NCBI GenBank assembly: GCA_035283785.1 | Contig: DATETG010000005.1 | Span: 2,902 to 66,901, forward strand | Reading direction: 5' to 3' | Length of the DNA: 64,000 bases | Origin: Candidatus Nanoarchaeia archaeon | GTDB lineage: Archaea > Nanobdellota > Nanobdellia > Pacearchaeales > GW2011-AR1 | Shown: positions 1 to 64,000 of the stretch, piece after piece | How the letters are laid out: every line of letters starts with the position of its first letter | How positions within the stretch are numbered: the stretch's first letter is position 1 | Notes under the pieces: model-generated | What the model saw: only the letters and a program-made list of their open reading frames with translations | Told to the model about the DNA's origin: nothing | Databases searched by the model: none | Made by a program: the position numbers and the translations under genes

Positions 1-254
1 CAGAGTACCAAATTTCCGAGATTCCTCTCGGAATAACAAGATACATGATTCATGGATTTCCGGAAATTGCCGCATATTTCATAACAGCTCTTGCCGGAGG
101 CATATTCGGAGTTGGCTTTCTCAGGCACGGAATAAGAAACAAAATTTTTCTAAGAATTTTGGGGAATGTAGCAATTCTTCTCTTTATAGCACTAGTAATA
201 ATAATTATTGCAGGCATAGTTGAAGTTTATTTCACTCCACTTTTATTTAGGTGA
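1..254 (+). CDS. 3' end of a membrane protein; the reading frame is open back to the window start
   Basis: No stop codon from nt 3 through 254. Hydrophobic TM-like C-terminus (LLFIALVIIIIAGIV). Confidence 0.3.
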   Translation, partial: EYQISEIPLGITRYMIHGFPEIAAYFITALAGGIFGVGFLRHGIRNKIFLRILGNVAILLFIALVIIIIAGIVEVYFTPLLFR

Positions 255-297
255 AGATTTTCACAAATTTTAAAAGCGTCAAAGAATAAATCCTCTT

Positions 298-1305
298 ATG
301 GAAATAATATTTCTGTTTTCATTGGCCATAAGCTTTGTCATAACATTGATGATTATCCCTCCCTGGATAAAAAAATCAAAGTCACGCGGTTTTTTATGGG
401 AAGACATGAACAAATACAAGCATCCGAAAAATGTGGCTTCGTCCGGAGGTGTTGTGGTGATGATTTCTTTTGTTCTTGGAGTTTTGTATTACATCGCCGT
501 TAAGACTTTTGTCATAAAATCATACAATAGCGAAGTTATTGAGATATTCGCACTTCTTAATGTAATTCTAATTTTTACCATAATCGGATTTATAGACGAT
601 TTATGGGATTGGAGAAGTGGTGGCTTGTCAAAAAGATGGAGATTAATCCTGGCTGCCGTTGCATCAATACCTTTAATTGCAATTAATGTGGGAACTTCTT
701 CAATGAGCATCCCCCTTCTTGGAACAGTTGACTTTGGGATAATCTACCCTTTGCTACTTGTACCTTTGGGAATTGTCGGCGCGGCAACGACATACAATTT
801 TCTTGCAGGGTTTAACGGATTGGAGGCAAGCCAGGGAATAATAATACTGTCGTTCTTGTCTTTTGTCGCATACAAAACAGGTTCCTCTTGGCTGGCAATT
901 GTAGGTATGACCATGGTTTTTTCTCTTATTGCTTTTTATTTTTTTAACAAATGCCCTGCAAAAATATTCCCAGGAGATTCCATGACATGGTGTATCGGTG
1001 CGTTAATAGCAATAATGGCCATACTCGGAAATTTCGAGAAAATCGCTGTTTTTGTTTTTATTCCCTACATTATTGAAACAGTTCTAAAAACAAGCGGCAA
1101 ACTTGAGAAACATTCTTTCGGCGAACCAAACAAAGACGGAAGTCTGGATATGCCTTACAAGAAAATATACGGGCTTACACACGCAGGGATTTATATCTTG
1201 AAAAAAATAAAGCCTAACAAGAAAGCATATGAAAATGAAGTTGTGTACTTGATTAACGGTTTCCAGATATTAATAATACTAATCGCATATTTTTTGTTTC
1301 TGTAG
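298..1305 (+). CDS. aglH: GlcNAc-1-phosphate transferase (GT4 / MraY-WecA-GPT family), AglH-like
   Basis: Polytopic membrane protein. FIDDLWDW (DDxxD-like) motif and N..NG.E..G motif typical of polyprenyl-P HexNAc-1-P transferases. It sits immediately upstream of aglB. Confidence 0.7.
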   Translation: MEIIFLFSLAISFVITLMIIPPWIKKSKSRGFLWEDMNKYKHPKNVASSGGVVVMISFVLGVLYYIAVKTFVIKSYNSEVIEIFALLNVILIFTIIGFIDDLWDWRSGGLSKRWRLILAAVASIPLIAINVGTSSMSIPLLGTVDFGIIYPLLLVPLGIVGAATTYNFLAGFNGLEASQGIIILSFLSFVAYKTGSSWLAIVGMTMVFSLIAFYFFNKCPAKIFPGDSMTWCIGALIAIMAILGNFEKIAVFVFIPYIIETVLKTSGKLEKHSFGEPNKDGSLDMPYKKIYGLTHAGIYILKKIKPNKKAYENEVVYLINGFQILIILIAYFLFL

Positions 1306-1344
1306 AAACCAAAACTTTAAAACAACCCCTAATTTTATCTGGAA

Positions 1345-4026
1345 ATGGCTGATGAATTTTCGTTTGATATAAAAAAGATTATTTCATTTTTTAATGAAAA
1401 AAAGATTTTTAATGCAATAATCATCATCCTGTTCCTAGCCCTTCTTATCGGAAGCTCGTGGATGCGGTTTCAAAATATGGATCTCCTAAAAGATGTGACC
1501 AATGGAGAACCAATTCCGATAGAGCTAGATACTTTTTATTTCCTAAGAATGGCTGAAACAATAATTGAACAGGGGGCGTTACCAGAATTTGACAATATGA
1601 GATATGTTCCTGCAAAAATTGAATTTTCAAAAGAGATAACTCCTGATGTTCTTGTTTTTATGTACAGGGTTTCAAACGTGTTCGGAGATTACAGCTTACG
1701 ATATCTGGACTTGATCTATCCTGTGATTTTTTTTGCCTTAGGATTGATAGCATTCTTTTTCCTTATTTATGCCTTGACAAATTCAAAAATAACTGCTCTG
1801 CTAAGCAGCGCATTTCTGGCAATTGCACCGACATACCTTTATAGAACCATCTCAGGTTTTTCTGATCACGATGCCATAGGAATGGCTGCCTTTTTTTCAG
1901 CTATGCTCTTTTACACAATAAGCCTAAAGTCAATCGAAAAAAATAAATTCGAGATTAAAAAAACCGTATTACTCGGAATTGGTGCCGGAGCCTTGACTGC
2001 AATTACAATTGTTTCATGGGGAGGAATTGCAAACTACTTATTCATGATTTTTTCCCTAGCACTAATAATAATCTGGTTGATAAAAACAAAGAATATAGAA
2101 GAAATACATGAACTAAAAAGTTATTTGTACTTTTACCCTGCTTGGATTTTCTCAGGTGTTCTGTTCACATCTTTATTTGGCTATGAAGCCATAAGTGTCA
2201 TAAAAAGATATATCTTATCTACAAGTGGCATTATCAGCTTGTTTGTTCTTGGATTTATCATAATTGATTATATCCTCATCCATTTCAGGAATAAAAACGC
2301 GTTCATAAGAAAAAATGAAAAGTATAGGGTGATAATCAGCTTAGTTGCTACAATTTCTTTAGGAATAATCTTCCTTTCTTTAGTAGGAAGGAATCCATTT
2401 GATTTTATTTCTATTCTATTTGGGAGATTTATAGAACCTCTAGGTGTTGGAAGAACAGGTTTGACAGTTGCCGAAAATGTTCAAACATCTTTGAGTGATT
2501 GGATAAGCCAGATAGGGAAAATTTTCTTTTGGTTATTTTATCTTGGAGTGGCAATTGTTGGCATTGAAGTTGCAAAAGGCATTGAAAAAAGAAAAAACAA
2601 GATACTATTTTTCGTTTTTTGGATGATAATGATCTCGGGGATTCTGTTGAGCAAAATTTCTGGAGGTTCCATACTAAACGGATCTAATCTAATAAGCAAT
2701 TTGTTTTACATGGGAGGCATACTTCTATTTTTTGGTTATTGTGTATGGATGTATTTTAATGATAACATGAAAATAAAACCTGAAATGGCTATCCTTGTTT
2801 CTTGGCTTTTTTTCATGCTAATATCAGCGAGAGGAGCGATAAGACTTTTCTTTTCAGCGATGCCTTTCGTGGCATTCATGGGGGTTTTTAGCGTCGTTAA
2901 GATTTTTGATTATTGGAAAAAAACAAAAGATGATCTTCTGAAAGTTGTCTTTGTTGTTTTGCTCATTTTATCGCTTGTGGGGTTGATGATTAGTGCACAG
3001 TTATTTGTCAATTCTTCAAACGAGCAGACGAAATTTAGCGGACCGACAGTAACACCTCAGTGGCAAAAAGCGATGTTTTGGTTAAGAGAAAACACTCCTG
3101 AAAGATCAATCATTGTTCACTGGTGGGATTATGGGTACTGGGTACAATATCTCGGAGAGAGGCCAACTGTCACCGACGGAGGACATGGTGTTGGTTATTG
3201 GGATCACCTGATTGGAAGATATCTTCTAACAACACCTAATCCGGACGCTGCCTTGAGTTTCATGAAAACACAAAATGTTTCATATTTGATAATAGATCAA
3301 ACGGATCTCGGGAAATATCCTGCTTATAGCAAAATAGGAAGCGACCCTGGTGGAAACGACAGATATTCTCAAATTCCTGTGATGACATTAAATCCAAGCC
3401 AGACACAAGAGACAGCCGAAGGCATTTTAAGAGTATATGAAGGTGGGACTCTTGTTGATGAAGACATTTTTTACCAAGATATATTCCTCCCTTCGGGAAA
3501 TGCGATAATAGCAGCGGTTGTGCTTGAAGAATCCGCCTCAGGATTCAAGACTTTTTCACAACCTTATGGAGTATTCCTGTACAACCAAAAACAGATAAAC
3601 CTTCCAATAAGGTACATGTATTATGAAAATCAACTGATTGATTTTGGAGGTGGTTTGAATGCAACAATAAGAATAATTCCAAAAATTGACCAATCATCAA
3701 GTCAGAACATCAATGTAGACAAATCTGGCGCTGCAATATACCTATCACCAAAAGTCTCAAAAAGCCTTTTTGCCCAACTTTACATTCTCGATGATGCATT
3801 TGAGAATTATGGAACAGTGAGCCTGGTTCATTCAGAGGATGATCTTTTGGTTTCCACGCTTAATTCTCAAGGAGCAGATGTTGGTGACTTTGTTTATTTC
3901 CAGGGATTTAGAGGACCAATAAAAATATGGAAGATAGATTATCCTTCAAACATCGTGCCGAGAGAGGAATTTCTAAGAACTTCCGGAGAATACGCAGAGT
4001 TTGACAACCTGAAATTTACCAAGTAG
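1345..4026 (+). CDS. aglB: Archaeal oligosaccharyltransferase AglB (STT3 family)
   Basis: 893 aa with an N-terminal multi-TM domain. The WWDYGYW catalytic motif is present (HWWDYGYWVQY) and a large soluble C-terminal domain follows. Confidence 0.9.
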   Translation: MADEFSFDIKKIISFFNEKKIFNAIIIILFLALLIGSSWMRFQNMDLLKDVTNGEPIPIELDTFYFLRMAETIIEQGALPEFDNMRYVPAKIEFSKEITPDVLVFMYRVSNVFGDYSLRYLDLIYPVIFFALGLIAFFFLIYALTNSKITALLSSAFLAIAPTYLYRTISGFSDHDAIGMAAFFSAMLFYTISLKSIEKNKFEIKKTVLLGIGAGALTAITIVSWGGIANYLFMIFSLALIIIWLIKTKNIEEIHELKSYLYFYPAWIFSGVLFTSLFGYEAISVIKRYILSTSGIISLFVLGFIIIDYILIHFRNKNAFIRKNEKYRVIISLVATISLGIIFLSLVGRNPFDFISILFGRFIEPLGVGRTGLTVAENVQTSLSDWISQIGKIFFWLFYLGVAIVGIEVAKGIEKRKNKILFFVFWMIMISGILLSKISGGSILNGSNLISNLFYMGGILLFFGYCVWMYFNDNMKIKPEMAILVSWLFFMLISARGAIRLFFSAMPFVAFMGVFSVVKIFDYWKKTKDDLLKVVFVVLLILSLVGLMISAQLFVNSSNEQTKFSGPTVTPQWQKAMFWLRENTPERSIIVHWWDYGYWVQYLGERPTVTDGGHGVGYWDHLIGRYLLTTPNPDAALSFMKTQNVSYLIIDQTDLGKYPAYSKIGSDPGGNDRYSQIPVMTLNPSQTQETAEGILRVYEGGTLVDEDIFYQDIFLPSGNAIIAAVVLEESASGFKTFSQPYGVFLYNQKQINLPIRYMYYENQLIDFGGGLNATIRIIPKIDQSSSQNINVDKSGAAIYLSPKVSKSLFAQLYILDDAFENYGTVSLVHSEDDLLVSTLNSQGADVGDFVYFQGFRGPIKIWKIDYPSNIVPREEFLRTSGEYAEFDNLKFTK

Positions 4027-4030
4027 GACT

Positions 4031-5194
4031 GTGCTCCATAAGGTTTATGAATCTTTTTTTTCAAGGATTAAAATGAAAAAAGTTGCAATAATCATCGGAA
4101 CTAGGGCAGAATTCATTAAAACAATGCCGATAATGCTTGAATTGAAAAAAAGAAAAATTCCTTACTCTTTTATCCACACTGGACAACATAGTCTGAAAGA
4201 TTTGTGTGAAAAATTTGAAATCAAAAAACCCGACTTTGTTTTGACGCCCGCACCAAGTAAAAGCACCAAATTTTTTGCCCGCCATATTCGTGCTGCTTTT
4301 TGGAATTTAGGACTAATATTTTCCATAAAAAGAGTCATCAAAAAGATAAATCCGGACTATGTCATCTATCATGGAGATACTATGACAACAGCCTCTGCAT
4401 CGATAGCATCTTCTAAGATGTTGAACCCGTCTAAAAAATATAAAAATATCCACTTGGAAGCCGGATTGAGAAGCGGAAATTTGTTTGAGCCTTTCCCTGA
4501 AGAAATTTCCAGAATAATTGCAGACAGATTTTCCGAAGTTTTGTTTGCAGTTTCCGAGAGGAGCAAAAATAATCTAAGAAGATATAAAAAGTCTAAGAAG
4601 ATAATCCTCACCGGAAATACCATCATTGACTCTGTAGATGTTTCATACAAAAAAGCATTGAAAGAAAAAATAAAAGTGTTCTCAAATAAAAAGTTTGCAT
4701 TGATATCCATACATCGACACGAAAACATAAAAAATAAAAAACGCCTGGAAAAAATTGTTAAAATTTTGCTTTCATTAAACATACCTTCTTATTTTCCATT
4801 GTATGACAATACCAAGGAAAAATTGATAAAATTCGGGCTTTACAAGAAATTAATAGAGAACAAAAATATAACGATTCTGGAATACATAGACTATGTTAAT
4901 TTCATATATCAATTAAAAAACTGTTCTCTGCTTATTTGCGACGGAGGTTCCATTCAAGAAGAGAGTCTTGTGTTTGGAAAGCCATGTATAATACTCAGAA
5001 ATTTTACAGAAAGGCAGGAAGGATTGGAATCAAATTTTCAATTTTTGTCCAAGCTTAACGTGAAAAAAACAGTATACAAAATAAACGAATATCTATCCAA
5101 AGATTTTAAAGTTAAAAAATTCAAAAATCCCTATGGAAACATTGGATTAAGCGAAAAAATAGTTGATCTTATTCAAAATGATAAAAATTATTGA
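4031..5194 (+). CDS. wecB: UDP-N-acetylglucosamine 2-epimerase (non-hydrolysing)
   Basis: N-terminus VAIIIGTRAEFIKTMPIM...HTGQH is typical of UDP-GlcNAc 2-epimerases. Length 387 aa. Confidence 0.8.
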   Translation: MLHKVYESFFSRIKMKKVAIIIGTRAEFIKTMPIMLELKKRKIPYSFIHTGQHSLKDLCEKFEIKKPDFVLTPAPSKSTKFFARHIRAAFWNLGLIFSIKRVIKKINPDYVIYHGDTMTTASASIASSKMLNPSKKYKNIHLEAGLRSGNLFEPFPEEISRIIADRFSEVLFAVSERSKNNLRRYKKSKKIILTGNTIIDSVDVSYKKALKEKIKVFSNKKFALISIHRHENIKNKKRLEKIVKILLSLNIPSYFPLYDNTKEKLIKFGLYKKLIENKNITILEYIDYVNFIYQLKNCSLLICDGGSIQEESLVFGKPCIILRNFTERQEGLESNFQFLSKLNVKKTVYKINEYLSKDFKVKKFKNPYGNIGLSEKIVDLIQNDKNY

Positions 5195-6038
5195 ATCCCT
5201 TTCATGGATTCCCTATAAAACAGCGAAAATGTTTGGAAAACGTAAAAACGATTTTCTGATCTTGGATCTTGAGAAGATAGGAATAAAAAAGAGATTTAAG
5301 TTTAATACTACAAAAACAGACGAAGGTTTGTCATCACAATTAAAAACTTTTGGTTTTAGAGAACCTGTAAATCTGGAGTATTATCACAAATTCGTTGAAA
5401 AAAACGACAAGGTTCTCGATATAGGGGCGAACATAGGATTATTTACGATTTTGAGTGAAAATGCAAAAGAAATTATTTGTGTTGAACCGCTTAAACAGGC
5501 AATTCCTCTGCTTAAGAAAAATATAAATGACAACAATCTGATGGAAAAAACAAAAATAATAAACGCTGCTGTTGGTAAAAAAGGGAAATTGATAATATCC
5601 GTTGACGAGCAGCTGAATCTTTCAAGAATAGTCAGCAAGAAAACAAAAAATTCCTACGAAGTAAAAAGTATGGAATTAATGGATCTGACAAAAAGATATG
5701 ATTCAAATCTTTTAAGAATGGACGTAGAAGGATATGAGTATGAAATACTATTTGAGAAACTACCTAAAAGAATAAACAAAATATCTATCGAATTTCACAC
5801 ATTGCTTCTTGGAAAAGAAAAAGTTTCCAAGCTCTTGAATTATCTTGAAAAAGAAGGCTTTAAGCTGAAATATTTTATAGAGGATCTCCCGATAAGGCTT
5901 TATCCTTTTTTCAATATTTTAAAGAAGTTTGGCTTTTTAAGAAGATTTACCTACGTAAAAAGAAACATTTCAATAAATGAATGTTCAAAAATTATCGGCA
6001 AGGGGAGGGCAGTAAAATACTTGTTTCTTCAGAGATAG
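5163..6038 (+). CDS. FkbM-family SAM-dependent methyltransferase
   Basis: LDIGANIGLFT motif characteristic of the FkbM methyltransferase family. Confidence 0.7.
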   Translation: MILFKMIKIIESLSWIPYKTAKMFGKRKNDFLILDLEKIGIKKRFKFNTTKTDEGLSSQLKTFGFREPVNLEYYHKFVEKNDKVLDIGANIGLFTILSENAKEIICVEPLKQAIPLLKKNINDNNLMEKTKIINAAVGKKGKLIISVDEQLNLSRIVSKKTKNSYEVKSMELMDLTKRYDSNLLRMDVEGYEYEILFEKLPKRINKISIEFHTLLLGKEKVSKLLNYLEKEGFKLKYFIEDLPIRLYPFFNILKKFGFLRRFTYVKRNISINECSKIIGKGRAVKYLFLQR

Positions 6039-6072
6039 AAATGCTTAAAAAATAGTTACTAATATCGTAAAT

Positions 6073-7212
6073 ATGAATAAAAAGAAAAAGACAATAAGAA
6101 TTGACTTCAGGTATTACTGGTGGCATTTCAATCCGGAAAACAACATTTTTACAAATCTTCTAAAAAAAGACTACAATGTGATAATAGACAAAGAAAATCC
6201 AGATTATGTGTTTTTTTCGGTATACACTCCAACGAGACCAATTCACAAACATGAAAGTTTAGGAAAGAAAATTGAGAATTTTTCTCCTACAGTTTATAAG
6301 ATTCTTAGAGAGATTTATTATTTCAAAAAGGAAAGGTGGAAAATGCCTTCGATAAAGGGTAATTTCGTAAAAATTTTCTTTACAGTTGAGAATGCAAAAC
6401 CAAACATGAAAGAATGCGACTGGGCGTTCACTCATGAATACGACGAAGAATTGCAAAATCCCGGGCATATGAGAATTCCCGGATATGCATTTAACTCCAT
6501 AAAAAATCCTGAAGAATTGATAAAGCCGAAAAACCTTGACGTTAAAAAAATAATGAGTGGGAAGAAAAAATTCTGCGTCTTCATATGTTCAAACAATGTA
6601 ACATTTAGGAACAGTTTTTTCAAAAAGCTCAACAAATCCAAGAAGGTAGAATCGTGGGGGAAGGTTTTGAACAACATGGGGAGAGGCATTCCAAAAGTAG
6701 TGGAAATCAATAAGGACAAAAAATCAAAGGGTGAAACCAAAGAGTATGTTGCAAGAGACTTCCTCGCCCAATACAAATTCACAATTGCTTTTGAAAATGC
6801 GTCTCATGTAGGATACACCTCTGAAAGAAAAGTTGAGCCAATGAGGATCTACAACATTCCTATCTACTGGGGGAATCCTCTTGTGTACAGGGACTTTAAC
6901 ACAAAAAGTTTCATAAATTATCATGACTTTGAAAAACAAGTCAGAAAAAAACTGCCAAACTTTTTCTTTAAGATACCACTAATAAATTTCTTGTCGGAAA
7001 AATATGTTGAAGAGATGACTTTCAGAAAAATGATTAAAAGAATAATTGAACTAGACAACAATGATGAGTTATACATGGAAATGTTAAAACAGCCTTGGTA
7101 TAATGATAATGAGCCGCCAATTTATCTTGATAGGGAAAGAATCAGAAAAAGGCTCAGAGAGATAATTGAATCTGGAAAGAAGAATTCTAATATAAAAAAT
7201 GAAAGAAGATGA
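6073..7212 (+). CDS. GT10-family alpha-1,3/4-fucosyltransferase-like glycosyltransferase
   Basis: Contains YKFTIAFENASHVGYTSERK, which matches the GT10 alpha-1,3-FucT signature FxxAFENS...GYxTEK. Confidence 0.6.
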   Translation: MNKKKKTIRIDFRYYWWHFNPENNIFTNLLKKDYNVIIDKENPDYVFFSVYTPTRPIHKHESLGKKIENFSPTVYKILREIYYFKKERWKMPSIKGNFVKIFFTVENAKPNMKECDWAFTHEYDEELQNPGHMRIPGYAFNSIKNPEELIKPKNLDVKKIMSGKKKFCVFICSNNVTFRNSFFKKLNKSKKVESWGKVLNNMGRGIPKVVEINKDKKSKGETKEYVARDFLAQYKFTIAFENASHVGYTSERKVEPMRIYNIPIYWGNPLVYRDFNTKSFINYHDFEKQVRKKLPNFFFKIPLINFLSEKYVEEMTFRKMIKRIIELDNNDELYMEMLKQPWYNDNEPPIYLDRERIRKRLREIIESGKKNSNIKNERR

Positions 7213-7387
7213 AGTTCTAATAAGATTTTTCTATGTGGACGAGGAATTTAATAAAATAAATAGAAAAGAGGAACTTCCTATGGAAGCGTTGAAAATAGAA
7301 CTTGACAGAATAAAATCTGAAGAAAAATCTTTAAGCAGAGAAGAAATAGAAAAAAGTTACAAGATCTTGACTGGGTTAGTAGACTAA
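7199..7387 (+). CDS. small charged hypothetical protein (possible antitoxin partner)
   Basis: 62-aa ORF rich in coiled-coil/charged residues, upstream of a RelE/ParE-like small ORF. Confidence 0.2.
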   Translation: MKEDEVLIRFFYVDEEFNKINRKEELPMEALKIELDRIKSEEKSLSREEIEKSYKILTGLVD

Positions 7388-7491
7388 AGGGACTTTCTTG
7401 CAAAAAACAAGAAGTAGATGTTAATGTACTGTGCATTGATACCCATCATAGTGGAAGTCTTTTTCATGAAACAACGGTTAAACAAGGAGAG

Positions 7492-7719
7492 TTGCATGTA
7501 GATATAGTAAAAAAAGGTGAAGATGCTAAAACAGAGTCTTTATTAAAAATTTCTGATTTTAAGGGGTTTATATCAAACTTACCTCCTGCTGTAAGAAAAA
7601 GAGCTAATTTTTTTGAAGTCTTGTGGGGAAATCATAGAGTCTTCGCCACTATAAAAAGAAATGATAAAAATTTGATGGTTTTACTTGTCTGTGACAATGA
7701 TCCTCAATCAATAACATGA
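7492..7719 (+). CDS. small protein with weak RelE/ParE-toxin-like features
   Basis: 75 aa. F..I..LPPAVRKR segment and HRVFATIK...LMVLLVCDN resemble the RelE/ParE fold pattern. The similarity is weak. Confidence 0.25.
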   Translation: MHVDIVKKGEDAKTESLLKISDFKGFISNLPPAVRKRANFFEVLWGNHRVFATIKRNDKNLMVLLVCDNDPQSIT

Positions 7720-8936
7720 GGTTCTGGAACAGGGATTATTATTTTTCCCCTGAAACCTTTTTGCCTTAGTTTTGGCACTATCACACTCTTTAAGTTCCAA
7801 GCCAAAAGCAATGCATATGTCGGTTGTGGTTCCTGAAAGAGAATTGATTCGTCCTTAATGGGAATGTGCATTCCCGGAGAGTACATTCCTACTTTCAAAC
7901 TTCCATATTCTAGCAAACAGTCAATTGTCTCTTTTCCTATTTTACAAAAATTTAATAGCGTATTCCCCTTTGCCGGAGCGCCAATCCCGACGATATTCCC
8001 ATGTTCTTTTGCTTTAAACAAGATTGAACGAATTTCCTTCATGTTGGAAAAAACCTTTTTCCCAAATGAATCATAAATTTTTCTCGAGTAAAGCCCAAAT
8101 TCTTCTTCTTCAATCAGAATTTTTTTCACGTTTTCAGATATGGGAAAATCTCCCTTTCCGCATGCATAAACTCTCAATGAACCGCCGTGAGTGGTAATCT
8201 TTTCCGCATCGAAAACATCCATATCAAACTTATCAAACAAGTAGATTAATGGTTTAAGAGAGTAATATCTCAAGTGTTCAGCGTAAATAGAATCGTACTC
8301 TGTTTCATGTAAAAGGTCTCTTATGTAGTGTGATTCTTCTATGAAAACACCTTTGGCATCTAAAAGAATTTTTATTCCATTCATAAAGGAATCCAATTCC
8401 CTAACATGAGCAAAAACGTTTGTTGCAGTTATTACTTTTGCTTTTCCATTTTCTCTGAGAATTCTAATTGCAGTTTTCTCGTTGAAAAAGTCTTTCATTG
8501 TTGGAACATTCTTTTTTTGCGCCATTTCGGCTGCTTTCGAAGGATCAACATTAAGTACTTTTATTCCATAAGGAAGATAATTTGAAAGCGATGTTCCGTC
8601 ATTACCTCCGATATCAACAGCAAAATCATTCCTCAACAGATTAAACTTTTTTATGACATTTTCTACCAGGGAATGAAAATTGTCCGCCAGTTCTTTACTT
8701 GAGCCAGTAGTATAAACAAAATCTTCCGTAAACAACAATTCTGGATTTGGGGCGTATCCCAACTGCACTAAGCAACAATCTTCACAAAAATAAACATCAA
8801 GGGGAAAATATATCTCAGGTTCTTTTAATTTTTCTTCTGTCAGAAATCCGTCAGGATTTGGGTGATGCCCTAATGATAAAAATTTATGCATCCTCTCGGA
8901 AGAGCAAATTTGGCATGTTAATTTTTCAGATTTCAT
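7704..8936 (-). CDS. NDP-hexose C-methyltransferase-like protein (TylCIII/NovU type: N-terminal Zn ribbon plus class I SAM MTase)
   Basis: CQIC...CEDCCLVQL zinc-ribbon N-terminus and DIGGNDGT SAM-binding motif. The start is set at the internal ATG at 8934-8936 (MKSEKLTCQIC). Confidence 0.7.
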   Translation of the reverse strand: MKSEKLTCQICSSERMHKFLSLGHHPNPDGFLTEEKLKEPEIYFPLDVYFCEDCCLVQLGYAPNPELLFTEDFVYTTGSSKELADNFHSLVENVIKKFNLLRNDFAVDIGGNDGTSLSNYLPYGIKVLNVDPSKAAEMAQKKNVPTMKDFFNEKTAIRILRENGKAKVITATNVFAHVRELDSFMNGIKILLDAKGVFIEESHYIRDLLHETEYDSIYAEHLRYYSLKPLIYLFDKFDMDVFDAEKITTHGGSLRVYACGKGDFPISENVKKILIEEEEFGLYSRKIYDSFGKKVFSNMKEIRSILFKAKEHGNIVGIGAPAKGNTLLNFCKIGKETIDCLLEYGSLKVGMYSPGMHIPIKDESILFQEPQPTYALLLAWNLKSVIVPKLRQKGFRGKIIIPVPEPHVID

Positions 8937-9086
8937 GGTCTTTGTTCCCCTTATAATTTCTTTTGGATTCTCGAAATAATCATGCACCCTGTTTTTCAGG
9001 CCAAGAAATGAAGTTGACAAATTTTCAGACATAAAAATCAATAAAAAACCTGATTTTTAAGTTTTGTGCAATTAACTCACCACAAA

Positions 9087-9096
9087 GTTTATATAA
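9087..9096 (+). promoter_or_regulatory. TATA-like box (tttatataag) about 25 nt upstream of the ATG at 9117; likely promoter of a leaderless transcript
   Basis: AT-rich TATA consensus at archaeal spacing from the start codon. Confidence 0.35.
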
Positions 9097-9116
9097 GATT
9101 TGACTATTCTAAAACC

Positions 9117-10100
9117 ATGCCGAAAACACTCATAACAGGGGGGGCAGGATTCATAGGTTTCCACTTAGCAAAACGATTGGCAGAACAAAAACACGAAGTT
9201 GTTATAGCAGATAATTTTTTTAGGAGTCAAAAGGAAGGAGATTTATTGGCATTGCTTGAGAGGCCAAACGTAAAAATGATTGAAGCTGACCTAACAGATA
9301 AGGTCTCTTGGGATAAATTAGGTACAGGGTATGATCATGTATATCACCTTGTTGGAATTAACGGAACAAAACTTTTCTATAAAATTCCGCACGAGGTTCT
9401 TAGAATTGGAGTGTCCACAACGATGAATGTACTTGAATGGTTTCACACCAAAAATAATGTGCCTCATGCAAAAATTCTTTACACATCCTCCAATGAAGCA
9501 TACGCAAGCGCTCTTGAAGCATTCGGGAAATTGCCAATACCCACGCCAGAAAATGTTCCGTTAGTTATCGCCGATACATACAATGCCCGATGGTCATATG
9601 GTGGGCAAAAATTAATAGGGGAACTTTTTTTTATTCATTATAGCAAGGCACATAATTTTCGAATGTCGATAGTAAGACCGCACAACTTTTACGGGCCTCG
9701 TGCGGGCTTTGACCATGTTATCCCTGAAATTACAAAGAGAATTGTTGAAAAAGTTGAACCATTCTCTATTTTTGGGGCTGATGAAACCCGCTCGTTTTGC
9801 TATATTGACGACGCAGTTGAAGCGATTCAAAGAGTTATGGAATCAGATAAAACCGACGGAGGAACTTATCACATAGGTACATCGCAAGAAACAGTTATCA
9901 AAGACCTTGTTGAAGAGATGTTTAATATCATGAAATGGCGTCCTCGAAATATTGAAGTTAAAAATTCTCCTGAAGGAAGTGTAAAGAGACGACTACCCGA
10001 TGTCTCAAAAATAAAGAGAGATACTGGCTGGGAAGCTAAAACAGACTTGAGAGAAGGTCTCGAAAAAACAATTGATTGGTATAAGAATAAGTTTAGTTAA
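9117..10100 (+). CDS. NAD-dependent nucleotide-sugar epimerase/dehydratase (extended SDR)
   Basis: LITGGAGFIGFHLAKRL Rossmann motif and YxxxK-type catalytic region. Start taken at MPKTLITGG. Confidence 0.8.
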   Translation: MPKTLITGGAGFIGFHLAKRLAEQKHEVVIADNFFRSQKEGDLLALLERPNVKMIEADLTDKVSWDKLGTGYDHVYHLVGINGTKLFYKIPHEVLRIGVSTTMNVLEWFHTKNNVPHAKILYTSSNEAYASALEAFGKLPIPTPENVPLVIADTYNARWSYGGQKLIGELFFIHYSKAHNFRMSIVRPHNFYGPRAGFDHVIPEITKRIVEKVEPFSIFGADETRSFCYIDDAVEAIQRVMESDKTDGGTYHIGTSQETVIKDLVEEMFNIMKWRPRNIEVKNSPEGSVKRRLPDVSKIKRDTGWEAKTDLREGLEKTIDWYKNKFS

Positions 10101-11206
10101 AAATCATCATAAATTTTCAGAATGGGCTCCAATAAATCATCTGCTTCTTTGTAAGTAAATGGTTTAAATGAATAATCAAGTTCTAAACTTACAGGAAGAT
10201 TTCTTCTCTGAGATTCCTTAAGAACATCGACGAATCTTTCTTTTGGAATTAATCCCTGCAAAGTTTTTCCACCACCCCAATGTTGAGCAGGTTCTGAATT
10301 TGCAGGTAATCTAACACCTATTCCTTCTACTTGAGAAATGTGAACTGCGCGTGCTTGAGCCATATACTCTTCTTGCATTCCAACTCTTTTTTCGTATTCA
10401 TCCCACGAAGAAATTCCCATTGTGGCAAACAAATTATCAGGAGAGAAATTATTTCTGCTGAATGCATTAGGGATTTCTTCCATTGCAACCAAATGGGCCA
10501 GATCAAGAACCAAGTTTCCTCGAGAAATTTTACTTAGATTAGGCAAATCATTAAGAACTTCGTAATGCATTTTGTATTTGTCCATGTCTTCTGTTCTATT
10601 GCCTGTTTGCCAAAAACTTGAGTCCTGCACTACAGCAAGATAAGCATTTTCTATGGCAAGAGTCAATCCTTTTTGAATTCCCAATTCCTGAAGTCCTGCG
10701 AATCTTGATTCTGCAGTATCTATTATTTTGTCTCTCATTTTTACAAAATCAGGAACAGAATAAAATCCAGGTATTGAAAAATCTCCTTCCTTCAAATCAT
10801 GAGGTACTATTACTCCTACATGTGGTGCCACAACCAAATTTTCCCGTGGATTTGGATCTAAATCCCTTAATCTTGCAACGTGATCTATTGTTCTTCCCAA
10901 ATCAGAGGGTTTCTCTGAATTGTAAGTAGGATCAGAAGGAACATATGCTAAAGAGTTGTTTCTTTGAATGCATGTTTCAACGAGTCGTATTGGAATTCCA
11001 TATTTGCGCTCGTTTTCCAACTGCTTCTCAAAATTTTCCGACTTTATTGAATGTCCGGGAAGAAATGGTAAGAATGCGCCAACTTCAGTAGGAACTCCGT
11101 AAGAATCACTCAAGATTTCAATTCTGTCTTTTGCTTCTAAGAAAGCCTCAATTTCTTTATCAAAGTGGAGCATCAGTGGAAGTGCTATTTGCAATAGTTT
11201 TGTCAT
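10097..11206 (-). CDS. xylose-isomerase-like TIM-barrel sugar(-phosphate) isomerase/epimerase family protein (tentative)
   Basis: LAIENAYL and LDLAHLV motifs resemble metal-binding segments of AP-endonuclease-2/xylose-isomerase-like TIM barrels. Codon usage is noticeably GC-richer than its neighbours. Confidence 0.4.
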   Translation of the reverse strand: MTKLLQIALPLMLHFDKEIEAFLEAKDRIEILSDSYGVPTEVGAFLPFLPGHSIKSENFEKQLENERKYGIPIRLVETCIQRNNSLAYVPSDPTYNSEKPSDLGRTIDHVARLRDLDPNPRENLVVAPHVGVIVPHDLKEGDFSIPGFYSVPDFVKMRDKIIDTAESRFAGLQELGIQKGLTLAIENAYLAVVQDSSFWQTGNRTEDMDKYKMHYEVLNDLPNLSKISRGNLVLDLAHLVAMEEIPNAFSRNNFSPDNLFATMGISSWDEYEKRVGMQEEYMAQARAVHISQVEGIGVRLPANSEPAQHWGGGKTLQGLIPKERFVDVLKESQRRNLPVSLELDYSFKPFTYKEADDLLEPILKIYDDF

Positions 11207-11230
11207 AAACGTCCTAAAAGTTATTGATTT

Positions 11231-11992
11231 TTAAAGATTGTGCAATCCTTTTTCATGTTTTAATTTCTCCCACAAACTCACGTCCATTGATGAATCTCTT
11301 GGCAATTCAAAGGGCAGAGAATCCTTAATGTCATCAAGTTTTACGGGTTTCAAATCCCTGATGTACTTTTTGTACAGATTGTAATTTGAAATTTTTTTGT
11401 TTCCGACATTTATTGTTCCAACGAAATCACTTTCAAAAAGGATTTTAATTGCATCAACCAAATCTGAAACATTCATCTTCGAAGTGTAAACATCTTCGGG
11501 AACTTCGGAAAAATTTAATTTATCAGGATTAAAAAAACTAGTTCTTATTATGCAAAAATTTTTCAATAATCTTACAGAACTCTCTGCTGCAAGTTTTGTC
11601 CATCCGTAAGGATTCATGGGAATTGTTGGAGAGTTTTCCGAGTAGTTTCCCTCTGCCCTGCTATAAACGCCGTCAGTAGATATGTGAATAAATCTTATTT
11701 TTTTTCCTTGTTCTGATTCTTTCTTCAAAACTTCATTTACCAGATTAGAAGTCCCAATAACATTTGTATTTATGGCTTTTGTTATTTCCTCCTCTGAATT
11801 CCCGACGCGAACAATGGCTGCACAGTGTATGACTGTCTCAAAATCATTGTTTTGGAAAAAATTTCTCACGGAATCTTTATTAGCAATATCCATTTCTTTA
11901 TGACTTGGTGTTAGAATATTCTGGAATTTCCCGGATTTTACAATTGCGCTACCAAGGTTTCCCGAGCTCCCTGTGATAAGGATATTTTTCAT
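11231..11992 (-). CDS. short NAD(P)-binding reductase/epimerase (RmlD-like dTDP-4-dehydrorhamnose reductase family)
   Basis: N-terminal ILITGSSGNLGSAI Rossmann motif. About 250 aa, typical of RmlD-like reductases. Confidence 0.55.
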   Translation of the reverse strand: MKNILITGSSGNLGSAIVKSGKFQNILTPSHKEMDIANKDSVRNFFQNNDFETVIHCAAIVRVGNSEEEITKAINTNVIGTSNLVNEVLKKESEQGKKIRFIHISTDGVYSRAEGNYSENSPTIPMNPYGWTKLAAESSVRLLKNFCIIRTSFFNPDKLNFSEVPEDVYTSKMNVSDLVDAIKILFESDFVGTINVGNKKISNYNLYKKYIRDLKPVKLDDIKDSLPFELPRDSSMDVSLWEKLKHEKGLHNL

Positions 11993-13247
11993 CTTTGTAT
12001 TCACCAATTGAATGTTCTTTCTTTTCTGATTGCAAATCCTTGTTTTTATCTTTTTTCAATATTCCCCACAGATCAACAACATCAATATCTCCAGAAATTT
12101 GCAATTCTTTATAGGCAGAATGAGGAGCCCCGACAATTATGATATCGCTGTTTTTTATCAATTCTTCCTTTGATACAAATCGCGGATCTTTTGCAAATTC
12201 GTCGGAACAAAAAACTTCTGCTCCATGAAACTTAAGGAGCTTTCTTAATTTGAATGAAAGCGAGTCCCTTATATCATCAACTTCTGCCTTAAAAGCCATT
12301 CCCAAGATTCCAACTTTCTTTTTGTTTAAATCGTGTTTTTTCTTCAGGCTCTCTACAATCGTGTTTGGCAGTCCTTCATTTATTATCATCGCTGCGTTAC
12401 CTAATGGAAAATTAGCGTTATCAAAAGCAACCAAATGCATTGTGTCTTTCAACAAACAAGGACCTGCCGAGAAACCTGCACTTGCGAGCGTGCCTGCCCT
12501 GTCATAACCCTCAATTAATGCTTTTCTTATTCTTTCATAATCAAGACCCAGTTTTGTTGCGAGAGTATAAAACTGGTTTGCTACTGAAAATTGAATGTAT
12601 CTAAAAGAATTTGAAAAAAGCTTTATCAATTCCGCCTCTTCAACAATAGTTTCAACAATCTTTGGAGAAACAACGGAAAAAAGTTCTATGGCATCTTTAA
12701 TTGCTTTTTCGCTGAAACCGGAAACTATCTGGGGTAACTCAAGAAGCTCCTTAATGCCATATCCTTGAGCCAATCTTTCGGGACAGTAAGCAACATGAAT
12801 TGGATTCTCTCCAGCGGTCCAACCAAAATTTTTCAACATCTGCCGACAAACACCCGGATAAACAGTGCTTCTTATTATTAATGTCTGACCAGAGTCCAAA
12901 TACTCTGAGATTTCTGAAATTGAGTCCATAAACTTTCTAACTTGCGGATTCATGTATTCATCAATTTCTGTTCCAAGAGTGATTATCACATTTCTTGCGT
13001 ATGAAATGTCTCTCTTATCAAATGATATTTTTAATTTTTTTTTCTCTAGAACATCCTTCAAGATTGGCTCTGCCCCATGTTCTACAAAGGGCATTATCCC
13101 GTTCAATACAAGTTTTGCCTTATTTTCATCGATATCAAACAGACAAACTTCCAATCCCTTTTGAGCAAACACAATTCCTAATGGCAAACCTACATGCCCT
13201 AATCCACCTACAATCAATACATCAAACTTTCTTTCTCTATCTTCCAT
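11949..13247 (-). CDS. wecC: nucleotide-sugar 6-dehydrogenase (UDP-ManNAc/UDP-Glc dehydrogenase family, WecC-like)
   Basis: FDVLIVGGLGHVGLPLG NAD-binding N-terminus. Central and C-terminal UDPG/MGDP dehydrogenase domains. Start set at the internal Met (MEDRERKFDV). Confidence 0.8.
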   Translation of the reverse strand: MEDRERKFDVLIVGGLGHVGLPLGIVFAQKGLEVCLFDIDENKAKLVLNGIMPFVEHGAEPILKDVLEKKKLKISFDKRDISYARNVIITLGTEIDEYMNPQVRKFMDSISEISEYLDSGQTLIIRSTVYPGVCRQMLKNFGWTAGENPIHVAYCPERLAQGYGIKELLELPQIVSGFSEKAIKDAIELFSVVSPKIVETIVEEAELIKLFSNSFRYIQFSVANQFYTLATKLGLDYERIRKALIEGYDRAGTLASAGFSAGPCLLKDTMHLVAFDNANFPLGNAAMIINEGLPNTIVESLKKKHDLNKKKVGILGMAFKAEVDDIRDSLSFKLRKLLKFHGAEVFCSDEFAKDPRFVSKEELIKNSDIIIVGAPHSAYKELQISGDIDVVDLWGILKKDKNKDLQSEKKEHSIGEYKDEKYPYHRELGKPW

Positions 13248-13310
13248 ATGAAAAGTATCTTCATAAGCTTTAAAAATAATACTATTCTGCAAAATATACT
13301 TATATAAAAG

Positions 13311-14444
13311 ATGAAAAATAAAGAGATTAAAGTACAACTTCTTGCTAGCCCACATCCCCAATTCGACGAGATTTTAAACTTTCCTCCGAGAGGTGTTAAA
13401 TATGTTGTTAACAGAGTAAAAACATCGTATCACGGCTGGTTCACGGAAAAAAAAATAGAACTTCACAACAATCTCCTTAAAATTTTTCCTTTGCCCAGAA
13501 TGGCCAGAACGAAAACAGACGCGGATTTAATTCATTCAACTCGCGGAATATTACAAATAAACCAGAAAAAACCATGGATTGTAGATTGTGAATCGGGAGG
13601 AGTGTTTACTTCTTTTAATTATGAATCTCTCAAGAACCCAATAACAAAAAAGATTATCTCAAAACTTTTATCCTCTAAAAACTGCAAGAAGATACTCCCT
13701 CAAAGCCGGGCGGCAAAGGAAGACTTGCTGAAAGCACTTGATTGCAGCAAATTTAAGGAAAAAATAGAGATTCTTTATCTCGCCATGCGTCCCTGCAGGA
13801 AAAAGAGAATAAACAGAAAAGACAAAAAATTTGTGATCTCTTTTGTTGGAAGATATTTCTATGGGAAGGGTGGACATGATATTATAATGGCATATGAGAG
13901 ACTATCTAAAAAATATAAAAATCTAGAATTGAAATTCAAGGGAGACATACCTAAAGAGTATAAGATTCCAAGGATTAAGGGATTAAAAATCATAAATGGT
14001 CATCTCTCAAGAGAAAAACTTTTTGATGAGATGTATCTTAGTGCAGATGTTTTTGTCTTACCAACACATACAGATAATTACGGAGTGGTTTTTTTAGAGG
14101 CAATGTCTGCAGGATTACCAATAATAGGTACGACCAGCTTCACAGTCCCGGAATTAATTGAAGACGGAAAAAATGGGTTTTTAATAAAAAGTCCTTATTC
14201 CTGGGAAAATTATTTGACAAAGGACGGCTTTGACCAAAAAAAATTCACAGAATATATAACAAAAGATCATCCTGACATTGTTAAACAAATCGTTGATAAA
14301 GTCTCCATTTTAATAGATAACAAGAAATTGAGGGAAAAAATGGGAAAAGAAAGCAGGAGAATGATTGAGGGAAAAAATGGGAAGTTCAGCATTGAAAGAA
14401 GAAACAATCAATTAAAGAGAATATACTTAGAGGCATTATCATGA
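13311..14444 (+). CDS. GT1/GT4-family glycosyltransferase
   Basis: EAMSAGLPIIGT...GKNGFL EX7E-type motif of retaining GT4 glycosyltransferases. Confidence 0.75.
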   Translation: MKNKEIKVQLLASPHPQFDEILNFPPRGVKYVVNRVKTSYHGWFTEKKIELHNNLLKIFPLPRMARTKTDADLIHSTRGILQINQKKPWIVDCESGGVFTSFNYESLKNPITKKIISKLLSSKNCKKILPQSRAAKEDLLKALDCSKFKEKIEILYLAMRPCRKKRINRKDKKFVISFVGRYFYGKGGHDIIMAYERLSKKYKNLELKFKGDIPKEYKIPRIKGLKIINGHLSREKLFDEMYLSADVFVLPTHTDNYGVVFLEAMSAGLPIIGTTSFTVPELIEDGKNGFLIKSPYSWENYLTKDGFDQKKFTEYITKDHPDIVKQIVDKVSILIDNKKLREKMGKESRRMIEGKNGKFSIERRNNQLKRIYLEALS

Positions 14445-15517
14445 TCGAAATCTTGGAACTAAGAGAAGAATATAATAATTTGTGGGAAGATTTTTTAAAA
14501 AATAATGAGGAATCAAAATTTTATCATTCTGTAAGATTCAAAGAAGTAATCGAAAAAACCTACAAAAACTGTGCAGGGAAATACTTTTTTATTTTGAATG
14601 ATAAAAAGGTTTCGGCAATTTTTCCATTTTTTTTTGTAAAAAGCAAAATCTTTGGAAACAGACTAATCTCTCTTCCTTTTCTCGACAGCGGAGGGTTCAT
14701 CGGAACTTACAAAAAAGAGGACCTAACATTTCTTTTAGAAGAATTAAAAAAAATTAAGGACTTAGATGAGATAGAAATAAAACTAAACACTTTCATGGAA
14801 AATTACGGCAAAAACGGAAAAATTCTTTCTTCGCTAAATTTTGTTGAAAAAAATAATAAAAATCAAATTTTTCTAAAAATAGAAGGGGCAGACGCTATGT
14901 GGGGAAACCTTAGCAGAATTACAAAGAAAGGAATAAAAAAAGCAGAAAAATCAAATCTGAGAATAGAAGAAATAACCAATGAAGAAGAATTAAAAAGATT
15001 CTACTCACTATACGAAAATAATATGAAAAGTTTTGGTTCTCCTCAACATTCTTATCAATATTTTTTAAATCTTTTCAGTGTCATGAAGAATAATTTTAGA
15101 GGATTAAACTGCTACAAGGAGAGTAAATTGATTAGTTCTCTGATAGTTTTCTTTTCAAAAAATTATATCCACGCGGCGTTTAATCCTTCGGACGGAGATT
15201 ATCTTGTATATCAACCAAATGATTTGTTGCATTGGGAGACCATAAAATGGGCTGAAAAAAAAGGTGTCAAGTATTTTGACATCGGACAATGTGATATCGA
15301 TGCTCAGAATGACACCCGGGCCGGCGGGATATTAAGATTTAAAAAAAAATGGAACGGTGTAATCTATGAAAAAAAATCTTTTCTGTATTACATTAACAAT
15401 AACAAAAAAACAGGGGGTAATAGTAAACTTAAAAGATTCAGTTTTTTGTGGAAAAAACTTCCAATATTTTTTACGAGGGTTGTTGGTCCAAAAATAAATT
15501 CACAACTAGGAGTGTAA
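14441..15517 (+). CDS. FemAB-like (GNAT-fold) aminoacyl/acyl transferase family protein (tentative)
   Basis: About 360 aa. The general FemAB/BioF2-like pattern is present (FFILNDKK...SLPFLDSGG...). Similarity was judged by eye only. Confidence 0.4.
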   Translation: MIEILELREEYNNLWEDFLKNNEESKFYHSVRFKEVIEKTYKNCAGKYFFILNDKKVSAIFPFFFVKSKIFGNRLISLPFLDSGGFIGTYKKEDLTFLLEELKKIKDLDEIEIKLNTFMENYGKNGKILSSLNFVEKNNKNQIFLKIEGADAMWGNLSRITKKGIKKAEKSNLRIEEITNEEELKRFYSLYENNMKSFGSPQHSYQYFLNLFSVMKNNFRGLNCYKESKLISSLIVFFSKNYIHAAFNPSDGDYLVYQPNDLLHWETIKWAEKKGVKYFDIGQCDIDAQNDTRAGGILRFKKKWNGVIYEKKSFLYYINNNKKTGGNSKLKRFSFLWKKLPIFFTRVVGPKINSQLGV

Positions 15518-15534
15518 GACAACTTTAAAAAGAC

Positions 15535-16161
15535 ATGAAGAAAAATTTGTACAGAACCTCGGAAAAAATAGGAAAAGAAAAAAATTTTGAGACATCATGG
15601 GGAGTTTATGATGAAGTTCTTAAAGTAATAAAAATCAGGAATAACGAGAAGATTTTGGATGCGGGTTGTGGTAATGGTTTTTTCGGAAATTATGTGAAGA
15701 CTAAGAATCTTTACGGAGTTGACATAGACAAAGAAGCATTAAAAAAAGCCAGAAAAAATAATTACAAAAAATTAGTAATTTCTGAAATTTATAAATTACC
15801 ATTTAAGGACAAGTATTTTGACAAATCTGTGTCTATACAAGTTTTCCAGTACATTGAAGAACCTGAAAAAGCTCTTAATGAATTAATTAGAGTAACAAAA
15901 GAAAAAATAGTTTTGAGTGCCCCAAATTTTAAATGGCTCCAATTAAGTTCATATCTGTCTAATAAATACAAGGAGAGATTTATTTACTGCAGAGAAAATG
16001 AAAATTTTACGGATGAAAGATTCATGAGAAATCTTGGAAAGAAGTTTAACTTGGATGTAAAGGTTTATTATGCTTCAAATAAATTTTCTTTTTTTAGAAA
16101 TATCTTTGGCAAATATATATCAAGCGAAATAATAGCTATTTACAACCTAAAAGAAAAATGA
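15535..16161 (+). CDS. class I SAM-dependent methyltransferase
   Basis: ILDAGCGNGFF motif I. About 200 aa, Methyltransf_11-like. Confidence 0.7.
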   Translation: MKKNLYRTSEKIGKEKNFETSWGVYDEVLKVIKIRNNEKILDAGCGNGFFGNYVKTKNLYGVDIDKEALKKARKNNYKKLVISEIYKLPFKDKYFDKSVSIQVFQYIEEPEKALNELIRVTKEKIVLSAPNFKWLQLSSYLSNKYKERFIYCRENENFTDERFMRNLGKKFNLDVKVYYASNKFSFFRNIFGKYISSEIIAIYNLKEK

Positions 16162-16934
16162 AAAAATTTACGTTAAGAGTGGACGTTGAATCCGAAAGAG
16201 GAATAAAAGAGGGTATACCTCCACTTCTTAACCTGCTTAAAAAACACAATATCAAGGCAAGTTTTTACGTGTCTATGGGTGGAGAATCTAATATTCTTGA
16301 ACTTCTAAAGTACAGAAAATCTCTGGAGAGTTCTATGGAAAGAAATGTAAGTGTTTGGAGTTTAAGGGACAAATTTAGGATGGCTTTTTTCCCAAAGGAT
16401 TTCGTAACAATTAACAGAGATATTCTAAAACTAATTTTAGAAGAAGGACATGAACTGGGGATTCATGGTTGGAAACACAGAGAATGGACTCGAGGATTAA
16501 ACATGATAGATATAGAAAAAACAGTTGACAAATCTGTGTCCAAGTATGAAAAGTTATTTGGAAAGAAACCAATAAGTTTTTCAGCACCAGGTTTCAATTC
16601 AAATGAAAAAGTTTTGAAGATTCTAAGAACAAGAGGAATAAAATTTATGAGTGATTTTCCGGGAGAGTCTGTTAAGATTTACGATGGTATAAAAAATATT
16701 CCCATAACAATAACCGGAAAAAAACAATCTCCAATAATAGAGTATCTAGTTTCCTTAGGAAAAAATGATGATGAGATTTTTGATGAGATAAAGGAAAAAA
16801 TAATTAATAAAAATATTGCCTCAATGTATGTACATTGTCTTTTTGAAGCTCGATTTAAAATTCCGTTGCTGGAAAGGATATTTGAATTTGTCAAAAAGGA
16901 GAAGATTAAAACAAGGAGGATTATTGATTACTAA
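16158..16934 (+). CDS. polysaccharide deacetylase (CE4 / ArnD-like deformylase family)
   Basis: N-terminus FTLRVDVESERGIKEGIPPLLNLLKKHNIKASFYVSMGGE closely parallels the ArnD N-terminus (LRIDVDT.RGTREGVPRLLEIL..HNI.ASFFFSVG). Confidence 0.6.
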   Translation: MKKFTLRVDVESERGIKEGIPPLLNLLKKHNIKASFYVSMGGESNILELLKYRKSLESSMERNVSVWSLRDKFRMAFFPKDFVTINRDILKLILEEGHELGIHGWKHREWTRGLNMIDIEKTVDKSVSKYEKLFGKKPISFSAPGFNSNEKVLKILRTRGIKFMSDFPGESVKIYDGIKNIPITITGKKQSPIIEYLVSLGKNDDEIFDEIKEKIINKNIASMYVHCLFEARFKIPLLERIFEFVKKEKIKTRRIIDY

Positions 16935-16935
16935 G

Positions 16936-17799
16936 ATGAAAATAGCAATAATCGGCTCATCTGGATTTTTAGGAACAAAACTTATGAATTTTTTTTCAAA
17001 AGAACACAAAGTTTTAGGAACATACATTAAAAATGAAAAACCTGGACTTCAAAAGTTAGATGCCACAAACAAAAATGATGTTGAAGAGCTTATATCAGAA
17101 TATAGGCCGGATGTGGTAATAGATACTGTTGCGTTAACAAGCAGTATTACTTGTGAAAAAAATCCAAGGCTTTGTAAGACATTAAATTATACAACTGCAA
17201 AAAACATCGCAGATGCTTGCAAAAAAACAGGTTCAAAAATGGTTTTCATTTCTTCGTCATACATTTTCGATGGAAAAAAGGGAGATTATGAAGAAACTGA
17301 CAAACCAAATCCAAAGAATGAATATGCAAAATACAAAGTTCTCGCAGAAAGAGAAGTTCTCAATATTCAAAATTCTCTGGTTATAAGGGTGGACATCATG
17401 TATGGATATAACGGCAAAAAAGAAAAAAATGGGGTTTTTGGAAATTCTATATTGCGTGAAGAAGAGATAAAATTAAAAGAACCTGACCAAATCAGGACTC
17501 CCGTGTTTGTCGAAGATGTTGCAAGAAGCATTTTGTTTCTAACAGAAAAAAAACAAAGCGGGATTTTTCATGTTGCAGGAATGGAAAAAATGAAAATGAT
17601 TTATTTTCTTAAAAATCTAGAAAAAACTGTTAGGAAAAAAACAAAAATATCTGTTGATGACGACAAAACACAAAGGCATCCGGTCAAAATCCCTTTCAAT
17701 GCAACTTTAAACAACGCAAAAATTGTAAGGCTTGGATTTAAATTTGGTTCTTTTACGAATAATCTAGCCACATTAAAAAAACAATATCTGGAAAAATAA
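16936..17799 (+). CDS. NAD-dependent epimerase/reductase (RmlD-like), second copy
   Basis: MKIAIIGSSGFLGTKL Rossmann start. The in-frame upstream extension back to 16816 overlaps the previous gene and was rejected. Confidence 0.6.
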   Translation: MKIAIIGSSGFLGTKLMNFFSKEHKVLGTYIKNEKPGLQKLDATNKNDVEELISEYRPDVVIDTVALTSSITCEKNPRLCKTLNYTTAKNIADACKKTGSKMVFISSSYIFDGKKGDYEETDKPNPKNEYAKYKVLAEREVLNIQNSLVIRVDIMYGYNGKKEKNGVFGNSILREEEIKLKEPDQIRTPVFVEDVARSILFLTEKKQSGIFHVAGMEKMKMIYFLKNLEKTVRKKTKISVDDDKTQRHPVKIPFNATLNNAKIVRLGFKFGSFTNNLATLKKQYLEK

Positions 17800-19047
17800 T
17801 TAATTTTTGCTTATCACTTTAAATGCAGGCAAAGGAACAATAAACTTAACCCCTCTCTCAAAAAGTCCATTTTCCTGTTTTTTTATTTCCTCGAAAAAAT
17901 GCCAAGTCATAACCAGCAGATAATCGGGATTTTTCTCCCTCATCTTCTCTGGAGAAACTATCGGAATCATGCTTCCAACTGTTTTCTTACCGTGCTTATC
18001 TGAATTTTTATCAGCAATGCAATCAACCAATTTTGCATCTAAATCGAAATACTGCAAGATTACATTACCTCTTGTAGAAGCTCCGTAAATGCAAATCTTT
18101 TTGCCGTTTTTCTTTTCATCCTTCAAAAAACCCACCAGGTCTTTCTTTATACCGTTTATTCTTAAGGCAAATTCGATGTATGGTTTTAATGTGTTTAAAC
18201 CCATCGCACTCTCTTTTCTTTCTATTTCACCAAATCTTTTTTCAAAATTTTTGAAAGGCCTTACATCCGCATTGTCCTGGAATTTAATGTAGGTCCTTAT
18301 GCTACCCCCGTTTATGTCATTAAGTTCCACATCAAAAATCTCTAAACCATATTTCTCTATAAGAGGTTTTAACGAGGTTAAAGAGTAATACTCTCTGTGT
18401 TCATGGCAGATGTTGTCAAAAGCGTTTTGTTCTAGCATTGACACCAGATAATTCTGCTGAATTACGAAAATTCCTTTTTTTTCCAAACATTCAACTATGT
18501 CTTTAACAAAATTATTTGGGTCTTCAAGATCGTAAAACATTGATATTGCAGTTATTATTTTTGCCTTTTTTCCTTGAAATTTTTCCTTGAAATTTTTTGC
18601 ATTAAAAAAGTTGTTTATTACGTTGAATCCTTTTGATGATGCCTCTCTGGCGACATTTTCAGATGGTTCAAATCCCACCAATTCTATTTCTTTGTTCTGA
18701 TAAAAACTCAGCAATGTTCCGTCATTGCATCCGATGTCCACAACAATATCTCCTTTATTCAACTTAACCAATTTTTCAGATTTTTGAACAATATCTTTTA
18801 AGTCCTCTTTTATTGTTGTGCTTATTCCCGATTTGTACCAATATTGTTTGCCCCACATTTTTTCAGGAGGAGCATTGTGCTTTAATTGCAATAATTTACA
18901 GTTCTGGCACAAGACTATCTCGAGAGGTATTTTTTCTTCCTTTTCATCAAACGAATCTACAAAATTGCTTATATACTGGTTACCTAGAGAGAGAATATCT
19001 GTTAAATTTTTATTATTACAAACTCTGCAATTTTTTATTTCAAACAT
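17800..19047 (-). CDS. NDP-hexose C-methyltransferase-like protein, paralog of 7704..8936
   Basis: CRVCNN...CQNCKLLQL zinc ribbon and VDIGCNDGT SAM motif. Start set at MFEIKNCRVC (ATG at 19045-19047). Confidence 0.7.
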   Translation of the reverse strand: MFEIKNCRVCNNKNLTDILSLGNQYISNFVDSFDEKEEKIPLEIVLCQNCKLLQLKHNAPPEKMWGKQYWYKSGISTTIKEDLKDIVQKSEKLVKLNKGDIVVDIGCNDGTLLSFYQNKEIELVGFEPSENVAREASSKGFNVINNFFNAKNFKEKFQGKKAKIITAISMFYDLEDPNNFVKDIVECLEKKGIFVIQQNYLVSMLEQNAFDNICHEHREYYSLTSLKPLIEKYGLEIFDVELNDINGGSIRTYIKFQDNADVRPFKNFEKRFGEIERKESAMGLNTLKPYIEFALRINGIKKDLVGFLKDEKKNGKKICIYGASTRGNVILQYFDLDAKLVDCIADKNSDKHGKKTVGSMIPIVSPEKMREKNPDYLLVMTWHFFEEIKKQENGLFERGVKFIVPLPAFKVISKN

Positions 19048-19048
19048 C

Positions 19049-19486
19049 TTATTTAAATATATTATTAATCCCGTCAAATGCAAGAATCGATTTTGGGAAT
19101 TTTTTCTTTAATTCTTCTTTTCTTACTAAAAGATTGCCTCCAAGCATGTTACCAACAATTCTTTGGAATATCCTTGAATTTCCTTCCTCTTGAACGTTGT
19201 GAAAAAAACAAAAATGCTTCTTTTCAAAAACTCTCTCGGGGATTAAAAGTGGAAAGGCCATGCTCCAATCTTGAGTGTATATTACATCATAGTTTTTTTC
19301 CTTGTCTCTCCTTTTTATCGCTTCCTTCAAAGTACCCATTGAACCTGACAATGAGTCAATGCCTAAGTCATCCTCTCTCGACAAAAGATCCACATTGTGT
19401 CCTTTTTCTTCAAGTTTTTGCTTTACACTCCTAACGATATCCCATGACTCTTCCTTCTTTTTCCTGAAAACAATAAGTATTTTCAT
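19049..19486 (-). pseudogene. truncated glycosyltransferase fragment: the N-terminal ~145 aa of a paralog of 24724..25626
   Basis: Aligns collinearly with residues 1-150 of the 300-aa protein at 24724..25626 (GHNVDLLSREDD / GHKVDFLSREDD; DWSMAFPLLIPERVFEKKHFCFFH / DWSFAFPLLFPKRIFKKNHICCFCGH). Its stop codon lies 1 nt from the C-MTase start. Confidence 0.6.
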
Positions 19487-19487
19487 T

Positions 19488-20195
19488 TCAATCGGAAGCC
19501 TCCAATCTTTTTAATGTTTCTTCTGCATGTTTTAATTCTTTTTTGTCATTTACTGTGAGCCATATTCCTTCATGATGGAATGAATGTATTTTCCCGTGAT
19601 TAATCAATTTCCTAAATGCATTTTCTTCAATATTACCACCTTCTAGAAAGCCCTTAATTTTTTTATTGAAAACATAAATCCCTGAATTCATTTTCTTGTC
19701 GATTAATTCTCCCTTCTCTTTGAATTCCTTTATTTTTCCGTCATCTTCAATATGGAGAATTCCGAAATTTGTTCGCAGATTGATGGTTGTAATTGTAACG
19801 ACTGCGTCATTCTTTAAATGACATTCCAAAAGATTATCCAATTGCAAATCAGTTATTTGGTCTCCGTTCATTGCATAAAAATTCTCGTCTGTTATGCCTG
19901 ACTGACTTATCGCCGCCTTGAATGCATCTTCTGTTCCTCCTTTTTCATCATGCTCCGTATAATTTATTTTCACACCGAAATCTTCCCCATCACCAAAATA
20001 ATTTTTAATCATTTCTTTTTTATACGCCACCCCGATTATAACATTTTCAACACCATGTTTTACCAGCCACCCAATTATTCTCTCGAGAATGGGCTTTCCA
20101 TTAACAGGGATTAACGGTTTTGGCAAGTCTTCTGTGCGTTCTTCCAACCTTGTTCCCCTGCCACCTGCAATTATTACTGCTGTCTTTAGCACCAT
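19488..20195 (-). CDS. sugar-1-phosphate nucleotidyltransferase (RmlA/ManC-like short form)
   Basis: N-terminal AVIIAGGRGTRLEERTEDLPKPLIPVNGKPILE motif, canonical for the NTP_transferase family. Confidence 0.8.
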   Translation of the reverse strand: MVLKTAVIIAGGRGTRLEERTEDLPKPLIPVNGKPILERIIGWLVKHGVENVIIGVAYKKEMIKNYFGDGEDFGVKINYTEHDEKGGTEDAFKAAISQSGITDENFYAMNGDQITDLQLDNLLECHLKNDAVVTITTINLRTNFGILHIEDDGKIKEFKEKGELIDKKMNSGIYVFNKKIKGFLEGGNIEENAFRKLINHGKIHSFHHEGIWLTVNDKKELKHAEETLKRLEASD

Positions 20196-20256
20196 TAAAA
20201 ATTTAGAAGATTATCATTTAAAAGAATAATGGAAGTTAGATTCATAATTTTTAAGA

Positions 20257-21365
20257 GTTACCAAACGCCTCCCCTATAGTACCCTCTTAGTTGAGCAGGT
20301 TCTATTCCTGCGTAAACTGCTAAATCTAAAGCACCGGGATTTAGTAAAACCCTTTCATTATCTGTTCTGTTTATTCTATTCTCAACCACTCCTCTAAAAT
20401 TTTCTCTTAAAAATCTTTCCACACCATTTGAATTATTGGGAATAAAAACAAGTTCTCTATGCTCTTTTGCATCTTTTGCAGTAACCCACGATTTTGTAAC
20501 TTGCTCTTTTGATAACTCCGTGTTTACTTGAAAAACATAAGTTATGTTTCCTGTTCCAAGAAGCCAGTCTTCTGTTCTACCAATTGATCTAACAGAACTT
20601 ACACCGTTTAACCTTTCCCCTAATTCAGGGATTAATTCCCCCCTAACAAATGCTTCCTCAATGCTCTCTTTTCTTTCTTTAAGAGCATCTGAAACGCTTA
20701 GTCCTCCTGCTCCAACGGTGTGATAAGTGTTTGGATAACTTCCACCCCCCTTACACCGAAAACAATGTATCCTTTTCAGATTTATCGTCGGGAGACGTAA
20801 TGATTATTCCATCTGTACTTACTGGTTTTACAGGAATAATAAATCCTTCTCGGTTTAACTGAAGTTCAAGTGAGTGAAGTGGAACCAAATCAACATTTGT
20901 GTATTCAGTGCGGGTGTGCAATGAATCATCATACTTACTTCCAAAAACGTTTTCATACTTTTCTTCACCAGTCATAATCTCATTATACCACGGAGTTTTT
21001 GGGAGTGCGTTTAAGTCATTTAATTCATTAAAACTTCCCCCTCCAAAAAGAATGTCTGTCGCTTTTCTAAATCCTGGTTGCCCATAGAGCTTTGTTCTGA
21101 ATTCTCCTGCCACTTCTGTTTTAGGGGGTCTTGTCTTGTTGAACGGCTCTCCAACTCTATCTTGATACCAAGGTAAAATCTTTTCCACTGCTTCATCTAC
21201 AAGATTATAAACTTCATCAAGAGGTACAAAAGTCCTGTCATTGTTCAATCTTTTTGGAGAATACTCATGATGTAAATTCACAGAAATTCTCTTTATAGAA
21301 CCATCTTGAAAAGCCCTCTTAATTCTGTCTTCTTGAGTTAGTCTTTCCAATTGCATCAAATTCAA
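20257..21365 (-). pseudogene. conserved hypothetical protein (~368 aa) disrupted by a frameshift, or carrying a homopolymer sequencing error, near 20751-20776
   Basis: The Met-initiated ORF 20751..21365 (204 aa) stops at 20751-20753. A stop-free frame of ~172 codons with no Met continues from 20776 down to a TAA at 20257-20259. The join lies at a T4/G7 homopolymer context. GC-rich codon usage. Confidence 0.5.
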
Positions 21366-21438
21366 TAAAATTAACCTTTTTTAAGTTTTATGAAACCTCA
21401 TTATGTATGTTTACTACAATAACCTTAATAAATGAAAT

Positions 21439-22503
21439 TTGTTCAGAAAAATAATGAAAGTTTTGATAACTGGAGTAACGGGGTTTATCGGCGGTGAAAT
21501 CGCACACAAGCTTCTTGAGCAAGGGCATCAAGTTTTCGGAATAATACAGCACGTTGTTGGTAGAAATTTCGAATCAGTTGAAGATATTAAAGACAGGATA
21601 AACCTCATAACCTGCGACATAAGAGACTATCACGCAACAAGGAGTTCCATAAAAAAGATTGAACCTGACGTTGTTTTGCATCTCGCCGCACTTTCACCGG
21701 TAAGATTGAGTTTTGAACAACCATTTAACTATCAAGATACAAATTACCTCGGAACAATCAATATTGCGGAAGCATTAATGGATCTTTATGGGCCTAAGAA
21801 GGTGAGGCTTGTTGTTGCATCAACGGCAGAGGTCTACGGAATTCAGGAAAAGGAAGTTCCCTTCCAGGAAAATTTGGAATTAAGACCTTCAAGTCCTTAC
21901 GCTGTCAGCAAAGCAGCATTAGATATGTATGTAAGAATGCTACACATTGTTTACAATTTCAACGTAGTTATAATGAGAACATCCAATTCTTTTGGTAGAA
22001 AGTATGATCCTAGTTTTTTTACAGAATATCTAATAACAGAAATGATTAAAGGGAATGATATTTACATCGGTGCTCCAAACTCGGTAAGAGATTATATCTA
22101 TGTTGATGATCACGTGAATGGATATCTGCTTGCAATGAATTCTCAAGAAGCCAAAGGCCACGTTTTCAACATTGCCGGAGGCAAAGGTTTTACAAACAAA
22201 GAGTGGGTTTTAAAAATCGCAGAACAATTAAAATTTCCCTTGGAAAAAATTCATTTAGGAGAGTACCCTCCGCGATATCCTTATCGACCGTTGGCTTCTG
22301 ACCAACCATATCTTGTCCTGGATTCTTCAAAGGCAAAAAGAATTCTTGGATGGCAACAAACAGTTCTCCCGGAAGAAGGATTAAAAAGAACAATTGACTA
22401 CTGGAAGAGAAATCTCCACAAATCAGAAGATTTGTTAAAAAAAATAAAGGGGATTCTTGATGAATATGAAAATAGCGATGGTTTCTCCGACAAGAGAATC
22501 TGA
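21439..22503 (+). CDS. NDP-sugar 4,6-dehydratase/4-epimerase (extended SDR, RmlB/GalE-like)
   Basis: MKVLITGVTGFIGGEIAHKL Rossmann motif and YAVSKAALDMY (YxxxK) catalytic motif. The true start may be the Met at 21454. Confidence 0.8.
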   Translation: MFRKIMKVLITGVTGFIGGEIAHKLLEQGHQVFGIIQHVVGRNFESVEDIKDRINLITCDIRDYHATRSSIKKIEPDVVLHLAALSPVRLSFEQPFNYQDTNYLGTINIAEALMDLYGPKKVRLVVASTAEVYGIQEKEVPFQENLELRPSSPYAVSKAALDMYVRMLHIVYNFNVVIMRTSNSFGRKYDPSFFTEYLITEMIKGNDIYIGAPNSVRDYIYVDDHVNGYLLAMNSQEAKGHVFNIAGGKGFTNKEWVLKIAEQLKFPLEKIHLGEYPPRYPYRPLASDQPYLVLDSSKAKRILGWQQTVLPEEGLKRTIDYWKRNLHKSEDLLKKIKGILDEYENSDGFSDKRI

Positions 22504-23566
22504 AAGGGCAATATCCGGTTATTCTGTTACACTAACAGAGAATATAAAAAAAACCGAAACAGACATTGAGGATGTTTCTTATGTAGCCGGAAGTCCGATG
22601 TCTTTTCTGAAAATGATTCCAAAATTAAAAAAATATAACATCGTCCACATACAACACGAGTATAATCTCCTTGGCTATTACGGACTTCCTTTTTTCCTTG
22701 TTTATTTGATACTGGGATTTAACAAAAACAATAAAATAATAACAACCATGCATAATATCCTTTCCAAAAAAGAAAAATTCAAAGAAAACAAATTGAAGAT
22801 TTTTTTAAGAAGAGTGCTATACTTGTCTCAAAATAAACTTATAAATTGGGCCTCTGATTTGATAATTGTCCACTCTGATTTCTTTGTCCCCATCCTGACA
22901 AAGGAGTACAATATCTCAAGCAGAAAAATAATCGTAGTACCACAAGGCATTATTGAAAATGTAAAAAAAATACCTAAGGATAAGGCAAAGAAGGAATTAA
23001 AATTAAGCGGGGATGTGTATCTTGTAATAGGAAATTTAACCCCTGATTCAGGAGCAGACATCCCTCTAAAATATGCTGATAAGATCGGAAAAACTGTGTT
23101 GGTTGTTTCCAGCCCCATCCCCGTCAATGACAGAAAAAAACAGCGACTTAAGGAATATCTAAATTTTTTGGAAGGATTTGTTAAAAAGAAAAAATCCGAG
23201 AAGTACGTCCGGTTTGATATAAAACCAATAAGTGATCAAATGCCAATATGGTGGGTGTATTTTTCAGCTGCAGATTTTGTTTTGCAGGCATACCGCGGAG
23301 GAATAGGAAGCGGGATTTTCGCGCATGCCATGGCTGCGGGAACCCCGGTTGTTTCCAGTGATATTCCCTTTTTCAAGGATATAGAAAAAAGATATGGTTG
23401 TATAAAAACAGTAAAAAATGAAAAGGATTTTCCTAGAATAATTAAAGAAGCACTAAAACAAAAAAACTACAAAAAAATGAAAGGAGAGTCTGAAAGATAT
23501 TTAAAAGAAAGGGGCTTATCATCAATTGCAAAAGAGTATAAAAAAATATATTTGTCTTTGAGATAA
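22457..23566 (+). CDS. GT1-family glycosyltransferase (tentative)
   Basis: GT-B-like size and layout, with a C-terminal GIFAHAMAAGTPVVSSDIPFF segment resembling the GT1 nucleotide-sugar-binding region. Confidence 0.55.
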   Translation: MMNMKIAMVSPTRESERAISGYSVTLTENIKKTETDIEDVSYVAGSPMSFLKMIPKLKKYNIVHIQHEYNLLGYYGLPFFLVYLILGFNKNNKIITTMHNILSKKEKFKENKLKIFLRRVLYLSQNKLINWASDLIIVHSDFFVPILTKEYNISSRKIIVVPQGIIENVKKIPKDKAKKELKLSGDVYLVIGNLTPDSGADIPLKYADKIGKTVLVVSSPIPVNDRKKQRLKEYLNFLEGFVKKKKSEKYVRFDIKPISDQMPIWWVYFSAADFVLQAYRGGIGSGIFAHAMAAGTPVVSSDIPFFKDIEKRYGCIKTVKNEKDFPRIIKEALKQKNYKKMKGESERYLKERGLSSIAKEYKKIYLSLR

Positions 23567-23570
23567 CAAA

Positions 23571-24746
23571 ATGAATATTCTAATTGAAGGGGGAAACTTA
23601 AACTCCATTGCTGAAGGCACGAGAAATATTGCCCTGTCTTATGCAAAAAAATTCAAAGAAAGAGGTCACAATGTGGTCGTATTAACAAAGCAGATAGACA
23701 GAATAAGGAACAAGAGGTATGGAAAGTTTGAAATTATAGACGGAATAAAATTTTATAGATGGTTTAACTACGAGGATAAGTTATACAATTTCCTTGTGGA
23801 AAGAAATGGAAAAGTAGGAAGATTCCTTTACAAGGTGTGCAGGATAATGAGCTACTGGGGTTTTTACAGAACATATACTAAGATAACAAAAAAGGAAAAA
23901 ATTGAGGTCATGAATATATTCGTAAAGGGTTTTAGACCAAGAGTATACTTAAAATTTTTAGATATGTTCAGTAATTTTCCCATCATAATGACTCTTCTTG
24001 GAGACCCGGAATTTAATATGAGAAAGTACAATCTAAAGAAAGAATTTTCCAATCTTGATCTGATAATAATTCCGTCAAAAACAATTTACAATCATCTAAA
24101 AAAATTTGGCGTGGAGGGGACGAGGAACATTCCGTATGGAATCGATACCAAAAAATTCAAGCCCATAAAAAAAAGTAATCGCAAAATAAAGAGAATTTAT
24201 TGTTCACGATACTATAACCATCTCCCGGAAGTTCTGCGCGCATTAGAAAAGGTAAGCAAAGAAACAGAATTTGAATTAATACTTGAAAAAAAAGTGAGAG
24301 ACGATCTTAAAAAGTATGGTTTTGATGAAAAATTTTTGGGTAAAATAGCAAAAAGAGTGGAGTATATAGGATATCTAAAGGATATCAATAAATTTCTGGG
24401 AGAAGTAGATTTAGTCATAGATTTACATAACGAAGGAAAATTCCTAACCTGCGCGTCACCTCCTGCAAAAATACTTGAGGCAATGGCAACCGGAAAAGTC
24501 GTCCTGTCAACCAATGTCTCGGAGATATCTGAGTTCATTACAGATGGAAAAAACGGTTTTTTGGCAGAAAAGAACAGTTCCGAAGAAATTTACAGAAAGA
24601 TAAAGGGGGCCATGGAATCAAAAGGGGATATCGGTAGAAAGGCGAGAGAGACAATACTAAAAAACTTTGATTTAAACAAATCAGTGATCATTTATGAAAA
24701 AATTTACAAGGAATTAATAAAAAATGAAAATTCTGATAATACTTAA
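23571..24746 (+). CDS. GT1/GT4-family glycosyltransferase
   Basis: ILEAMATGKVVLSTNVSEISEFITDGKNGFL EX7E motif. Confidence 0.75.
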   Translation: MNILIEGGNLNSIAEGTRNIALSYAKKFKERGHNVVVLTKQIDRIRNKRYGKFEIIDGIKFYRWFNYEDKLYNFLVERNGKVGRFLYKVCRIMSYWGFYRTYTKITKKEKIEVMNIFVKGFRPRVYLKFLDMFSNFPIIMTLLGDPEFNMRKYNLKKEFSNLDLIIIPSKTIYNHLKKFGVEGTRNIPYGIDTKKFKPIKKSNRKIKRIYCSRYYNHLPEVLRALEKVSKETEFELILEKKVRDDLKKYGFDEKFLGKIAKRVEYIGYLKDINKFLGEVDLVIDLHNEGKFLTCASPPAKILEAMATGKVVLSTNVSEISEFITDGKNGFLAEKNSSEEIYRKIKGAMESKGDIGRKARETILKNFDLNKSVIIYEKIYKELIKNENSDNT

Positions 24747-25626
24747 AAATTTCAACCAGCGTCGCGGTCTTCCAGGAGGAGTAGGAAATGCAAACGAAGA
24801 AATTGCAAAAGAGATGGAAAAACTTGGGCACAAGGTAGACTTTTTGTCCAGGGAAGATGACATGAAAATTTATTCTCTGTGGAAATCTATATTCCCTATA
24901 AGAAAAAAAGTGAAGGAACTTATGAATAAAAATCATTATGAGGTTATATTCAGCCAAGATTGGAGTTTTGCCTTTCCTTTACTTTTCCCAAAAAGAATAT
25001 TCAAAAAAAATCACATCTGTTGTTTTTGTGGTCATCAAGAAAATTGGCTGATTTTTTTGCAAAATATTGTGGGAAAAATGATGGGAGAAAAATTAATTGT
25101 TATAGGGGATGACCTAAAGAAAAGGTTTCCAAAAGCAACATTAATCTACAGAGGTGTAAACTTCAGTAAGTTTAAGCCATTAAAGAGAAAAAGAGATTGT
25201 CTTTGTTGGACAGACAAGGGGGATGAATACAAGATGATTTCGGAAGATGAACTCGAAAAAATTGCAATTGAAAACAATTTAAAACTATCAATAGCAAAGG
25301 GAATCCCTTCCAACAAAATGAATGAATTTTACAACAAGTGTAAAGTTTTTATCAGCGTGCCCCCTCAAGCAGGATATAACAATTCCTGGAATGAATCGAT
25401 GGCGGCTGGCGTTCCGATAGTCATTGGTAACAACAAAGGAGGAGGAACAATGCTCCCATTAAACAGAATATCTAAAAATGAAGATAATGTAAAGAGGATA
25501 AATGAAATAATAAAAAACCCTAAAAAAATAAATTACAGAAAATGGCTGAGAGATAATGGATTCGCTTGGGAAAATGTTGCAAAGAAGATGATTAATTTTT
25601 TTGAAAAGGAAGTTATAACAAACTAA
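24724..25626 (+). CDS. small GT-B-like glycosyltransferase; full-length paralog of the fragment at 19049..19486
   Basis: 300 aa. The N-terminal half is homologous to 19049..19486. The C-terminal half carries a GT1-like ESMAAGVPIVIG segment. Confidence 0.5.
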   Translation: MKILIILKNFNQRRGLPGGVGNANEEIAKEMEKLGHKVDFLSREDDMKIYSLWKSIFPIRKKVKELMNKNHYEVIFSQDWSFAFPLLFPKRIFKKNHICCFCGHQENWLIFLQNIVGKMMGEKLIVIGDDLKKRFPKATLIYRGVNFSKFKPLKRKRDCLCWTDKGDEYKMISEDELEKIAIENNLKLSIAKGIPSNKMNEFYNKCKVFISVPPQAGYNNSWNESMAAGVPIVIGNNKGGGTMLPLNRISKNEDNVKRINEIIKNPKKINYRKWLRDNGFAWENVAKKMINFFEKEVITN

Positions 25627-27137
25627 TAGTTCTTCAACGTGGTTTTTAACAAGTTTAAATCTTCTTTATTAACCTCTTTTATTACGACCATCACAAAAAA
25701 GTAGGTTACAACTCCTATAATCACTTCCAAAATGCTGAAGATTGGAGCAATTTCAGTAAATAAAATTTCATAAATATACAAAACCAATGCCATAATTGCA
25801 GAGGCAATGATTGACCTCAAAAGAGGTTTATTGTCAAGTGCCATTTTAAATTGCTTCTTAACATCAGCCATAACTGCGACGAGAAGGAATGTTCTGCTTA
25901 TGACTGTGGCCAAGGCAGCCCCTATTATTGCATATTCTTGACTAAATTTTAAGAAGTATGTGATAAGAATATAATTCAAGACCACATTTAATATTAGAGA
26001 CATCACAGTTATTGTTGCCAGGATTTTGGTTCTATCTTTTGCTTTTAACAAATTTGAATAAAGTGATGATATCGGAGTTACAAAAAGTATGAGGGAGAGA
26101 GCCAATAGAACACCGACTGCATTTGAGTATTCACTTCCGTAAAAAAAACTTATTATTTCTTCTGAAACGAATAAAATTCCAACAACCGACGGGACCGAGA
26201 TTATCAATGTGTATCGCATTGATTTTGATATTGCTTTCTTCAATCTGTCTCCGTTAACCTGAGTGAATATGGGGAGGAAAATTCCTGAAATTGTAAAAAT
26301 AGCAACTAAGGAAATTATAACAGAAAAGGCCGCATGATAATAACCCACATAAGAAGTGTCTACAAACCTTCCAAGCATTAACGTATCAACAGAACCAAAC
26401 ATTATTAACGATATATTGATTATGCTCATAAATCCAAGATATTCCCATGTCTTCTTTTTGTTAAATTTAATTTTTTTCTTCGGAAAAAATCTGAATTTTT
26501 TTCTCTTCAAGATTATTATTATTGATATCAAAGAAACAAAGGAAGATGCCGCAAATGCCGCAAATATCGCAGAAACAGCCTCGACGCCAGAAAAAAGCAA
26601 CAAGGCAATAAATGAAAACAAAACCTTTGAACCGTGTAAAATTGTATAAACAAATGGGACATCTCTTAGATCATTTAATGCAAAGAACAAAATTCCAAAA
26701 AAGTTTCTCACCGCATTCACCAAGACGAAAAATATTGCAAATAAAAGGGGTATTACAATCTCCTGCTTGCCGAAAATATCATATGCAAAAAGCTTTGCAA
26801 ACAGAAATAGTCCCAATGCTCCGAAGATAATCAGAATAAACCTTACATTGAATAAATACCAAAAATAAGAAAGAGCTTCGTTTCTTTTGTTTTTTCCAAG
26901 TGATTCTGACATGTACCTAATTGCAGCCTCACCAATACCGAGATCAATAAATGAAAATACAATAACAACTATCGATAGGACAAGGGAATACACTCCAAAC
27001 AAGTCGGGCAAGAGCATTCTTGCAAGAAGTATTGTAAGAACGAAACCTCCTACCTTTGATATGAAGGTCGAAAGAGAATTGTAAAGGGTATTCTTCGCCG
27101 CTAGCAAAGACAAATTTTTCTGAATGTTAAATTTCAT
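25623..27137 (-). CDS. polysaccharide/oligosaccharide flippase (Wzx / MOP superfamily)
   Basis: 504 aa, about 12-14 predicted TM helices. N-terminal KNTLYNSLSTFISKVGGFVLTILLARML is typical of the polysacc_synt family. Confidence 0.75.
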   Translation of the reverse strand: MKFNIQKNLSLLAAKNTLYNSLSTFISKVGGFVLTILLARMLLPDLFGVYSLVLSIVVIVFSFIDLGIGEAAIRYMSESLGKNKRNEALSYFWYLFNVRFILIIFGALGLFLFAKLFAYDIFGKQEIVIPLLFAIFFVLVNAVRNFFGILFFALNDLRDVPFVYTILHGSKVLFSFIALLLFSGVEAVSAIFAAFAASSFVSLISIIIILKRKKFRFFPKKKIKFNKKKTWEYLGFMSIINISLIMFGSVDTLMLGRFVDTSYVGYYHAAFSVIISLVAIFTISGIFLPIFTQVNGDRLKKAISKSMRYTLIISVPSVVGILFVSEEIISFFYGSEYSNAVGVLLALSLILFVTPISSLYSNLLKAKDRTKILATITVMSLILNVVLNYILITYFLKFSQEYAIIGAALATVISRTFLLVAVMADVKKQFKMALDNKPLLRSIIASAIMALVLYIYEILFTEIAPIFSILEVIIGVVTYFFVMVVIKEVNKEDLNLLKTTLKNY

Positions 27138-27185
27138 GCTTCACCTACTAAACATAAAGCCAATTGGTTTAAAAGAATTGTGAAC

Positions 27186-28835
27186 TTACATTCTTAGTTT
27201 GTTCCAATTTTCACTCTTGAATAAAGAACTAAAGAAGAATTTTGCTGTAAATGTGCCGACATTTTTTATTGCCAACAACCTAAAGACATAGAAGATAACC
27301 TTTAGGTTTTTTTGTTTAATCATTGAGTAAACAGTGAATAGAAATATCTTTTGAAACACATTTGAAAAAACAGGGTAGTTCAGTTTTCCTATTTTTGTTG
27401 TTTTAACTAATGGGATTGAGATAAAAGACATGATATCACGACGGAAAAATTTGTTTTTTCTTCTTTTTAGTAGATTCTCGAAATCATGATAGTTCTCTAA
27501 AAGATATTCTCTAGAAACAGCAATCTGCTCAGGGATTATTAATCTTTCAAATTCCTCTAAATTCAATTCATTAAACGACTTAAGCATATCGACAAGAAGC
27601 AAATTCCCAAGTAGCTTGTCGAAAAAATAATAATCACAGATGCTAATCTGTTTTTTTGTAACATCCATAGCGCGAGACCGCAAATATTCCAGATATTCCA
27701 TATTTTCCGAGTCGTTAGATGAAAAACAAATGTAATCAAATCCTTCGGTAATTTTTTTAACGTAATCAAAGTTTTTTACTTCTTCTTTTTTTATCATCTT
27801 CATTTTTTTATTTGATTTTATTAACTTTGAAGAAAAAACATTCTCATTCTCCAACATTTTACCGAATAATTTTTGGTACTCCTGTGAGATGTTATGGTTT
27901 TTTATCGCTTTAGTGTAAGATTTTTCGGCAATTTTCTCTCGCGCCGTTTCATTTTTGAGGTAGTATGCAATCTTTTTTAACAATTCCTCGTTATTTTTGA
28001 ACATAACAATCTCCTCGTTATTTTTGAAGAATTTAAGATATCCTGAAAAGAAGTCGACGAGGCTAAAGGACTTGCATGCAGCAAACTCAAAAATTCTTCC
28101 TTTAAAATGCAATTTCCCATAACGGTTCTTAGAAAATGCCAAATTTATTTTACTCTGATTTACTATCTTAACAAATTTTTCTGAATCCGGAGAACCAAGA
28201 TAAACATCCCGGAATTCGGGATAATTTTCCCATCCTCTTCCGAAGATTTTCAAGTTAACTTTTTTATCCAAGAGAAATCTCACGATATCTAATCTGGGTT
28301 TGGAGGGCTGTCCAATGAAAGTTACATCATAAATCTTTTTCGTTTTTATCGGCTTAAAGATATCTGTATTTATGCTGATAGTGGGAAAAACGTTTTTTAT
28401 GCCTTCTTTCTTATATTCGGCCACATAATTTGGTTGTGCTATAAAATTACAATCTACAAATAAAGCCTGATATCTTTTTAATGTCTCGAACTCAGTATCA
28501 TCGTCGCCAACAAAAGCGATTACCTTGATCTTGGGAGATATTTTTTTTATTTCCGCCATCGTTTGTATTGTCAATTCGTCCCTCCCGACTATTAAAAAAA
28601 TATAATCAGGCATTTCTTTTTTTATTAAACTAGAGAACATCTGGTTCATTTTTTCTGAACCACGAGAAAACCTCTCTTTTCTTGGATCAAACAATATTGT
28701 TTTTCCAAATATATTTTTCAAAGGAAGATAGTAATTCTGATAAGGGGCTTCATTTTTACTAGATGCGCTCCACATTGCAAAAAGTATTTTCTGTTTTTTC
28801 AATACTCTCTCCAATTCTTCCTGTTTAATTTTCAT
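27186..28835 (-). CDS. CgeB-like glycosyltransferase domain (N-terminal ~310 aa) fused to a ~240-aa C-terminal domain of unknown function
   Basis: KIFGRGW and FKGRIFEFAACKSF motifs resemble the CgeB/Glyco_trans_1_2 family. The C-terminal region is unrecognised. Confidence 0.45.
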   Translation of the reverse strand: MKIKQEELERVLKKQKILFAMWSASSKNEAPYQNYYLPLKNIFGKTILFDPRKERFSRGSEKMNQMFSSLIKKEMPDYIFLIVGRDELTIQTMAEIKKISPKIKVIAFVGDDDTEFETLKRYQALFVDCNFIAQPNYVAEYKKEGIKNVFPTISINTDIFKPIKTKKIYDVTFIGQPSKPRLDIVRFLLDKKVNLKIFGRGWENYPEFRDVYLGSPDSEKFVKIVNQSKINLAFSKNRYGKLHFKGRIFEFAACKSFSLVDFFSGYLKFFKNNEEIVMFKNNEELLKKIAYYLKNETAREKIAEKSYTKAIKNHNISQEYQKLFGKMLENENVFSSKLIKSNKKMKMIKKEEVKNFDYVKKITEGFDYICFSSNDSENMEYLEYLRSRAMDVTKKQISICDYYFFDKLLGNLLLVDMLKSFNELNLEEFERLIIPEQIAVSREYLLENYHDFENLLKRRKNKFFRRDIMSFISIPLVKTTKIGKLNYPVFSNVFQKIFLFTVYSMIKQKNLKVIFYVFRLLAIKNVGTFTAKFFFSSLFKSENWNKLRM

Positions 28836-30102
28836 ATCCTTTTATTTTTTTAACATAAGTTCCTTTCTTTAATATTGAATAATCATCTACAATAATGTTC
28901 AATAAGAAGAGATATGGTTTCAAAAATATTCGCGGGACGCGTTTAATACTCCACCTCATTTTTGTCCTTAACCATATTCTTTTTCTGTAAAAATAGTAAA
29001 ATATCCTTCCTTTTGATTTCCAAGGATTTTTTATCAATTGAAGTTTTTGCTCTCTGGTTAATCTCAATTTTTCCAAATCTGCTTGAGGATTAATGTCAAT
29101 CTTTGATATTCTTTTTTTCCAGAACAAAGGAACCTCGTCAAGTGTAATCATCAAATCTGTTCCATCTTTTTTGTTGCGAAAAGAATAAAATCTGCTTGAA
29201 GGATTTATGTTAACCCATCCTTCTCTGTAATCATCATAACCGTATGCTATTTTTATTTTCTTTTCAAAAAATCCGGGAGGTATGAACAATGGGGGCACCA
29301 AATCCGAAGGGATAAAATAGCCGTATTTTTTCGTATGTGAGTAACCATCAAAGTGAGCCATTATCTCTTTTTTTGGAGATATTACTACCTGATTCTTAAT
29401 CTCCACGAATTTTGCAACTTCTTCTGATCTTCTTATGACCCCCCTCATTTTCTCTGAAGAGAACAAATGATTCAACAAATCTTTATGCATTATTTGTATT
29501 GAATCAAATATCCCTCCAGGAAAAGATGAAATAAGGAAACTATCTGTTTCCTTTAATACTTTAGAGTTTGGTCTTGAGAGTTCGTGAACGGGATTCAATG
29601 GTTTTGAAGCATTCAAAAATTCTGTAAAATGGCTAGGATAAATTGATAAAAAATTTCTTTCCTGTTTTTTCTTAAGTTTTTTTAATTCATTAATGCATAA
29701 TGCCAAAATTTTTTTGCTGGGTGCAATAAAGGGATGATCAACGTTGCCGGTATAAAAAACCCACTCATCTTCAAGGGAGTTTATCAACTTTAAAGATTCT
29801 AGAAATTTTTCCTGGCAATCTCCTCTTCCATAAATTAGATGTAATCTCTTCTTTGGAAATAATTTCTTTACCTCTCTCTCAAAATATTTTCTTTTCTTAG
29901 CTAGAGGATCATTGTTAATCTCGTACTTTATGACCACATCAGTCCAAGAAATTTCCGCATAACTAATTAAAGAGTACAGAGCTATGTTAATCTTGCTCGG
30001 CATTTTGTAAGGAGTTTTAGAATCTCTTATGTCTTCAAAATCCAAATAATGACCTTTTTGCCACGGCTCGTCTATTATCAAGTTATCAAAATATAATATC
30101 AT
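28825..30102 (-). CDS. hypothetical protein (425 aa) within the glycan cluster
   Basis: Long ORF, tightly packed, overlapping its neighbours by a few nt. No motif recognised. Confidence 0.3.
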   Translation of the reverse strand: MILYFDNLIIDEPWQKGHYLDFEDIRDSKTPYKMPSKINIALYSLISYAEISWTDVVIKYEINNDPLAKKRKYFEREVKKLFPKKRLHLIYGRGDCQEKFLESLKLINSLEDEWVFYTGNVDHPFIAPSKKILALCINELKKLKKKQERNFLSIYPSHFTEFLNASKPLNPVHELSRPNSKVLKETDSFLISSFPGGIFDSIQIMHKDLLNHLFSSEKMRGVIRRSEEVAKFVEIKNQVVISPKKEIMAHFDGYSHTKKYGYFIPSDLVPPLFIPPGFFEKKIKIAYGYDDYREGWVNINPSSRFYSFRNKKDGTDLMITLDEVPLFWKKRISKIDINPQADLEKLRLTREQKLQLIKNPWKSKGRIFYYFYRKRIWLRTKMRWSIKRVPRIFLKPYLFLLNIIVDDYSILKKGTYVKKIKGYEN

Positions 30103-30140
30103 GAAAAAACAGAAATATTAAGAGTTATAAGTTTTGCTGT

Positions 30141-30581
30141 TCAAGAAGATTTGTGCTCAGAAGGTATTCTCCCAGAACCTCTTCCTACGTCGTCCTCATG
30201 CCGGATTACGTCGTCAACTTCAGGGGTGGAACATTCAATTATTACAGAATCTTCCAAGGCAATAGTTCTATGTTTTTTAGGCGGGATAATCTCCCACAAT
30301 CCTCCTGCTTCAACAATTCTCTTTTCTATTTCTCCGCTGTCTTTTTCATACCACGCTTCCACCTTGCCTGCAAGAAGGTAATTTATCTCTCTTTTATTGC
30401 TATGGTGCTGGAAACTCATTCTCGTTCCTGCATTAATCTCAAGCATTTTCATAACATATCTCTTCTCAATTTCTCCTACCTCTTCTCCTGCACGATAATT
30501 CAACCATATTTCTCTACCCCATGGCTTAACTACAATTTTAGCATCATTTATGTTATACAGCCAATCTTCTTTTTCGCTCAT
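30141..30581 (-). CDS. cupin-domain protein (possible sugar isomerase/epimerase)
   Basis: WGREIWL...MSFQHHSNKREINYLLAG cupin-2-like two-His motif pattern. 146 aa. Confidence 0.5.
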   Translation of the reverse strand: MSEKEDWLYNINDAKIVVKPWGREIWLNYRAGEEVGEIEKRYVMKMLEINAGTRMSFQHHSNKREINYLLAGKVEAWYEKDSGEIEKRIVEAGGLWEIIPPKKHRTIALEDSVIIECSTPEVDDVIRHEDDVGRGSGRIPSEHKSS

Positions 30582-30625
30582 TTTATTTTTCCATTAGCCC
30601 CATATATAAGCATTTGTGTTTTTGA

Positions 30626-31348
30626 TTACAACCCTCCACTAACCTTCAATGTTTGTCCAGTCATATAAGTATTTTTATCACTAGCAAGAAAGAGTATCAT
30701 CTCGGCAATTTCTTCTGCCCTAGCCATTCTCCCAAGTGGAACTTGCTCCAACTGCTTCCTTGTTCTGTCAGTTAGTGTTGCGGTGGTCATGTCTGTTTCT
30801 GTAAATCCCGGAGCAACAGCATTAACCAAAATTCCATAAGGGGCGAGGTCTCTCGCCATGTTTGAAGTCAAGTCAATAATCAATGCTTTTGAGCCAGCAT
30901 AAGCCCAGCTCCCAGGGAAGTATTCATATCCTTTAACAGAAGACATATTAATTATTTTTCCGAATTTTCTTTTTTGCATTTGTGGCATTACTGCTTTTGA
31001 AAAATTGACAACGCCTAAAACATTTGTTTCCAAAGTCTTCCTCCAATCCCTCCCTGTTTGTTCCATATATGGTTTCGAGAGATTTATCCCCGCATTATTT
31101 ATCAAGATATCCACTCTTCCAACTTTCTCGACCCCTCTCTTAACAGATATTTCATCAGCAACATCACAGAAAATATACTGGGAACCTATCTCTTCAGCAA
31201 GATTGATTAATCTTTTTGATTCTGTTTTTCCGTGCAACACCACCCTTGCCCCATAAGTTCTAGCCATGTGTGCTGTTGCCGCACCTATTCCTCTAGATGA
31301 ACCTGTTATCAGCATCGTTCTTCCTTCTAAACCGTAACAATTATCCAT
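30626..31348 (-). CDS. short-chain dehydrogenase/reductase (FabG-like SDR)
   Basis: TGSSRGIGAATA (TGxxxGIG), NNAG, and S...YAGSKAL (YxxxK) motifs. Confidence 0.85.
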   Translation of the reverse strand: MDNCYGLEGRTMLITGSSRGIGAATAHMARTYGARVVLHGKTESKRLINLAEEIGSQYIFCDVADEISVKRGVEKVGRVDILINNAGINLSKPYMEQTGRDWRKTLETNVLGVVNFSKAVMPQMQKRKFGKIINMSSVKGYEYFPGSWAYAGSKALIIDLTSNMARDLAPYGILVNAVAPGFTETDMTTATLTDRTRKQLEQVPLGRMARAEEIAEMILFLASDKNTYMTGQTLKVSGGL

Positions 31349-32333
31349 AATGGTTTATTACCTCCACCATCTCATTAATTATACTCTCTCTTATGTCTTC
31401 TCTTTCTTCCAATTTTTTCATTATCTCTTTATACTTTTCCGAGCCGAAATGATAATGCCCTGCAATTAGCAAACAGAGAAATTTATTTTCCCCACTATTT
31501 GATTGCATCCATTTTTTCCATTTCATTCCTCCATAAACCTCCTCAATAAAATCATTAAAATCTATCCCGTAAATTAAGCACTTTGATATCATAATACTTG
31601 TTTGTATAACTCCTAATTGAGGGGCAATATTCATGGCATCTACAACTCCCTTTCTTAATTCAATTTCTTCTCTTGGGAGATAATCTGCATTATGCTCTTT
31701 TAGTTTCAGACCTTTCGAGTCCAAGATCTTTTTTACTTTTTCTATGAAGGGCCTATTAAAATTGCCGACTTGATTTATCTCTTTTACAAGACTTCCTGTT
31801 TGAACAACATAAAATTCAGGCTTGCAAAATCCTTTGAAAAAATCTATCTCTCTTTCAAGTTCGTGTAAGTTTGAGACATTGAAATTTATTCCCTCATTTT
31901 CGTCTGTTCCTATTTCCAACATTATTTTAGGATTTAACTTGAGGCAATATTCTATTGCTTTTTTTGACTCATTTAACATTTCTTCCTTGCTTCCTCGGAA
32001 ATGGCAAAAATCTATGTGTATTAAATCAAATCCATTTTCAATATCTGACTTAATTGTTTTGTAAACATTCTCCAAGTCAAAATTTCCATTAAAGCCCGGG
32101 CCACAATGGTCTCGGCAAATTAAGACCTGAGAATTCGGATATTTTTCTCTCATCGATTTTATAAAACTCATAAATTCTCTTGTATCCCACTTGTTCACAT
32201 AACCGCCATCATAGTCTATCTGGTTTTTTGAAGCGATTAGCATTAATTCCTTTCTTTGATAATGCGAAACCCTAAAAACAGCCTCGATAACTTCTGAGCT
32301 CATTGGTCCTACGGCCAAATTAGACTTAATCAT
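31341..32333 (-). CDS. GatZ/KbaZ-family (tagatose-6-phosphate kinase / sugar-phosphate 4-epimerase-like) TIM-barrel protein
   Basis: The N-terminus aligns with E. coli GatZ: LMLIASKNQIDYDGGY vs LIEATSNQVNQFGGY; DTREFMSFI vs DFREFVFAI; LICRDHCGPG vs ILGGDHLGPN. It is shorter (330 aa) than GatZ. Confidence 0.55.
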   Translation of the reverse strand: MIKSNLAVGPMSSEVIEAVFRVSHYQRKELMLIASKNQIDYDGGYVNKWDTREFMSFIKSMREKYPNSQVLICRDHCGPGFNGNFDLENVYKTIKSDIENGFDLIHIDFCHFRGSKEEMLNESKKAIEYCLKLNPKIMLEIGTDENEGINFNVSNLHELEREIDFFKGFCKPEFYVVQTGSLVKEINQVGNFNRPFIEKVKKILDSKGLKLKEHNADYLPREEIELRKGVVDAMNIAPQLGVIQTSIMISKCLIYGIDFNDFIEEVYGGMKWKKWMQSNSGENKFLCLLIAGHYHFGSEKYKEIMKKLEEREDIRESIINEMVEVINHYG

Positions 32334-33937
32334 TTTTTCACATCCTTCTTCATTTCCAGATTATTTAAGGCGTAATAAAGCTTGTTTTTTCCCATAAAGT
32401 ATAGCATCAAATTAAAGGGTTCCTGATGTAAGGGACTCATATTCAAAAAAATCAAAGCAGTTATAATTCTAATTTTGTCCAAATCAAAACCATGTTTTGT
32501 CAAAAAAGATTCGTACTCTTCTCTTGCTTCTATCAAATTATTACTTATCTTGTAGTCATAATAGATACTGTCCCCAGATATGTCAAATGAAAATTCTCCT
32601 TTCTTTATCGACTTGTATGAAATATTTGTCCCCCCATAAAGTTTGGCCAGATCATAATATAAATCTCCAAAATCCAAAGATTTTCCAAATTCATGTCTCC
32701 AATCCAGTAAGATAAATTTATTCAGGTTGCTGAGATTGTTTCGTGTAACCAAAACATTATCGAACTGCAAGTCTCCGTGAAAATTCACGGGTGTGCCCTC
32801 CTCCAAATAGTTCCAATCTATCTTATTCAAAAGTTCTTTTAGTGGTGGAATTTGAACTCCATTAACATTGCTCCATGAATCTTCAATTCTTGTCTTTTCA
32901 TAGAATCTTTTCAAACGTTCGAGAGTTTTATCATAATAAAATTCTTTGCAGGATTTTCTGAATTTTTCTTTTTCTTCTTCTGAGAGATTAATATCCTTCC
33001 ACAAATTAACCTTCAACCACCTTAAAAAATCTCGTACTATCTGCCTGTCTAGGACATCATAAAGAACCTGCCCGTCAATCATTTTATATGAATAAAAATT
33101 TCCCTTTTTTGATTCAACGACAGGACATAATCCTTTAAGATAATTGCTCCTGATTATTCTCTTTTCAACAATATCTTTTTCTGAAAAATATTTCACAACT
33201 TTTCCGTTTACAAAGTAAATGAATTCATTACTCTTACTAAAGTCGAACTCCTTGCCCCCTCCTGAAAAATTTTCATTTGTTTCTTTGTAGTTTTCAAGTG
33301 TTCCCGTATCAAACCACGTGAAACCGACAGGAACCAGCTTGTTATTTATCAATCTGTTGAAACCGTTTGAAACTTGGATTTCACCACTTTTTATTTCCTT
33401 ATCTTTCTCCAAACCTTCAAAAAAGTCCAAGTAGTCTCTCACTCCGGCAAGTCCTATAAATGCGAATTTGTTGTTTGTCTTTATTTTGTCATCAAGCTGA
33501 TAAACCAAGTTATTTTTTATCTTGACAGTGCAATACTTTTCAGTTTCCTTGACAGGAGCAATCCCAAACCAATTTTCATCCGGCTCTGGAATTTTTTCCA
33601 GCACAAGTGTGTCTGCCGCGAAAAAAATGAACGGGCACTGTAAATGACTTTTGCACTGAAACAAAGAGTAACCGGGTCCTGTTCCGGGCCCCAAGAACCT
33701 ATCAACTTCAACGTAAGTTATTTTTCTTTCAGGATGTGCGATATTCAGATAATCAATTATTGTCTCTTTTTTATGTCCAATTGCAACAACAATCTCTACA
33801 TCATCTGAAAATTTTTCTATTATGTGAGAAATAACTGCCTTGAAATTTATTGGCAATATCGCTTTGTTAACATTTTCTGAAAGTGCGCCAATCCTACTCC
33901 CTACGCCTGCTGCAAGGATACAAACTTTATATTTCAT
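32330..33937 (-). CDS. bifunctional protein: N-terminal sugar-phosphate nucleotidyltransferase fused to a C-terminal APH/choline-kinase-like kinase
   Basis: N-terminus KVCILAAGVGSRIG (NTP_transferase G-loop). The C-terminus has FHGDLQFDNVLV (Brenner HGDLxxxN catalytic loop) and LDWRHEFG (D-x-E/R of APH-type kinases). Confidence 0.65.
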   Translation of the reverse strand: MKYKVCILAAGVGSRIGALSENVNKAILPINFKAVISHIIEKFSDDVEIVVAIGHKKETIIDYLNIAHPERKITYVEVDRFLGPGTGPGYSLFQCKSHLQCPFIFFAADTLVLEKIPEPDENWFGIAPVKETEKYCTVKIKNNLVYQLDDKIKTNNKFAFIGLAGVRDYLDFFEGLEKDKEIKSGEIQVSNGFNRLINNKLVPVGFTWFDTGTLENYKETNENFSGGGKEFDFSKSNEFIYFVNGKVVKYFSEKDIVEKRIIRSNYLKGLCPVVESKKGNFYSYKMIDGQVLYDVLDRQIVRDFLRWLKVNLWKDINLSEEEKEKFRKSCKEFYYDKTLERLKRFYEKTRIEDSWSNVNGVQIPPLKELLNKIDWNYLEEGTPVNFHGDLQFDNVLVTRNNLSNLNKFILLDWRHEFGKSLDFGDLYYDLAKLYGGTNISYKSIKKGEFSFDISGDSIYYDYKISNNLIEAREEYESFLTKHGFDLDKIRIITALIFLNMSPLHQEPFNLMLYFMGKNKLYYALNNLEMKKDVKK

Positions 33938-34409
33938 TTTTTTCCAAAAAAACCTTGTTTATTTTTATGCAGGCGTCGCACACAGCGCCTTCCCCTGATT
34001 TTGAAGGAGTCACATATTTTGCCCATCTTTTTGCTTCAATTCTTGCATTCGCGGGAGCAATTCCAAATTTGCACTCTTTAATTATCTGCGAGTCAAAAAT
34101 TCCATCTCCAATAAAAATCATGTTGTTAAAATCAAAATTTTTCTTCAGCCATTCATATCTATTCCCGTCCGGAACAAGCTGAATCTTATAGCCCATGTCT
34201 TTTATCCTTCTTTTTGAAATTGAAAATCCTCTTTTGTCGGCGGAAATGAAAAGAATATTGAGTTTATCTTTGATTAACTTCAACCCGTCTGCGTCATGAG
34301 GTCCAAAAATCTTGTGAGATTTTCCCTTCGAGTCATACAAGAATTGTCCCGTAGTCATTACTCCATCTACATCTATGATTAAGTCCATTTTTTCCATCGT
34401 GTCTTGCAA
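33927..34409 (-). CDS. HAD-superfamily phosphatase, KdsC/YrbI subfamily (Kdo-8-P / NeuNAc-9-P phosphatase-like)
   Basis: DVDGVMTTGQ (DxDGVxTDG motif I), a small 160-aa size, and a C-terminal GDGIFD motif. Confidence 0.7.
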   Translation of the reverse strand: MQDTMEKMDLIIDVDGVMTTGQFLYDSKGKSHKIFGPHDADGLKLIKDKLNILFISADKRGFSISKRRIKDMGYKIQLVPDGNRYEWLKKNFDFNNMIFIGDGIFDSQIIKECKFGIAPANARIEAKRWAKYVTPSKSGEGAVCDACIKINKVFLEKNEI

Positions 34410-34502
34410 TGAGCAATCTTTATACTTCTAATTAAGTATCTTATCTGCTCGGTTACACAAGTTTTTCAAGAATAGTGAATTTATAAGTTTTGTGAAGAAT
34501 TA

Positions 34503-36041
34503 TCAGTCCTTTTGGATTTTTTTGACAATGTCTGAAAATGCAGGTCTGGTAATCAAAACTCCTGCAGTTATTCCTATTATTGTCGTGAGGGCAAACCCTT
34601 TGAAAAATCCTGCCGCAGCCCAGTAAAGAGGAATCATTGCAACAAGTCCTGTGAAGTAAGCGGCAACAATAATCACAAGCGCGCGCTTTAGTCGGAAGTT
34701 AATACTGGAGGATTTTTCCCTTGATTCATCCAAAATTATTATCTGCTGGTCGATCCCTGTTCCAATCGTGGCCAGAATTCCTGCAATGCTCGGCAAGTCA
34801 AGATTCCATCTTATTAACGACGCTATTCCAAGAATTATTATCACTTCTGAAATACTTGTAAATATCAGGGCGAGAGAAGATTTGAAGTTCCTGTACCTCA
34901 AGAAAACGAAAATGGAGACTGCAAACAATGAAACAATTCCTGCAATGAGGATTGATTTTGAAAACTCATCTCCAAATGACGAAGAAATAGTGTCCAGTTT
35001 GACAATTTCCAATTTGTAAGGTAAGCTTCCCGTTATTAGAATTGTTTGTAAACGGTTCATGCTATTGAAAGCATCTTCATAGGCATCGTCTTCTGTCTCT
35101 CCGAATCCAGAGCCTGTAATGGAAATCTGCGTTGTAACCTGTCCTTTTAGTCCCTCGTTGATAAACAATGAATCCACAAGTTTACCATCTATGAAAAGGT
35201 CTAACTTTTTTGAGAGATAGTTCCCGTCTGCCGACGAGTTAGTTCCCAATTTGGAGGTTATGTCTGCATGTCTTTTTGCAGCATCTTCACTCAGAAAGAT
35301 TGTAAATCTGAAATTGCAAAAATAAAATTCCGTTGACTTTTGACAGGATTCGATGACTGCCTGCTCACCTGAACGAGCCACAGAAGTGATGTCTTTCTCT
35401 CCACCGACAAAAACGACTTCCTCTCCAATTTTTGCTTCAAATTTTCCCTGCTCAGATATCAACGCACGCAAATCTTCAGGAGTTGTGCCGGCTATTTCAA
35501 CTCTTACATATTCATCTCCAGAAAGATCAGATACTTTGGAAACTGAAACATCTTCTATTCCGTAGACATTAAATCTGTTTCTTATCAAATCAACCAAGTC
35601 ATTAGTTTCTTCAGACGAAAGAGAAACATCCTGCGGCTTTACGAGAGCGCGAGAACCTCCAGAAATATCCAACCCTGTTACAAGATTTGTTTTTGGAATC
35701 TCAGAGACTGTTATTTCAGGAAAATCATTTGTAAAAAAGATAATCTCGGAGTCCTTGGTGTTTATTACTGTCTTTAAATTATTTTCCGAAGGAAATTTTT
35801 GATTCATTATCAAAAGATAATCTTCCAAACTTGTTACTTTTTTTCCATCGACAAATTCTATTATCTGCCCTTTCTGTAAACCCTCATTAGACGCTGTTGA
35901 ATTGGATTCGACACTTGTAACCAAAACTCCCTCCTGAAAGATTTTTGTGGGTGAACCAAATATTGAGAGCAATGAAAGTAACAAAATAACAATCAAAAGC
36001 CAGATTCTCCAGGTAAAATCAATTTTCATGTTTTTCCACAT
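34503..36041 (-). CDS. secD: protein-export membrane protein SecD
   Basis: N-terminal TM, a large periplasmic domain, and a C-terminal 6-TM bundle. Adjacent to and overlapping secF, the typical archaeal secDF arrangement. Confidence 0.8.
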   Translation of the reverse strand: MWKNMKIDFTWRIWLLIVILLLSLLSIFGSPTKIFQEGVLVTSVESNSTASNEGLQKGQIIEFVDGKKVTSLEDYLLIMNQKFPSENNLKTVINTKDSEIIFFTNDFPEITVSEIPKTNLVTGLDISGGSRALVKPQDVSLSSEETNDLVDLIRNRFNVYGIEDVSVSKVSDLSGDEYVRVEIAGTTPEDLRALISEQGKFEAKIGEEVVFVGGEKDITSVARSGEQAVIESCQKSTEFYFCNFRFTIFLSEDAAKRHADITSKLGTNSSADGNYLSKKLDLFIDGKLVDSLFINEGLKGQVTTQISITGSGFGETEDDAYEDAFNSMNRLQTILITGSLPYKLEIVKLDTISSSFGDEFSKSILIAGIVSLFAVSIFVFLRYRNFKSSLALIFTSISEVIIILGIASLIRWNLDLPSIAGILATIGTGIDQQIIILDESREKSSSINFRLKRALVIIVAAYFTGLVAMIPLYWAAAGFFKGFALTTIIGITAGVLITRPAFSDIVKKIQKD

Positions 36042-36912
36042 ACCATTTAATTAAAGACGTGTTTGTAACCCATGTGTTAAAAATGTCAAAGAACAACCCG
36101 ATAATTAAAACGCTAAATATCTGGGTCAAGACAATTGAAAAAGAACTAACAACAAACAATGCAGATAATATTGCCAGAATGGAAGTCGCAGTCATGGATA
36201 TTCCTGTCTTGAATGCGTTGAATATTTTTCTGTTTACGGTGCCCTCGTGTCTCTTTAAAATTCTGTTTGTCAGTAAGATATCCGTATCCACGCTGTAACC
36301 TATCAACATCAAAAAGGCAACAAGTCCCGGAGCAGACATTTTTATCCCAAGAATATCAACGAAAACCAAGGTCATGATTATATCTGCAATAACCGAGATG
36401 ATAACTGCGATAGAGGGAATGAAAGTTCTGAATATAATAAAGACAACTATCCCCATGAAAAGAAACGCAGCCAGTATAGCCATTATAAGCTGTTTGTAAA
36501 AATTCTCGCTTAGTCCGGCACTAATAAACTCAAAACTACTATTTTTTTCATTCAGTTCGTAACCAACATAATCCTCAAGAATTTTTTTAGTCATCTCTTG
36601 TTCCGAAGATGTCTGAATTATTATTCCTGTTTTCTCCCTAGTAATCAAATCATAAATCTCTCTTGTGTTAAGGTTCTCAAGCTGTGATGAAAGTTCGTTT
36701 TCAAGTTTCGCAGCGTCTATGTTTCCTTGTATTGTTATGGAAGTTCCTCCTGAAAGGGAAAAATCTTTATAGATAAAATCATTATTTGCAGAGTAAAAAG
36801 AAAACAAATAAAAAATCGACAGGAGGAAAACTGACAGCGGCAACAAAAGCAGCAATTTGTAGTTTTTGTCGTGAAATTTTATAATCTTCTGTTTTATATT
36901 TTGTGTATTCAT
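36019..36912 (-). CDS. secF: protein-export membrane protein SecF
   Basis: About 297 aa with a C-terminal 6-TM RND-like bundle. It lies directly 5' of secD on the same strand. Confidence 0.8.
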   Translation of the reverse strand: MNTQNIKQKIIKFHDKNYKLLLLLPLSVFLLSIFYLFSFYSANNDFIYKDFSLSGGTSITIQGNIDAAKLENELSSQLENLNTREIYDLITREKTGIIIQTSSEQEMTKKILEDYVGYELNEKNSSFEFISAGLSENFYKQLIMAILAAFLFMGIVVFIIFRTFIPSIAVIISVIADIIMTLVFVDILGIKMSAPGLVAFLMLIGYSVDTDILLTNRILKRHEGTVNRKIFNAFKTGISMTATSILAILSALFVVSSFSIVLTQIFSVLIIGLFFDIFNTWVTNTSLIKWYVEKHEN

Positions 36913-36919
36913 TTTTTCA

Positions 36920-36990
36920 TGCGCCGGCCGGGGTTCGAACCCGGACCATCTGCTTGGAAGGCAGAGATACTACCATTATACTACCAGCGC
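36920..36990 (-). tRNA. tRNA-Gly (anticodon TCC)
   Basis: Cloverleaf folds by hand: acceptor GCGCUGG/CCGGCGC, anticodon stem UCUGC/GCAGA with loop CUUCCAA, T-arm CCGGG-UUCGAAC-CCCGG, discriminator A. No encoded CCA. Confidence 0.8.
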
Positions 36991-37082
36991 CCAAACAGAA
37001 TAGTACAAAATTGTTTAATAAAGTTTTTCTTTTGTTGTTTCATTGTAAAACTTTTTTAAACCAATTATCTTAAGAATTGTTG

Positions 37083-37166
37083 AGCAGGAGTAGCGAAGTG
37101 GTCAAACGCGCGGGACTCAAGATCCCGTCCTTTAGTAGGTTCAGAGGTTCGAATCCTCTCTCCTGC
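37083..37166 (+). tRNA. tRNA-Leu (anticodon CAA), class II with long variable arm
   Basis: Acceptor GCAGGAG/CUCCUGC, anticodon stem CGGGA/UCCCG with loop CUCAAGA, long variable arm, T-arm AGAGG-UUCGAAU-CCUCU. Confidence 0.8.
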
Positions 37167-37169
37167 ATT

Positions 37170-37261
37170 TGCCCGGGTAGCTCAGTCTGGATTAGAGCGA
37201 CGCACTCCTAAAATTAATTTGAAGTGATGCGTAGGTCGCAGGTTCAAATCCTGTCTCGGGC
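37170..37261 (+). tRNA. tRNA-Arg (anticodon CCT) with a ~16-nt intron next to the anticodon loop
   Basis: Acceptor GCCCGGG/CUCGGGC, anticodon stem ACGCA/UGCGU with loop CUCCUAA. A 16-nt insert (AATTAATTTGAAGTGA, 37211-37226) lies between the loop and the 3' stem strand. T-arm GCAGG-UUCAAAU-CCUGU. Confidence 0.7.
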
Positions 37262-37359
37262 GCTCATAATAAAGATAGGATTTCTAATCAGTTTAAAGAA
37301 ATTCGGATAGGAAAGTTTGCAAGAAAACTTCGTGTTCTTGCAAATCCTGTCTGGCGCTT

Positions 37360-37374
37360 GGAAAGGTTTAAAAA
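37360..37374 (+). promoter_or_regulatory. BRE/TATA-like promoter element (GGAAAGGTTTAAAAA) about 22 nt upstream of the predicted 5S rRNA 5' end
   Basis: Purine-rich BRE-like GGAAAG followed by TTTAAAAA at the expected spacing from the 5S start (~37394). The identical 15-mer recurs at 55613-55627. Confidence 0.45.
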
Positions 37375-37391
37375 ACCCGGTGACAAGATAG

Positions 37392-37510
<119 letters not shown>

Positions 37511-37551
37511 ATATTCTTTAAATTTATAAAATAAAGAATTATTATGGTTCT

Positions 37552-37971
37552 ATGAATGAAGAAATATTTAGCAAGGAAATAGGTGAACATATCCGCAACC
37601 GGCATTTATGCAGAAGAATGTATGCCATTATAGATGGGCAATTAAAAGTAGATGAATCTAATGACCCGAGACATCACTGGGAATGGTTTGTCGAGGAAGG
37701 ATGGATTAAGGATTTGAATGATCCAATATTCGCAGAAATTGTAAGAGGTAATGTGACTAACGAAGGTGATCTCCATTTTTACATCGGAAAAGATTTTGGG
37801 ATTGATATTGAATCAGAAAGAATATTCTTTAAATTTTTGCCTGAAATTATAAAAAAGATGAATGTAAATCCCAGAGCAAGAATACTGGGTGGAAAGATAA
37901 AAGGAGATATCATGGATGACTTATGGCCTTCTCAAAAAGAATATGGTTTTGCAAAAGATTATTCAAATTAA
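37552..37971 (+). CDS. hypothetical protein (139 aa)
   Basis: Clean ORF immediately upstream of Rpp21. No motif recognised. Confidence 0.3.
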   Translation: MNEEIFSKEIGEHIRNRHLCRRMYAIIDGQLKVDESNDPRHHWEWFVEEGWIKDLNDPIFAEIVRGNVTNEGDLHFYIGKDFGIDIESERIFFKFLPEIIKKMNVNPRARILGGKIKGDIMDDLWPSQKEYGFAKDYSN

Positions 37972-37972
37972 A

Positions 37973-38281
37973 ATGCCATCAAAAAAAATTTCAAGAAACG
38001 CCGCGTTGACAGAGATAAATGACTTCTTTGACCACATAGAACACAAAACATCAGAACAAGTAAAAAAGATAAAAAAACTTGCAATGAGCCATAACATAAA
38101 ACTCGGGCACAAGAGAAAATTGTTCTGCAAGAAATGTCTCAATCCGTTCAGGAATTCAAGCATAACAATAAAAAATGATTTTGTAACGATTGAATGCGAA
38201 AGCTGCGGGCACAAGAACAGATGGAAATTCCAAGGCCGCATAAGGACAGGGGTGAAGGTTGAAAACGCAGAATGTTGCTGA
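37973..38281 (+). CDS. rnp4: RNase P protein subunit Rpp21 (Rpr2 family)
   Basis: About 100 aa. Basic helical N-terminus followed by a zinc ribbon: CKKCLNPF...VTIECESCGHKNRWKF, matching the Rpp21/Rpr2 pattern (R..ICKKC...PG...V.C..CG...R). Confidence 0.6.
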   Translation: MPSKKISRNAALTEINDFFDHIEHKTSEQVKKIKKLAMSHNIKLGHKRKLFCKKCLNPFRNSSITIKNDFVTIECESCGHKNRWKFQGRIRTGVKVENAECC

Positions 38282-38429
38282 AAAATCAAAAAATCCTTGT
38301 GTTTGTTCTGGATTTTTGGATGATTCAAAATTGAAATACGAATTAAACAACAATTTATGGACATGAAAAAAATATTTTTATCTGATCAAAAGACCTTTTC
38401 TGGTAATATTTTCAGGTGTCTCAACTTAC

Positions 38430-38786
38430 TTGCTCGTGACTAATTTTAGTTTAAATATTTCTTTCGCGATATCATCAATCTTGTTCCTGTTGGGATTTTT
38501 TACATGGTCTTTCGGTTTAATTGAACTCGGCAAAAATTTTTCAATTTTCCCTAAACCAAGAATATTGATAAAAACAGGAATTTATAAAAAAGTGCGACAT
38601 CCGATTTATTTAGGGCATATAATAATCTCTTTTAGTTGGATTGTAATCACTCAAAATCTTTTTTTTGTGATTTTTTGGATAATCTTAACGCTGATTTTAG
38701 CAATAAGAATCGGCATGGAAGAGGGGTTGCTAGAAAAAAAATTTGGAAATGAGTATAGAACTTACAAGAAGAAAACCTTGTTTTAG
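38430..38786 (+). CDS. isoprenylcysteine carboxyl methyltransferase (ICMT/PEMT) family membrane methyltransferase, short form
   Basis: YKKVRHPIYLGHII (RHPxYxG) motif plus 3 TM helices. Only 118 aa; family members are usually about 190 aa. Confidence 0.55.
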   Translation: MLVTNFSLNISFAISSILFLLGFFTWSFGLIELGKNFSIFPKPRILIKTGIYKKVRHPIYLGHIIISFSWIVITQNLFFVIFWIILTLILAIRIGMEEGLLEKKFGNEYRTYKKKTLF

Positions 38787-38980
38787 CTTTTTTTGAATTT
38801 TCCCACCAACTCAACCAAATCTGTTTGCCCCAAAAACATTGCTCGGCAACAGTATCTTTCCAATTCCAATTCGTCAAGGACTTTTTTTACGTCTTCTCCC
38901 GAAGAGGTTTTTTCCTTGAATTTTTCCCATAGATGGGCTATTGGCTTTCCGCAACTAAAACAACGAATTGGAATTATCAT
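38783..38980 (-). CDS. rpoN: DNA-directed RNA polymerase subunit N (Rpo10)
   Basis: MIIPIRCFSCGKPIAHLWEKF...ELELERYCCRAMFLGQTDLVE, the canonical RpoN/Rpb10 zinc-bundle sequence. Confidence 0.9.
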   Translation of the reverse strand: MIIPIRCFSCGKPIAHLWEKFKEKTSSGEDVKKVLDELELERYCCRAMFLGQTDLVELVGKFKKS

Positions 38981-39055
38981 GATATTTATCCTTTAAGTTC
39001 GTTTATAAAATTTTCTGAGGGGAAGTTTTATAAAAACTTGTTGATAGTTTACAAT

Positions 39056-39919
39056 ATGAAAGGAAGTATCTTTATTTTAGTGATTGCGATCATATTTCTC
39101 TCAAGCAATGTTAGCGCTGTCTGCAATCTCGATGCTTCACTGATAAATCAAGATCCTTATCCGGCAATTCCCGGTGATTATGTAACAATTGTATTTCAGT
39201 TAGCAGGTGTTGAAAATCCAGATTGCAAAGACGTCTATTTTGAACTTATCGAGAATTATCCTCTAAAACTTGATCCAGGGGTATCTGCAAGTGTCAGCGT
39301 CAAAGCAGGAACATTTGTCGAAGACAGTTCTTCTTATCTAAAAATTCCTTACAAAGTGAGGATTGATGCAAATGCTTTAGATGGAAACCAAGAGATAAGT
39401 GTAAGGTACAGGTCTTCTGGTGCCCCATCCGGGACTTATACCATTGAAAAACTTAATCTAAATATCCAAGATGTGAAAACCGATTTTGAGGTGTTCATTA
39501 AAAACTATAATCCAAACACGGGAAAGATAACTTTTGAAATCCTAAATATCGGAAAAAATGACGTGGAGGCACTTACATTGTACATTCCTTCACAAGACAA
39601 CATTGTTGTAAGAGGAACGAGCACGAACATCATCGGATCTCTTGATTCGAATGACTACACCACGGCGGATTTTGACGCGCTTGCAAACAACGGAGAGATA
39701 AACATAACCCTGACTTATACAGATTCAATAAATGAAAGAAGAATACTGAAAAAGGTAATTGTTTTTGATTCTGCACCTTTCTACAACAAGATTGAATCAG
39801 AAAAGAAAACCCCGACTACCTATTATGTCGTAGGAGTGGTGATTGTTCTTGCAGTGGCATATTATTTTTACAGAAGACATAGGGAAAAGAAAAGGAAGGC
39901 GTTGCATCACCACAAGTAA
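39056..39919 (+). CDS. secreted surface protein with N-terminal signal peptide and C-terminal TM anchor plus basic tail
   Basis: MKGSIFILVIAIIFLSSNVSA signal. Beta-rich middle region. C-terminal VVGVVIVLAVAYYFYRRHREKKRK anchor. The upstream in-frame extension overlaps rpoN and was rejected. Confidence 0.4.
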   Translation: MKGSIFILVIAIIFLSSNVSAVCNLDASLINQDPYPAIPGDYVTIVFQLAGVENPDCKDVYFELIENYPLKLDPGVSASVSVKAGTFVEDSSSYLKIPYKVRIDANALDGNQEISVRYRSSGAPSGTYTIEKLNLNIQDVKTDFEVFIKNYNPNTGKITFEILNIGKNDVEALTLYIPSQDNIVVRGTSTNIIGSLDSNDYTTADFDALANNGEINITLTYTDSINERRILKKVIVFDSAPFYNKIESEKKTPTTYYVVGVVIVLAVAYYFYRRHREKKRKALHHHK

Positions 39920-39920
39920 A

Positions 39921-41126
39921 TCACTCATGTCTCAATGCCTCTACGGGATTTACTCTTGATGCGTTTATTGCAGGCACTACACCAGAAATTGCTCCGGTTA
40001 TTGTGGCAAATAAAACACATCCTACAAATAACTCAACCGAATAATATGGTGCCAAAAAACTCCATCCAAGATTAAAAAGAATTTTTCGTGCAATTTCCGT
40101 AAATAAAAATCCTCCCAGAACTCCCAAAATTCCCGAGATAAATCCCAACACTCCAGACTCAAAGAGGAAAAGATTGAACACCTCTATATTTCTAGCACCA
40201 ATAGATTTCAGAACACCTATCTCACTTGTTCTTTCAAGGACAGAGGTAATCATCGTGTTGGAGGTATTTATCGCCGAAACAATAACTGATATTAGTGCAA
40301 TCAAGATTACAAATCCTATAACAAATCCGAGTGCAGAAGTGTATGTCTCGAGAAGATCTTCAAATGAGGCCACAAAAAAATCTTCTTTGCCTTCCTCCAG
40401 ATTTCTAGAACTGCGAAGCTCTTTTTCAACATTATTTATCACTTGTGGAATATTTGTTGTATCAACTCTGGCAATTATCATACTGTACCCTCGTGAATCA
40501 TTGTAAATTTCCTTGAATTGCGTGTTTGTCATATAAACGGAAGAATCATCCTGTGGATTGCCCAACGATTCGTAAAACCCGACTATCTTTAAATTTTCAC
40601 CTTCAATCTTTATATTATCGTTAATGTCCAATGCCTTCGAAAAAATTTTGTTTTCTACCAAATAATTGTGGCCGAGAATAACTTTTCCTCTTTCGTTCTT
40701 TTCTAGATTTCTTCCTTTGAATATCTCCACATTGCTTAACTCTGTGAAGAGTTCCTTTTTAGGATCAAGCCCTGATGCAAAAACATATTTTTTTGTGCTA
40801 CCCTGACTGATTTCTGTAACTGTAAAACGCAACCCCGACGCTTCATAAACTCCTGACGTTTTTTCAACAGCTTTCAAATCGTCTTCTGTTAGGGCAAATG
40901 TATCGTCCAAACCAGGTGCACCGATGCCTCGTGGCTGAATAGTAATCTTGTCTGCAGATGAATCTGACACAAAACTGTTAATATAATTGTACAATCCAAA
41001 TCCAAAACTTACAAAGATGAATATTGTTGTGATCCCGATCAATATTGAAAATATTGTCAATATGCTTCTCGTTTTTCTTTTTTTCAAGTTTTCCAAAGAG
41101 TATCGCATTATTTCGTTGCTTATCAT
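39921..41126 (-). CDS. ABC transporter permease, FtsX/MacB family
   Basis: N-terminal TM, a large extracytoplasmic domain, and a C-terminal 3-TM FtsX-like module. In an operon with the ATPase. Confidence 0.75.
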   Translation of the reverse strand: MISNEIMRYSLENLKKRKTRSILTIFSILIGITTIFIFVSFGFGLYNYINSFVSDSSADKITIQPRGIGAPGLDDTFALTEDDLKAVEKTSGVYEASGLRFTVTEISQGSTKKYVFASGLDPKKELFTELSNVEIFKGRNLEKNERGKVILGHNYLVENKIFSKALDINDNIKIEGENLKIVGFYESLGNPQDDSSVYMTNTQFKEIYNDSRGYSMIIARVDTTNIPQVINNVEKELRSSRNLEEGKEDFFVASFEDLLETYTSALGFVIGFVILIALISVIVSAINTSNTMITSVLERTSEIGVLKSIGARNIEVFNLFLFESGVLGFISGILGVLGGFLFTEIARKILFNLGWSFLAPYYSVELFVGCVLFATITGAISGVVPAINASRVNPVEALRHE

Positions 41127-42340
41127 GCTCTAAGAGCCCCCACCGGATTTTCTTTTGCGGCGTTCATCGCAGGCACAACTCCCGAAATAGAACCTATCAA
41201 AAAACTGCCAACCAAAACCAAAAAAATCAAAGTGAAATCAAAATCCGGGCTTGCCGTGCTCCCAAGAAAGTTATTTAACAAACGTGTGCCAAGGTAACTT
41301 GCTCCTGTTCCAAGGAGCACTCCAAGGAGACCACTCATTGCACCGAGCATCCCTGCCTCGATAAAGAATTGATAAAAAATGTGTTCGTTTCTTGCACCAA
41401 TCGCCTTCATTGTTCCTATCTCTTTTCTTCTTTCAAGGACAGAAGTCATCATTGTATTTGCTATACCTACTGCTCCGACAAATATTGATATAGAGGCAAT
41501 CAACACAACAAAAATTTGTATGCCAAATATTATCTGATTTATTGACTCTAAAGTTGCCTGAGGAGTTGAAACCTGAAAGTCTTCTTCGCCCATTTTAACA
41601 TCGCGAGTTTTTCTGAGGAGTTTTTCAATGTCCTCCTTTGCCTCATCCATAAATTCTTTATCTGATACTTTGACCGCGATTAAATCAACTTCATCGCCAT
41701 AACCGACAAGCTCTTCCAAATCCTTCTCGTTGATCAAGATACTTCCATCAAGAATAAAACTTCCTTTTTTTTCCAATATTCCTACAACCTTAAATTCTTC
41801 GCCGTTTAGTTTTATTTTATCGCCGGTTTTTACATTTTTCTCAAATCCGTTTTTTTCTTTGTCAAGAAAATTGCTTCCTAATACAACCACTTTTCTCTCA
41901 CCATCTTCAATCAATCTTCCGGAAGAGGTCTTTAGATCAAGTATCTCATAAACATAATCCTTTTTTTCATCGTCCGGAATTGTTGCCGCCATGCTAAAAA
42001 CAACTTTATCGTTAAACTCCATTTTCACCGTTCTTATATTTCTCGGAATAGAAACTTCTACAGAATTTAATTTGCCGATTTCTTCCGAACCTTTTTTTGT
42101 CAGAGGCTTAGCGACACCACTTCCAGGAGGCCCGTAACCAGAAATCCCTCCCGCCTCGATGCTGATAATCTCCGTCGAACCAATGTCAAATTGCGCGTTG
42201 ACGGTGTCCTTTAAACTATTTCCAAGGCCAATCAAAGCAACAACTGCCGCAACCCCCACCAAGACACCGAAAAGCGTAAGCCAACTTCTAATTCCTCTGC
42301 GTTTTAGATTTTTTAATGACAGGATAAAATAATCTTTCAT
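41123..42340 (-). CDS. ABC transporter permease, FtsX/MacB family (second copy)
   Basis: Same architecture as 39921..41126 and paralogous to it. Confidence 0.75.
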   Translation of the reverse strand: MKDYFILSLKNLKRRGIRSWLTLFGVLVGVAAVVALIGLGNSLKDTVNAQFDIGSTEIISIEAGGISGYGPPGSGVAKPLTKKGSEEIGKLNSVEVSIPRNIRTVKMEFNDKVVFSMAATIPDDEKKDYVYEILDLKTSSGRLIEDGERKVVVLGSNFLDKEKNGFEKNVKTGDKIKLNGEEFKVVGILEKKGSFILDGSILINEKDLEELVGYGDEVDLIAVKVSDKEFMDEAKEDIEKLLRKTRDVKMGEEDFQVSTPQATLESINQIIFGIQIFVVLIASISIFVGAVGIANTMMTSVLERRKEIGTMKAIGARNEHIFYQFFIEAGMLGAMSGLLGVLLGTGASYLGTRLLNNFLGSTASPDFDFTLIFLVLVGSFLIGSISGVVPAMNAAKENPVGALRA

Positions 42341-43062
42341 TTTTCATTTTTTACTTTTCTCCATTTTCCTTTCACTTTTCTTGTAATCTTTTCAATTTGC
42401 CCGTCTTTCATCCAGTAAATTGTTCTTGCATGCTTCAGCGCAATTTCGGGTTCGTGCGTAATTATTATTACTGTTTTTCCATTCTTGTTCATATCGGAAA
42501 GAAAGTCCATTATCTTTACCCCTGTCTTTGTGTCTAAATTTCCGGTAGGCTCGTCCGCAAGAATTATCTCGGGATCATTTGCCAAAGCCCGCGCAATTGC
42601 AACTCTTTGTTGCTGTCCTCCGCTTAACTCAGATGGATAGTGATCTTCCCTGTCTTGAAGTTCCACAAGGTTCAAAAGTTCGCGTGCCTTTTCTTCTCTC
42701 TCCCATTCTTCTGTTCCCTGAAAAATCATTGGAAGTATGATGTTCTCCTTGGCAGTAAGATTCGGAATTAGATTGAACTGCTGAAAAATAAATCCTATCT
42801 TCTTGCCCCTTACCTGGGCCAAATCAGATTCGCTCAAATGAGAGACGTTGTGTCTATCCAAAAAAACTTTCCCTCTTGAGGGGACATCCAGGCTGCCTAT
42901 GAGATTCATACCTGTGCTTTTTCCGCTACCGCTCGGACCCATTATGGCTATAAAATCTCCTTTTGATATTTTCAGACTAACATCTTTCAGGGCGATAACC
43001 TGGTTTTCCTCGCCTTCCTTGTAAATTTTCCAGACATCTTTCAGGGCGATAACGTCTTTCAT
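42337..43062 (-). CDS. ABC transporter ATP-binding protein (MacB/LolD-like)
   Basis: Walker A GPSGSGKST, signature LSGGQQQRVAIARAL, Walker B ILADEPTGNLD. Confidence 0.9.
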   Translation of the reverse strand: MKDVIALKDVWKIYKEGEENQVIALKDVSLKISKGDFIAIMGPSGSGKSTGMNLIGSLDVPSRGKVFLDRHNVSHLSESDLAQVRGKKIGFIFQQFNLIPNLTAKENIILPMIFQGTEEWEREEKARELLNLVELQDREDHYPSELSGGQQQRVAIARALANDPEIILADEPTGNLDTKTGVKIMDFLSDMNKNGKTVIIITHEPEIALKHARTIYWMKDGQIEKITRKVKGKWRKVKNEK

Positions 43063-43206
43063 CTAAACAAAACGTAATTCTCTTTAAAATACTTTTCCAC
43101 TCTTAGGCTTTGCATATTAAGTAATTCTTGCGCAAAAAGTGGTTTAGTTATTGTGCAAAGCCCCACTCTTAGATACCTTTTTAAATTAAATTTATGTGAG
43201 TAAAAT

Positions 43207-43473
43207 ATGAAAACAAAATTGAAATACAAGACCAGAGTTTCCTTTAGCAAGCACTTTCAAAAATTCCAAAACGGAGAAATAGTTGCCGTCATAAAAAAAC
43301 CATCAGTAACAGCGAGTTTTCCCGGGAGATTACATGGGCAAACAGGAGTCATTGACGGAAAAGTTGGAAAGGCATATGTTGTCAGGATAAACGGGAAAAA
43401 AAGAGACAAAAAGTTCATCGTAATGCCAATACATTTAAAAAAAATAAATGCCAATCCGATTGAGACAAAATGA
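43207..43473 (+). CDS. rpl21e: 50S ribosomal protein L21e
   Basis: GEIVAVIKKPS...PGRLHGQTGVIDGKVGKAYVVRINGKKRDKKFIVMPIHLKK matches the L21e pattern (G..V.I...YHGKTG.V...V.V...HL). Confidence 0.7.
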   Translation: MKTKLKYKTRVSFSKHFQKFQNGEIVAVIKKPSVTASFPGRLHGQTGVIDGKVGKAYVVRINGKKRDKKFIVMPIHLKKINANPIETK

Positions 43474-43769
43474 TAAAGAACAGAGAAATGCTCAGCATGG
43501 CGGAAGCGGAAGAATTGATAAAAAAATCCGGCGGAAGCGAAGAAACGGCAGGTTTCATTAAAAAATTCACAAAGATATCTGCGAAAGATGCGCGAGAAAT
43601 GAGAAAAAAACTCTCTGATCTCGGGATAATGAAGTTAAAAGAAGAGCAGACTGTGAAGATAACAGATTTTCTTCCCGAAACAGGAGAGGAATTAAACAAA
43701 ATTTTTACTGGAAATTTAAGCGAAGATGAGACATCAAAAATACTCGACACAGTTAAACAATTCATATAA
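43470..43769 (+). CDS. rpoF: DNA-directed RNA polymerase subunit F (Rpo4)
   Basis: About 100 aa with the pattern AEAEELIKK...AREMRKKLSDLGIMKL...ITDFLPET. It sits between L21e and DUF655, the conserved archaeal gene order. Confidence 0.55.
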   Translation: MIKNREMLSMAEAEELIKKSGGSEETAGFIKKFTKISAKDAREMRKKLSDLGIMKLKEEQTVKITDFLPETGEELNKIFTGNLSEDETSKILDTVKQFI

Positions 43770-43774
43770 GGAAA

Positions 43775-44308
43775 ATGGAAAAAGAAGAACACGCAATAAT
43801 CTTAGATTATCTACCAAACGGATATCCTCTAGAGAAGAAAATGATGCCAATCGCCCAGGCAATTGGGGAATCAAAATTAGTTCTGCTGGAACTTATCCCT
43901 CGAAGGGGAATTTCGCTTGAGCCAGGGGAAAAAGTTTACATTGGCGACGGCAAGAGAGACAAAATATACTACATCTTCGGAAGATTAAAGAATGAGAAAA
44001 TAACAGAACAGGCAAAGGACAGACTTCAGGAATTTATTGAGAAGATAGTCAAAGAAAGAGAAAAGGAATTTGTGGCTTTTTTCAACAAGGCAGAGCCCAT
44101 AAACAAAAGAATACACCAAATTGAGCTTCTTCCCGGACTTGGGAAAAAATATGTTAAGGGGATACTAGAGGAAAGAAATAAAAAGGACTTTGAGTCCTTT
44201 GAAGAGATGAAAAAACGGATAACAAATCTCCCATTTCCTGAAAAGACAATTGAAAAAAGAATACTCCTTGAACTAACAGGAGACGAAAGATATCACCTTT
44301 TCACATAA
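43775..44308 (+). CDS. DUF655-family RNA-binding protein (conserved archaeal partner of rpoF)
   Basis: Position is conserved downstream of rpl21e-rpoF. Lys/Glu-rich 177-aa protein. Confidence 0.5.
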   Translation: MEKEEHAIILDYLPNGYPLEKKMMPIAQAIGESKLVLLELIPRRGISLEPGEKVYIGDGKRDKIYYIFGRLKNEKITEQAKDRLQEFIEKIVKEREKEFVAFFNKAEPINKRIHQIELLPGLGKKYVKGILEERNKKDFESFEEMKKRITNLPFPEKTIEKRILLELTGDERYHLFT

Positions 44309-44311
44309 AAA

Positions 44312-44773
44312 ATGGAACAAAAAATAGATAAAAAAGTTGAAGAAAGAATAGTCAGAATTTTGTCGACAGACATAGAAGGAGGCATGAAAATTTTTCCAGG
44401 GCTTACAAAAATAAAAGGAATATCTTGGGCGGTTTCAAACGCGATATGCAAAAACCTGGACATGGACAAAAACAGAAAGATAGGTTCTCTCACAGAAGCA
44501 GACATAAAAAAAATCTCGGAGTTCATGAAAAATCCAAAAATGTCGCAATTTTTGTTCAACAGAAAATTTGATTTTGAAACCGGGGAAAGAAAACATCTCA
44601 TAGGCACAGATCTTGAGTTGAAAAAAGAGTTTGACATAAAACGATTAAAAAAAATAAAGAGCTACAGGGGGTTCAGGCACACTCTTGGATTACCGTCGAG
44701 AGGCCAGAGAACAAAGGGAAATTTCAGAAGAAACAGGGCAAAAAGCGTCGGAATAAAAAAGAAATCAAAATAA
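44312..44773 (+). CDS. rps13: 30S ribosomal protein S13 (uS13)
   Basis: ILSTDIEGGMKIFPGLTKIKGIS...KHLIGTDLEL...IKSYRGFRHTLGLPSRGQRTK is the canonical S13 sequence. Confidence 0.9.
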   Translation: MEQKIDKKVEERIVRILSTDIEGGMKIFPGLTKIKGISWAVSNAICKNLDMDKNRKIGSLTEADIKKISEFMKNPKMSQFLFNRKFDFETGERKHLIGTDLELKKEFDIKRLKKIKSYRGFRHTLGLPSRGQRTKGNFRRNRAKSVGIKKKSK

Positions 44774-44774
44774 A

Positions 44775-45131
44775 ATGAAAAGTATAGAAAAAACCAAAAC
44801 AGGAAAGGAAATAGTTCATCTTGAAAATAATGGTGATGCTTTGAAAATTAAAGAGGGAGACATAGTAAAACTTGTTGATGTTTCAATTAATAATGACAGA
44901 TTCTCCGGACCACTCTTAGGAATAAGTTTAAGTGAATCTGGAGTAGGGGCGTTGTATTTTTTGGTGAGAAATGAAGATAAAATTTCTAGTTTTTTTGCAG
45001 TAGACAGAATTTGGAGAGTTGATAATGATGGTAGATTTGAAGTGTGCTTTAGAGATGAAATTGGTAAGTATGAAACAACTCATCCTAATTATCAAGAATA
45101 TCTAAAAATGTTAGAAGAGGCAGGAGTATAA
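44775..45131 (+). CDS. hypothetical protein inserted between rps13 and rps4
   Basis: 118-aa ORF with tight spacing in the ribosomal operon. No motif recognised. Confidence 0.3.
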   Translation: MKSIEKTKTGKEIVHLENNGDALKIKEGDIVKLVDVSINNDRFSGPLLGISLSESGVGALYFLVRNEDKISSFFAVDRIWRVDNDGRFEVCFRDEIGKYETTHPNYQEYLKMLEEAGV

Positions 45132-45626
45132 ATGAAAAGAAAACACAAGCAATATTCGAGGCCAAAGAAGCGTTTTGAAAAGGCGAGAATACTTGAAGAG
45201 GAAAACATAAAAAAAGAATTCGGGCTGAAAAACAAAAAGGAAATCTGGAAATCGGAAGAGAAGGTAAAAATCATGAGGCGAAGGGCAAAAGACTTAATCT
45301 CCTCCAATCCCGATGAGCAAAAAGTTTTTTTTGCGCGCCTGAAAAAAATAGGGTTGAATGTAAATTCAATCGGGGATGTTCTTTCATTGGACAAGAAAGA
45401 TTATCTCAAGAGAAGATTGCAAACTCTTGTTCTGGCAAAAAAACTCGCGACAACTCCGAAGGGGGCGCGACAACTTATAGTTCACAAAAAAGTTCTTGTG
45501 AACGGCAATACAATCGACAGCCCATCATATGTTGTTCCAGTTGAACTGGAAAATGCAATAACTTTGAAAATTAATGGTGGTAAGACAAAACAATCCTCGG
45601 GCAATGCAAAGGAGGACGAAGAATGA
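45132..45626 (+). CDS. rps4: 30S ribosomal protein S4 (uS4)
   Basis: N-terminal KRKHKQYSRPKKRFEKARI, followed by an S4 RNA-binding domain. Confidence 0.9.
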   Translation: MKRKHKQYSRPKKRFEKARILEEENIKKEFGLKNKKEIWKSEEKVKIMRRRAKDLISSNPDEQKVFFARLKKIGLNVNSIGDVLSLDKKDYLKRRLQTLVLAKKLATTPKGARQLIVHKKVLVNGNTIDSPSYVVPVELENAITLKINGGKTKQSSGNAKEDEE

Positions 45627-46060
45627 TAAAACAAGAAATTGAATCCGGAGATGAGGAAGTATTGGAAAAGAAAGATTCAAAAAAGAAAGAGTATGAGGCT
45701 GTTGTGAACATATACACCTCTTTCAACAACACGATTGTTCATGTAACAGATATGTCAGGAAAAACAATTTCAAAAGTAACAGGGGGGATGGTGACAAAGC
45801 ATGACAGACTAAAGGCAAATCCAACAATAGCAATGTTCATAGCAAAAAAAATATCTGAAAACATCAAGGACCTTGGGATAAGAAATCTTTATGTAAGAAT
45901 TCGGGCAAAGACAAGGAACCCTGCACCCGGGCCTGGAACAAGCGCAATAATAAAAAGCTTGTCAAGAGAAGGGTTTAAAATTCTAAACATACTTGACACA
46001 ACAAGGGTTCCTCGCGGAGGTCCTAAGAAAAAGGGTGGACGCAGAGGAAGAAGAGTATAA
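45623..46060 (+). CDS. rps11: 30S ribosomal protein S11 (uS11)
   Basis: C-terminal IRNLYVRIRAKTRNPAPGPGTSAIIKSLSREGFKI...TRVPRGGPKKKGGRRGRRV. Confidence 0.9.
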   Translation: MIKQEIESGDEEVLEKKDSKKKEYEAVVNIYTSFNNTIVHVTDMSGKTISKVTGGMVTKHDRLKANPTIAMFIAKKISENIKDLGIRNLYVRIRAKTRNPAPGPGTSAIIKSLSREGFKILNILDTTRVPRGGPKKKGGRRGRRV

Positions 46061-46072
46061 ATCGGAGAAAAA

Positions 46073-46780
46073 ATGAAAATAATAAAAAACGATGAGAACA
46101 CGATAACATTCAGTGCAGAAATTGAAGAGCCGTTGGCAAATTCAATCAGAAGATATGTGGGCCAAATTCCCGTACTTGCAATTGATGAAGTTGAAATCTC
46201 AAGAAATGATTCTCCTCTTTATGATGAGACAATAGCACATCGTCTTGGACTTATACCCATAACATCCAACAAGGTCAGTGATAAAAAAACACCTACTGCA
46301 AAACTCAAGGTAAAAAACGAAGGATATGTAAATTCTCAAGACATCAAGGGAGTCGACATTATTTACAAAAATATGCCTATAACTTTTCTCAACAAGGGGC
46401 AGGAAATTGAACTTGAAGCAACAACAAGATTTGGAATGGGTTCAGAGCATTCAAAATTCTCACCCGGAACAATGTTCTACAGAAAGGTCTTGGAGATTTC
46501 AATGGATAAAAAGTTCAAAGATGCTATAAAAGACATCTTGCCTGAAGTAAATATAAAAGAATCCGGAAACAAGATAACAATCATTGACGACGGGAAAAAG
46601 GAAATTACAGACATCATTGAGGGAATCTCAAGAAAGGCCGGTGCAACAGCAGAGATTGAACCAAAAGACTCGCTTGTAATAAGTATTGAATCATTCGGGC
46701 AGATTCCTGCAAAAGAAATCTTCAAAAAGTCAATTGAAGAACTGAAAAGCGACCTTAAAGATTTCTCCAAGAAAATCTGA
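46073..46780 (+). CDS. rpoD: DNA-directed RNA polymerase subunit D (Rpo3)
   Basis: Conserved position after S11. N-terminal ...FSAEIEEPLANSIRRY... dimerisation domain. 235 aa. Confidence 0.85.
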   Translation: MKIIKNDENTITFSAEIEEPLANSIRRYVGQIPVLAIDEVEISRNDSPLYDETIAHRLGLIPITSNKVSDKKTPTAKLKVKNEGYVNSQDIKGVDIIYKNMPITFLNKGQEIELEATTRFGMGSEHSKFSPGTMFYRKVLEISMDKKFKDAIKDILPEVNIKESGNKITIIDDGKKEITDIIEGISRKAGATAEIEPKDSLVISIESFGQIPAKEIFKKSIEELKSDLKDFSKKI

Positions 46781-46820
46781 TTCTAAAACTTTTTAACCCG
46801 CAAAACTTATTCTTTTTTAT

Positions 46821-46904
46821 GCGGGAGTGCCGGAGCGGTCAAACGGGCTGGATTAAGGCTCCAGTAGCTTAGTGCTTGCGAAGGTTCGAATCCTTTCTCC
46901 CGCA
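46821..46904 (+). tRNA. class II tRNA (Leu-type, long variable arm) with an atypical anticodon loop UUAAGGC; the anticodon reads AAG or a shifted UAA
   Basis: Acceptor GCGGGAG/CUCCCGC, anticodon stem CUGGA/UCCAG (perfect), loop TTAAGGC, long variable arm, T-arm GAAGG-UUCGAAU-CCUUU, discriminator A. Confidence 0.7.
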
Positions 46905-47263
46905 TACCAGGAGAAAGGCGTTCTCCTTAGGATAACCTCTCCTCCTTTTGCGCTGAAGCAAAAATAATAGGGGATGAGAACCGTGAAGGTTCGAATCACT
47001 TAAACAAGCTGTGTGATGCAGAGTCGCGTGAAGTGTTTTAGTCCTAGAAAATTTTCAATTTTCTGAGCTTTCTCCCACATAGTAATTATGCATAAACTTC
47101 TCGCTAAACGTCAAACTTTATAAACCCAAATCTTCTGTGCTTTTTATCTGCGAGTTAACGCGATAGCAGAGAAAGAATTTTTCTCTGTAAATCCTTGTAA
47201 AGACTTTCTTCGGAGGCAAAGAAAGAAAGTCGCTTGAGGGATAAAAAACCGTAGGTTTTTAGA

Positions 47264-47641
47264 ATGAAAAGCAAAACAAAAATTTCAAAACAATTGAAAA
47301 GAAAAACAAATGCGAATTTTATCAAAGATATTTTGGAATCAAAGAAAAATCCGTCGTGGCTGAATGTTGCAAACATTCTCTCTTATCCTCGAAGAAAAAG
47401 AATGGAGATAAATCTTGACAAAATAAACGATGCATCAAAGGAAGGAGAAACAATTCTTGTTCCGGGAAAGGTTCTCTCCCAAGGAAACATTGAGAAAAAA
47501 ATAAAGATTATTGCAATGGGTTTTTCAAAGGCAGCTATGGAAAAACTCTCGAGCTCAAAAACTGAATTTTCACTGATATCTGAAGAAATTAAAAAAAATC
47601 CTCAAGCAAAGGGGATACGGATATTAAATACTGGAAAATGA
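47264..47641 (+). CDS. rpl18e: 50S ribosomal protein L18e
   Basis: N-terminal basic region (KSKTKISKQLKRKTN), then ...LSYPRRKR.... Conserved position before L13. Confidence 0.8.
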   Translation: MKSKTKISKQLKRKTNANFIKDILESKKNPSWLNVANILSYPRRKRMEINLDKINDASKEGETILVPGKVLSQGNIEKKIKIIAMGFSKAAMEKLSSSKTEFSLISEEIKKNPQAKGIRILNTGK

Positions 47642-48036
47642 CAATAATCATCGACGGAAAAAACGCTGTTCTTGGAAGAATCGCAAGTTTTGCCGCAAAA
47701 AAAGCGCTGGGCGGAGAGGAAGTCGCAGTCCTGAATTGCGAAGAAGTTATAATCTCCGGCAACAGAAAAGATATTCAAAAAAAATACAAGGAGAAGAGAG
47801 ATAAAGTCGGGAGCGGACAAAAAGGACCAAAAATTTCCAGAACTTCGGAGCAGATTGTGAGAAGAGCAATAAGAGGCATGCTGCCACACGCAAGCAGAGG
47901 AAGAGGCAAGGAAGCATTCAAAAAGATAAAATGTTACAAAGGTACCCCAAAAGAATTTGAAGATTCAAAGAAAATTAATCTTGAGGGAAAAATTAGAATG
48001 AAATTTATAAGGGTCAAGGAGGTCTACACAGAATGA
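47638..48036 (+). CDS. rpl13: 50S ribosomal protein L13 (uL13)
   Basis: IIDGKNAVLGRIASFAAKKAL...VAVLNCEEVIISGN is canonical L13. Confidence 0.9.
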   Translation: MTIIIDGKNAVLGRIASFAAKKALGGEEVAVLNCEEVIISGNRKDIQKKYKEKRDKVGSGQKGPKISRTSEQIVRRAIRGMLPHASRGRGKEAFKKIKCYKGTPKEFEDSKKINLEGKIRMKFIRVKEVYTE

Positions 48037-48434
48037 ATCAAATAGTCACATCGGGGAAAAGAAAAACATCAATAGCCAAGGCCGTGCTAAAAGAAGGCTC
48101 GGGCAAAGTGACAATAAACAAAAAAAATTACAACGTGCTTTCTTTTTTTGACAAATTGAAAATTGAGGAGCCATTGAGGATTTCCAACGAGGTCTTGGGA
48201 AAACTTAATTTTGATGTTGTAATAACTGTTCATGGCGGAGGAGAAAAATCACAGATAGAAGCATCCAGGCTTGCATTGGCAAGAGCAATAAGCAATTTTT
48301 CAAAATCGGAAAAACTCACAAAAGCCTTTTTGAATTATGACAGAAATCTTCTTGTTGCCGACGTGAGAAGAAAAGAGACATACAAACCCGGAGACAGCAA
48401 AGCCAGAAGAAAAAGGCAGAAGTCATTTAGGTAG
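48033..48434 (+). CDS. rps9: 30S ribosomal protein S9 (uS9)
   Basis: TSGKRKTSIAKAVLKEGSGKVTIN at the N-terminus and a C-terminal ...ARRKRQKSFR. Confidence 0.9.
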   Translation: MNQIVTSGKRKTSIAKAVLKEGSGKVTINKKNYNVLSFFDKLKIEEPLRISNEVLGKLNFDVVITVHGGGEKSQIEASRLALARAISNFSKSEKLTKAFLNYDRNLLVADVRRKETYKPGDSKARRKRQKSFR

Positions 48435-48473
48435 TTTTATAAAACATTTTTACTTATCTTTGCTGATTGGAAA

Positions 48474-48773
48474 ATGAGCGAGAGAAAAGAAGCTTTCATG
48501 AGACTTTTGATTGGAATTATCTCTGGAATCACGATGGCTGTTTGGAAGTGGCTTGTTTATGTTTTCATAATTCTGAATCTTTTTTATACTCTCATAAAGG
48601 GAAAAAGATCAAAGGAGCTTTCCAATTTAAGCGAGGTATGGAATACTCAATGGTACATTTTTTGGAGATACATGATTTTCCTATCAAACAGAAGGCCTTT
48701 TCCCATAGGTCATTTGGAAAAAAACATAAGCAAACACGACTTGCGCCCAGCACATCGTTTTAAGAAAAAATAA
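48474..48773 (+). CDS. small hypothetical membrane protein
   Basis: Two hydrophobic helices (LIGIISGITMAVWKWLVYVFIILNLF). Preferred over the overlapping frame 48467..48763. Confidence 0.3.
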   Translation: MSERKEAFMRLLIGIISGITMAVWKWLVYVFIILNLFYTLIKGKRSKELSNLSEVWNTQWYIFWRYMIFLSNRRPFPIGHLEKNISKHDLRPAHRFKKK

Positions 48774-48778
48774 TTATA

Positions 48779-49144
48779 ATGGAATCGACGCTGATAAAAA
48801 TTGAGGAGGCTTACCTGCCTCGCCCAACCAAACCGAGAACTAAATGTCCTTTTTACGGGTTCAGGATGTCAAATGGTGTAATGGGCGATTCAGGGAGCAA
48901 TCAATGTGGCTTGGTTATAAACATGGCTAGTCCATGTCATATGGAATTTGAAGAGGGTGATTTTCCCAACTGGAATGCCTGTCCCTTAAACACCGTCGAG
49001 AGAAGAGGCTATCTCGACATGGTTGCAGATTCAACCAAAGTTTTTCCTTACGAATTTTGCATTAAAAAAGGCGGTAAATGGGAAGGCATATCGCTAAAAG
49101 AGTGGGCTGCTTACATCGAAAGTTTGGGTCGAGTAAAGATTTAG
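48779..49144 (+). CDS. hypothetical Cys-containing protein
   Basis: 121-aa ORF with 5 Cys residues (CPFYG...CGLV...CHMEF...CPLN...C). No motif recognised. Confidence 0.3.
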   Translation: MESTLIKIEEAYLPRPTKPRTKCPFYGFRMSNGVMGDSGSNQCGLVINMASPCHMEFEEGDFPNWNACPLNTVERRGYLDMVADSTKVFPYEFCIKKGGKWEGISLKEWAAYIESLGRVKI

Positions 49145-49180
49145 AGAAAGATTTTTGAACACCCAAATACATTTTATTTT

Positions 49181-49921
49181 ATGAAAAAACTCAACGATTC
49201 TGTTGCAATAACGTTGATAATCGTGTCGGGAATAATTTTGCTCTCATTAATGGGAATGTTTTATTGGAATTCCCTCAATCCTTCAAATACGATAAGCTCC
49301 AGCGGATACGCGACGATAAAAACAATGCCTGACATAGTATCTGTTTACTTCAACGTGCAAACCTACGGAACAACCAGCTCGGAAGCCAGCGATGAAAATT
49401 CAAAAATAGTTGAGGCAATGAAAAATTCCCTGAATGAAGGGGGTTTCAGCGACGAGGAAATTCAAACGCAGGGTTTCAGCGTTTATCCTGAGTATGATTA
49501 TTCAAAATCAAATCCTACAATAACAAGGTATGTTGCCGTTCATTCGTTAAAAGTAGAAATGCCTGCCGATGAAAGAAGCAACATTGGAAAAGTCATTGAT
49601 TCAGGAGTTAATGCGGGAGCGGGAATCAGTTACATTAATTTTGAGCTGAGCCAGGAAAGGCAGAATGCATACAAAGCAGAGGCGATAAAGCAAGCAACAG
49701 TCGACGCAAAAACAAAAGCAGAAGCACTTGCAGAAGGTGCGGGCGAAGAGCTTGGAAAATTGGTCTCTGTTTCAACAAGCGATTTCTATTACCAGCCCTG
49801 GCAAATTTTTGCATCGTCGACGGGAAAAGACACTGTCGAGGCAAGAGAAGCGGCTACGAGCATAACGCCAAGCGAGCAGGAAGTCAGTGCGAGCGTAACT
49901 GCCGTGTTTAAAGTGAAATAA
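49181..49921 (+). CDS. SIMPL/DUF541-domain secreted or membrane-anchored protein
   Basis: N-terminal TM/signal and an Ala/Glu-rich region (IKQATVDAKTKAEALAEGAG) typical of SIMPL proteins. Confidence 0.45.
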   Translation: MKKLNDSVAITLIIVSGIILLSLMGMFYWNSLNPSNTISSSGYATIKTMPDIVSVYFNVQTYGTTSSEASDENSKIVEAMKNSLNEGGFSDEEIQTQGFSVYPEYDYSKSNPTITRYVAVHSLKVEMPADERSNIGKVIDSGVNAGAGISYINFELSQERQNAYKAEAIKQATVDAKTKAEALAEGAGEELGKLVSVSTSDFYYQPWQIFASSTGKDTVEAREAATSITPSEQEVSASVTAVFKVK

Positions 49922-49969
49922 TTTTTTAAGTATACAAATTTTTAAGAATTTGAGAAAATTCCAAGATTC

Positions 49970-50530
49970 ATGGAAGAAGAGATGTCTCGTCAATTTACTG
50001 AGTTAATAGGAGACCTATTAAAAATTGGTGTAGACATTGATGAAAAAATTGTGAGGATGGACGATCCTAAAAAAAGAGGCTATGAAAAAATAGAAAATTT
50101 CTCTGAAAAAATAAACGAATTTTTAGTTATAAACAATTTTCTAAAAAAAAGACTGTCTGATATAGAAACAATCGCTTGGGAATTTAATATCACTAATGTA
50201 AAAAATTCTTTTAAAGAAATGTTCGAATCAATAAAAAATCTAAAAGAATCGGATAGTGATGGAGGTAGCGAAATTATTCCCTCATTTCATAGATCAAAAA
50301 TAAGAATGAGTCTTAACAAATGTGCGATGAGTTTAAACTCAATAAATTTTATTCATATAAACAAGGAGATGTTATTAAGAGAGAAGATTTATAACAAAAT
50401 ACACGAATTTGACGAAGTAAAAAATATTTTGAAAGAAAAAAGGTTGCTTAATGATGAGTGGGGACCTGCGACATTGCTCCTTCAATCAATAGAGATGGTG
50501 GTAAATAAAAAATTAGCAGAAAAAAACTGA
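49970..50530 (+). CDS. hypothetical protein. It probably extends by 59 more codons to 50723 (total 245 aa) after a frameshift in an A7 tract at 50518-50524.
   Basis: The ORF stops directly after the A7 run. The -1 frame (i.e. one A fewer in the run) is stop-free from there to the TAA at 50721-50723 (WEEHKFKERLSLLGIDEVGV...RRIIKKLLEIP), exactly filling the gap to the recombinase gene. Confidence 0.4.
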   Translation: MEEEMSRQFTELIGDLLKIGVDIDEKIVRMDDPKKRGYEKIENFSEKINEFLVINNFLKKRLSDIETIAWEFNITNVKNSFKEMFESIKNLKESDSDGGSEIIPSFHRSKIRMSLNKCAMSLNSINFIHINKEMLLREKIYNKIHEFDEVKNILKEKRLLNDEWGPATLLLQSIEMVVNKKLAEKN

Positions 50531-50720
50531 ATTGGGAAGAACATAAGTTTAAAGAAAGATTGTCTTTGCTAGGAATTGATGAAGTAGGGGTAATAATTAA
50601 CAACGCTTTCTGGGATTTAAGATCAAGGATTCTTCACAATGGATATCTGCCAGACTCGGATGAGTTAGAGATAATCAAAATAGGTAGTAGAAGAATTATA
50701 AAAAAACTTTTAGAAATACC

Positions 50721-51491
50721 TTAACAAATCCCCCTCTCATTCAACTTCTTCTGAACATGGTTAAACAACGTTGAGGAAATCAAAGCTTGGTGGAAGCCAA
50801 TATGAATTTGTCCGTCAAACTTTATTTTTCCTAGATAAGTTTGGTTTTTTAGAATTTTTTTCAATCCATTAACTGAGAGATTGTGTTTTTTTGATAACTG
50901 GGTGAGAGAGATATTATTATTCAAAAATTCCTGGAAAAGTTCTCCTACAATATAAGAGTCTTCTTTTGGAACTAATTTTTTGTCAACTATTTTATAGCCG
51001 AAGGGCGCCCTTGAGATGGGGTTTCCTTCTCTAGCTTTTTTATCAAGAGAGAATTTAGTTCTTTCTCCGGTGACATTTCTTTCAAATTCTGCAAAAGCTG
51101 AAATAATATGGAACATAAGTTTACCTGATGCACTTGTAGTTTCTATTTTATCTTGAAGGGAAACAAAATCTACTCCCCACTCCTTAAGCTTTGCAATTGT
51201 ATCTATCAAATCTTTTAATGAACGTGAAAACCTATCAAGTTTGTAAATAAAAATTGCCTGGATTTTTCTGTTTTTTGCATCTTCCAAAAGATTTCTCATC
51301 TCAGGTCTTCCTTTAATGTCTTTTGCCGATTTTCCCTCATCCCTATAAACTTTGAAAATATCATAACCTAAAGCAGATGCATAATTTTTTAGTGCTTCCT
51401 CCTGTGCTGAAAGAGAAATTCCTTGTCTTGCCTGTTCTTCTGTTGAAACGCGAATATAAATTGCTGCCTGTGATTTTGAATTTTCTGCCAT
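50721..51491 (-). CDS. serine recombinase (resolvase/invertase family)
   Basis: N-terminus AAIYIRVSTEEQ...GISLSAQ...LDRFSRS matches the catalytic-Ser resolvase domain (YxRVSTxxQ, D..SR). A C-terminal ~100-aa extension follows. Confidence 0.85.
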   Translation of the reverse strand: MAENSKSQAAIYIRVSTEEQARQGISLSAQEEALKNYASALGYDIFKVYRDEGKSAKDIKGRPEMRNLLEDAKNRKIQAIFIYKLDRFSRSLKDLIDTIAKLKEWGVDFVSLQDKIETTSASGKLMFHIISAFAEFERNVTGERTKFSLDKKAREGNPISRAPFGYKIVDKKLVPKEDSYIVGELFQEFLNNNISLTQLSKKHNLSVNGLKKILKNQTYLGKIKFDGQIHIGFHQALISSTLFNHVQKKLNERGIC

Positions 51492-51723
51492 TTTCCTCTT
51501 TTTAGTGTGAACTTAGACCATTAAAGTTAAGGTGCACGTTACCTAAGAGGACACTAAGTATATAAATTTTACGTTGAAAAACAGGGTTTTTAGGGCCTAA
51601 AGGGCAAAATGGGATTCATACAGTATAAATTGCGTGGAGTTCTTATGTGTGAGTTTATTTTTGGAGACTTTTGTATACTTAGACTATCTAAGTGAACAAC
51701 TCAAAGGATAAATTTGAAAAAAT

Positions 51724-52020
51724 TTAATGAAGAGAATTGACCTCTTTCTGAAGAAGCTCTGCATAAAAACCCAAACTGGTGTAGAGATTTCCCGTTGTGG
51801 GATAATCTTGATATTGTTTAAATCTTTCTTTTATATGTGCACCTTTAAATGAGAGTGTTCCTGCTTTCAAATCGATTTCAACTAGGGATGCAAGCAGGCT
51901 CTTTACATTTTTTTCCGCCAGTTTGTTCTGTAATTCAACTATTCTATTTGTGGCTTCATCAAAGGCTCTTCTAACATCTGTTTCTGCAAGTTTTCCACAA
52001 TATTCTGCAAACTGTCCCAT
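51724..52020 (-). CDS. hypothetical protein (98 aa)
   Basis: ORF preceded by the shared TGTGAACTTAGG motif. No motif recognised. Confidence 0.3.
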   Translation of the reverse strand: MGQFAEYCGKLAETDVRRAFDEATNRIVELQNKLAEKNVKSLLASLVEIDLKAGTLSFKGAHIKERFKQYQDYPTTGNLYTSLGFYAELLQKEVNSLH

Positions 52021-52131
52021 TCTTTATCTTAAAAAGTAGGATTTAAAAAATTTGTGATATGTGAACTTAGGTAACCTAAGTTAAAGAGAGATGGAACTAA
52101 CCGAAAATATAGTAATCCTGAGTACATCTAC

Positions 52132-52566
52132 TCAAGAGATTGTTTTTTCGTGAATTTCTCTGAGGATCTCGTCTTTTTTTGGAGAAAACTTGCTGACAAG
52201 AACAATACCTATAACTGCGACAAATGTTGTGATCAGGGTCGAGTAAAGAATTCCAAAAGATTCTGACGCAGGAAATCTGAAAAAGTCAACTATATGGGTC
52301 GTGTAGTTCACGATGGTGTCTCTCCAAACAAGTGCCAGCAAAAAACCAAAGGCCGCAACCACTGCGGTAATAACCTGTTTTTTTACTTCCTGTTCAAAGA
52401 CCTTTATGGATTTTAGTGAAAGATCCAAGGCAAATTTTGTTTTTTCTTTCTGCTTTGCAAGTTCCTGCTGTAACTTATTTATTTGCTGACCTTGAATCTC
52501 ATCGACACTGGAGTGTTTTTCAAGTTCTTGCTTTATCTCTGTTATTTGTTTTTTTGAAATTTCCAT
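52132..52566 (-). CDS. hypothetical coiled-coil protein with two C-terminal TM helices
   Basis: N-terminal Q/E/K-rich heptad region, then AVVAAFGFLLALVW and LITTFVAVIGIVLV TM segments. Confidence 0.3.
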   Translation of the reverse strand: MEISKKQITEIKQELEKHSSVDEIQGQQINKLQQELAKQKEKTKFALDLSLKSIKVFEQEVKKQVITAVVAAFGFLLALVWRDTIVNYTTHIVDFFRFPASESFGILYSTLITTFVAVIGIVLVSKFSPKKDEILREIHEKTIS

Positions 52567-52665
52567 GAGAAAAATTAAAATAAAATTGCTTCTTAAATTA
52601 TTATAATTATTCTTAAGGAGTGATCTGTCCTTTTTGTGAACTTAGGACAGCTTAGTTCATGTACG

Positions 52666-52717
52666 GGTGTTTAAAAGGTAAACAGGTGTTTGTGGGTGTT
52701 TAAACAGGTGTTTAAAA
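52666..52717. repeat. iteron-like array: 4 direct copies of GGTGTTT(AAA) at 10-19 nt spacing in a divergent promoter region
   Basis: GGTGTTTAAAA at 52666, CAGGTGTTTGTG at 52685, GGTGTTTAAAC at 52695, CAGGTGTTTAAAA at 52707. Further copies in both orientations lie at 53090-53131 inside the downstream ORF. Confidence 0.6.
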
Positions 52718-52857
52718 TAAAAATCTTGAAAAATTTTATGTTTTTGAAGAAATTTTTCTATAATTTATTGCTCTCTTTAGAAGAGCATTAACCCTAAAAA
52801 TTATTTTTTTCACGACGAAAAGAAAAGATTTTTAAAGTTAGATGTGTAAAAATTATA

Positions 52858-53454
52858 ATGTTCTGGTGGTTTTCTGGGAAAAAAGAGGTCGAACGAGTCA
52901 GGGAAGATGTTAAGGAAAGTTTTGAGTTAGTAAAAAAAGACATGAATGATCTTGGAGAATGGATTAAGCATCTTAACTCCCACAAGGAAATGCATAAAAA
53001 AGATATCGAGAGTATAAGGGATATTTTATCGTCGATAAAGAAAGACGTTGATGAAATTAAAAATTCATTTGAAAGTCAAGAAAGTACTGAAACACCTGTG
53101 GTGTTTAAAACACCGAAACGGGTGTTTAAAAAACAAACAGCTGTTTATGCTGTTCAAACAGCTGTTCAAACAGCTGTTCAAACACCCAAATTAGAACATT
53201 TCTCAATAACAGAAAGAGCGATTCTCTGGATTTTGTTAAACACAGACATGAAGCTGAGTTATGAAGATATTGCATCAATACTCGGAAAAGAGAGATCAAC
53301 AATAAGAGGTCAAATTAATACCATAAAACAGAAAAGTGAGGGCTTAATAATGGAAACTTCGGAGAAAAATAATAAGAAAAGAGTGTTTATACCTGAAAAT
53401 ATGAAAGAAAAACTCCTCAAAAAGGCAAAAGTGAGAGTTAAAAAAAGGAAATAA
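52858..53454 (+). CDS. coiled-coil plus C-terminal winged-HTH DNA-binding protein, with a (TAVQ)n low-complexity linker
   Basis: N-terminal heptad-rich region. The linker AVYAVQTAVQTAVQT is encoded by a 12-nt tandem palindrome. The C-terminus ERAILWILLNTDMKLSYEDIASILGKERSTIRGQINTIKQK is HTH-like. Confidence 0.45.
   Translation: MFWWFSGKKEVERVREDVKESFELVKKDMNDLGEWIKHLNSHKEMHKKDIESIRDILSSIKKDVDEIKNSFESQESTETPVVFKTPKRVFKKQTAVYAVQTAVQTAVQTPKLEHFSITERAILWILLNTDMKLSYEDIASILGKERSTIRGQINTIKQKSEGLIMETSEKNNKKRVFIPENMKEKLLKKAKVRVKKRK
53136..53183. repeat. tandem 12-nt repeat CAAACAGCTGTT (about 3 copies), each containing the perfect palindrome AACAGCTGTT
   Basis: Direct reading at 53136-53183. It is in frame within CDS 52858..53454. 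Confidence 0.7.
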
Positions 53455-53527
53455 ACTTAAAACATTAAGAGAAATGAGGGAAAATTTAGTAGAATTAGCA
53501 GGAGAATTAAAAATAGAGGGATCTTAT

Positions 53528-53566
53528 GTGGGTAAAAATACTTTCTTTTATCTTATTTTTACCCAC
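53528..53566. terminator. 11-bp perfect inverted repeat (GTGGGTAAAAA ... TTTTTACCCAC) between convergent genes; a likely bidirectional terminator hairpin flanked by T/A runs
   Basis: Arms at 53528-53538 and 53556-53566 with a 17-nt spacer. It lies between the stops of 52858..53454(+) and 53630..54313(-). Confidence 0.45.
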
Positions 53567-53629
53567 TACAAGTTATAATCTTCTTCAGATGCACACAAAA
53601 CAAAAGTTATTCGGTGAACAAGAAAACTA

Positions 53630-54313
<684 letters not shown>

Positions 54314-54583
54314 TTAACTCGCCATACTCTTGTAGGTGTTATAAACCTTATCATTAAGCTTCCAGCGCATTCTTCGGGAGTACAGAATCCCTTTAGGGTT
54401 CCTATTTATCCCAACAACCAAATTTTTGGATTTTAATTCAGAAAGCAGGTTCTTAACAAACTCTTCATCTCTGGCTATCTCCACAGCTATATTTGAGGTG
54501 AATAAAGGTCTTGGAGAAGATGAGTAAAGAAGAGACAGAATCTGCTCAAAAATCTTCTCTTTCTTTTGCCAGGAAATTTTCAT
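54314..54583 (-). CDS. small winged-helix DNA-binding protein
   Basis: 89 aa. FEQILSLLYSS...IAVEIARDEEFVKNLLSELKSKNLVVG has an HTH plus wing-like pattern. Confidence 0.35.
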   Translation of the reverse strand: MKISWQKKEKIFEQILSLLYSSSPRPLFTSNIAVEIARDEEFVKNLLSELKSKNLVVGINRNPKGILYSRRMRWKLNDKVYNTYKSMAS

Positions 54584-54683
54584 GAAGAGAATTTTATTTC
54601 CAATTATATAAATTTTTAGTTTATTAAAAACTTAACAAGACTAAGAGGTTTAATAAAAGTCGGAAGAAGTTTCTCGGTCAAAT

Positions 54684-55094
54684 CTATTTTTTTATGTCCT
54701 TCACTGTTGGAAGGGGGATATGGAGGGGCAGACCCATTTCATCCTCTAACTGAAGAGCCTTTATGTTTGATTTCTTTAATATAACATTAAAGAGCATCAC
54801 CTTGTATTCAGATGGAAAAATCTCTTTGTCTTTCCAACTTTTCATAAAAGACTTAAATTCTTTTGAATCGACCATCAACAACAATATTCCTTTCAAATCA
54901 ACCTTTGCAATGTTTGGAGAATAACTTATCACGTACCTAAATCTTACCTCAATGAGGCTTTCTTTTGAAATAATGTCTGACTTCGCCTCTTCAACAGACT
55001 CTATATCTACATTACTCTCGATTTTCAAATCCTTGAAGTCATTTGATTCCTTCTCTACATTCACCTTGGTAAAATTAAATCCGATAATCTTCAT
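54684..55094 (-). CDS. hypothetical protein (136 aa)
   Basis: Clean ORF in the leftward operon. No motif recognised. Confidence 0.3.
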   Translation of the reverse strand: MKIIGFNFTKVNVEKESNDFKDLKIESNVDIESVEEAKSDIISKESLIEVRFRYVISYSPNIAKVDLKGILLLMVDSKEFKSFMKSWKDKEIFPSEYKVMLFNVILKKSNIKALQLEDEMGLPLHIPLPTVKDIKK

Positions 55095-55215
55095 TGGAAC
55101 CCTAAAGGAAAAATGTTTTTAAATATTTCTGTAAGAAAAACTCTGTTTTTGTGTTTGAAGAGTGTATAGAATGTGAAATTGTCTTTTTGGAAAGGTTGAG
55201 TTCTTTAAATCCGGC

Positions 55216-55473
55216 TTAGATAAGGTCTTCTTCTGAGACTATCAAGAAATCTCCTATTGCAATCACAGAATTGTAAGGAATAAGTATCTCGTTATTGCTT
55301 ACCCTCTCCAAATTAAGGTTTTTGGTGTAGGGTGTTGGATCCTTCACTACGACGTTGATTATCTCTCCGGAATTGGTTTCAAAGGTAAGATCCTTTACAA
55401 ATCCAAGTCGCTTACCTTCTTTTGTAACTATCATCTTTCCTGTTATAGAACTAAAAGGATTCCTTTCATTCAT
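55216..55473 (-). CDS. PRC-barrel-like domain protein
   Basis: 85 aa. ITGKMIVTKEGKRLGFVKDLTFETNSGEIINVVV fits the PRC-barrel pattern (G..V....G..lG.V.D...D...G.i). Confidence 0.45.
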   Translation of the reverse strand: MNERNPFSSITGKMIVTKEGKRLGFVKDLTFETNSGEIINVVVKDPTPYTKNLNLERVSNNEILIPYNSVIAIGDFLIVSEEDLI

Positions 55474-55590
55474 TTAAAATCATGATATTGGAATTTTATA
55501 AACTTTTCTGTGAAATTTTGTATATGTCCCGAAAAGAAAAAAATAAAGAAAACTAAAGAAAAATAGAAATAAACCTCTCAAAAAGTACAA

Positions 55591-56108
55591 GGGTCACCCC
55601 GCGGTTTCGTGTGGAAAGGTTTAAAAAGAAAATTCAAATTTTTTATATTTATTATTAATTTAAAAAAATTTATATTATATACTATATACTTATTACTTAT
55701 TATATTATATATTTATTAATATTGTATATTTATTAATACTACACAATTTTATGATACCTCCATTTATATTACACTGTTATCATATCATACAATTTTATTA
55801 GACAACTGTTGGTATTCTATAGCTATATTATCCTTGTCCAGTCTACAATTTTATTTTGTGTTATAAACTTATTACTTTGTTTGTTTGTGTTATATAATTC
55901 GTACACCTTGTTGTGTAGGATCACTGTAGGTCAATTTTATTGTGTAAGGTAGAGTTTTTGGATTCTCTATCTTCTCCCTTTGTACCTCCATGTCTCTCTC
56001 ACTTTTTTTTGCATTTCACATTCTGTTCTCACTTTACCCTTTGTTCTTCTGATTTTATTTTTTCCCGCGTCTAACTAATCTTTGAAAAATAACATTTCCA
56101 CAGGAAAC
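55591..56108. other. oriC: chromosomal replication origin (oriC): a full ORB-like element, an AT-rich unwinding region, and a mini-ORB, directly upstream of orc1/cdc6
   Basis: ORB-like element at 55591-55619 (reverse complement: CCTTTCCACACGAAACCGCGGGGTGACC, close to the archaeal ORB consensus TTCCA..GAAAC....GGGG). Extreme AT-rich repetitive DUE at about 55640-55900. Dyad mini-ORB TTTCCACAGGAAAC at 56095-56108. The orc1/cdc6 start lies at 56220. Confidence 0.6.
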
Positions 56109-56219
56109 ATTGGTGTCTTTCTTTTTTAGTAGTCATAATCCTTTATATACCATTCAAGTTTAATATCGAGTATAAATTTTTATTTTCCTAAGTTTCTATA
56201 GGAAATAAGGGTGTGACAC

Positions 56220-57458
56220 ATGGCAAATCAACTAGACAAAATATTTGAATCCTTTGACAAAAACTTTATTTTCAAAGACAAATCTGCACTGCAGATAAAT
56301 CACCAGCCAAAAGAGATAATCTACCGCGACGAGCAAATCAATCAAATAGCATCTATTCTTGCGCCGATTTTGAGGGGTGAAAGGCCGAGCAACCTTTTCC
56401 TTTATGGAAAAACGGGAACCGGAAAAACACTTTCAATAAAGCATGTCCGAGAGCATCTTCTAAAAAGAGTGAAAGAAGATGTTGGCTTCCAGCTGAGAAT
56501 AGAGTATCTTAATTGCAAATTAAAAAAAGTATCCGACACGGAGTACAGGATTTTAGCAGAGTTGATACGAAAAATGGGTGGTCAAGTTCCTACAACTGGC
56601 TTACCAACAGAATCTGTTTACAATAAATTTATAGAGATAGTTGATGAAAAAAAACAACTGGTAGTTTTGATACTTGATGAAATTGACTACACTGTTAAAA
56701 AAATATCGGATGACTTTTTGTATAATCTGACTAGATTAAACTCGGAATTGTCAAAAGCACAGATTTCCATTGTAGGAATAAGCAATGACCTGACTTTTTT
56801 AGAGAGTGTGGACGCAAGAGTAAGAAGCTCTCTTTCAGAAGAAGAAGTGATCTTCCCCCCTTATAATGCCGTTCAACTGAAAGAAATTCTAAAGAAAAGG
56901 GCAGACGAAGTTTTCAAACCAAATGTGGTTAATGAAGGGGTTGTTGAGAAGTGTGCAGCATACGCGGCACGCTCTCATGGTGATGCCCGTCGCGCCCTTG
57001 ATTTGTTGAGAGTTGCAGGAGAACTTTCAGAGAGAGAAGGTTCCAAGAAGATTCTGTTGGCACACATCGATGCTGCAAATGAAAAGATTGAGAGAGACAA
57101 GATTCTTGATGTAGTAAAATCCGAGCCAAAGCAATTCCAGTATGTTTTGTACTCAATAATCAAACTCTCGGAAAAAAGCAATCAAAAAAAACTTTCCCAA
57201 AAAAATGAAAGAGAATACTCACTGTTCACGGGAGAAATCTACAACTATTACAGAATGTTGTGTGAAAGAGACAAAATGGAAATTCTTACGCAGAGAAGAG
57301 TGAGTGATGTAATTCAGGAATTTGACATGTTAGGAATAATAAATGTAAGAGTCATATCAAAAGGGCGCGGAGGAAGGATGAGAGAAGTTAAACTGGCAGT
57401 TTCACCCCCAATAGTTGATAAAGTAAAACAAATAATAGAAGAGTCGCTTTTCAAATAG
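56220..57458 (+). CDS. cdc6: Orc1/Cdc6 replication initiator
   Basis: AAA+ Walker A LFLYGKTGTGKT, Walker B LILDEID, and a C-terminal winged-helix domain. 412 aa. Confidence 0.95.
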   Translation: MANQLDKIFESFDKNFIFKDKSALQINHQPKEIIYRDEQINQIASILAPILRGERPSNLFLYGKTGTGKTLSIKHVREHLLKRVKEDVGFQLRIEYLNCKLKKVSDTEYRILAELIRKMGGQVPTTGLPTESVYNKFIEIVDEKKQLVVLILDEIDYTVKKISDDFLYNLTRLNSELSKAQISIVGISNDLTFLESVDARVRSSLSEEEVIFPPYNAVQLKEILKKRADEVFKPNVVNEGVVEKCAAYAARSHGDARRALDLLRVAGELSEREGSKKILLAHIDAANEKIERDKILDVVKSEPKQFQYVLYSIIKLSEKSNQKKLSQKNEREYSLFTGEIYNYYRMLCERDKMEILTQRRVSDVIQEFDMLGIINVRVISKGRGGRMREVKLAVSPPIVDKVKQIIEESLFK

Positions 57459-59069
57459 ATGGATTCAAAAGAGATAATTAATTTTTGCATAGAAAAGGGG
57501 ATTTTGATAGATAAGGAGCTCTTGAATATTTTTGAAGATGCCAATGATATCAATTCCGTAAAGATTATTTTAGAAAAAATCCTGGAACAGACCTCACAAA
57601 AGATAATAACAAAAAAAATCTTCAGTCAGAATCGCGAGCATGTTTACAAAGTTTTTTCCTCTCTCCCAAATGAACAGAAGAACAATCTGGATAAATTGAG
57701 AATAAACCTAGGACTTAGCATAGAAATTTCTAGAGAGGGTCATCAACCAAAAATTCTTGATGAACAAGCAGTGTCTGAGAATGAACTCCGAAACGTTAAA
57801 GTCCTCTCTTCTAGCCTTCCCCCCACAAAAAAGCTAGAAGTCAAAGATTTTTCAAAACACTTTTCCCAGAGATATGTCGATCTGAGGAAAATTCTCCAGG
57901 AGCATCCTGGACTTTCAAATTTAATTTCTATAAACAAACTTTCAAAAGCGAATCAGGAATTCTCAATCATAGGAATCATTTACAACAAAACTACAACGAA
58001 AAATAATAACCTTATTTTTGAAGTTGAAGATTTGACAGGGAGGATGAAAGTGATAGTCACACAGAAAAATAAGGAAGTTTATCAAAATGCAGAGAATCTT
58101 CCGTTGGATTCGGTAGTTGCATTTAAAGGCTCCGGAAACAGCGAAATACTTTTTGTCGACGAGGTTATTCTCCCAGATGCCTTTTTACTCGAAAGAAAAA
58201 AATCACTGAATGACGAGTGGGCATTGTTTATAAGCGATGTTCACGTCGGAAGCCGTAACTTCATGGAAGAAAATTTTCTAAAATTTATTGATTATCTCAA
58301 CGGAAATATTCCGGGCACTCCTGAAGCAAAAAAGATAAAATATCTTTTTATTGTCGGAGATTTAGTGGCAGGTGTAGGAGTTTATCCTAATCAGGAAAAG
58401 GAGCTTGCAATAAAGGACATTGAAGGTCAATACACAAAAATGGCAGAACTTCTTTCAAAGATAAGGAGAGATATAAGAATAATCATAATTCCTGGCAATC
58501 ATGATTGTGTCAGATTAATGGAGCCGCAACCAATACTGGACGAAAAATATGCATGGGCACTCTATAATCTGGAGAACGTAACTCTCGTGCCGAATCCTTC
58601 CTTGGTGAATATCGGTTCAACAGAAACATTTGAGGGATTCAATGTTTTGATGTATCATGGTTTTTCCTACTTTTACTATGTTCATAACATTCCAAGCCTT
58701 ATAGAGGGAGAAGCATCAAAATCTCCCGACAAGGTCATGGCTTATTTGTTGAAGAACAGACATATTGCTCCAACACATGCCTCAAATCAGTATCTCCCTT
58801 CAGAACAAGATGGGTTGATGATCCGTATTGTTCCGGACATATTCGTTTCAGGACATACACACAAAAATTCAATTTCGTATTACAACAACATTCTGATCAT
58901 TTCCAACGCCTGCTGGGAAGAATTGATGCCCTATCAAGAGAAAATGGGATTTGAATCGGATTATTGCAAAGTCCCGATGTTTAATCTAAAGACTCGCGAG
59001 ACAAAAATCCTGGATTTTTTAGGGGAAAAGAAAAAAAGCAATCCTGAGGAAATTTTAAATGAAAATTAA
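57459..59069 (+). CDS. polB: DNA polymerase II (PolD) small subunit DP1
   Basis: C-terminal calcineurin-like phosphoesterase motifs (FISDVHVGS, GDLVAG, IPGNHD, GHTH), with N-terminal and OB domains. Confidence 0.9.
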   Translation: MDSKEIINFCIEKGILIDKELLNIFEDANDINSVKIILEKILEQTSQKIITKKIFSQNREHVYKVFSSLPNEQKNNLDKLRINLGLSIEISREGHQPKILDEQAVSENELRNVKVLSSSLPPTKKLEVKDFSKHFSQRYVDLRKILQEHPGLSNLISINKLSKANQEFSIIGIIYNKTTTKNNNLIFEVEDLTGRMKVIVTQKNKEVYQNAENLPLDSVVAFKGSGNSEILFVDEVILPDAFLLERKKSLNDEWALFISDVHVGSRNFMEENFLKFIDYLNGNIPGTPEAKKIKYLFIVGDLVAGVGVYPNQEKELAIKDIEGQYTKMAELLSKIRRDIRIIIIPGNHDCVRLMEPQPILDEKYAWALYNLENVTLVPNPSLVNIGSTETFEGFNVLMYHGFSYFYYVHNIPSLIEGEASKSPDKVMAYLLKNRHIAPTHASNQYLPSEQDGLMIRIVPDIFVSGHTHKNSISYYNNILIISNACWEELMPYQEKMGFESDYCKVPMFNLKTRETKILDFLGEKKKSNPEEILNEN

Positions 59070-60018
59070 TGATAGAGTTTATGGCGAAGAGGAAATAAAC
59101 GAGAAAGTTTTAATTGACTTGATAAATTCAGATGAAGTGCAAAGATTGAAGAAAATTTCTCAGCAAGGGCTTCCGGAAGAGTACTGCCGCGAACCTACAT
59201 TTTCACGATATGAACATTCTCTTGGTGTGATGATTTTGTTAAAAAGGCTAAATGCAAATCTGGACGAGCAAATTGCAGGACTGATACATGATGTTTCTCA
59301 CACCGCGTTTTCTCATGTTACGGAACTGTTATTTGGAGACCCAAGAAAAGATGATTATCAAGACAAAAAACATCAGATATTTGTAGAAAATTCTGAAATC
59401 CCGGAAATCCTCGAGAAGCACGGATTTAATTGCAAGAAAATTATCAATTTGAAAAATTTTTCCCTTCTTGAAAATGAGGTTCCCGACTTGTGTGCTGATA
59501 GGTTTGATTATGCGATAAGGGAAATTTTTATGGAGAATGAAAAGGATAAGATTGATTATATCATTAAGAGCCTGATAAATTGCGGAGGTAGAATGGCGTT
59601 TAGTTCATACGAGGCCGCAAAAATTTTTGCACTCAGTTTTTTGAAATGCCAGGTTTATCATTGGGGTAGTGACGAAGCGAAAATCAGATTTAAAATTCTT
59701 GCAGAGATATTGGACTACGGGCTAAAAAAAGGAATTATCTCCAACAGAGATTTATGGAAGGACGACGAGTTTGTTCTTTCTTTACTTAGAGGAGCCAACG
59801 ATGGAAAAATAAGTCGCGGATTTGAACTGCTCGAACGAGGTTCTGTTGTAGATTTGGAAGATTATAACAAGAATCTTATTAAAAAATTTAGGTATGTTGA
59901 TCCCCTGATTATTGTCGAGGGAGATTTATTCAGGCTGTCCGATGTTCTAGAAGATTATAAAAAATTACTGGAAATCGAAAAAGAAAAATCAATGAGCATA
60001 AATTCCAAAAAAGAATAA
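59059..60018 (+). CDS. HD-domain metal-dependent phosphohydrolase
   Basis: YEHSLGV...LIHDVSHTAFSH (H...HD...H motifs). It is inserted between polD DP1 and DP2. Confidence 0.7.
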   Translation: MKINDRVYGEEEINEKVLIDLINSDEVQRLKKISQQGLPEEYCREPTFSRYEHSLGVMILLKRLNANLDEQIAGLIHDVSHTAFSHVTELLFGDPRKDDYQDKKHQIFVENSEIPEILEKHGFNCKKIINLKNFSLLENEVPDLCADRFDYAIREIFMENEKDKIDYIIKSLINCGGRMAFSSYEAAKIFALSFLKCQVYHWGSDEAKIRFKILAEILDYGLKKGIISNRDLWKDDEFVLSLLRGANDGKISRGFELLERGSVVDLEDYNKNLIKKFRYVDPLIIVEGDLFRLSDVLEDYKKLLEIEKEKSMSINSKKE

Positions 60019-60019
60019 A

Positions 60020-63000
60020 ATGAACACCAATGAATATTTTCATGAAATTGAATCGAAGGTCAGAGAGGTCTATAAAATCGCCAATATCGCAAGGAGCAAA
60101 GGATATGATCCTGTAGACAAAGTAGAGATTCCTTTGGCAAGAAGCCTGGCAGAAAAAGTTGTCGGGCTTATCAGCACGATTTACCCTCAAATGGAAGACA
60201 AAGGGATTGCTGAAAGAATTTTGGAACTTGAAAAAAAATTTGGGAAACTTGATCCTGCCGTTTGCTTGCAAATCGCCGAAGAAGTTGCTAGAAGGAAATT
60301 TTGTGAATTTTCATCAGAGATTCAGGCGATTGAAGCCGGAGCGAGAATTGCATTTGCATATACTACACTGGGGGTGGTCTCATCTCCTATCGAAGGACTT
60401 ACTGAAATAAAAGCCGTCGAAACACCCTCGGGAAAATATTTGTCTGCTTATTATTCAGGACCCATCAGAAGCGCAGGAGGAACAGGTGCCGCATTCTCAC
60501 TCCTTATAATTGACTATTTAAGAGAATTGTTTGGTTATGAAAAATACATCCCTCGGGAAGAAGAAGTGAAAAGAACAGTGATAGAAGTAATGGACTACCA
60601 TGAAAGAATCACCAACTTGCAATATTTTCCGACAGAAGAGGAATTATATTTTCTTGCAAGGAACATTCCAATTCAGGTTAACGGAGAAGCATCAACAAAA
60701 GTGGAAGTTTCAAATTACAAAAATCTCGAAAGAGTGCATACTAATTACATTCGCGGAGGTCTTTGTTTAACAATTGCCGAAGGTTTGGCCCAAAAAGCCG
60801 CCAAGATAAGAAGGTATGCTTCTTCCCTAAAAGATAAGGGGTTCAAGATAAGCGATTGGAATTTTCTTGAGGAATATTGTGAGATTCATTCGCGGCGAGA
60901 CACTGGGAAGTCGGACAATTCTCCGACATATTTGAACGAACTTGTTGCAGGTCGTCCGATTTTTGGACATCCCTCAGCGTCGGGAGCTTTCAGATTTAGA
61001 TACGGGAGGAATAGAATTAGTGGTTTCAGCGCCGCTTCAATACATCCTGCTACAATGGCAATTACGGATTCTTTTATTGCGACAGGAACTCAACTGAAAT
61101 TAGAAAAACCCACAAAAGGATGTGCAATAACTGTATGTGATAATATCGACGGACCGATTGTCAAACTTTTCAGTGGGAGTGTAAGAAGATTAAAAGACAA
61201 GAATGAAGCAAAAAAAATATATCCTGACGTGGAAGAGATAATTTATCTTGGAGATATTCTCTTTCCATTCAGTGATCTTAGCAACAGGAATCATAACTTA
61301 ATCAAGCCGGGTTACGTCGAAGAATGGTGGAACCTAGAACTCCGGGAAAAAAATCCAGAATCAAAAGTAGACTTTTCCAATGTCTCATTTGACGAGGCAA
61401 TAAAAATCAGCAAGGATTTCGGAATTCCTCTGCATCCCGAATACATTTTTTACTGGACAGAAATTTCAAGAGAAAATCTTGACTCCTTTCTCGAATGGAT
61501 GAAACATTCAAAAATTGAAAAAAAAATAATCCTTCCCTTTACAGAAGAGCACAGAAAAAAGTTTTCAGGCGGTAAAAGAGCATTGGAACTTTTGGGGATC
61601 GAACACGATGTAGTTATTGAAAATGTTGTGATCTCCGAAGAAAATAGCAAGGCCATTTTGGCAAACCTTGGGATTAGCCCGTTCGTTTTGGAGGATAATA
61701 AACAAATCTTGAACGAGATGGAACTTTTAAAACAAAAACTAATTTCTCATGAAGGAAATATTTTAGATTTTATCAATAGTGTTTCTGCATTTGAAATAAA
61801 AAACAAAGCAGGAAGCTTTATAGGTTCACGTATGGGGCGTCCTGAAAAGGCAAAGCTCAGGAAGCTTATTGGCAGCCCAAACATCCTTTTTCCCGTAGGT
61901 AGCGAAGGTGGCAGATTGAGGAGTTTGAACGCCGCTGTTGAGGTGGGGACAGTGAATAATTCTTTCCCTCTCTTTTATTGTGAGAAGTGCAACAAAGAAA
62001 CCATTTACTCTTCGTGTGAAAACTGCGACGGAAAAACGCAAAAAATGTTTTATTGTCATGACTGTAGAAAAAAAACTCTGGAAAAATGCACAGAGCACGA
62101 GAGAGTTTACAATTATGCCAGAAAAGAGTTAAACATAAAAGAGTATTTTGAAAAAGCCTTGAGCAAAATAGGAATGAGAAGAGAGGAAGCACCTGCTTTG
62201 ATTAAGGGAGTAAGAGGCACTTCCTCGTCAGACCATAAACTTGAACATTTGAGCAAAGGAATTTTGCGTGCTGTTTTCGGACTGCAAGTTAATAAAGACG
62301 GTACTGTGAGAATCGACGCTACAGAACTCCCCTTGGTAGCTTTTAAGCCAAAAGAAATTTCGGTGAGCGTTGAAAAACTGCGAGAACTCGGATATGGGAC
62401 AGACATCTTTGGAGAGAATTTGACCTACAGCGAACAAATTCTAGAATTGAAGCCACATGATATTTTGCTTCCATGCTCCTTAGAATCCGGAGAAGAAAGA
62501 ACAGATGAAATTTTTATTAGAATCTGTAATTTTGTGGATTCACTTCTTGAAAATCTTTATGGAATAAAAGGGATTTACAATGTTTCAAAGAGAGAGGACT
62601 TGGTCGGGACGCTTGGAGTTTGCATGGCTCCTCACAATTGTGCAGGAGTAATCTGCCGCATCATAGGGTTTACAAATACCCAGGGATTGTTTGCCAGCCC
62701 GTATATGCACGCAGCGATCAGAAGAGATTGCGACGGGGACGAGGCTGCAATAATGCTTCTTGGAGATGTTGTTCTGAATTTTTCAAGAGAGTTTCTTCCA
62801 AAACATCGAGGAGGAACCCAAGATGCACCTTTGGTTTTGAATGCAAAAATAGACGCAGGAGAAGTTGATGACCAAATACTGGATTTTGAACTTTTGAAGG
62901 AATATCCCTTGGAATTGTACAGATTTGCAGAGCAGGGAAAGCATTCCTCTTCGATAAAACTTCACGACGTTAGAAAGGCCTTGTTGAAAGGAGAAGATCC

Positions 63001-63478
63001 ATTTGTAAATTTGGGGTTTACCCATGACACTTCTGATATCAATGAAGGGGTTACCTGTTCGTCCTACAAATCACTCGCGACAATGCAGGACAAACTTTAT
63101 CATCAAATGCAGCTTGTTGAAAAACTCCGCTGTGTTGATACTGCGGATACAGCAAAACTTGTTATCGACAAACATTTCATAAAGGACATGAGGGGTAATC
63201 TGAGAAGGTTCTCAACCCAAACTTTCAGGTGCGTTGAATGCAATGAGATAATGAGACGCCCACCTATCAAGGGCACATGCATAAAATGCAACGGGAAAAT
63301 AATCTTCACCGTAAATGAAGGCGGAATAAAGAAATACCTCGACGTTGCAATTGAACTTGCGGAAAAATACAAGCCATCGAAGTATATGCAACAAAATCTT
63401 GAAATGATTAAAAGATACATTGACAGCATTTTTGGAAAAGATCCGGAAAAACAAGAGGCATTGAAGAAGTGGTTTTAG
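60020..63478 (+). CDS. polC: DNA polymerase II (PolD) large subunit DP2, intein-free
   Basis: 1152 aa. The Cys clusters CEKCNKETIYSSCENCDG...CHDCRK and CVECNE...CIKCNG are typical of DP2. No intein-sized insertions. Confidence 0.95.
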   Translation: MNTNEYFHEIESKVREVYKIANIARSKGYDPVDKVEIPLARSLAEKVVGLISTIYPQMEDKGIAERILELEKKFGKLDPAVCLQIAEEVARRKFCEFSSEIQAIEAGARIAFAYTTLGVVSSPIEGLTEIKAVETPSGKYLSAYYSGPIRSAGGTGAAFSLLIIDYLRELFGYEKYIPREEEVKRTVIEVMDYHERITNLQYFPTEEELYFLARNIPIQVNGEASTKVEVSNYKNLERVHTNYIRGGLCLTIAEGLAQKAAKIRRYASSLKDKGFKISDWNFLEEYCEIHSRRDTGKSDNSPTYLNELVAGRPIFGHPSASGAFRFRYGRNRISGFSAASIHPATMAITDSFIATGTQLKLEKPTKGCAITVCDNIDGPIVKLFSGSVRRLKDKNEAKKIYPDVEEIIYLGDILFPFSDLSNRNHNLIKPGYVEEWWNLELREKNPESKVDFSNVSFDEAIKISKDFGIPLHPEYIFYWTEISRENLDSFLEWMKHSKIEKKIILPFTEEHRKKFSGGKRALELLGIEHDVVIENVVISEENSKAILANLGISPFVLEDNKQILNEMELLKQKLISHEGNILDFINSVSAFEIKNKAGSFIGSRMGRPEKAKLRKLIGSPNILFPVGSEGGRLRSLNAAVEVGTVNNSFPLFYCEKCNKETIYSSCENCDGKTQKMFYCHDCRKKTLEKCTEHERVYNYARKELNIKEYFEKALSKIGMRREEAPALIKGVRGTSSSDHKLEHLSKGILRAVFGLQVNKDGTVRIDATELPLVAFKPKEISVSVEKLRELGYGTDIFGENLTYSEQILELKPHDILLPCSLESGEERTDEIFIRICNFVDSLLENLYGIKGIYNVSKREDLVGTLGVCMAPHNCAGVICRIIGFTNTQGLFASPYMHAAIRRDCDGDEAAIMLLGDVVLNFSREFLPKHRGGTQDAPLVLNAKIDAGEVDDQILDFELLKEYPLELYRFAEQGKHSSSIKLHDVRKALLKGEDPFVNLGFTHDTSDINEGVTCSSYKSLATMQDKLYHQMQLVEKLRCVDTADTAKLVIDKHFIKDMRGNLRRFSTQTFRCVECNEIMRRPPIKGTCIKCNGKIIFTVNEGGIKKYLDVAIELAEKYKPSKYMQQNLEMIKRYIDSIFGKDPEKQEALKKWF

Positions 63479-63543
63479 GGAGAAAATGAACGAAGGAAAT
63501 AATTAACAATAATCTTTTAATATCAAACTACTTTTGATTTTTC

Positions 63544-63885
63544 ATGGAGGTTCTTAGAGAAGAAAGCAGAACAAAAACTTTCCTGTGGATTTTTTCACTT
63601 TTTGTTGCCTATGTTGGGCTTATTGGATTTACGTGTTTTATATTCGAGGAATCTTTGCAACTGCAGAGTTTTACAGCATTCATGTATGTAAATTCGGAAG
63701 ATTGGAATGGTTTGGAAGAGCACGTCAAACTTATGGAAAAAACGCAAAATTTTGCAGAAATCTGGATTAAAGGCATTGGATGGTCAAACCCAATAATGTG
63801 GCCAGCGTTTTTGTCTTATCTGGAATCTAATGACGCGTATATAAAATCATTAAAAAGAAAAATTGAATTCGAACAGAACAAATAA
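63544..63885 (+). CDS. hypothetical membrane protein
   Basis: 113 aa with one clear TM (FLWIFSLFVAYVGLIGFTCFIF) and Trp-rich segments. Confidence 0.3.
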   Translation: MEVLREESRTKTFLWIFSLFVAYVGLIGFTCFIFEESLQLQSFTAFMYVNSEDWNGLEEHVKLMEKTQNFAEIWIKGIGWSNPIMWPAFLSYLESNDAYIKSLKRKIEFEQNK

Positions 63886-63938
63886 CTTTCTTTTCTTTGC
63901 ACAATAATTTTATAAATGTCTTTTATTTAATTATTCAA

Positions 63939-64000
63939 ATGAGAAAAGAGGTTTTGTTTTTACTTGTATTTTTTACAGTAAGTATTTTCCTTGCTGCCGG
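63939..64000 (+). CDS. 5' end of a secreted/membrane protein; runs off the window
   Basis: MRKEVLFLLVFFTVSIFLAA... signal-peptide-like start with no stop before the window end. Confidence 0.3.
   Translation, partial: MRKEVLFLLVFFTVSIFLAA

Follow-up and report, generated by a model that had tools for sequence, protein, structure and literature searches.

The ADP-/GDP-heptose route, which employs GmhA, HldE or HddA, GmhB and HddC, passes through a 1,7-bisphosphate formed by an anomeric kinase; with HldE and GmhB, phosphorylation of C1 comes first, through a 1,omega-bisphosphate. AmgK, NahK and Fkp phosphorylate C1 of free sugars. In acarbose biosynthesis, the experimentally determined order is V7P to V1,7PP to V1P to GDP-valienol, catalyzed by AcbU, AcbJ and AcbR (PMC9200736). 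The UDP-D-arabinofuranose pathway of E. coli phage HY126 comprises an arabinose-5-P isomerase, AfhE and AfhF; AfhE reportedly acts both as a D-arabinose-5-P kinase and as a UDP-arabinose pyrophosphorylase, and the HAD phosphatase AfhF reportedly converts Ara-1,5-P2 to Ara-1-P (PMC13326640). Homologues of this pathway are gp55, gp52:53 and gp51 of phage RB69 and gp83, gp82 and gp81 of DLP3 (PMC13326640). E. coli GatZ and KbaZ are C4 epimerases that convert fructose-6-P to tagatose-6-P (PMC11907403).

Here we analyzed a window of 64,000 nucleotides from the DPANN Nanoarchaeia genome of a tiny archaeon, which hosts a five-gene set on the minus strand at 30141-34409. All five ORFs were confirmed at exactly these coordinates, and the protein identifications of the original prediction proved correct, with family assignments that hold in Pfam, NCBIfam, PDB and Foldseek comparisons. 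The genes encode a KdsC-like cap-less HAD phosphatase (33927..34409, 160 aa), a fusion protein with nucleotidyltransferase and APH-fold kinase domains (32330..33937, 535 aa), a GatZ/KbaZ-fold class-II-aldolase-like TIM barrel (31341..32333, 330 aa), a classical FabG-like SDR (30626..31348, 240 aa) and a small cupin resembling type II phosphomannose isomerase (PMI-like; 30141..30581, 146 aa). The first four genes overlap, by 11, 4 and 8 nt in turn, and a 44-nt gap precedes the last one.

A TATA-box-like 11-mer, AAAACTTATAA, lies at 34481..34491 on the minus strand, 72 nt upstream of the HAD start, and may be the promoter of the five-gene unit. The second copy (30125..30135, minus strand) is located 23 nt upstream of the gene at 28825-30102 and marks the downstream boundary of the module. 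These are the only two copies in the window, both on the minus strand at gene starts; the chance expectation is 0.24, and two matches were reached in 2 of 100 shuffles.

The gene beyond this boundary (28825..30102, minus strand) encodes a 425-aa uncharacterised protein that matched nothing in Pfam, NCBIfam or the PDB. All of its 265 homologues are unnamed, and it adjoins the module in 11 of 83 loci across phyla; it is a candidate dedicated transferase. It is followed on the minus strand by a 549-aa glycosyltransferase-like protein (27186..28835; PF13524, E 1.2e-23) and by a Wzx-type flippase (25623..27137; PF01943, E 4.1e-23), the last gene of the co-directional run. PF13524-type proteins also occur downstream of the module in loci L001 and L011 and downstream of the phage 9183 fusion, and the protein in the window probably uses the activated sugar. 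The surrounding island encodes AglB, glycosyltransferases, C-methyltransferases and the flippase.

The prediction that the five genes form one functional set was borne out by their co-occurrence in other genomes. Among 54 related loci flanked on either side by 4 kb or more of sequence, the cupin gene stands beside the fusion in all 54, a GatZ-like gene is nearby in 50, and an oxidoreductase, either an SDR or a shikimate-dehydrogenase-like protein and never both, is found in 51. In 45 loci the HAD gene shares the strand of the fusion and is no more than 4 kb away, and in 9 it is missing from that range; all five components occur together in 42. In a set of 80 loci, SDR orthologues were found in 21 and the shikimate-dehydrogenase-like replacement in 44, with both in none. 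Such loci occur in DPANN archaea and CPR bacteria as well as in many other bacteria and some viruses. Moreover, some components are naturally joined in one protein (fusion and GatZ-like in L046 and L049; cupin and fusion in L081), and longer forms, extended at the N or C terminus, turn up repeatedly in a library of 1.8 billion proteins. Found in dozens of unrelated genomes, the grouping far exceeds what chance would give, and the five genes are one real, widely conserved functional module. The cupin and the oxidoreductase, which complete the set in the original prediction, accompany the fusion more consistently than any other partner (54/54 and 51/54) and are core components, not accessories.

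The N-terminal domain of the fusion (about residues 1-228; 33254..33937, minus strand) has a sugar-1-phosphate nucleotidyltransferase fold and matches PF12804 and PF00483, both above cut-off. Its best PDB sequence match is LicC (E 5e-6, 18% identity; E 1.8e-7 with a profile), its structural neighbours include MurU and the inositol-phosphate and ribitol-phosphate cytidylyltransferases, and HddC is among its weak matches. The C-terminal domain (about residues 229-535; 32330..33253, minus strand), of the APH/choline-kinase fold, carries the motifs H387-G-D389-x4-N394 and D412-W-R, and we propose that it is a C1 (anomeric) kinase. The fusion family aligned with the RB69 AfhE homologue (gp52, 236 columns, E 5.9e-5; gp53, E 1.2e-4). 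For the kinase domain, homology to AfhE is weak (hhalign probability 65%); a phage fusion adjacent to a HAD gene aligned over its full length with the window fusion family (probability 99.4%).

The HAD protein contains the motifs DVDGV (motif I) and GDGIFD (motif IV). It matched the KdsC subfamily model TIGR01670 at E 2.5e-16 and 60 bits, below the curated cut-off of 107; its best PDB match is 2p9j (E 4.9e-16), and KdsC itself (4um5) scored E 4.7e-14. By analogy with AfhF, AcbJ and GmhB, we propose that it removes the distal phosphate of a sugar 1,omega-bisphosphate. The phage HADs are PNKP-like; with a KdsC-like enzyme, the phosphatase step here would therefore be analogous and not orthologous.

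The GatZ-like protein scored 33.7 bits with PF08013 (cut-off 26.7), in a match confined to its N-terminal third. In Foldseek its model matched E. coli GatZ (2fiq) with a TM of 0.81 and E 5.9e-13, and class II fructose-bisphosphate aldolases with a TM of about 0.53. Alignment with E. coli GatZ and GatY showed that D75-H76 (GatZ D87-H88) and H214 (H257) are kept, that D144/E145 occupy the position of GatZ E171, and that the HGxSG phosphate loop of GatY is missing. A false similarity to GatZ is rejected, as fold and catalytic residues agree. N235 replaces GatZ K279, being Asn as in true aldolases, and an Ala stands at the position of GatZ E44; both positions are emphasised in the GatZ paper (PMC11907403). 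Our proposal is a metal-dependent enzyme of retro-aldol chemistry, either a C4 epimerase or an aldolase, whose substrate is a ketose phosphate with its C1 hydroxyl free; given the two replacements, the protein could be an aldolase or transaldolase instead of an epimerase.

The window cupin gave just a weak Cupin_2 match, and 15 of 16 members of its family match PF01050, the phosphomannose-isomerase C-terminal domain. It carries the motifs KPWGxE, SxQ(H/Y)HxxKxE and HR. Being PMI-like, it is probably an isomerase of ketose phosphates to aldose phosphates, a step that was lacking from the original scheme. The SDR matched PF13561 (E 2.7e-58) and reached the cut-off of no NCBIfam model; we propose for it an NAD(P)-dependent step on a sugar phosphate. 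The shikimate-dehydrogenase-like partner at other loci scores near the SdhL model NF009202 (246-261 bits).

We put at about one in two the probability that these genes form a self-contained operon which makes a nucleotide-activated rare aldose de novo, for use in the AglB/Wzx-dependent surface glycan of the surrounding island. A nucleotide-activated rare sugar of some kind, as originally predicted, is the most likely end product. The folds, the conserved catalytic residues and the conservation of the gene set are observed, whereas every substrate, the order of the steps and the nucleotide are inferred. The GatZ-like barrel would first re-set C4, and possibly C3, of a common ketose phosphate whose C1 hydroxyl is free, by a metal-dependent retro-aldol/aldol mechanism, the likeliest reaction being fructose-6-P to tagatose-6-P. 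The cupin would then turn the ketose phosphate into an aldose phosphate; by analogy with phosphomannose isomerase, the product would be the 'manno-type' C2 epimer, that is, talose-6-P if derived from tagatose-6-P. The SDR, whose counterpart in most other genomes is the SdhL-type protein, would contribute a single NAD(P)-dependent conversion of the sugar phosphate at some point in the route. The APH-fold domain would phosphorylate the anomeric hydroxyl to give a sugar 1,omega-bisphosphate, the KdsC-like HAD would take off the distal phosphate, and the N-terminal domain of the fusion would couple the sugar-1-P with an NTP. Jointly, the C1 kinase and the HAD would be an ATP-driven stand-in for a phosphomutase.

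The original prediction placed dephosphorylation before phosphorylation of C1. In such a salvage order, the HAD would dephosphorylate a rare sugar phosphate, the APH-like domain would phosphorylate C1 of the free sugar and the nucleotidyltransferase would follow, with no bisphosphate. APH-fold anomeric kinases of free sugars do exist, such as AmgK, which is paired with MurU, and MurU is among the structural matches of the N-terminal domain. Moreover, AcbU accepts free valienol, which it phosphorylates about 20% as fast as the 7-phosphate, and AcbJ is equally fast on V7P and V1,7PP (PMC9200736). However, the characterised kinase/HAD/nucleotidyltransferase systems all phosphorylate C1 first (AcbU/AcbJ/AcbR, PMC9200736; AfhE/AfhF, PMC13326640; HldE/GmhB), and AfhE, the only characterised enzyme with the exact architecture of the fusion, reportedly converts a 5-phosphate to a 1,5-bisphosphate. 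The known substrates of KdsC-type phosphatases carry an anion at the anomeric end, which a 1-phosphate would mimic, and intracellular release of a free rare sugar would be wasteful. Since AfhE/AfhF, ADP-heptose and GDP-valienol synthesis share the C1-first order, the same order is likely here, and we consider the salvage order unlikely.

The preferred scheme gives the near-universal oxidoreductase no definite step, so that the chemistry may differ and lead to a keto-sugar, an alditol, a cyclitol or an L-sugar whose precursor is an oxidised triose. One possible product is an alditol or another alcohol phosphate activated as its CDP or NDP derivative, comparable to CDP-ribitol or CDP-glucitol: the oxidoreductase would reduce a ketose or aldose phosphate, the kinase and phosphatase would shift the phosphate to the other chain end, and a LicC/TarI-like nucleotidyltransferase would activate it for phosphodiester-linked glycan decoration. 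This gives the oxidoreductase a clear role, and reduction of ketose phosphates is known from classical SDRs, sorbitol-6-P dehydrogenase among them. The N-terminal domain is likewise compatible, with LicC as its best PDB sequence match and inositol-phosphate and ribitol-phosphate cytidylyltransferases as structural neighbours. We nevertheless judge an alditol product rather improbable.

To the same degree improbable is that the logic of the preferred scheme serves a non-hexose sugar, either a pentofuranose (D-arabinose as in the phage, or L-arabinose or L-ribose through C4 epimerisation of xylulose-5-P) or a heptose, with the GatZ-like protein as a transaldolase-like enzyme. The only characterised relative of the fusion reportedly handles arabinofuranose-5-P (PMC13326640). 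From ribulose-5-P, a PMI-like isomerase would produce arabinose-5-P, with the C2 configuration of mannose, and the Asn at GatZ position 279 resembles true aldolases. However, a route from ribulose-5-P needs just the cupin, the fusion and the HAD, which leaves the GatZ-like protein (50/54) and the oxidoreductase (51/54) unexplained, and the GatZ family is known to act on hexulose-6-phosphates (PMC11907403).

A carbocyclic pseudo-sugar, as in GDP-valienol, shares the kinase, HAD and nucleotidyltransferase order (PMC9200736) and would have its ring closed by the barrel in an intramolecular aldol reaction and its ring ketone reduced by the SDH-like protein or SDR. Shikimate dehydrogenases act on carbocycles, and the SDH-like partner is near SdhL (NF009202, 246-261 bits), but a FabG-type SDR freely replaces it and the module contains no DHQS/EEVS-like or MIPS-like sugar-phosphate cyclase. 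We know of no class II aldolase-like cyclase, and a cyclitol is very unlikely. Hardly credible is a LicC-LicA (LicCA) fusion making CDP-choline for phosphocholine decoration among unrelated neighbours: the fusion is no characterised LicA/LicC enzyme, its identity to LicC is just 18% (E 5e-6), it has no PF01633 choline-kinase match, many other APH-fold kinases score equally well, it is universally and tightly linked, at times physically joined, to sugar-phosphate enzymes, and no LicB or LicD was recognised nearby.

Returning to the preferred reading, a rare aldose made de novo, the heptose route resembles it in logic and not in family membership. Both combine a ketose-phosphate isomerase, an anomeric kinase, a HAD phosphatase (HAD-IIIA in the heptose route) and a nucleotidyltransferase, and HldE, like the fusion, holds kinase and nucleotidyltransferase in one protein. 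However, HldE combines a kinase of the ribokinase fold with a transferase of the cytidylyltransferase fold, HddA belongs to the GHMP kinases, and the APH-fold domain is not homologous to any of them. AmgK/MurU and LicA/LicC (LicCA), structural neighbours of both fusion domains, also pair or fuse an APH-fold kinase with a LicC/MurU-type nucleotidyltransferase, but they act on free MurNAc/GlcNAc or imported choline, and their genes are unlinked to those of sugar-phosphate epimerases, isomerases and phosphatases.

The acarbose route likewise replaces a mutase by a kinase, a HAD and a nucleotidyltransferase, with reductases and an epimerase acting upstream on the phosphorylated intermediate (PMC9200736). 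Unlike the module, it uses separate enzymes, starts from a cyclitol made by a cyclase absent here, and belongs to actinomycete secondary metabolism. The GatZ-like protein shares with E. coli GatZ/KbaZ the fold, the Asp-His pair, a second metal-binding His and the SNQ motif, and both GatZ and the window protein are missing the C1-phosphate-binding loop of true bisphosphate aldolases. It is about 19% identical to E. coli GatZ and 90 residues shorter, and its context is anabolic, whereas GatZ and KbaZ serve galactitol or GalNAc catabolism.

The phage pathway follows the proposed logic: isomerise, phosphorylate C1, remove the distal phosphate and nucleotidylate. AfhE, like the fusion, joins an N-terminal RmlA/MurU/LicC-like nucleotidyltransferase to a C-terminal APH-fold kinase; a small HAD phosphatase gene adjoins it, and a ketose-to-aldose isomerase precedes. 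The isomerase is a SIS-domain enzyme in the phage and a PMI-like cupin here, and the GatZ-like barrel and the oxidoreductase, core components here, are without counterpart in the phage pathway. Hence the claim that the combination belongs to no described pathway stands for the sugar-making half (GatZ-like protein, cupin and oxidoreductase), which matches none, but not for the activation half, for which AfhE/AfhF are a characterised counterpart. The destination of the product also differs, being DNA in the phage and, as proposed here, a cellular surface glycan; if the preferred reading is true, the module would turn a common sugar phosphate into a rare nucleotide-activated sugar for the cell surface.

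The five genes at 30141-34409 make up a genuine and widespread nucleotide-sugar module that is as yet uncharacterised. All five open reading frames of the original prediction were found on the minus strand exactly as described, in the order HAD phosphatase (33927-34409, 160 aa), nucleotidyltransferase-kinase fusion (32330-33937, 535 aa), GatZ-like barrel (31341-32333, 330 aa), SDR (30626-31348, 240 aa) and cupin (30141-30581, 146 aa). The HAD and fusion genes overlap by 11 nt, the next two junctions are overlaps of 4 and 8 nt and the last is a 44-nt gap; the overlapping genes thus look translationally coupled. Moreover, the TATA-box-like 11-mer AAAACTTATAA occurs only twice in the 64-kb window (0.24 matches expected by chance; two matches reached in 2 of 100 shuffles), 72 nt upstream of the HAD start and 23 nt ahead of the gene that follows the module, so that the pair brackets the five genes. 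These two copies are modest evidence that the module is a single transcription unit.

SecD/SecF, tRNAs and a 5S rRNA gene lie upstream of the module, and a 425-aa protein, a PF13524 glycosyltransferase-like protein and a Wzx flippase are encoded downstream in the same orientation. Elsewhere, the same glycan island carries AglB (1345-4026), several GT1/GT4 enzymes, one GT10, an RmlA-like nucleotidyltransferase, a 4,6-dehydratase, a UDP-glucose dehydrogenase and two TylC3-type sugar C-methyltransferases (7704-9041 and 17800-19083, both on the minus strand; PF08421, PF13489 and PF08484). The presence of AglB and both C-methyltransferases in one archaeal N-glycosylation island suggests branched-chain sugars in the DPANN glycan. 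Immediately preceding the module, the SecD homologue (34503-36041, minus strand) shows weak PDZ-domain matches at residues 34-79, close to the N-terminus (PF17820 E 5.9e-5, below cut-off). Further upstream, a 92-nt tRNA (37171-37262, plus strand) was found by Rfam and is absent from the ARAGORN output; it may therefore contain an intron or be otherwise atypical. The 5S rRNA gene (37396-37510, plus strand) stands alone in a window without a 16S or 23S gene, and the 105-aa open reading frame overlapping it (37288-37605, minus strand) is probably spurious.

The fusion protein joins an N-terminal RmlA-like nucleotidyltransferase domain, which scores above the Pfam nucleotidyltransferase thresholds, to a C-terminal APH-fold kinase in a single polypeptide. 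A profile search of 1.84 billion representative proteins showed that the same architecture recurs in 818 clusters formed at 50% identity (E<=1e-30), nearly all of 510-545 aa and matched over their full length. DPANN archaea and CPR bacteria together supply more than 2,300 close homologues (60-75% identity), and further carriers at 36-50% identity are metagenome-assembled genomes labelled Legionella, Arcobacter, Sedimenticola, SAR86, Pelagibacteraceae, Omnitrophota, Planctomycetota and Elusimicrobia. The cassette as such is common in DPANN archaea, CPR bacteria, Legionella-, Arcobacter-, SAR86- and Pelagibacter-like genomes and some viruses; a search of plasmids yielded no homologue. Among the comparison loci L004-L083, fusions in bins labelled Gammaproteobacteria, Pseudomonadales and Bdellovibrionales share 63-68% identity with the archaeal protein and stand in CPR-like gene orders, and the taxonomy of these bins looks unreliable. 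An argument for transfer between domains would need long contigs from well-resolved bins.

The open reading frames of 80 loci from species-representative genomes were screened, and linkage was counted in the 54 loci where the fusion is flanked by at least 4 kb on each side, a partner being a gene on the same strand within 4 kb. The cupin stood beside the fusion in every one of the 54 loci, the oxidoreductase in 51, the GatZ-like protein in 50 and the HAD phosphatase in 45; all five components were together in 42/54. Natural fusions were also observed, joining the fusion protein to the GatZ-like protein in two loci (L046 and L049) and to the cupin in another (L081). The neighbours that recur across loci are methyltransferases, B12-radical-SAM enzymes, glycosyltransferases and Wzx flippases, which argues that the module is anabolic and serves glycan synthesis. 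In some loci, stand-alone paralogues of the nucleotidyltransferase domain (about 235-240 aa) adjoin the full-length fusion (L007, 2264-2968; L046, 6769-7497; L049, 10841-11563), and may reflect the use of a second nucleotide or serve as a regulatory subunit.

Two further proteins accompany the module in subsets of loci. The 425-aa protein (28825-30102, minus strand) is found beside it in 11 of 83 loci across DPANN, Saccharibacteria, Planctomycetota and Verrucomicrobiota. The window copy is 100% identical to a protein of a 'Candidatus Nanoarchaeia archaeon' MAG, which assigns the window to a DPANN archaeon. The protein has no match in Pfam, NCBIfam or the PDB, none of its 265 homologues is named, and hhalign shows no relation to the PF13524 glycosyltransferase-like neighbours. 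With its invariant motifs N120-x-D-H-P, H250-F-D and P275-x-G-F-F, it may be a dedicated transferase for the sugar of the module. In the Legionella-type arrangement (L070, 6348-7172, and 12 other loci), a 274-aa protein is encoded between the GatZ-like and cupin genes; it has no Pfam match, carries an NDTE motif, and its sole match is a faint one to a GT-A glycosyltransferase (GalT1, E 0.23). The cupin of these loci is extended at its N-terminus by a domain of about 120 aa, and their GatZ-like protein is about 390 aa long.

The fusion has no close homology to characterised LicC or LicA. A LicCA-type phosphocholine enzyme was rejected on the weak and partial similarity to LicC, the lack of a choline-kinase match, the absence of lic neighbours and the universal linkage of the fusion to sugar-phosphate enzymes; no LicB (choline transporter) or LicD (phosphocholine transferase) could be recognised, either near the module in the window or in the neighbour families that recur. 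The GatZ similarity of the original prediction is supported by a GatZ-type fold, and a false similarity of the KdsA/NeuB type was rejected on fold search and residue alignment. For the GatZ/KbaZ family (PF08013; TIGR02810), the Pfam profile is matched at 33.7 bits (cut-off 26.7), but only over residues 13-112, the N-terminal third, and the NCBIfam equivalogs score far under their cut-off (30.9 against 568.8 bits). The predicted structure (pLDDT 85.8) had as its top Foldseek matches E. coli GatZ (2fiq; TM 0.81, E 5.9e-13) and 3txv, and the model scored lower against class II fructose-bisphosphate aldolases (TM about 0.53).

In GatZ, Asp87 is catalytic, His88, Glu171 and His257 are metal ligands, and Lys279 and Glu44 are GatZ-specific (PMC11907403). 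Aligned with E. coli GatZ and GatY, the window family keeps D75-H76 and H214, the second metal histidine, invariant, and places the acidic pair D144/E145 at the position of Glu171. At the GatZ-specific positions it departs from GatZ, with Asn235 (as in true aldolases) in place of Lys279 and Ala in place of Glu44. Like GatZ, the window protein lacks the HGxSG loop with which GatY binds the C1 phosphate.

By its sequence, the HAD protein is KdsC-like and not KdsC, as it scores 60.0 bits against TIGR01670 (cut-off 106.95; E 2.5e-16) and 44.4 bits against NF007019 (cut-off 208). It retains the catalytic motifs DVDGV and GDGIFD, is of cap-less size (about 160 aa) and aligns end to end with PDB 2p9j (E 4.9e-16). 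The cupin family shares the motifs KPWGxE, SxQ(Y/H)HxxKxE and HR, with Q58, H60, E65 and H104 invariant. PF01050, the phosphomannose isomerase (PMI) type II domain, is matched by 15 of its 16 members (best E 5.3e-10); the window cupin itself matches Cupin_2 only (E 0.0034). In Omnitrophota the cupin is fused to a GT2-like glycosyltransferase, and two DPANN loci encode a bicupin with a divergent second cupin domain. These enlarged reading frames (L038, 8455-9672; L048, 9154-10341; L009, 11323-12264; L013, 11456-12484) were considered as a clue to the pathway and proved uninformative.

The oxidoreductase of the window is a generic FabG-like classical SDR (PF13561 E 2.7e-58; PF00106 E 6.5e-51) that reaches no specific NCBIfam equivalog at its cut-off. 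Its orthologues occur in 21 of the 80 loci and a shikimate-dehydrogenase-like protein, which scores near the SdhL model NF009202, in 44; no locus has both. This mutual exclusivity is the signature of non-orthologous displacement at one required step. A keto-sugar partnership of oxidoreductase and methyltransferase was rejected, the methyltransferase being present in only 30/50 loci and independent of the oxidoreductase type.

From the observed folds, motifs and gene linkage we infer a general scheme, including its substrates, step order and nucleotide, to which we give a probability of about 0.5. The GatZ-like protein would act on a ketose phosphate whose C1-OH is free and re-set its C4 through a retro-aldol/aldol reaction, a step with precedent in the conversion of fructose-6-phosphate to tagatose-6-phosphate (PMC11907403). 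The PMI-like cupin would then turn the ketose phosphate into an aldose phosphate, the APH-fold domain would place a phosphate on C1, the KdsC-like HAD would strip the distal phosphate and the nucleotidyltransferase domain would make the NDP-sugar, to be used by the neighbouring glycosyltransferases, Wzx and AglB. The oxidoreductase would contribute one NAD(P)-dependent step at some point in this series.

The salvage order of the original prediction, in which the phosphatase acts before the kinase, is a less likely alternative; AcbU and AcbJ, the kinase and phosphatase of the acarbose route, have some such activity, yet this order runs contrary to the precedent of AfhE, the phage fusion enzyme for UDP-arabinose. 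The redox step is the main weakness of the general scheme. Since the oxidoreductase is more conserved than the HAD phosphatase, a keto-sugar, an alditol, a carbocycle or an acceptor aldehyde generated by oxidation may have a part in the true chemistry. The oxidoreductase would be accounted for if the product were a CDP-alditol or alcohol phosphate, but the universally conserved isomerase would then be redundant, and we regard such a product as improbable; a pentose or heptose substrate seems to us no more probable than that. A cyclitol product is a long shot.

We tentatively propose, with the odds somewhat against it, that the product is a sugar or sugar-like unit never described as an NDP-conjugate. 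Candidates would be NDP-D-talose or another rare hexose set by the retro-aldol epimerase, or an L-sugar or pseudo-sugar requiring the unexplained redox step; talose in particular is unlikely to be the sugar. The literature searched held nothing relevant on the gene combination, anomeric kinase fusions or talose/tagatose nucleotide sugars, and no described counterpart of the sugar-making half (short GatZ-like protein, PMI-like cupin and SdhL/SDR). That half has no curated NCBIfam model, NCBIfam gives no specific name to any module component, and the whole cassette is nameless in Pfam and NCBIfam.

To our knowledge, nearly all known rare sugars are tailored on an already activated NDP-sugar. The module appears to perform the stereochemistry first, on the sugar phosphate, and then to activate the product by an ATP-driven kinase/phosphatase bypass of a mutase. 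If the product is indeed a unit not yet described as an NDP-conjugate, the sugar-making half would represent a new diversification route that works on sugar phosphates, whereas diversification usually takes place on NDP-sugars. The orphan SdhL class of shikimate-dehydrogenase-like proteins would gain a function, and the 60-75% protein identity of the cassette between DPANN archaea and CPR bacteria would suggest that ultra-small episymbionts of the two domains have recently exchanged a surface-glycan determinant. Solving the pathway would provide a new monosaccharide pathway for glycan-prediction tools, the first functional context for SdhL-type proteins and the short GatZ subfamily, and a marker of gene exchange between ultra-small archaea and bacteria.

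Heptoses, the arabinosylation of phage DNA and acarbose are the only cases of such a kinase/phosphatase bypass known to us. Heptose activation follows the same order of kinase, HAD phosphatase and nucleotidyltransferase (HldE/HddA, GmhB and HddC). The likeness to the HldE/GmhB ADP-heptose pathway is in logic only: the module kinase has an APH fold and not a ribokinase fold, and its transferase is RmlA-like and not of the cytidylyltransferase fold. For GDP-valienol, this order was shown experimentally with AcbU, AcbJ and AcbR, the last being the nucleotidyltransferase (PMC9200736).

Phage relatives of the fusion were also found. A tblastn search of phage genomes recovered homologues that are full-length but distant from the Enterococcus phages 9183, Planchet and TJE4. 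In phage 9183 (L084, MT939241, 5412-9845), the cassette comprises a thymidylate-synthase homologue, a dUTPase, a small PNKP-like HAD, the fusion (ORF047) and ORF048, a PF13524 glycosyltransferase-like gene; it appears to be a so far undescribed system for DNA glycosylation (hypermodification) in Enterococcus phages. A closer homologue, 32.6% identical to the window fusion, lies on a contig deposited as Marine virus AG-345-E15 (L085, MH319741), where cupin, fusion and GatZ-like genes stand in a row (7655-10483). This contig comes from a single amplified cell and represents either a virus encoding most of the module or cellular DNA.

Experiments by He et al. on phage HY126 reportedly lie behind the AfhE pathway. 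According to PMC13326640, in phages that arabinosylate 5-hydroxycytosine an arabinose-5-phosphate isomerase makes Ara5P, the bifunctional AfhE (N-terminal nucleotidyltransferase, C-terminal APH-like kinase) converts it to Ara-1,5-P2, the HAD phosphatase AfhF removes the 5-phosphate, and the N-terminal domain of AfhE then makes UDP-arabinose. With hhalign, the window family matched phage 9183 ORF047, itself uncharacterised, over its full length (probability 99.4%), the kinase half RB69 gp52 over 236 columns with HGDxxFxN and DxR aligned (probability 65%, E 5.9e-5), and RB69 gp53 with a probability of 55% (E 1.2e-4). The module shares with the AfhE system the fusion architecture, the adjacent HAD phosphatase and a putative ketose-phosphate isomerase in the operon (the PMI-like cupin), whereas its KdsC-like HAD and its cupin belong to other subfamilies than the phage proteins. 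Because these subfamilies differ and the fusion is only weakly homologous to the characterised AfhE lineage, we file the module as 'AfhE-like'; by analogy, its activation half would work as AfhE and AfhF do.

Follow-up and report, generated by a model that had tools for sequence, protein, structure and literature searches.

Genes and repeated sites at the locus

The window, meaning the whole 64-kb stretch of DNA analysed, harbours a leftward serine recombinase gene that is preceded by two further leftward genes, one encoding a 98-aa product and the other a DUF5654 membrane protein of 144 aa. A divergent gene for a coiled-coil and HTH protein, hereafter HTH198, bounds the array (Table 1). The three leftward genes share an upstream 12-mer, as the initial annotation had claimed with coordinates that were off by 1–5 nt. 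The exact sequence TGTGAACTTAG starts on the forward strand at 51506, 52060 and 52635 and is found nowhere else in the 64 kb when both strands are searched; written as TGTGAACTTAG(A/G), the copies span 51506–51517, 52060–52071 and 52635–52646. The sole match to the 12-mer with one mismatch within the 64 kb lies at 27179. The distance to the start codons, put at 10–75 nt in the annotation, is 15 nt for the recombinase (ATG at 51491), 40 nt for the 98-aa ORF (52020) and 69 nt for the 144-aa ORF (52566). Equally correct were the perfect 19-bp palindrome with 9-bp arms, AACTTAGGTAACCTAAGTT at 52064–82 (9+1+9), and the placement of the third copy within TGAACT...AGTTCA, which is present at 52637–59. 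A fourth, degenerate copy, TGTATACTTAGACTATCTAAGTGAACA at 51672–98, is located 26 nt past the stop codon of the 98-aa ORF.

The 12-mer itself is not the true unit: it is one arm of a 25-bp dyad, GTNNACTWAGG-N3-CCTWAGTNNAC, termed D, and the copy closest to the recombinase start codon represents just the downstream half-site (P2) of a promoter composite whose dyad (P1) measures 26 bp. With up to three mismatches allowed, D dyads (GTNNACTWAGGNNNCCTWAGTNNAC) occur at three positions in the window (51673–97, 52061–85 and 52636–60). These three fit within 1 kb, and all motif copies are confined to 1.2 kb. Shuffled versions of the window are expected to contain 0.01 D dyads, and none of 100 shuffles reached three. 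A chance repeat is rejected by these shuffles, by the local confinement in 64 kb and by the absence of dyads from the other 628 kb of related loci; the motif is real, strongly non-random and restricted to 1.2 kb of the window. Its rarity elsewhere, on which the initial annotation had staked its claim, thus holds for both the window and the relatives.

Table 1. Genes, predicted promoter elements and repeated sites around the recombinase gene, in window coordinates
Feature	Position	Strand	Description
Serine recombinase gene, 256 aa	50721..51491	-	Catalytic domain, long helix, large-serine-recombinase 'recombinase domain' (RD)
Shine-Dalgarno-like GAGGAAAA	51492..51499	-	Directly 5' of the recombinase ATG; read from sequence
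P2 (copy 1), lone half-site	51506..51517	-	TCTAAGTTCACA in gene sense, 15 nt 5' of the recombinase ATG
P1 dyad, degenerate	51538..51563	-	ATATACTTAGTG-TC-CTCTTAGGTAAC in gene sense
Recombinase TATA box, predicted	51560..51567	-	TTTATATA in gene sense; overlaps outer end of P1 left arm
D dyad, copy 4	51673..51697	-	GTATACTTAGACTATCTAAGTGAAC, 2 mismatches
98-aa ORF, variable cargo	51724..52020	-	No Pfam or NCBIfam match
TATA-like TTTTTTAAAT (gene sense)	52041..52050	-	21 nt 5' of the 98-aa ORF start; sequence reading
D dyad, copy 2	52061..52085	-	GTGAACTTAGGTAACCTAAGTTAAA, 1 mismatch; includes perfect 19-bp palindrome 52064–82
DUF5654 membrane protein gene, 144 aa	52132..52566	-	Pfam DUF5654, 2.8e-09
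D dyad, copy 3	52636..52660	-	GTGAACTTAGGACAGCTTAGTTCAT, 2 mismatches; outermost site of the array
Coiled-coil + HTH protein gene (HTH198), 198 aa	52858..53454	+	Divergent; weak HTH_11 match; bounds the array

The D sites of the window lie 10–25 nt upstream of TATA-like boxes; the predicted TATA boxes are at 51560–67, 52041–50 and ∼52595–611. Copy 2, whose form matches that of dyads in virus contigs, is 10 nt upstream of the box predicted to drive a leaderless mRNA for the 98-aa ORF, and copy 3 is 69 nt upstream of the DUF5654 gene start. Copy 4 is situated 181 nt upstream of the recombinase ATG, behind the 98-aa gene, and is not itself immediately followed by a gene.

The recombinase and its chromosomal neighbourhood

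The recombinase lacks zinc-ribbon and coiled-coil domains. Its sequence matches Pfam Resolvase (2.4e-43) and part of the Recombinase domain, and its best PDB sequence match is the catalytic domain of TP901-1 integrase (5.6e-26). In an AF2 model (pLDDT 81) the fold match is to the LI integrase-DNA complex 4kis and is restricted to the RD: the C-terminal domain can be overlaid on it with an rmsd of 1.9 Å over 123 columns. Conservation of R14, S16, D86, R87 and R90 is at least 97% among 81 sequences, and a 28-sequence alignment shows no change at any of them. Judged by sequence and model, the enzyme appears catalytically intact and looks active and DNA-binding.

Relatives number more than 1,600, mostly in chromosomal neighbourhoods of DPANN archaea that are conserved clade by clade, and the more than 1,600 clusters of the family are annotated merely as 'recombinase family protein'. 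Some relatives sit on contigs of 0.3–0.65 Mb (for example those of P0082, P0085 and P0056), and 58 contigs encode exactly the protein of the window, whose genome is present in groundwater and sediment samples. The nearest named NCBIfam families are CcrB, CcrC and XisF, all below cutoff (133 versus 900 bits). Close relatives were not found in virus contigs, where identity reached at most 47%, and a literature survey found nothing on this recombinase family, its motif or DUF5654 in archaea.

The neighbourhood is chromosomal, conserved and near the probable oriC. Residence of the recombinase on a mobile element or prophage is rejected by the conserved gene order, which runs PRC-o136-wHTH-wHTH-HTH198 on one side of the recombinase and S9/L13 on the other; the window locus shows no composition shift and no flanking tRNA. 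The D sites are not origin boxes, since a distinct ORB pair of canonical appearance is present in the window beside cdc6.

A conserved composite at the recombinase promoter

The expectation that the palindrome would recur in front of recombinase genes in related contigs was borne out in dozens of related genomes. At the recombinase promoter of 72 out of 81 loci (53–100% protein identity) the P1 dyad takes the 26-bp form CTTAGGG-NN-CCCTAAG. Its geometry, two ∼12-bp inverted half-sites around a 2-bp centre, is typical of serine recombinase sites. The centre dinucleotide is CA, TG, CT or AG (one TC) in the 72 sites and TT in locus L149, and is never palindromic. A TATA-like box abuts P1 in 58 of the 72 promoters and abuts P2 in 13 more. 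P2, a CCTWAGT half-site, follows 31–33 nt downstream of P1 in 70 promoters out of 72, and in 62 of the 72 the spacing is exactly 32 nt. The sequence between them ranges from non-coding to a stretch containing Shine-Dalgarno sequence and start codon, and in one clade P2 falls in codons 2–5: as the spacing is fixed although the coding context varies, the constraint on P1 and P2 acts at the DNA level.

The P1 dyad is also present in clades with different neighbourhoods that have neither the HTH198 gene nor a D array. The L078 clade displays a minimal arrangement of TATA box, P1 and ATG alone, with P2 absent. Paralogues at 42–43% identity have the palindrome TAAGGG-WW-CCCTTA and retain canonical P2 and D. 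An attempt to detect co-variation of protein and site by bringing in the divergent L078 clade gave no signal, since the core of the site does not vary anywhere in the family. In the window, P1 occupies the position of the conserved dyad and is degenerate, with four mismatches to GTNNACTWAGGGNNCCCTWAGTNNAC and therefore no match at up to three. The Shine-Dalgarno-like element in front of the recombinase ATG is conserved as AAAGAGGAAAATG in many relatives.

The D array and its variable cargo

In the 3 kb upstream of the recombinase, the 80 related loci contain 80 D dyads and 68 P1 dyads (up to three mismatches), and the remaining 628 kb contain neither. The oriented half-site is ∼12-fold enriched upstream of the recombinase, nearly always on the gene strand. 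Most D left arms read CTAAG, the same as the right arm. All copies are directly oriented; neither an inverted partner site nor an enhancer nor any segment capable of inversion was found. A fixed three-site architecture with a set distance from D to P1 is unsupported, as the distances are scattered. The distance from D to TATA-like boxes in relatives is ∼55–85 nt upstream, with a weak peak.

HTH198 is upstream of the recombinase in 51 of the 80 loci and accompanies 35 of 49 metagenomic D sites, again on their upstream side. It possesses its own, different repeat, CAAACAGCTGTTTAAAC, positioned upstream of the gene between its start and the first D (44 of 52 loci). In the other clade a wHTH protein of similar build, F2, is encoded 1–1.5 kb upstream. 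Four loci (L051, L068, L149 and L150) contain P1 and the recombinase with no HTH198 or F2 homologue detected within 3–6 kb.

The genes between the D sites are highly diverse: the 134 ORFs of 52 loci group into 94 clusters, in between flanks that keep their synteny. For the 98-aa ORF a homologue was found in one of the 80 related loci (L009, 38% identity, same position), and a search of 5.8 billion proteins returned a near-identical sequence (98% identity) alone. DUF5654 is the commonest first gene of the array; of the 52 loci that have the HTH anchor, 19 contain it (direct search: 10), usually 70–85 nt after the first D site. Both genes that the initial annotation had coupled to the recombinase are variable cargo across related loci. 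The stretch downstream of the recombinase varies just as much and is devoid of D sites. At the strain level no cargo variation was detected in ∼65 contigs of three species, retrieved by exact-protein look-ups with three recombinase variants; the order of the upstream genes was the same in all of them.

Individual loci add further detail. In L009 two 66-nt D units, identical at 65 of 66 positions, flank a reverse-oriented 160-aa ORF. Comparison of L052 with L057 places the homology break ∼45 nt beyond the D core, not inside it. L207 retains ∼9 D-like sites and HTH198, and no recombinase is found within 7.6 kb.

D sites in virus contigs

Canonical D dyads also stand upstream of terminase genes in some tailed-virus contigs, which belong to two unrelated lineages. 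The D dyads of virus contigs number 12 in IMG/VR and nine in metagenomes; most of these contigs are fragments. The complete genomes of ∼11–12 kb, L277 (with a 123-nt terminal repeat) and L281, each harbour exactly one perfect dyad, and in L283 the dyad is 31 nt before an ORF resembling the terminase small subunit. Distantly related serine recombinases are encoded by the virus contigs L284 and L226 themselves. Virus contigs have virtually no P1 pattern: its lone IMG/VR match belongs to an unrelated, GC-rich contig in which no recombinase was detected, and P1 is rejected as a viral att site. Homologues of the window's HTH proteins were not found in virus contigs. Conversely, no viral genes were seen in the 80 genome loci or in metagenome loci anchored on the recombinase or HTH198, and an origin of the cargo genes from D-bearing viruses is rejected for lack of homology.

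What may bind the sites

Taken as a whole, the locus looks like an undescribed recombinase/operator system found in many DPANN archaea, organisms of ultra-small size, and not like a chance repeat. The explanation favoured here, held tentatively and with a little under even confidence, is that the sites are bound by the adjacent recombinase, with autorepression, crossover at P1 and operator-type control of neighbouring genes. We infer the recombinase as binder, the cleavage at P1 and the action of D on transcription from the sequence patterns. The enzyme would recognise GTNNACTWAGG half-sites through its C-terminal recombinase domain, and its binding at P2 and at P1, whose outer arm overlaps the TATA box, would shut off its own gene. 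P1 would be the only plausible crossover site for the recombinase, comparable with res, resH and six. The D sites (copies 2, 3 and 4), with a centre one base shorter than that of P1, would most likely be binding-only sites through which the enzyme also governs the small variable genes lying between its own gene and the divergent HTH gene. The common operator proposed by the initial annotation survives in part: a shared cis-element is tied to the recombinase gene and has a TATA-abutting, operator-type position at its promoter, but D, at the distances measured in relatives, is placed in a non-classical way for a repressor. Given the serine-recombinase-like geometry of the sites and their occurrence in viruses, a role in recombination is inseparable from a purely transcriptional one. 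The degenerate P1 of the window, the non-classical position of D, the lack of a gene right behind copy 4 and the recombinase-free L207 sit uneasily with binding by the recombinase, as do the D sites of viruses without a close recombinase homologue, whose role there it leaves unexplained.

The same sites could be operators of a separate transcription factor, either a wHTH protein of the HTH198/F2 type, often encoded within 1–3 kb, or a factor encoded elsewhere. The recombinase would then be one regulated gene, and viruses would borrow the host factor for a late (packaging) promoter. This is possible, if on balance unlikely. A divergent regulator gene beside an operator array is a classical arrangement, which HTH198 offers in the majority of loci and at most metagenomic D sites and to which F2 adds a wHTH gene in the other clade; the viral D sites upstream of terminase genes are where a late promoter is expected; and L207 has kept HTH198 and a long D array without the recombinase. 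Yet HTH198 carries a different conserved repeat of its own, the window's HTH proteins found no homologue in the virus contigs, the four loci with P1 and recombinase do without a detected HTH198 or F2, and the 26-bp length of the dyad and its 2-bp centre, which is never palindromic, suit a recombinase site. Less likely still is the idea that the D sites are recombination (att-like) sites and that recombinase, P site and D array form a gene-capture platform, a conserved host 'mini' large-serine-recombinase system by oriC. Small gene modules would be captured, exchanged or resolved at D, and tailed viruses with a single dyad would exploit the enzyme for integration or for resolution of genome multimers. 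We consider it quite improbable. It would account for the variable cargo between syntenic flanks, the near-identical D units around the reversed ORF of L009 and the one perfect dyad in each complete virus genome; the enzyme appears catalytically intact from its sequence, and its nearest named families, although below cutoff, are cassette or element recombinases. These observations are set against the uniform cargo of the ∼65 contigs, the lack of viral genes at host loci and of cargo homologues in virus contigs, the equally variable D-free region downstream of the recombinase, the break outside the D core in L052/L057 and the single P1 match among virus contigs; moreover, the symmetric 2-bp stagger of serine recombinases is hard to reconcile with a dyad of odd length (25 bp) such as D.

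Action of the element as RNA, in the form of a 5'-UTR hairpin or attenuator built from CUUAGGG/CCCUAAG and GUGAAC/GUUCAC repeats, is very improbable and largely refuted. The composite does fold into two hairpins in some relatives (L029, z = -3.1), and the pairs GTGAAC/GTTCAC, GTGCAC/GTGCAC and GTAAAC/GTTTAC partly co-occur. However, many hexamer pairs are non-complementary, one-sided W changes are seen in 14 of 72 P1 sites with no compensatory changes, and P1, being between TATA box and expected start, would be mostly untranscribed. The fold of copy 1 in the window is not significant (z = -0.56), and Rfam gave no match below E = 0.07 and none overlapping a site. An element with a GC stem and A-rich loop follows some D sites (L021, L029, L053, L062 and L074) and was discarded as not general, structure downstream of D having a mean z of -0.2 over 40 loci.

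Relation to known systems

Binding by the recombinase would bring the composite closest to the res-type systems, such as Tn3/gamma-delta res with TnpR, Sin with resH, beta recombinase with six and RP4 ParA with res, which are autoregulated. As in these, a composite site precedes a serine recombinase gene and overlaps its promoter (predicted here), a putative crossover dyad, well formed in relatives and degenerate in the window, is combined with an accessory subsite at fixed spacing (P1 and P2), and the presumed binding-only subsites differ from the crossover subsite in spacer length. The window system differs in being archaeal, chromosomal and part of a core neighbourhood near the probable oriC instead of a transposon or plasmid, in its TATA-box promoter and in its large-serine-recombinase DNA-binding domain, where resolvases have a small HTH; in addition, further sites are spread over 1–3 kb ahead of separate genes and copies occur in viruses. 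The hix and gix sites of the Hin and Gin invertases resemble P1 in length (26 bp), in their two 12-bp inverted half-sites and in their 2-bp centre, whereas no counterpart of the inverted partner site, enhancer and invertible segment of those systems was found here and the copies are directly oriented. The large serine recombinases (TP901-1, phiC31, LI and SPbeta integrases, CcrB/CcrC and XisF) are the best sequence and fold matches across both domains; the present protein, in contrast, has 256 aa and two domains, and is host-encoded and syntenic rather than element-encoded.

Other parallels concern the array. Xer/dif-IMEX and the Acinetobacter pdif modules likewise involve a host recombinase, site copies on mobile elements and arrays that bracket variable modules. 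Xer proteins are, however, tyrosine recombinases, and neither an integrated virus nor any movement of modules was observed here; the virus contigs carry the D form and not the P1 form. Integrons, too, place a recombinase gene beside a one-sided array of co-oriented small genes with a repeated site (attI/attC). IntI is a tyrosine recombinase acting on folded single-strand attC hairpins, in contrast to a serine recombinase and arm pairing that is not conserved; here the array is upstream of, and co-directional with, the recombinase, and cassette content was not seen to vary between strains. Archaeal repressor operators between TATA box and start site, for example of the MDR1, Phr and TrmB type, are similar to P1 in that the dyad starts inside or beside the predicted TATA box and occupies the DNA as far as the expected start site; the differences are that no known archaeal transcription-factor family is implicated and that D is upstream of TATA-like boxes.

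Implications

These findings provide the first functional handle on a large uncharacterised recombinase family, whose likely DNA target is now defined to the base pair. In Pacearchaeota/Woesearchaeota-type DPANN archaea the recombinase gene behaves as if it belonged to the core genome, and these organisms are, to our knowledge, still beyond the reach of cultivation and manipulation. Resolution of chromosome dimers by the enzyme, or regulation of the neighbouring membrane-protein genes, would fill a gap in DPANN cell biology; if the capture platform were true, it would be a serine-recombinase counterpart of Xer/dif-IMEX or integrons and the first in archaea. A small enzyme with a short site may also become a compact recombination tool, provided that it proves active. 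DPANN hosts often lack CRISPR, and the 25-bp dyad in viruses is a sequence marker that ties uncultivated viruses to these hosts; its presence there hints at the use of a host recombinase or regulator by the virus.

Repeated dyad sites in the window

The 12-mer TGTGAACTTAG(A/G) is found three times in the window, each time ahead of a leftward gene, as the initial annotation had claimed: it lies 15 nt upstream of the serine recombinase gene, 40 nt upstream of a 98-aa ORF and 69 nt upstream of a 144-aa ORF. No fourth exact copy occurs on either strand of the 64-kb window; a repeat finder recovered a fourth, degenerate copy, and the pattern ACTTAG-N5-CTAAGT fits all four. The 19-bp perfect palindrome reported at the second copy (52064-82) and the TGAACT...AGTTCA arrangement at the third (52637-59) are both present. 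Comparison with related loci identifies the 12-mer as one of the two arms of a dyad with the half-site GTNNACTWAGG, whose 25-bp form, D, reads GTNNACTWAGG-N3-CCTWAGTNNAC. The window harbours three D dyads, against 0.01 expected from shuffles, and the copy nearest the recombinase is a lone half-site.

Features of the window, with positions and orientation
Feature	Position	Strand or direction	Remark
Recombinase gene	50721-51491	leftward	serine recombinase
Palindrome AAGGGCGCCCTT	51001-51012		inside recombinase gene, +477 from start
12-mer TGTGAACTTAG(A/G)	51506, 52060, 52635	+	direct reading of sequence
P2 (copy 1)	51506-17		lone half-site
P1	51538-63		overlaps TATA at 51560-67; recognisable, 4 mismatches
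Degenerate copy 4	51672-99		repeat finder
D dyads	51673-97, 52061-85, 52636-60		≤2 mismatches
98-aa ORF	51724-52020	leftward	
144-aa ORF	52132-52566	leftward	
GGGTGTTTAAA / CAAACAGCTGTT repeats	52665-52716		between HTH198 start and first D site
HTH198 gene	52858-53454	+	198-aa coiled-coil and HTH protein
Copies similar to GGGTGTTTAAA / CAAACAGCTGTT	53099-53187		inside HTH198 gene; coding repeat AVQT x3
wHTH protein	53630-54313		227 aa
ORB-like boxes GGTTTCGTGTGGAAAGG and CATTTCCACAGGAAACA	55603-55620 and 56093-56109		inverted pair
cdc6/orc1	56220-57458		
PolD small subunit gene	57459-59069		

The promoter composite and the upstream array

The composite AAATTTATATA-CTTAGGG-NN-CCCTAAGT...CCCTAAGT(T/G)(C)ACA...AAAGAGGAAAATG is present in 72 of 81 loci (80 relatives and the window), where it precedes the recombinase gene or a gene inserted just ahead of it in the same operon. 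Its first element, P1, is a 26-bp dyad, followed downstream by a further half-site, P2. The P1 centre is CA, TG, CT or AG in the 72 sites (one TC) and TT in one locus, L149; in no site is it a palindromic dinucleotide. P1 is immediately adjacent to a TATA-like box in 58 of the 72 promoters, and P2 is in 13 others. P2 starts 31–33 nt past the right arm of P1, exactly 32 nt in 62 cases. The intervening DNA is unrelated from clade to clade, yet the spacing is kept, and in one clade the Shine-Dalgarno sequence and start codon fall between the two elements, P2 forming codons 2-5. Such constancy across unrelated or coding DNA points to a constraint at the DNA level, equivalent to three helical turns.

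Loci of the Pacearchaeota/Woesearchaeota type contain 1 to ∼8 more sites upstream of the composite, with the consensus tTAACTWAG-nTaA-CCTAAGTGCACa and, in nearly all, the orientation of the gene. The D centre is one base shorter than that of P1, and the CTWAG pentamers are therefore 10 nt apart in D and 11 in P1. When sites with ≤3 mismatches were counted in 80 loci, the 205 kb lying ≤3 kb upstream of the recombinase yielded 80 D and 68 P1 dyads; the other 628 kb yielded none of either. A large group of archaea shares the element; it is restricted to the region close to the recombinase gene and overlaps the predicted promoter of that gene. The common operator envisaged initially for the three genes is partly supported but proved too narrow a notion.

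Between the sites lie small genes of highly variable content: 134 ORFs fall into 94 clusters. Of the 52 loci that have the HTH anchor, 19 contain the commonest of these genes, DUF5654; the 98-aa ORF of the window recurs only in the related locus L009. An unusually long array of ∼9 D-like sites, together with HTH198 and its conserved upstream neighbours, is found in L207 (3890-6914), with no recombinase within 7.6 kb downstream. In contig L155 (GC 27%), a tandem pair of perfect D dyads with a 25-nt separation (1637-1700) lies between two paralogous 322-aa ORFs, and none of the usual anchors is present.

The recombinase and its chromosomal setting

The recombinase of this low-GC archaeon, which source entries for the identical protein call 'Candidatus Nanoarchaeia archaeon', consists of 256 aa, with a Resolvase catalytic domain, a partial 'Recombinase' domain and neither zinc ribbon nor coiled coil. 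Among solved structures its closest relatives are the large serine integrases, TP901-1 for example, but it is not itself a member of that family because two of the four domains are missing; CcrB, CcrC and XisF models match the N-terminal halves only, far below cutoff. The AlphaFold model (pLDDT 81) has a confidently predicted C-terminal domain, which overlays the recombinase domain of the Listeria LSR in its complex with DNA (4kis) with an rmsd of 1.9 Å over 123 columns. Conservation of the catalytic residues, Arg/Ser and Asp-Arg-x-x-Arg, is at least 97% in 81 sequences of 53–100% identity and complete in a 28-sequence alignment. Species-representative genomes contain at least 466 relatives, and the family comprises 1,670 protein clusters, all of ∼255 aa; virus contigs contain no member, apart from distant catalytic-domain homologues. 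Some genomes have tandem recombinase genes (L053, 5208-5984 and 5986-6741; L076). Divergent paralogues of 42–43% identity in L183 (∼1600-1740) and L230 (∼4390-4480) have a palindrome of altered sequence, TAAGGG-WW-CCCTTA, which does not adjoin the TATA box, and keep a canonical P2 and an upstream D site. Inside the recombinase gene, some codons of the conserved RAPFGY motif form the palindrome AAGGGCGCCCTT, which bears a loose resemblance to the P1 core; it occupies the same position in L022, L025 and L026 and is probably a coding coincidence.

Location on a mobile element was ruled out, as the gene neighbourhood is fixed in most loci: a PRC-barrel gene, o136, two wHTH genes and the divergent HTH198 lie upstream, followed by the variable small genes, the recombinase, another variable stretch and the S9/L13 ribosomal operon. 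A second clade has a different neighbourhood that is also conserved and chromosomal. The inverted ORB-like boxes, with ∼470 bp of very AT-rich DNA between them just upstream of cdc6, probably constitute a replication origin, ∼3 kb from the recombinase block and its site array. Just downstream of the recombinase, the marine relatives L133-L140 have either one 160-aa ORF or ORFs of 54 and 98 aa. This is the only strain-level difference seen near the gene, and it lies outside the D array.

D sites in viruses

The canonical D sequence occurs in at least 120 metagenome stretches. Host arrays form the majority of the loci long enough to judge, with the recombinase downstream in 14 of 20 and HTH198 upstream in 35 of 49. 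Nine of the contigs belong to one family of small tailed viruses encoding terminase large subunit, portal and major head protein, as do 10 of the 12 IMG/VR contigs with an exact D sequence; D lies 150–1,400 nt upstream of the terminase gene. Genomes of this family are ∼11–12 kb long and encode an HK97-like head protein (further contigs: L194, L213, L229, L273-L276, L279, L280, L282), and the family probably infects these DPANN archaea. Two contigs, L277 (IMG/VR 3300006733_000119, 11447 nt) and L281 (11986 nt), appear to be complete genomes, judging by their terminal repeats; each carries exactly one perfect dyad. L283 (33.5-kb IMG/VR contig, GC 30%), a virus unrelated to this family whose terminase large subunit is of the Terminase_3 type, has a D dyad (12283-12307) 31 nt ahead of a terminase-small-subunit-like gene and two more (1573, 2108), each ahead of a small ORF. 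The D-bearing virus contigs contain no homologues of the array genes, and the host loci no viral genes. From virus contigs in general the P1 form is essentially missing. That D precedes the packaging operon in both of these unrelated lineages agrees slightly better with a promoter or operator recognised by a host factor than with an att site, although a cer- or dif-like site, too, would look like a single perfect dyad in each complete genome.

Probable function of the sites

Judged from sequence, the sites are almost certainly a functional, cis-acting element bound by protein as double-stranded DNA. An RNA hairpin was rejected on four lines of evidence. The W bases show a one-sided change between the arms in 14 of 72 P1 sites and compensation in none, and the GTGAAC/GTTCAC pair covaries only partially. 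The folding of copy 1 is unremarkable, no general structure was found after D sites, and Rfam gave no credible match.

On balance, the recombinase itself is slightly more likely than not to be the binder: no other protein is always linked to P1, and the conserved DNA-binding domain of the recombinase is of a suitable type. Serine recombinases use 26-bp dyads with an asymmetric 2-bp centre, which is the form of P1. HTH198 is the weaker candidate; the conserved repeat that belongs to its gene is a different one. A res-like system with this putative binder is favoured, in which the recombinase would bind P1/P2 and repress its own gene. P1 would be its crossover site, possibly for chromosome multimer resolution. 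Binding alone would be the role of the 25-bp D sites, whose spacing is odd, and through them the same protein would influence the adjacent small genes; that D acts mainly on transcription has about an even chance. It is unlikely that the D sites are recombination targets of a cassette system, for which the variable gene content would speak, as would two 66-nt D units in L009 (4868-4932 and 5459-5526), differing by one base and flanking a reverse-oriented 160-aa ORF, the only clear insertion-like signature seen in any array. Against this, the array is invariant across ∼65 contigs of three species, homology between L052 and L057 breaks ∼45 nt past the D core, and the region downstream of the recombinase is equally variable without D sites.

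The system resembles resolvase res, resH and six in the autoregulation proposed at the recombinase's own site, and P1, its crossover-type subsite, has the dimensions of hix and gix. It is no integron, being of the wrong recombinase class and without hairpins, and no IMEX system, the recombinase class again being wrong and integrated elements not having been seen. No published description of such a system was found in the literature; its breadth, base-pair-level definition and virus link lend it above-average interest.

Repeats at HTH198

In 44 of 52 related loci, the interval that separates the first D site from the start of HTH198 contains the 8-mer TGTTTAAA within CAAACAGCTGTTTAAAC-type repeats. 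This repeat may be an iteron or an operator for the HTH protein itself. Both HTH proteins contain tandem short peptide repeats, TDRQ x3 in the 227-aa protein and AVQT x3 in HTH198, placed between an N-terminal coiled coil and a C-terminal winged helix.

Follow-up and report, generated by a model that had tools for sequence, protein, structure and literature searches.

Two repeat arrays at a winged-helix gene

The window, meaning the whole 64-kb stretch of archaeal DNA that was analysed, contains a gene (here the focal gene) that is accompanied by two arrays of short repeats, array A upstream of the gene and array B within its coding sequence. The features of this region, which extends from a serine recombinase gene to cdc6, are as follows.

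50721-51491: serine recombinase gene
52636..52659, plus strand: PAL, an imperfect palindrome, GTGAACTTAGGACAGCTTAGTTCA, forming the upstream boundary of array A
52665..52717, plus strand: array A, GGGTGTTTAAAAGGTAAACAGGTGTTTGTGGGTGTTTAAACAGGTGTTTAAAA, with four GGTGTTT arms, two of them within AAACAGGTGTTT pairs
52813..52818: CG box, CGACGA, just upstream of the BRE; a palindrome, TTATCGWCGATAA, in orthologs
52823..52837, plus strand: BRE/TATA of the focal gene, AAAAGATTTTTAAAG
52858..53454, plus strand: focal gene, 198 aa; long helix/coiled coil, linker and winged helix-turn-helix (wHTH)
53026..53039: in-gene copy of the CG box, TTATCGTCGATAAA, coding for L-S-S-I-K
53088..53188, plus strand: array B, about 12 half-sites within the ORF, including AAACAGCTGTTC three times
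53630..54313, minus strand: p227, convergent neighbour of the focal gene with a coiled-coil/linker/wHTH plan
54032..54055, minus strand: canonical ORB within p227, ATTTCCACAGGAAATGATGGGGTT, coding for ISTGNDGV
55474..56219: probable oriC, the intergenic gap between the PRC-barrel gene and cdc6, with an 80% A+T core at 55630-55950
55605-55618, minus strand: ORB-like box within the probable oriC gap
56094-56116 and 56194-56216, plus strand: canonical ORB boxes upstream of cdc6, found by sequence search
56220-57458: Cdc6/Orc1 gene, identity confirmed

The distance from array A to the focal ATG downstream is 141-193 nt, and to the divergent ATG about 100-150 nt. Array B occupies approximately +230 to +330, and the two arrays are about 460 bp apart. 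Because the TATA element starts 29 nt before the focal ATG, the mRNA should be leaderless or nearly so. The CG box represents a second conserved cis element, which some 45 of the 67 orthologous loci carry at -48 to -44. Its density also peaks inside the gene, at +100 to +200, and Ser58 in the in-gene copy is encoded by TCG in 92% of orthologs, compared to a background of 13%. The PAL palindrome recurs ahead of every small gene in the interval from the serine recombinase to array A and is listed for context only.

The initial annotation had described eight copies of GGTGTTT, and all of them were found at the positions given: four on the plus strand in array A (52666, 52685, 52695 and 52707, spaced by 19, 10 and 12 nt) and four in array B (53090 minus, 53100 plus, 53108 minus, 53121 plus). 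A ninth copy is located at 53180 on the minus strand, and the near-palindrome GGTGTTTAAAACACC at 53100-53114 was likewise recovered. Over the 64 kb, GGTGTTT occurs 16 times, against 8.29 +/- 2.68 expected, and 9 of these 16 copies fall inside 521 nt (Poisson P(>=9) = 7.5e-17). The remaining seven correspond to chance density, and the extended motif forms no second cluster anywhere in the window. The array thus withstands the concern that the motif might be similarly dense everywhere.

As a repeat unit, GGTGTTT is real but too narrow, being a single arm of AAACA-SS-TGTT(T/C). As judged from the sequence, the repeats form two matched arrays composed of AAACA and TGTT(T/C) half-sites, with a free G/C dinucleotide between them. 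Half-sites are separated by 5-7 bp from centre to centre; units are 7-12 nt long, occur in both orientations and are spaced by 10/13 nt in array A and by 12/9/21 nt in array B. Over 32 nt, arrays A (52663-52694) and B (53118-53149) are 84% identical. When GCTGTT(T/C) variants are included, array B reaches 53188 instead of ending at 53131, and it contains a perfect tandem of three 12-nt repeats at 53149-53184. The in-gene copies, previously assigned to the 5' end of the gene, occupy codons 78-111 of 198, in the middle of the reading frame.

The encoded protein comprises an N-terminal long helix or coiled coil (residues 5-75), a linker (75-106) that is predicted to be disordered (pLDDT < 50), and a C-terminal MarR/ArsR-like wHTH (117-192), which matches MepR, SlyA, MarR, SmtB and AbfR2 in Foldseek (E ~ 3e-4). 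No Pfam or NCBIfam family was assigned at cutoff, the generic wHTH similarity remaining below family cutoffs, and a PDB sequence search returned no relative. The protein family has 2677 relatives, and a member is encoded in 411 species-level DPANN genomes. The codons of array B specify TPVVFKTPKRVFKKQTAVYAVQTAVQTAVQTP, that is, the predicted disordered linker. One 97%-identical relative differs by the insertion or deletion of a single 12-nt unit, and slippage therefore occurs.

Conservation of the arrays at the DNA level

Orthologous loci were compared among 67-69 species-level Pacearchaeota/Woesearchaeota genomes, in which protein identity amounts to only 60-70%, with about 10 kb examined per related genome. 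In 69 genomes, the motif peaks solely at -300 to -100 and at +100 to +400 from the ATG, reaching 26.5 and 17.7 per kb as compared to 1.09 per kb elsewhere. At the position of array A (-330 to -90), at least three units were present in 64 of 67 genomes but in only 19 of 2301 control windows, and the individual units recur at about -188, -178, -165 and -155. The orthologous arrays contain a median of 7 and 10 sites, respectively, and the dinucleotides at the unit centres show an identical GC/GG/CC spectrum in both. No motif peak was seen at cdc6 (55-59 genomes), and a scan of viral contigs for three-unit arrays found none. In some genomes, an additional site of two units, CCTGTTCAAACAGCTGTTT, is found 2-3 kb upstream; five of them have it at the 3' terminus of the recombinase gene.

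Within the reading frame, comparison of the orthologs reveals that array B is constrained at the DNA level, its synonymous sites being nearly fixed. In array B, relative synonymous entropy is 0.155, as opposed to 0.725 elsewhere in the gene (Mann-Whitney p = 3.5e-5), third positions are conserved at 0.875 versus 0.66-0.69, and threonine is encoded by ACA in 97-99% of cases, compared to 48% at T148. The peptide varies (A/G/P, V/L, TNR/PKQ) while the DNA retains AAACA-SS-TGTT. Because array B is written in the linker codons, the linker peptide should be largely set by the DNA motif; the sequence VFKTPK..KQTAVYAVQTGVQTGVQTP would thus be dictated by the sites and not the reverse. Array B provides a clear example of dual coding throughout the lineage, in which about 100 nt encode a peptide that is set by an array of DNA sites, and this dual coding explains why the best-conserved segment of the protein is a predicted disordered linker.

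The initial annotation had raised the possibility that part of the array consists of stacked promoters. On this view, the GTTTAAA units would act as TBP/TFB sites. The element GGTGTTTAAAA does resemble the 5S promoter GGAAAGGTTTAAAAA, but the conserved core of the orthologous units is an invariant G-S-TGTT, and only about half of them are A-tailed (A at 39-51% for each of the three following positions). Moreover, none of the units has a start codon at a distance of 25-30 nt, and the real BRE/TATA is found as a TATA-like box at -29/-28 in 65 of 67 loci, so the promoter assignment is not supported. Alternatively, array A could be a decaying copy of coding repeats born by slippage, as the 84% identity between the arrays and the 12-nt indel would suggest. 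In this case, it is the conservation of array A that is hard to reconcile: motif and position are kept although the flanking intergenic DNA cannot be aligned among genomes, which neutral decay would not allow. Together, these two origins of the repeats represent the least probable of the explanations considered here.

Only marginally better placed, and still improbable, is an element acting in RNA, namely mRNA hairpins that control translation or stability, with array A as a related transcribed element. In the window, array B folds at -38.5 kcal/mol (z = -5.45 against shuffles), and at 53134-53168 the minus strand contains a predicted terminator-like hairpin. An alignment of 37 orthologs, however, gives a weak RNAalifold consensus of -5.8 kcal/mol, in which the covariation term is -0.05 and one pair out of 13 is compensatory. 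Rfam gave no match at threshold, a permissive search yielding sub-threshold chance matches far below gathering scores. Neither covariation in the alignment nor the curated-family match expected of a structured RNA was obtained. In-gene GG and CC centres occur at a ratio of 100:13, so most units have no complementary partner on the same strand; the non-palindromic GG centre preserves the symmetry of the DNA half-sites but breaks RNA self-complementarity. Finally, array A is absent from the mRNA, because it lies upstream of the TATA box at -29.

Clade-specific motifs and the candidate binder

Beyond these orthologs, which constitute clade 1, distant clades of the family carry different in-gene motifs, such that four clades have four motifs (SSTGTT, CGTTCA, TGTCC and GTCGAC). 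Clade 2 proteins (24-27% identity; recognition helix VTVRRHINDIKR) are encoded by genes with CGTTCA/TGAACG arrays. In 6 of 18 clade-2 loci, a promoter-proximal array with the same motif as in the gene is also present upstream, adjoining the BRE/TATA (4.2 per kb versus a background of 0.09), and the clade-1 motif is absent. The motif of both arrays therefore changes with the clade. Clade 3, with a recognition helix near that of clade 1, uses TGTCC and has no upstream array in any of 4 loci, the upstream gaps measuring 62-88 nt in two of them. Clade 4 uses GTCGAC and has no p227, p136 or wHTH89 (an 89-aa wHTH protein) as neighbours. Similar recognition helices accordingly pair with similar motifs in clades 1 and 3 (TGTTC and TGTCC), and clade 2 differs in both; this co-variation must be read with the caveat that the neighbouring p227 and wHTH89 diverge in parallel in clades 2 and 3.

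We consider it somewhat better than an even chance (roughly 55%) that the arrays are cognate double-stranded DNA sites of the gene's own protein, serving its autoregulation by looping or roadblock. This reading takes up the operator array that had been proposed among other options, and two findings speak in its favour: the repeated sites are kept at a fixed distance from the gene's own promoter in 64 of 67 genomes, and their sequence changes together with the winged-helix protein, the DNA-reading domain, across the four clades, though the neighbours diverge too. From this co-occurrence and clade-level co-variation we infer the binder; the mechanism and the sign of regulation described below are proposals. 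The focal protein would form a parallel coiled-coil dimer carrying two winged helices on flexible tethers of about 30 residues, which could allow the dimer to fill half-sites of varied spacing and orientation; AAACAGCTGTTCAAACAGCTGTTC is a candidate target DNA for such a dimer. With both arrays occupied, the promoter and the 5' half of the gene would be looped out or roadblocked, resulting in negative autoregulation. Occupied arrays would also form an extensive nucleoprotein assembly at a distance of 1-3 kb from the origin of the chromosome.

The proposed regulator resembles autoregulators of the MarR/ArsR type in its C-terminal fold and in having palindromic sites near its own promoter. In contrast to MarR-type proteins, which dimerise via a helical bundle, it is predicted to dimerise via its 70-residue N-terminal helix. 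Moreover, MarR/ArsR-type regulators have one or two sites, whereas each array of the focal locus contains 7-12 and one array lies within the gene, and the operators of MarR-type dimers are typically wider-spaced than half-sites 5-7 bp apart. The location of the clade-1 arrays also speaks against simple self-repression, as both are far from the core promoter (-140 to -190 and +230 to +330), which is unusual for an archaeal repressor. In the family as a whole, the in-gene array is universal and promoter-proximal sites are optional. Classic control through a promoter operator cannot be what all members share, given that upstream arrays are missing from clade 3 (4 of 4 loci).

A further argument against self-binding is that p227 and wHTH89 could be the binders in clades 1-3. 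More generally, the arrays might be bound by the product of another gene in the vicinity (p227, wHTH89 or the serine recombinase), an attribution that we regard as doubtful. Both p227 (79 of 80 loci) and wHTH89 (74 of 80) co-occur with the focal gene and diverge in parallel with it in clades 2 and 3, and the p227 linker itself hosts an ORB, a predicted site for Cdc6. However, the clade-4 locus L118 keeps its in-gene palindromic array without p227, wHTH89 or p136 nearby, and motif similarity follows the similarity of the focal recognition helices. By analogy, the ORB in p227 would be expected to bind Cdc6 and not p227, illustrating that an in-gene site need not serve the product of its own gene. 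Should the focal protein be the binder, the design is a self-contained one, in which a regulator gene takes its sites along wherever it goes, with four motifs across the family. Clade 4 and one clade-3 locus adjoin tyrosine integrase genes and are possibly on mobile DNA.

The origin-proximal setting and known systems

The focal gene is part of a cluster conserved in about 80 genomes, comprising focal gene, p227, wHTH89, p136 and PRC-barrel gene next to cdc6 and polD. Synteny with ribosomal-protein genes, cdc6 and polD in these genomes defines the locus as chromosomal. Its distance to cdc6 is 3.4 kb. Closer still, at about 900 bp, is the in-gene ORB of p227, whose linker codons hold this canonical ORB together with a (TGTC)n run; the ORB is conserved in clades 1-3. 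p227 is a distant paralog of the focal protein with a common domain plan, a relationship that is not significant in direct BLASTP and emerges only via a clade-4 homolog (E = 6e-4). The gap between the PRC-barrel gene and cdc6 is the probable chromosomal oriC, and a literature search found no description of an origin for Pacearchaeota/Woesearchaeota. Together with the nearby ORBs, the arrays mark the probable chromosomal origin region of these uncultured small-genome archaea, and the locus yields protein-DNA pairs for in vitro work without cultivation. An integrated plasmid or virus, suggested by the serine recombinase, was considered and rejected on account of synteny, the recombinase being a conserved chromosomal neighbour.

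Given this setting, the arrays could represent iterons or initiator boxes, belonging either to a plasmid-type origin or to a second origin on the chromosome. Two iteron arrays flanking an initiator gene are the layout of plasmids P1 and F, the repeats flank an 81% A+T stretch, and cdc6 and polD are close by. Nonetheless, we judge a replicator to be very improbable, and the plasmid origin of the initial annotation was not borne out: the locus is chromosomal and syntenic, the units are short and of mixed orientation, and the focal protein is not Rep-like, with a single MarR-like winged helix. Neither a mobile replicon with a two-winged-helix Rep nor 17-22-bp phased direct repeats with an unwinding element were found, and the A+T content of the 81% stretch does not exceed that of ordinary intergenic DNA here or of the oriC core. 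The arrays were also considered as a set of ORBs; they lack the ORB-like TTCC..GGAA core, and a search for it found canonical ORBs elsewhere only. Furthermore, clade 3 has the in-gene array only and, in two loci, gaps of 62-88 nt, too short to accommodate an origin. Even so, the array lies close to the origin.

In P1, the incC and incA iterons flank repA (F is similar), the upstream array mediating autorepression and the second one control by pairing or looping. The focal gene too is bracketed by two arrays of predicted own sites. The P1 and F initiators have two winged-helix domains and act on 19-bp direct repeats at a plasmid origin, whereas the focal protein has no Rep features, the Cdc6/ORB origin is separate, and the second array is in-frame coding sequence. 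A related arrangement is seen in ParR-parC of plasmid R1, where the promoter of the binder's operon is situated between two clusters of short tandem repeats, which function as both operator and nucleoprotein assembly site. The promoter of the focal gene likewise lies between two repeat arrays. ParR is a ribbon-helix-helix (RHH) protein, and parC consists of 11-bp iterons in helical phase on a plasmid, with the ParM motor gene adjacent. In contrast, the focal locus is chromosomal and encodes a coiled coil plus wHTH, its inverted half-sites are spaced by 10/12/13 nt, its downstream cluster is inside the coding sequence, and no NTPase partner is present. Finally, in Bacillus subtilis, a parS site is located inside spo0J (parB), that is, an origin-proximal palindromic site in the binder's own gene. 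This parS is a single 16-bp site with further copies across the origin region, and ParB combines a fold carrying a CTPase domain with a ParA partner, features that were not found at the focal locus.

These systems bear on the most serious competitor to autoregulation, which we still regard as unlikely. It holds that the arrays are loading or nucleation sites of an origin-proximal complex for chromosome organisation, partition or replication control, where the coiled coil bridges or pairs DNA and autoregulation is a side effect. The origin-proximal position within a conserved cluster, with sites in or beside the presumed binder's own gene as in a centromere, fits this idea, as do the universal in-gene array with its optional promoter-proximal sites, the median of 7 and 10 sites per array, which exceeds the need of a simple operator, and the extra two-unit site of some genomes. 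Arguing against it, the conserved cluster has no ParA/ParM-type NTPase, and Foldseek identifies the protein as a plain MarR/ArsR-like wHTH only, not as ParB or RHH. In addition, clade 2 has no cdc6 within 4 kb of the locus, and the integrase-associated loci of clades 3 and 4 may belong to mobile DNA.

With similar reserve as for a neighbouring binder, we suggest that the focal protein and p227 might constitute a module, specific to DPANN archaea, that controls the origin or partitions the chromosome and keeps its assembly sites in linker codons. The focal gene would supply the AAACA-SS-TGTT arrays, and p227 would supply a Cdc6 ORB plus a variable microsatellite. If true, the origin region and its regulators would physically be the same DNA, and the arrays would represent a centromere-like or licensing element in archaea without any known segregation system.

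Conserved clusters of protein-binding repeats inside a coding sequence next to oriC have an archaeal precedent in Pyrococcus/Thermococcus, where a cluster of ORBs and mini-ORBs, defined by a TTCC...GGAA(A) dyad core that is often followed by a G-string, lies inside the dp1 gene and is bound by Cdc6 in vivo (PMC1904270). In contrast to the dp1 ORBs, the GGTGTTT arrays have no TTCC...GAA core, and their host gene encodes a DNA-binding protein that co-varies with the motif by clade. The direct match to the dp1 cluster at this locus is the ORB within p227.

Paired repeat arrays at a conserved chromosomal locus

The focal ORF (52858-53454, + strand) encodes a 198-residue protein and lies in an A+T-rich segment of the archaeal chromosome, divergent from a DUF5654 membrane-protein gene and convergent with the gene of a 227-residue protein, p227 (53630-54313, - strand). 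Beyond p227 follow the genes for an 89-residue wHTH protein (wHTH89) and a 136-residue protein (p136), a PRC-barrel gene and a 746-nt A+T-rich gap, and then Orc1/Cdc6 (TIGR02928, 403 bits) and both DNA polymerase D subunits. A relative of the focal protein is encoded in 411 species-level genomes, which carry the labels Pacearchaeota, Woesearchaeota or Nanoarchaeota (DPANN archaea). Across 80 fetched loci the order serine recombinase(-), variable gap, focal(+), p227(-), wHTH89(-), p136(-), PRC(-), cdc6(+), dp1(+) is kept, indicating that the locus is chromosomal and belongs to neither a plasmid nor a prophage.

The initial annotation had described an iteron-like set of four intergenic and four ORF-internal GGTGTTT copies, all of which are present, as is the near-palindrome GGTGTTTAAAACACC at 53100-53114; the in-gene copy at 53180 is an additional one.

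GGTGTTT copies in the two arrays
52666, 52685, 52695, 52707, same orientation: array A, four direct copies upstream of the focal gene
53090(-), 53100(+), 53108(-), 53121(+), 53180(-): array B, inside the focal gene

The window contains 16 copies compared to 8.29 +/- 2.68 expected, a number reached in 0 of 100 shuffles. Nine of these are packed into 52666-53186, a 521-nt interval in which 0.067 would be expected at shuffled density (P for at least nine = 7.5e-17), while the other seven occur at chance density, so that the enrichment check proposed with the initial annotation, run over the 64 kb, places the clustering here. GGTGTTT proved to be a single arm of a larger unit, AAACA-SS-TGTT(T/C). 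When GCTGTT(T/C) is counted too, array B extends to 53188 (codons 78-111) and includes a perfect 3 x 12-nt tandem, GCTGTTCAAACA; moreover, 32 nt of array A (52663-52694) are 84% identical to 53118-53149. Counts of the extended motif per 240-nt window over all 64 kb rise to 12 and 6-7 at the focal locus only, against a mean of 0.34. In a 97%-identical relative (P0001), compared with 53149-53184, the in-gene tandem is shorter by exactly one 12-nt unit (VQTA), indicating that unit number shifts by slippage among very close strains.

We compared positions from -3 to +5 kb around the ATG in 69 genomes, among which the focal protein is only 60-70% identical. The density of [GC][GC]TGTTT showed just two peaks, at -300 to -100 and +100 to +400, with 26.5 per kb on the upstream side and 17.7 per kb inside the gene compared to 1.09 per kb elsewhere. 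Array A units recur near -188, -178, -165 and -155, and reverse units lie at about -171 and, past a T-run, at about -140/-130; at least three units at -330 to -90 were present at 64 of 67 loci, as opposed to 19 of 2301 control windows. The two arrays agree in the spectrum of the SS centre, which is GC or GG and in a few units CC. In 65 of 67 loci the start of a TATA-like box falls at -29/-28, which implies that the focal mRNA is leaderless or nearly so and that array A lies upstream of the promoter, outside the transcript. The suggestion that part of the array represents stacked promoters was discarded, as the A-rich tail is present on only about half of the units in orthologs and the genuine BRE/TATA lies elsewhere. 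Likewise, the proposed plasmid-origin iterons do not match in unit size, spacing, orientation, protein fold or replicon type.

Several further repeats were observed around the arrays. At loci L010, L031, L040, L041 and L048 the 3' end of the serine recombinase gene (about -2.0 to -2.7 kb relative to the focal ATG) bears an additional two-unit site, CCTGTTCAAACAGCTGTTT, with similar two-unit sites 2.4-3.5 kb upstream at L016, L050, L056 and L059; the window has no copy of CCTGTTCAAACAGCTGTTT. The variable gap between the recombinase gene and array A holds a roughly 24-nt imperfect palindrome, GTGCACTTAGGTTAGCTTAGTT, in 1-5 copies, nearly always in one orientation, in the window (51507-51560, 52061-52085, 52636-52659) and in L003-L082. 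These palindromes set apart small genes that differ by genome (36 families among 58 ORFs), and a longer variant, GTGAAC..GTTCAC, adjoins the recombinase start; they could be recombination sites of a cassette array or else a shared operator. The DNA separating the convergent focal and p227 genes holds an inverted repeat of 13 bp (GTGGGTAAAAATA ... TATTTTTACCCAC, 53528-53566), probably a bidirectional terminator, and the overlapping 80-aa ORF (53526-53768) looks spurious.

DNA-level constraint on the linker codons

AlphaFold2 predicted a long helix (5-75), a disordered segment (75-106, pLDDT below 50) and a winged helix (117-192) for the focal protein, and Foldseek matches were exclusively MarR/ArsR-type DNA-binding domains. 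The disordered segment coincides with array B, for which the orthologous in-gene sequences yield the consensus AAACAGGGTGTTTAAAACACCCAAACAGGTGTTTAACAAACAAACAGCTGTTTATGCTGTTCAAACAGGTGTTCAAACAGGTGTTCAAACACC. Here synonymous positions are nearly fixed: threonine is encoded by ACA in 97-99% of cases, compared to 48% at the equally conserved T148, Val96 by GTT in 99% and glutamine by CAA in 99-100%. Median relative synonymous entropy was 0.155 in the linker and 0.725 in the remainder of the gene (Mann-Whitney p = 3.5e-5), and third-codon-position conservation was 0.875 compared to 0.66-0.69 in the two folded domains. The motif also outlives changes in the peptide. Ala, Gly or Pro at the repeated position are written GCT, GGT or CCT, corresponding to the free G/C centre of AAACA-SS-TGTT, and V/L and TNR/PKQ alternations preserve STGTTT and AAACAG. 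Selection at the DNA level thus explains the apparent paradox that the most conserved peptide of the family falls in a predicted-disordered region.

An RNA element was considered as an alternative target of this selection. The array B of the window folds with z = -5.45, as palindromic repeats of any sort would, whereas 37 orthologs give a weak consensus fold, at -5.8 kcal/mol with a covariation term of -0.05 and a single compensatory pair. There are 100 GG centres to 13 CC centres, which retains DNA half-site symmetry and loses RNA self-complementarity, and an Rfam search gave no match near threshold. We therefore rejected the RNA reading.

Additional DNA-level constraints are seen towards the 3' end of the gene, where K191-V192 (53428-53433) is AAA GTG in 100% of 69 orthologs (GTG background 25%) and the RVFIP stretch (53383-53396) reads AGAGTGTTTATACC, containing one more TGTTT arm. 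A second conserved palindrome, the CG box TTATCGWCGATAA, directly precedes the focal BRE. Copies lie at 52813-52818 and 53026-53039 in the window and at about -46, +170 and -255 in orthologs, and at the in-gene copy Ser58 is TCG in 92% of them; the box is also found after an optional distal module.

Co-variation of motif and recognition helix

An exhaustive search delineated a narrow family, with 191 representatives after clustering at 50%, whose distant members have different linker repeats.

Clades of the focal-protein family: identity to focal protein; recognition helix; in-gene motif; upstream array
Clade 1 (window, L003-L082): 60-70%; STIRGQINTIKQKS; AAACA-SS-TGTT(T/C); 64/67 loci
Clade 2 (L083-L104): 24-27%; VTVRRHINDIKR; CGTTCA/TGAACG, 15.4 per kb; matching array at 6/18 loci
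Clade 3 (L114-L117): 32-37% (tblastn); close to clade 1; TGTCC/GGACG; 0/4 loci
Clade 4 (L118): about 30% (tblastn); SPNTIKNQLNQIRR; AGTCGACC; none found, single locus

As all four clades have in-gene arrays, this array is the universal feature of the family. In both clades with an upstream array, it shares the motif of the in-gene array; those of clade 2 directly precede BRE/TATA (4.2 per kb vs 0.09 background), and the clade-1 motif occurs at clade-2 loci at background level only. Motif similarity tracks the similarity of the encoded recognition helix, the clade-3 motif differing from that of clade 1 by a single base. It is mainly from the shared motif and this tracking that we argue for a single factor, the gene's own product, as the reader of both arrays. 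The neighbouring wHTH genes could alternatively encode the reader, and because they diverge in parallel in clades 1-3, we infer self-binding rather than assert it. The clade-4 locus adjoins a tyrosine integrase, with p227, p136 and wHTH89 not nearby.

We propose that the focal protein forms a parallel coiled-coil dimer whose two wHTH domains each hang on a tether of about 30 residues. Such a dimer could fill half-sites in either orientation and at different spacings, 10/13 nt for array A and 12/9/21 nt for array B. The arrays lie about 460 bp apart, with the promoter and the gene's 5' half between them; occupation of both could repress transcription through looping or a roadblock. Given how many sites each array has (median 7 and 10) and the origin-proximal setting, we leave room for a larger architectural role. 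One or another trait is shared with parC/ParR, the P1 incC/incA iterons, parS inside spo0J and the Pyrococcus dp1 ORB cluster, and the literature searched contained no description of origins in these lineages or of this family. The combination is new: a family-wide array of presumed cognate sites within a regulator's own linker codons, a matched promoter-side array in two of four clades, and an adjoining paralog in which a canonical origin recognition box (ORB) is likewise embedded.

The p227 paralog and the probable origin

This paralog, p227, is weakly related to the focal protein and follows the same plan of coiled coil, linker and wHTH. The canonical ORB here, TTTCCAnnGGAAA followed by GGGGT or GTGTG, is conserved at two places other than arrays A and B.

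Origin-related features
54032-54055 (-): full canonical ORB ATTTCCACAGGAAATGATGGGGTT in p227 linker codons, encoding ISTGNDGV
55474-56219: gap directly upstream of cdc6, probable chromosomal oriC
55605-55618 (-): ORB-like box GTTTCGTGTGGAAA in this gap
55630-55950: 80% A+T core of the gap, containing tandem A/T repeats
56094-56116 and 56194-56216 (+): ORBs upstream of cdc6, beside the core

With canonical ORBs located elsewhere and no peak of the array motif at cdc6 among related genomes, we rejected arrays A and B as a set of Cdc6 boxes. The p227 in-gene ORB is conserved in clades 1-3, even where cdc6 is not within 4 kb (clade 2). An ORB inside coding sequence has a precedent in Pyrococcus dp1, where such a cluster is bound by Cdc6 in vivo (PMC1904270). 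Judged from sequence, both paralogs carry candidate protein-binding DNA in their linker codons. This parallel cuts both ways for self-binding, since the protein expected at the p227 ORB is Cdc6 rather than p227 itself.

L007 and L009, two of the related loci, have two inverted ORBs in p227. Directly after the in-gene ORB of the window, an in-frame (TGTC)9.75 (53990-54028) encodes TDRQ repeats; other lineages have microsatellite-like (ACAGAC)n, CAACAATCAT, CACT, AACAAAC or GTTATTATGCC at this spot, motif and copy number depending on the lineage. The 15-mer GGAAAGGTTTAAAAA at 37360-37374, which precedes the 5S rRNA gene by 22 nt, has an identical copy at 55613-55627, on the left edge of the oriC gap and pointing at the A+T-rich core; it may mark either a strong promoter directed into the origin or a small RNA missing from the annotation.
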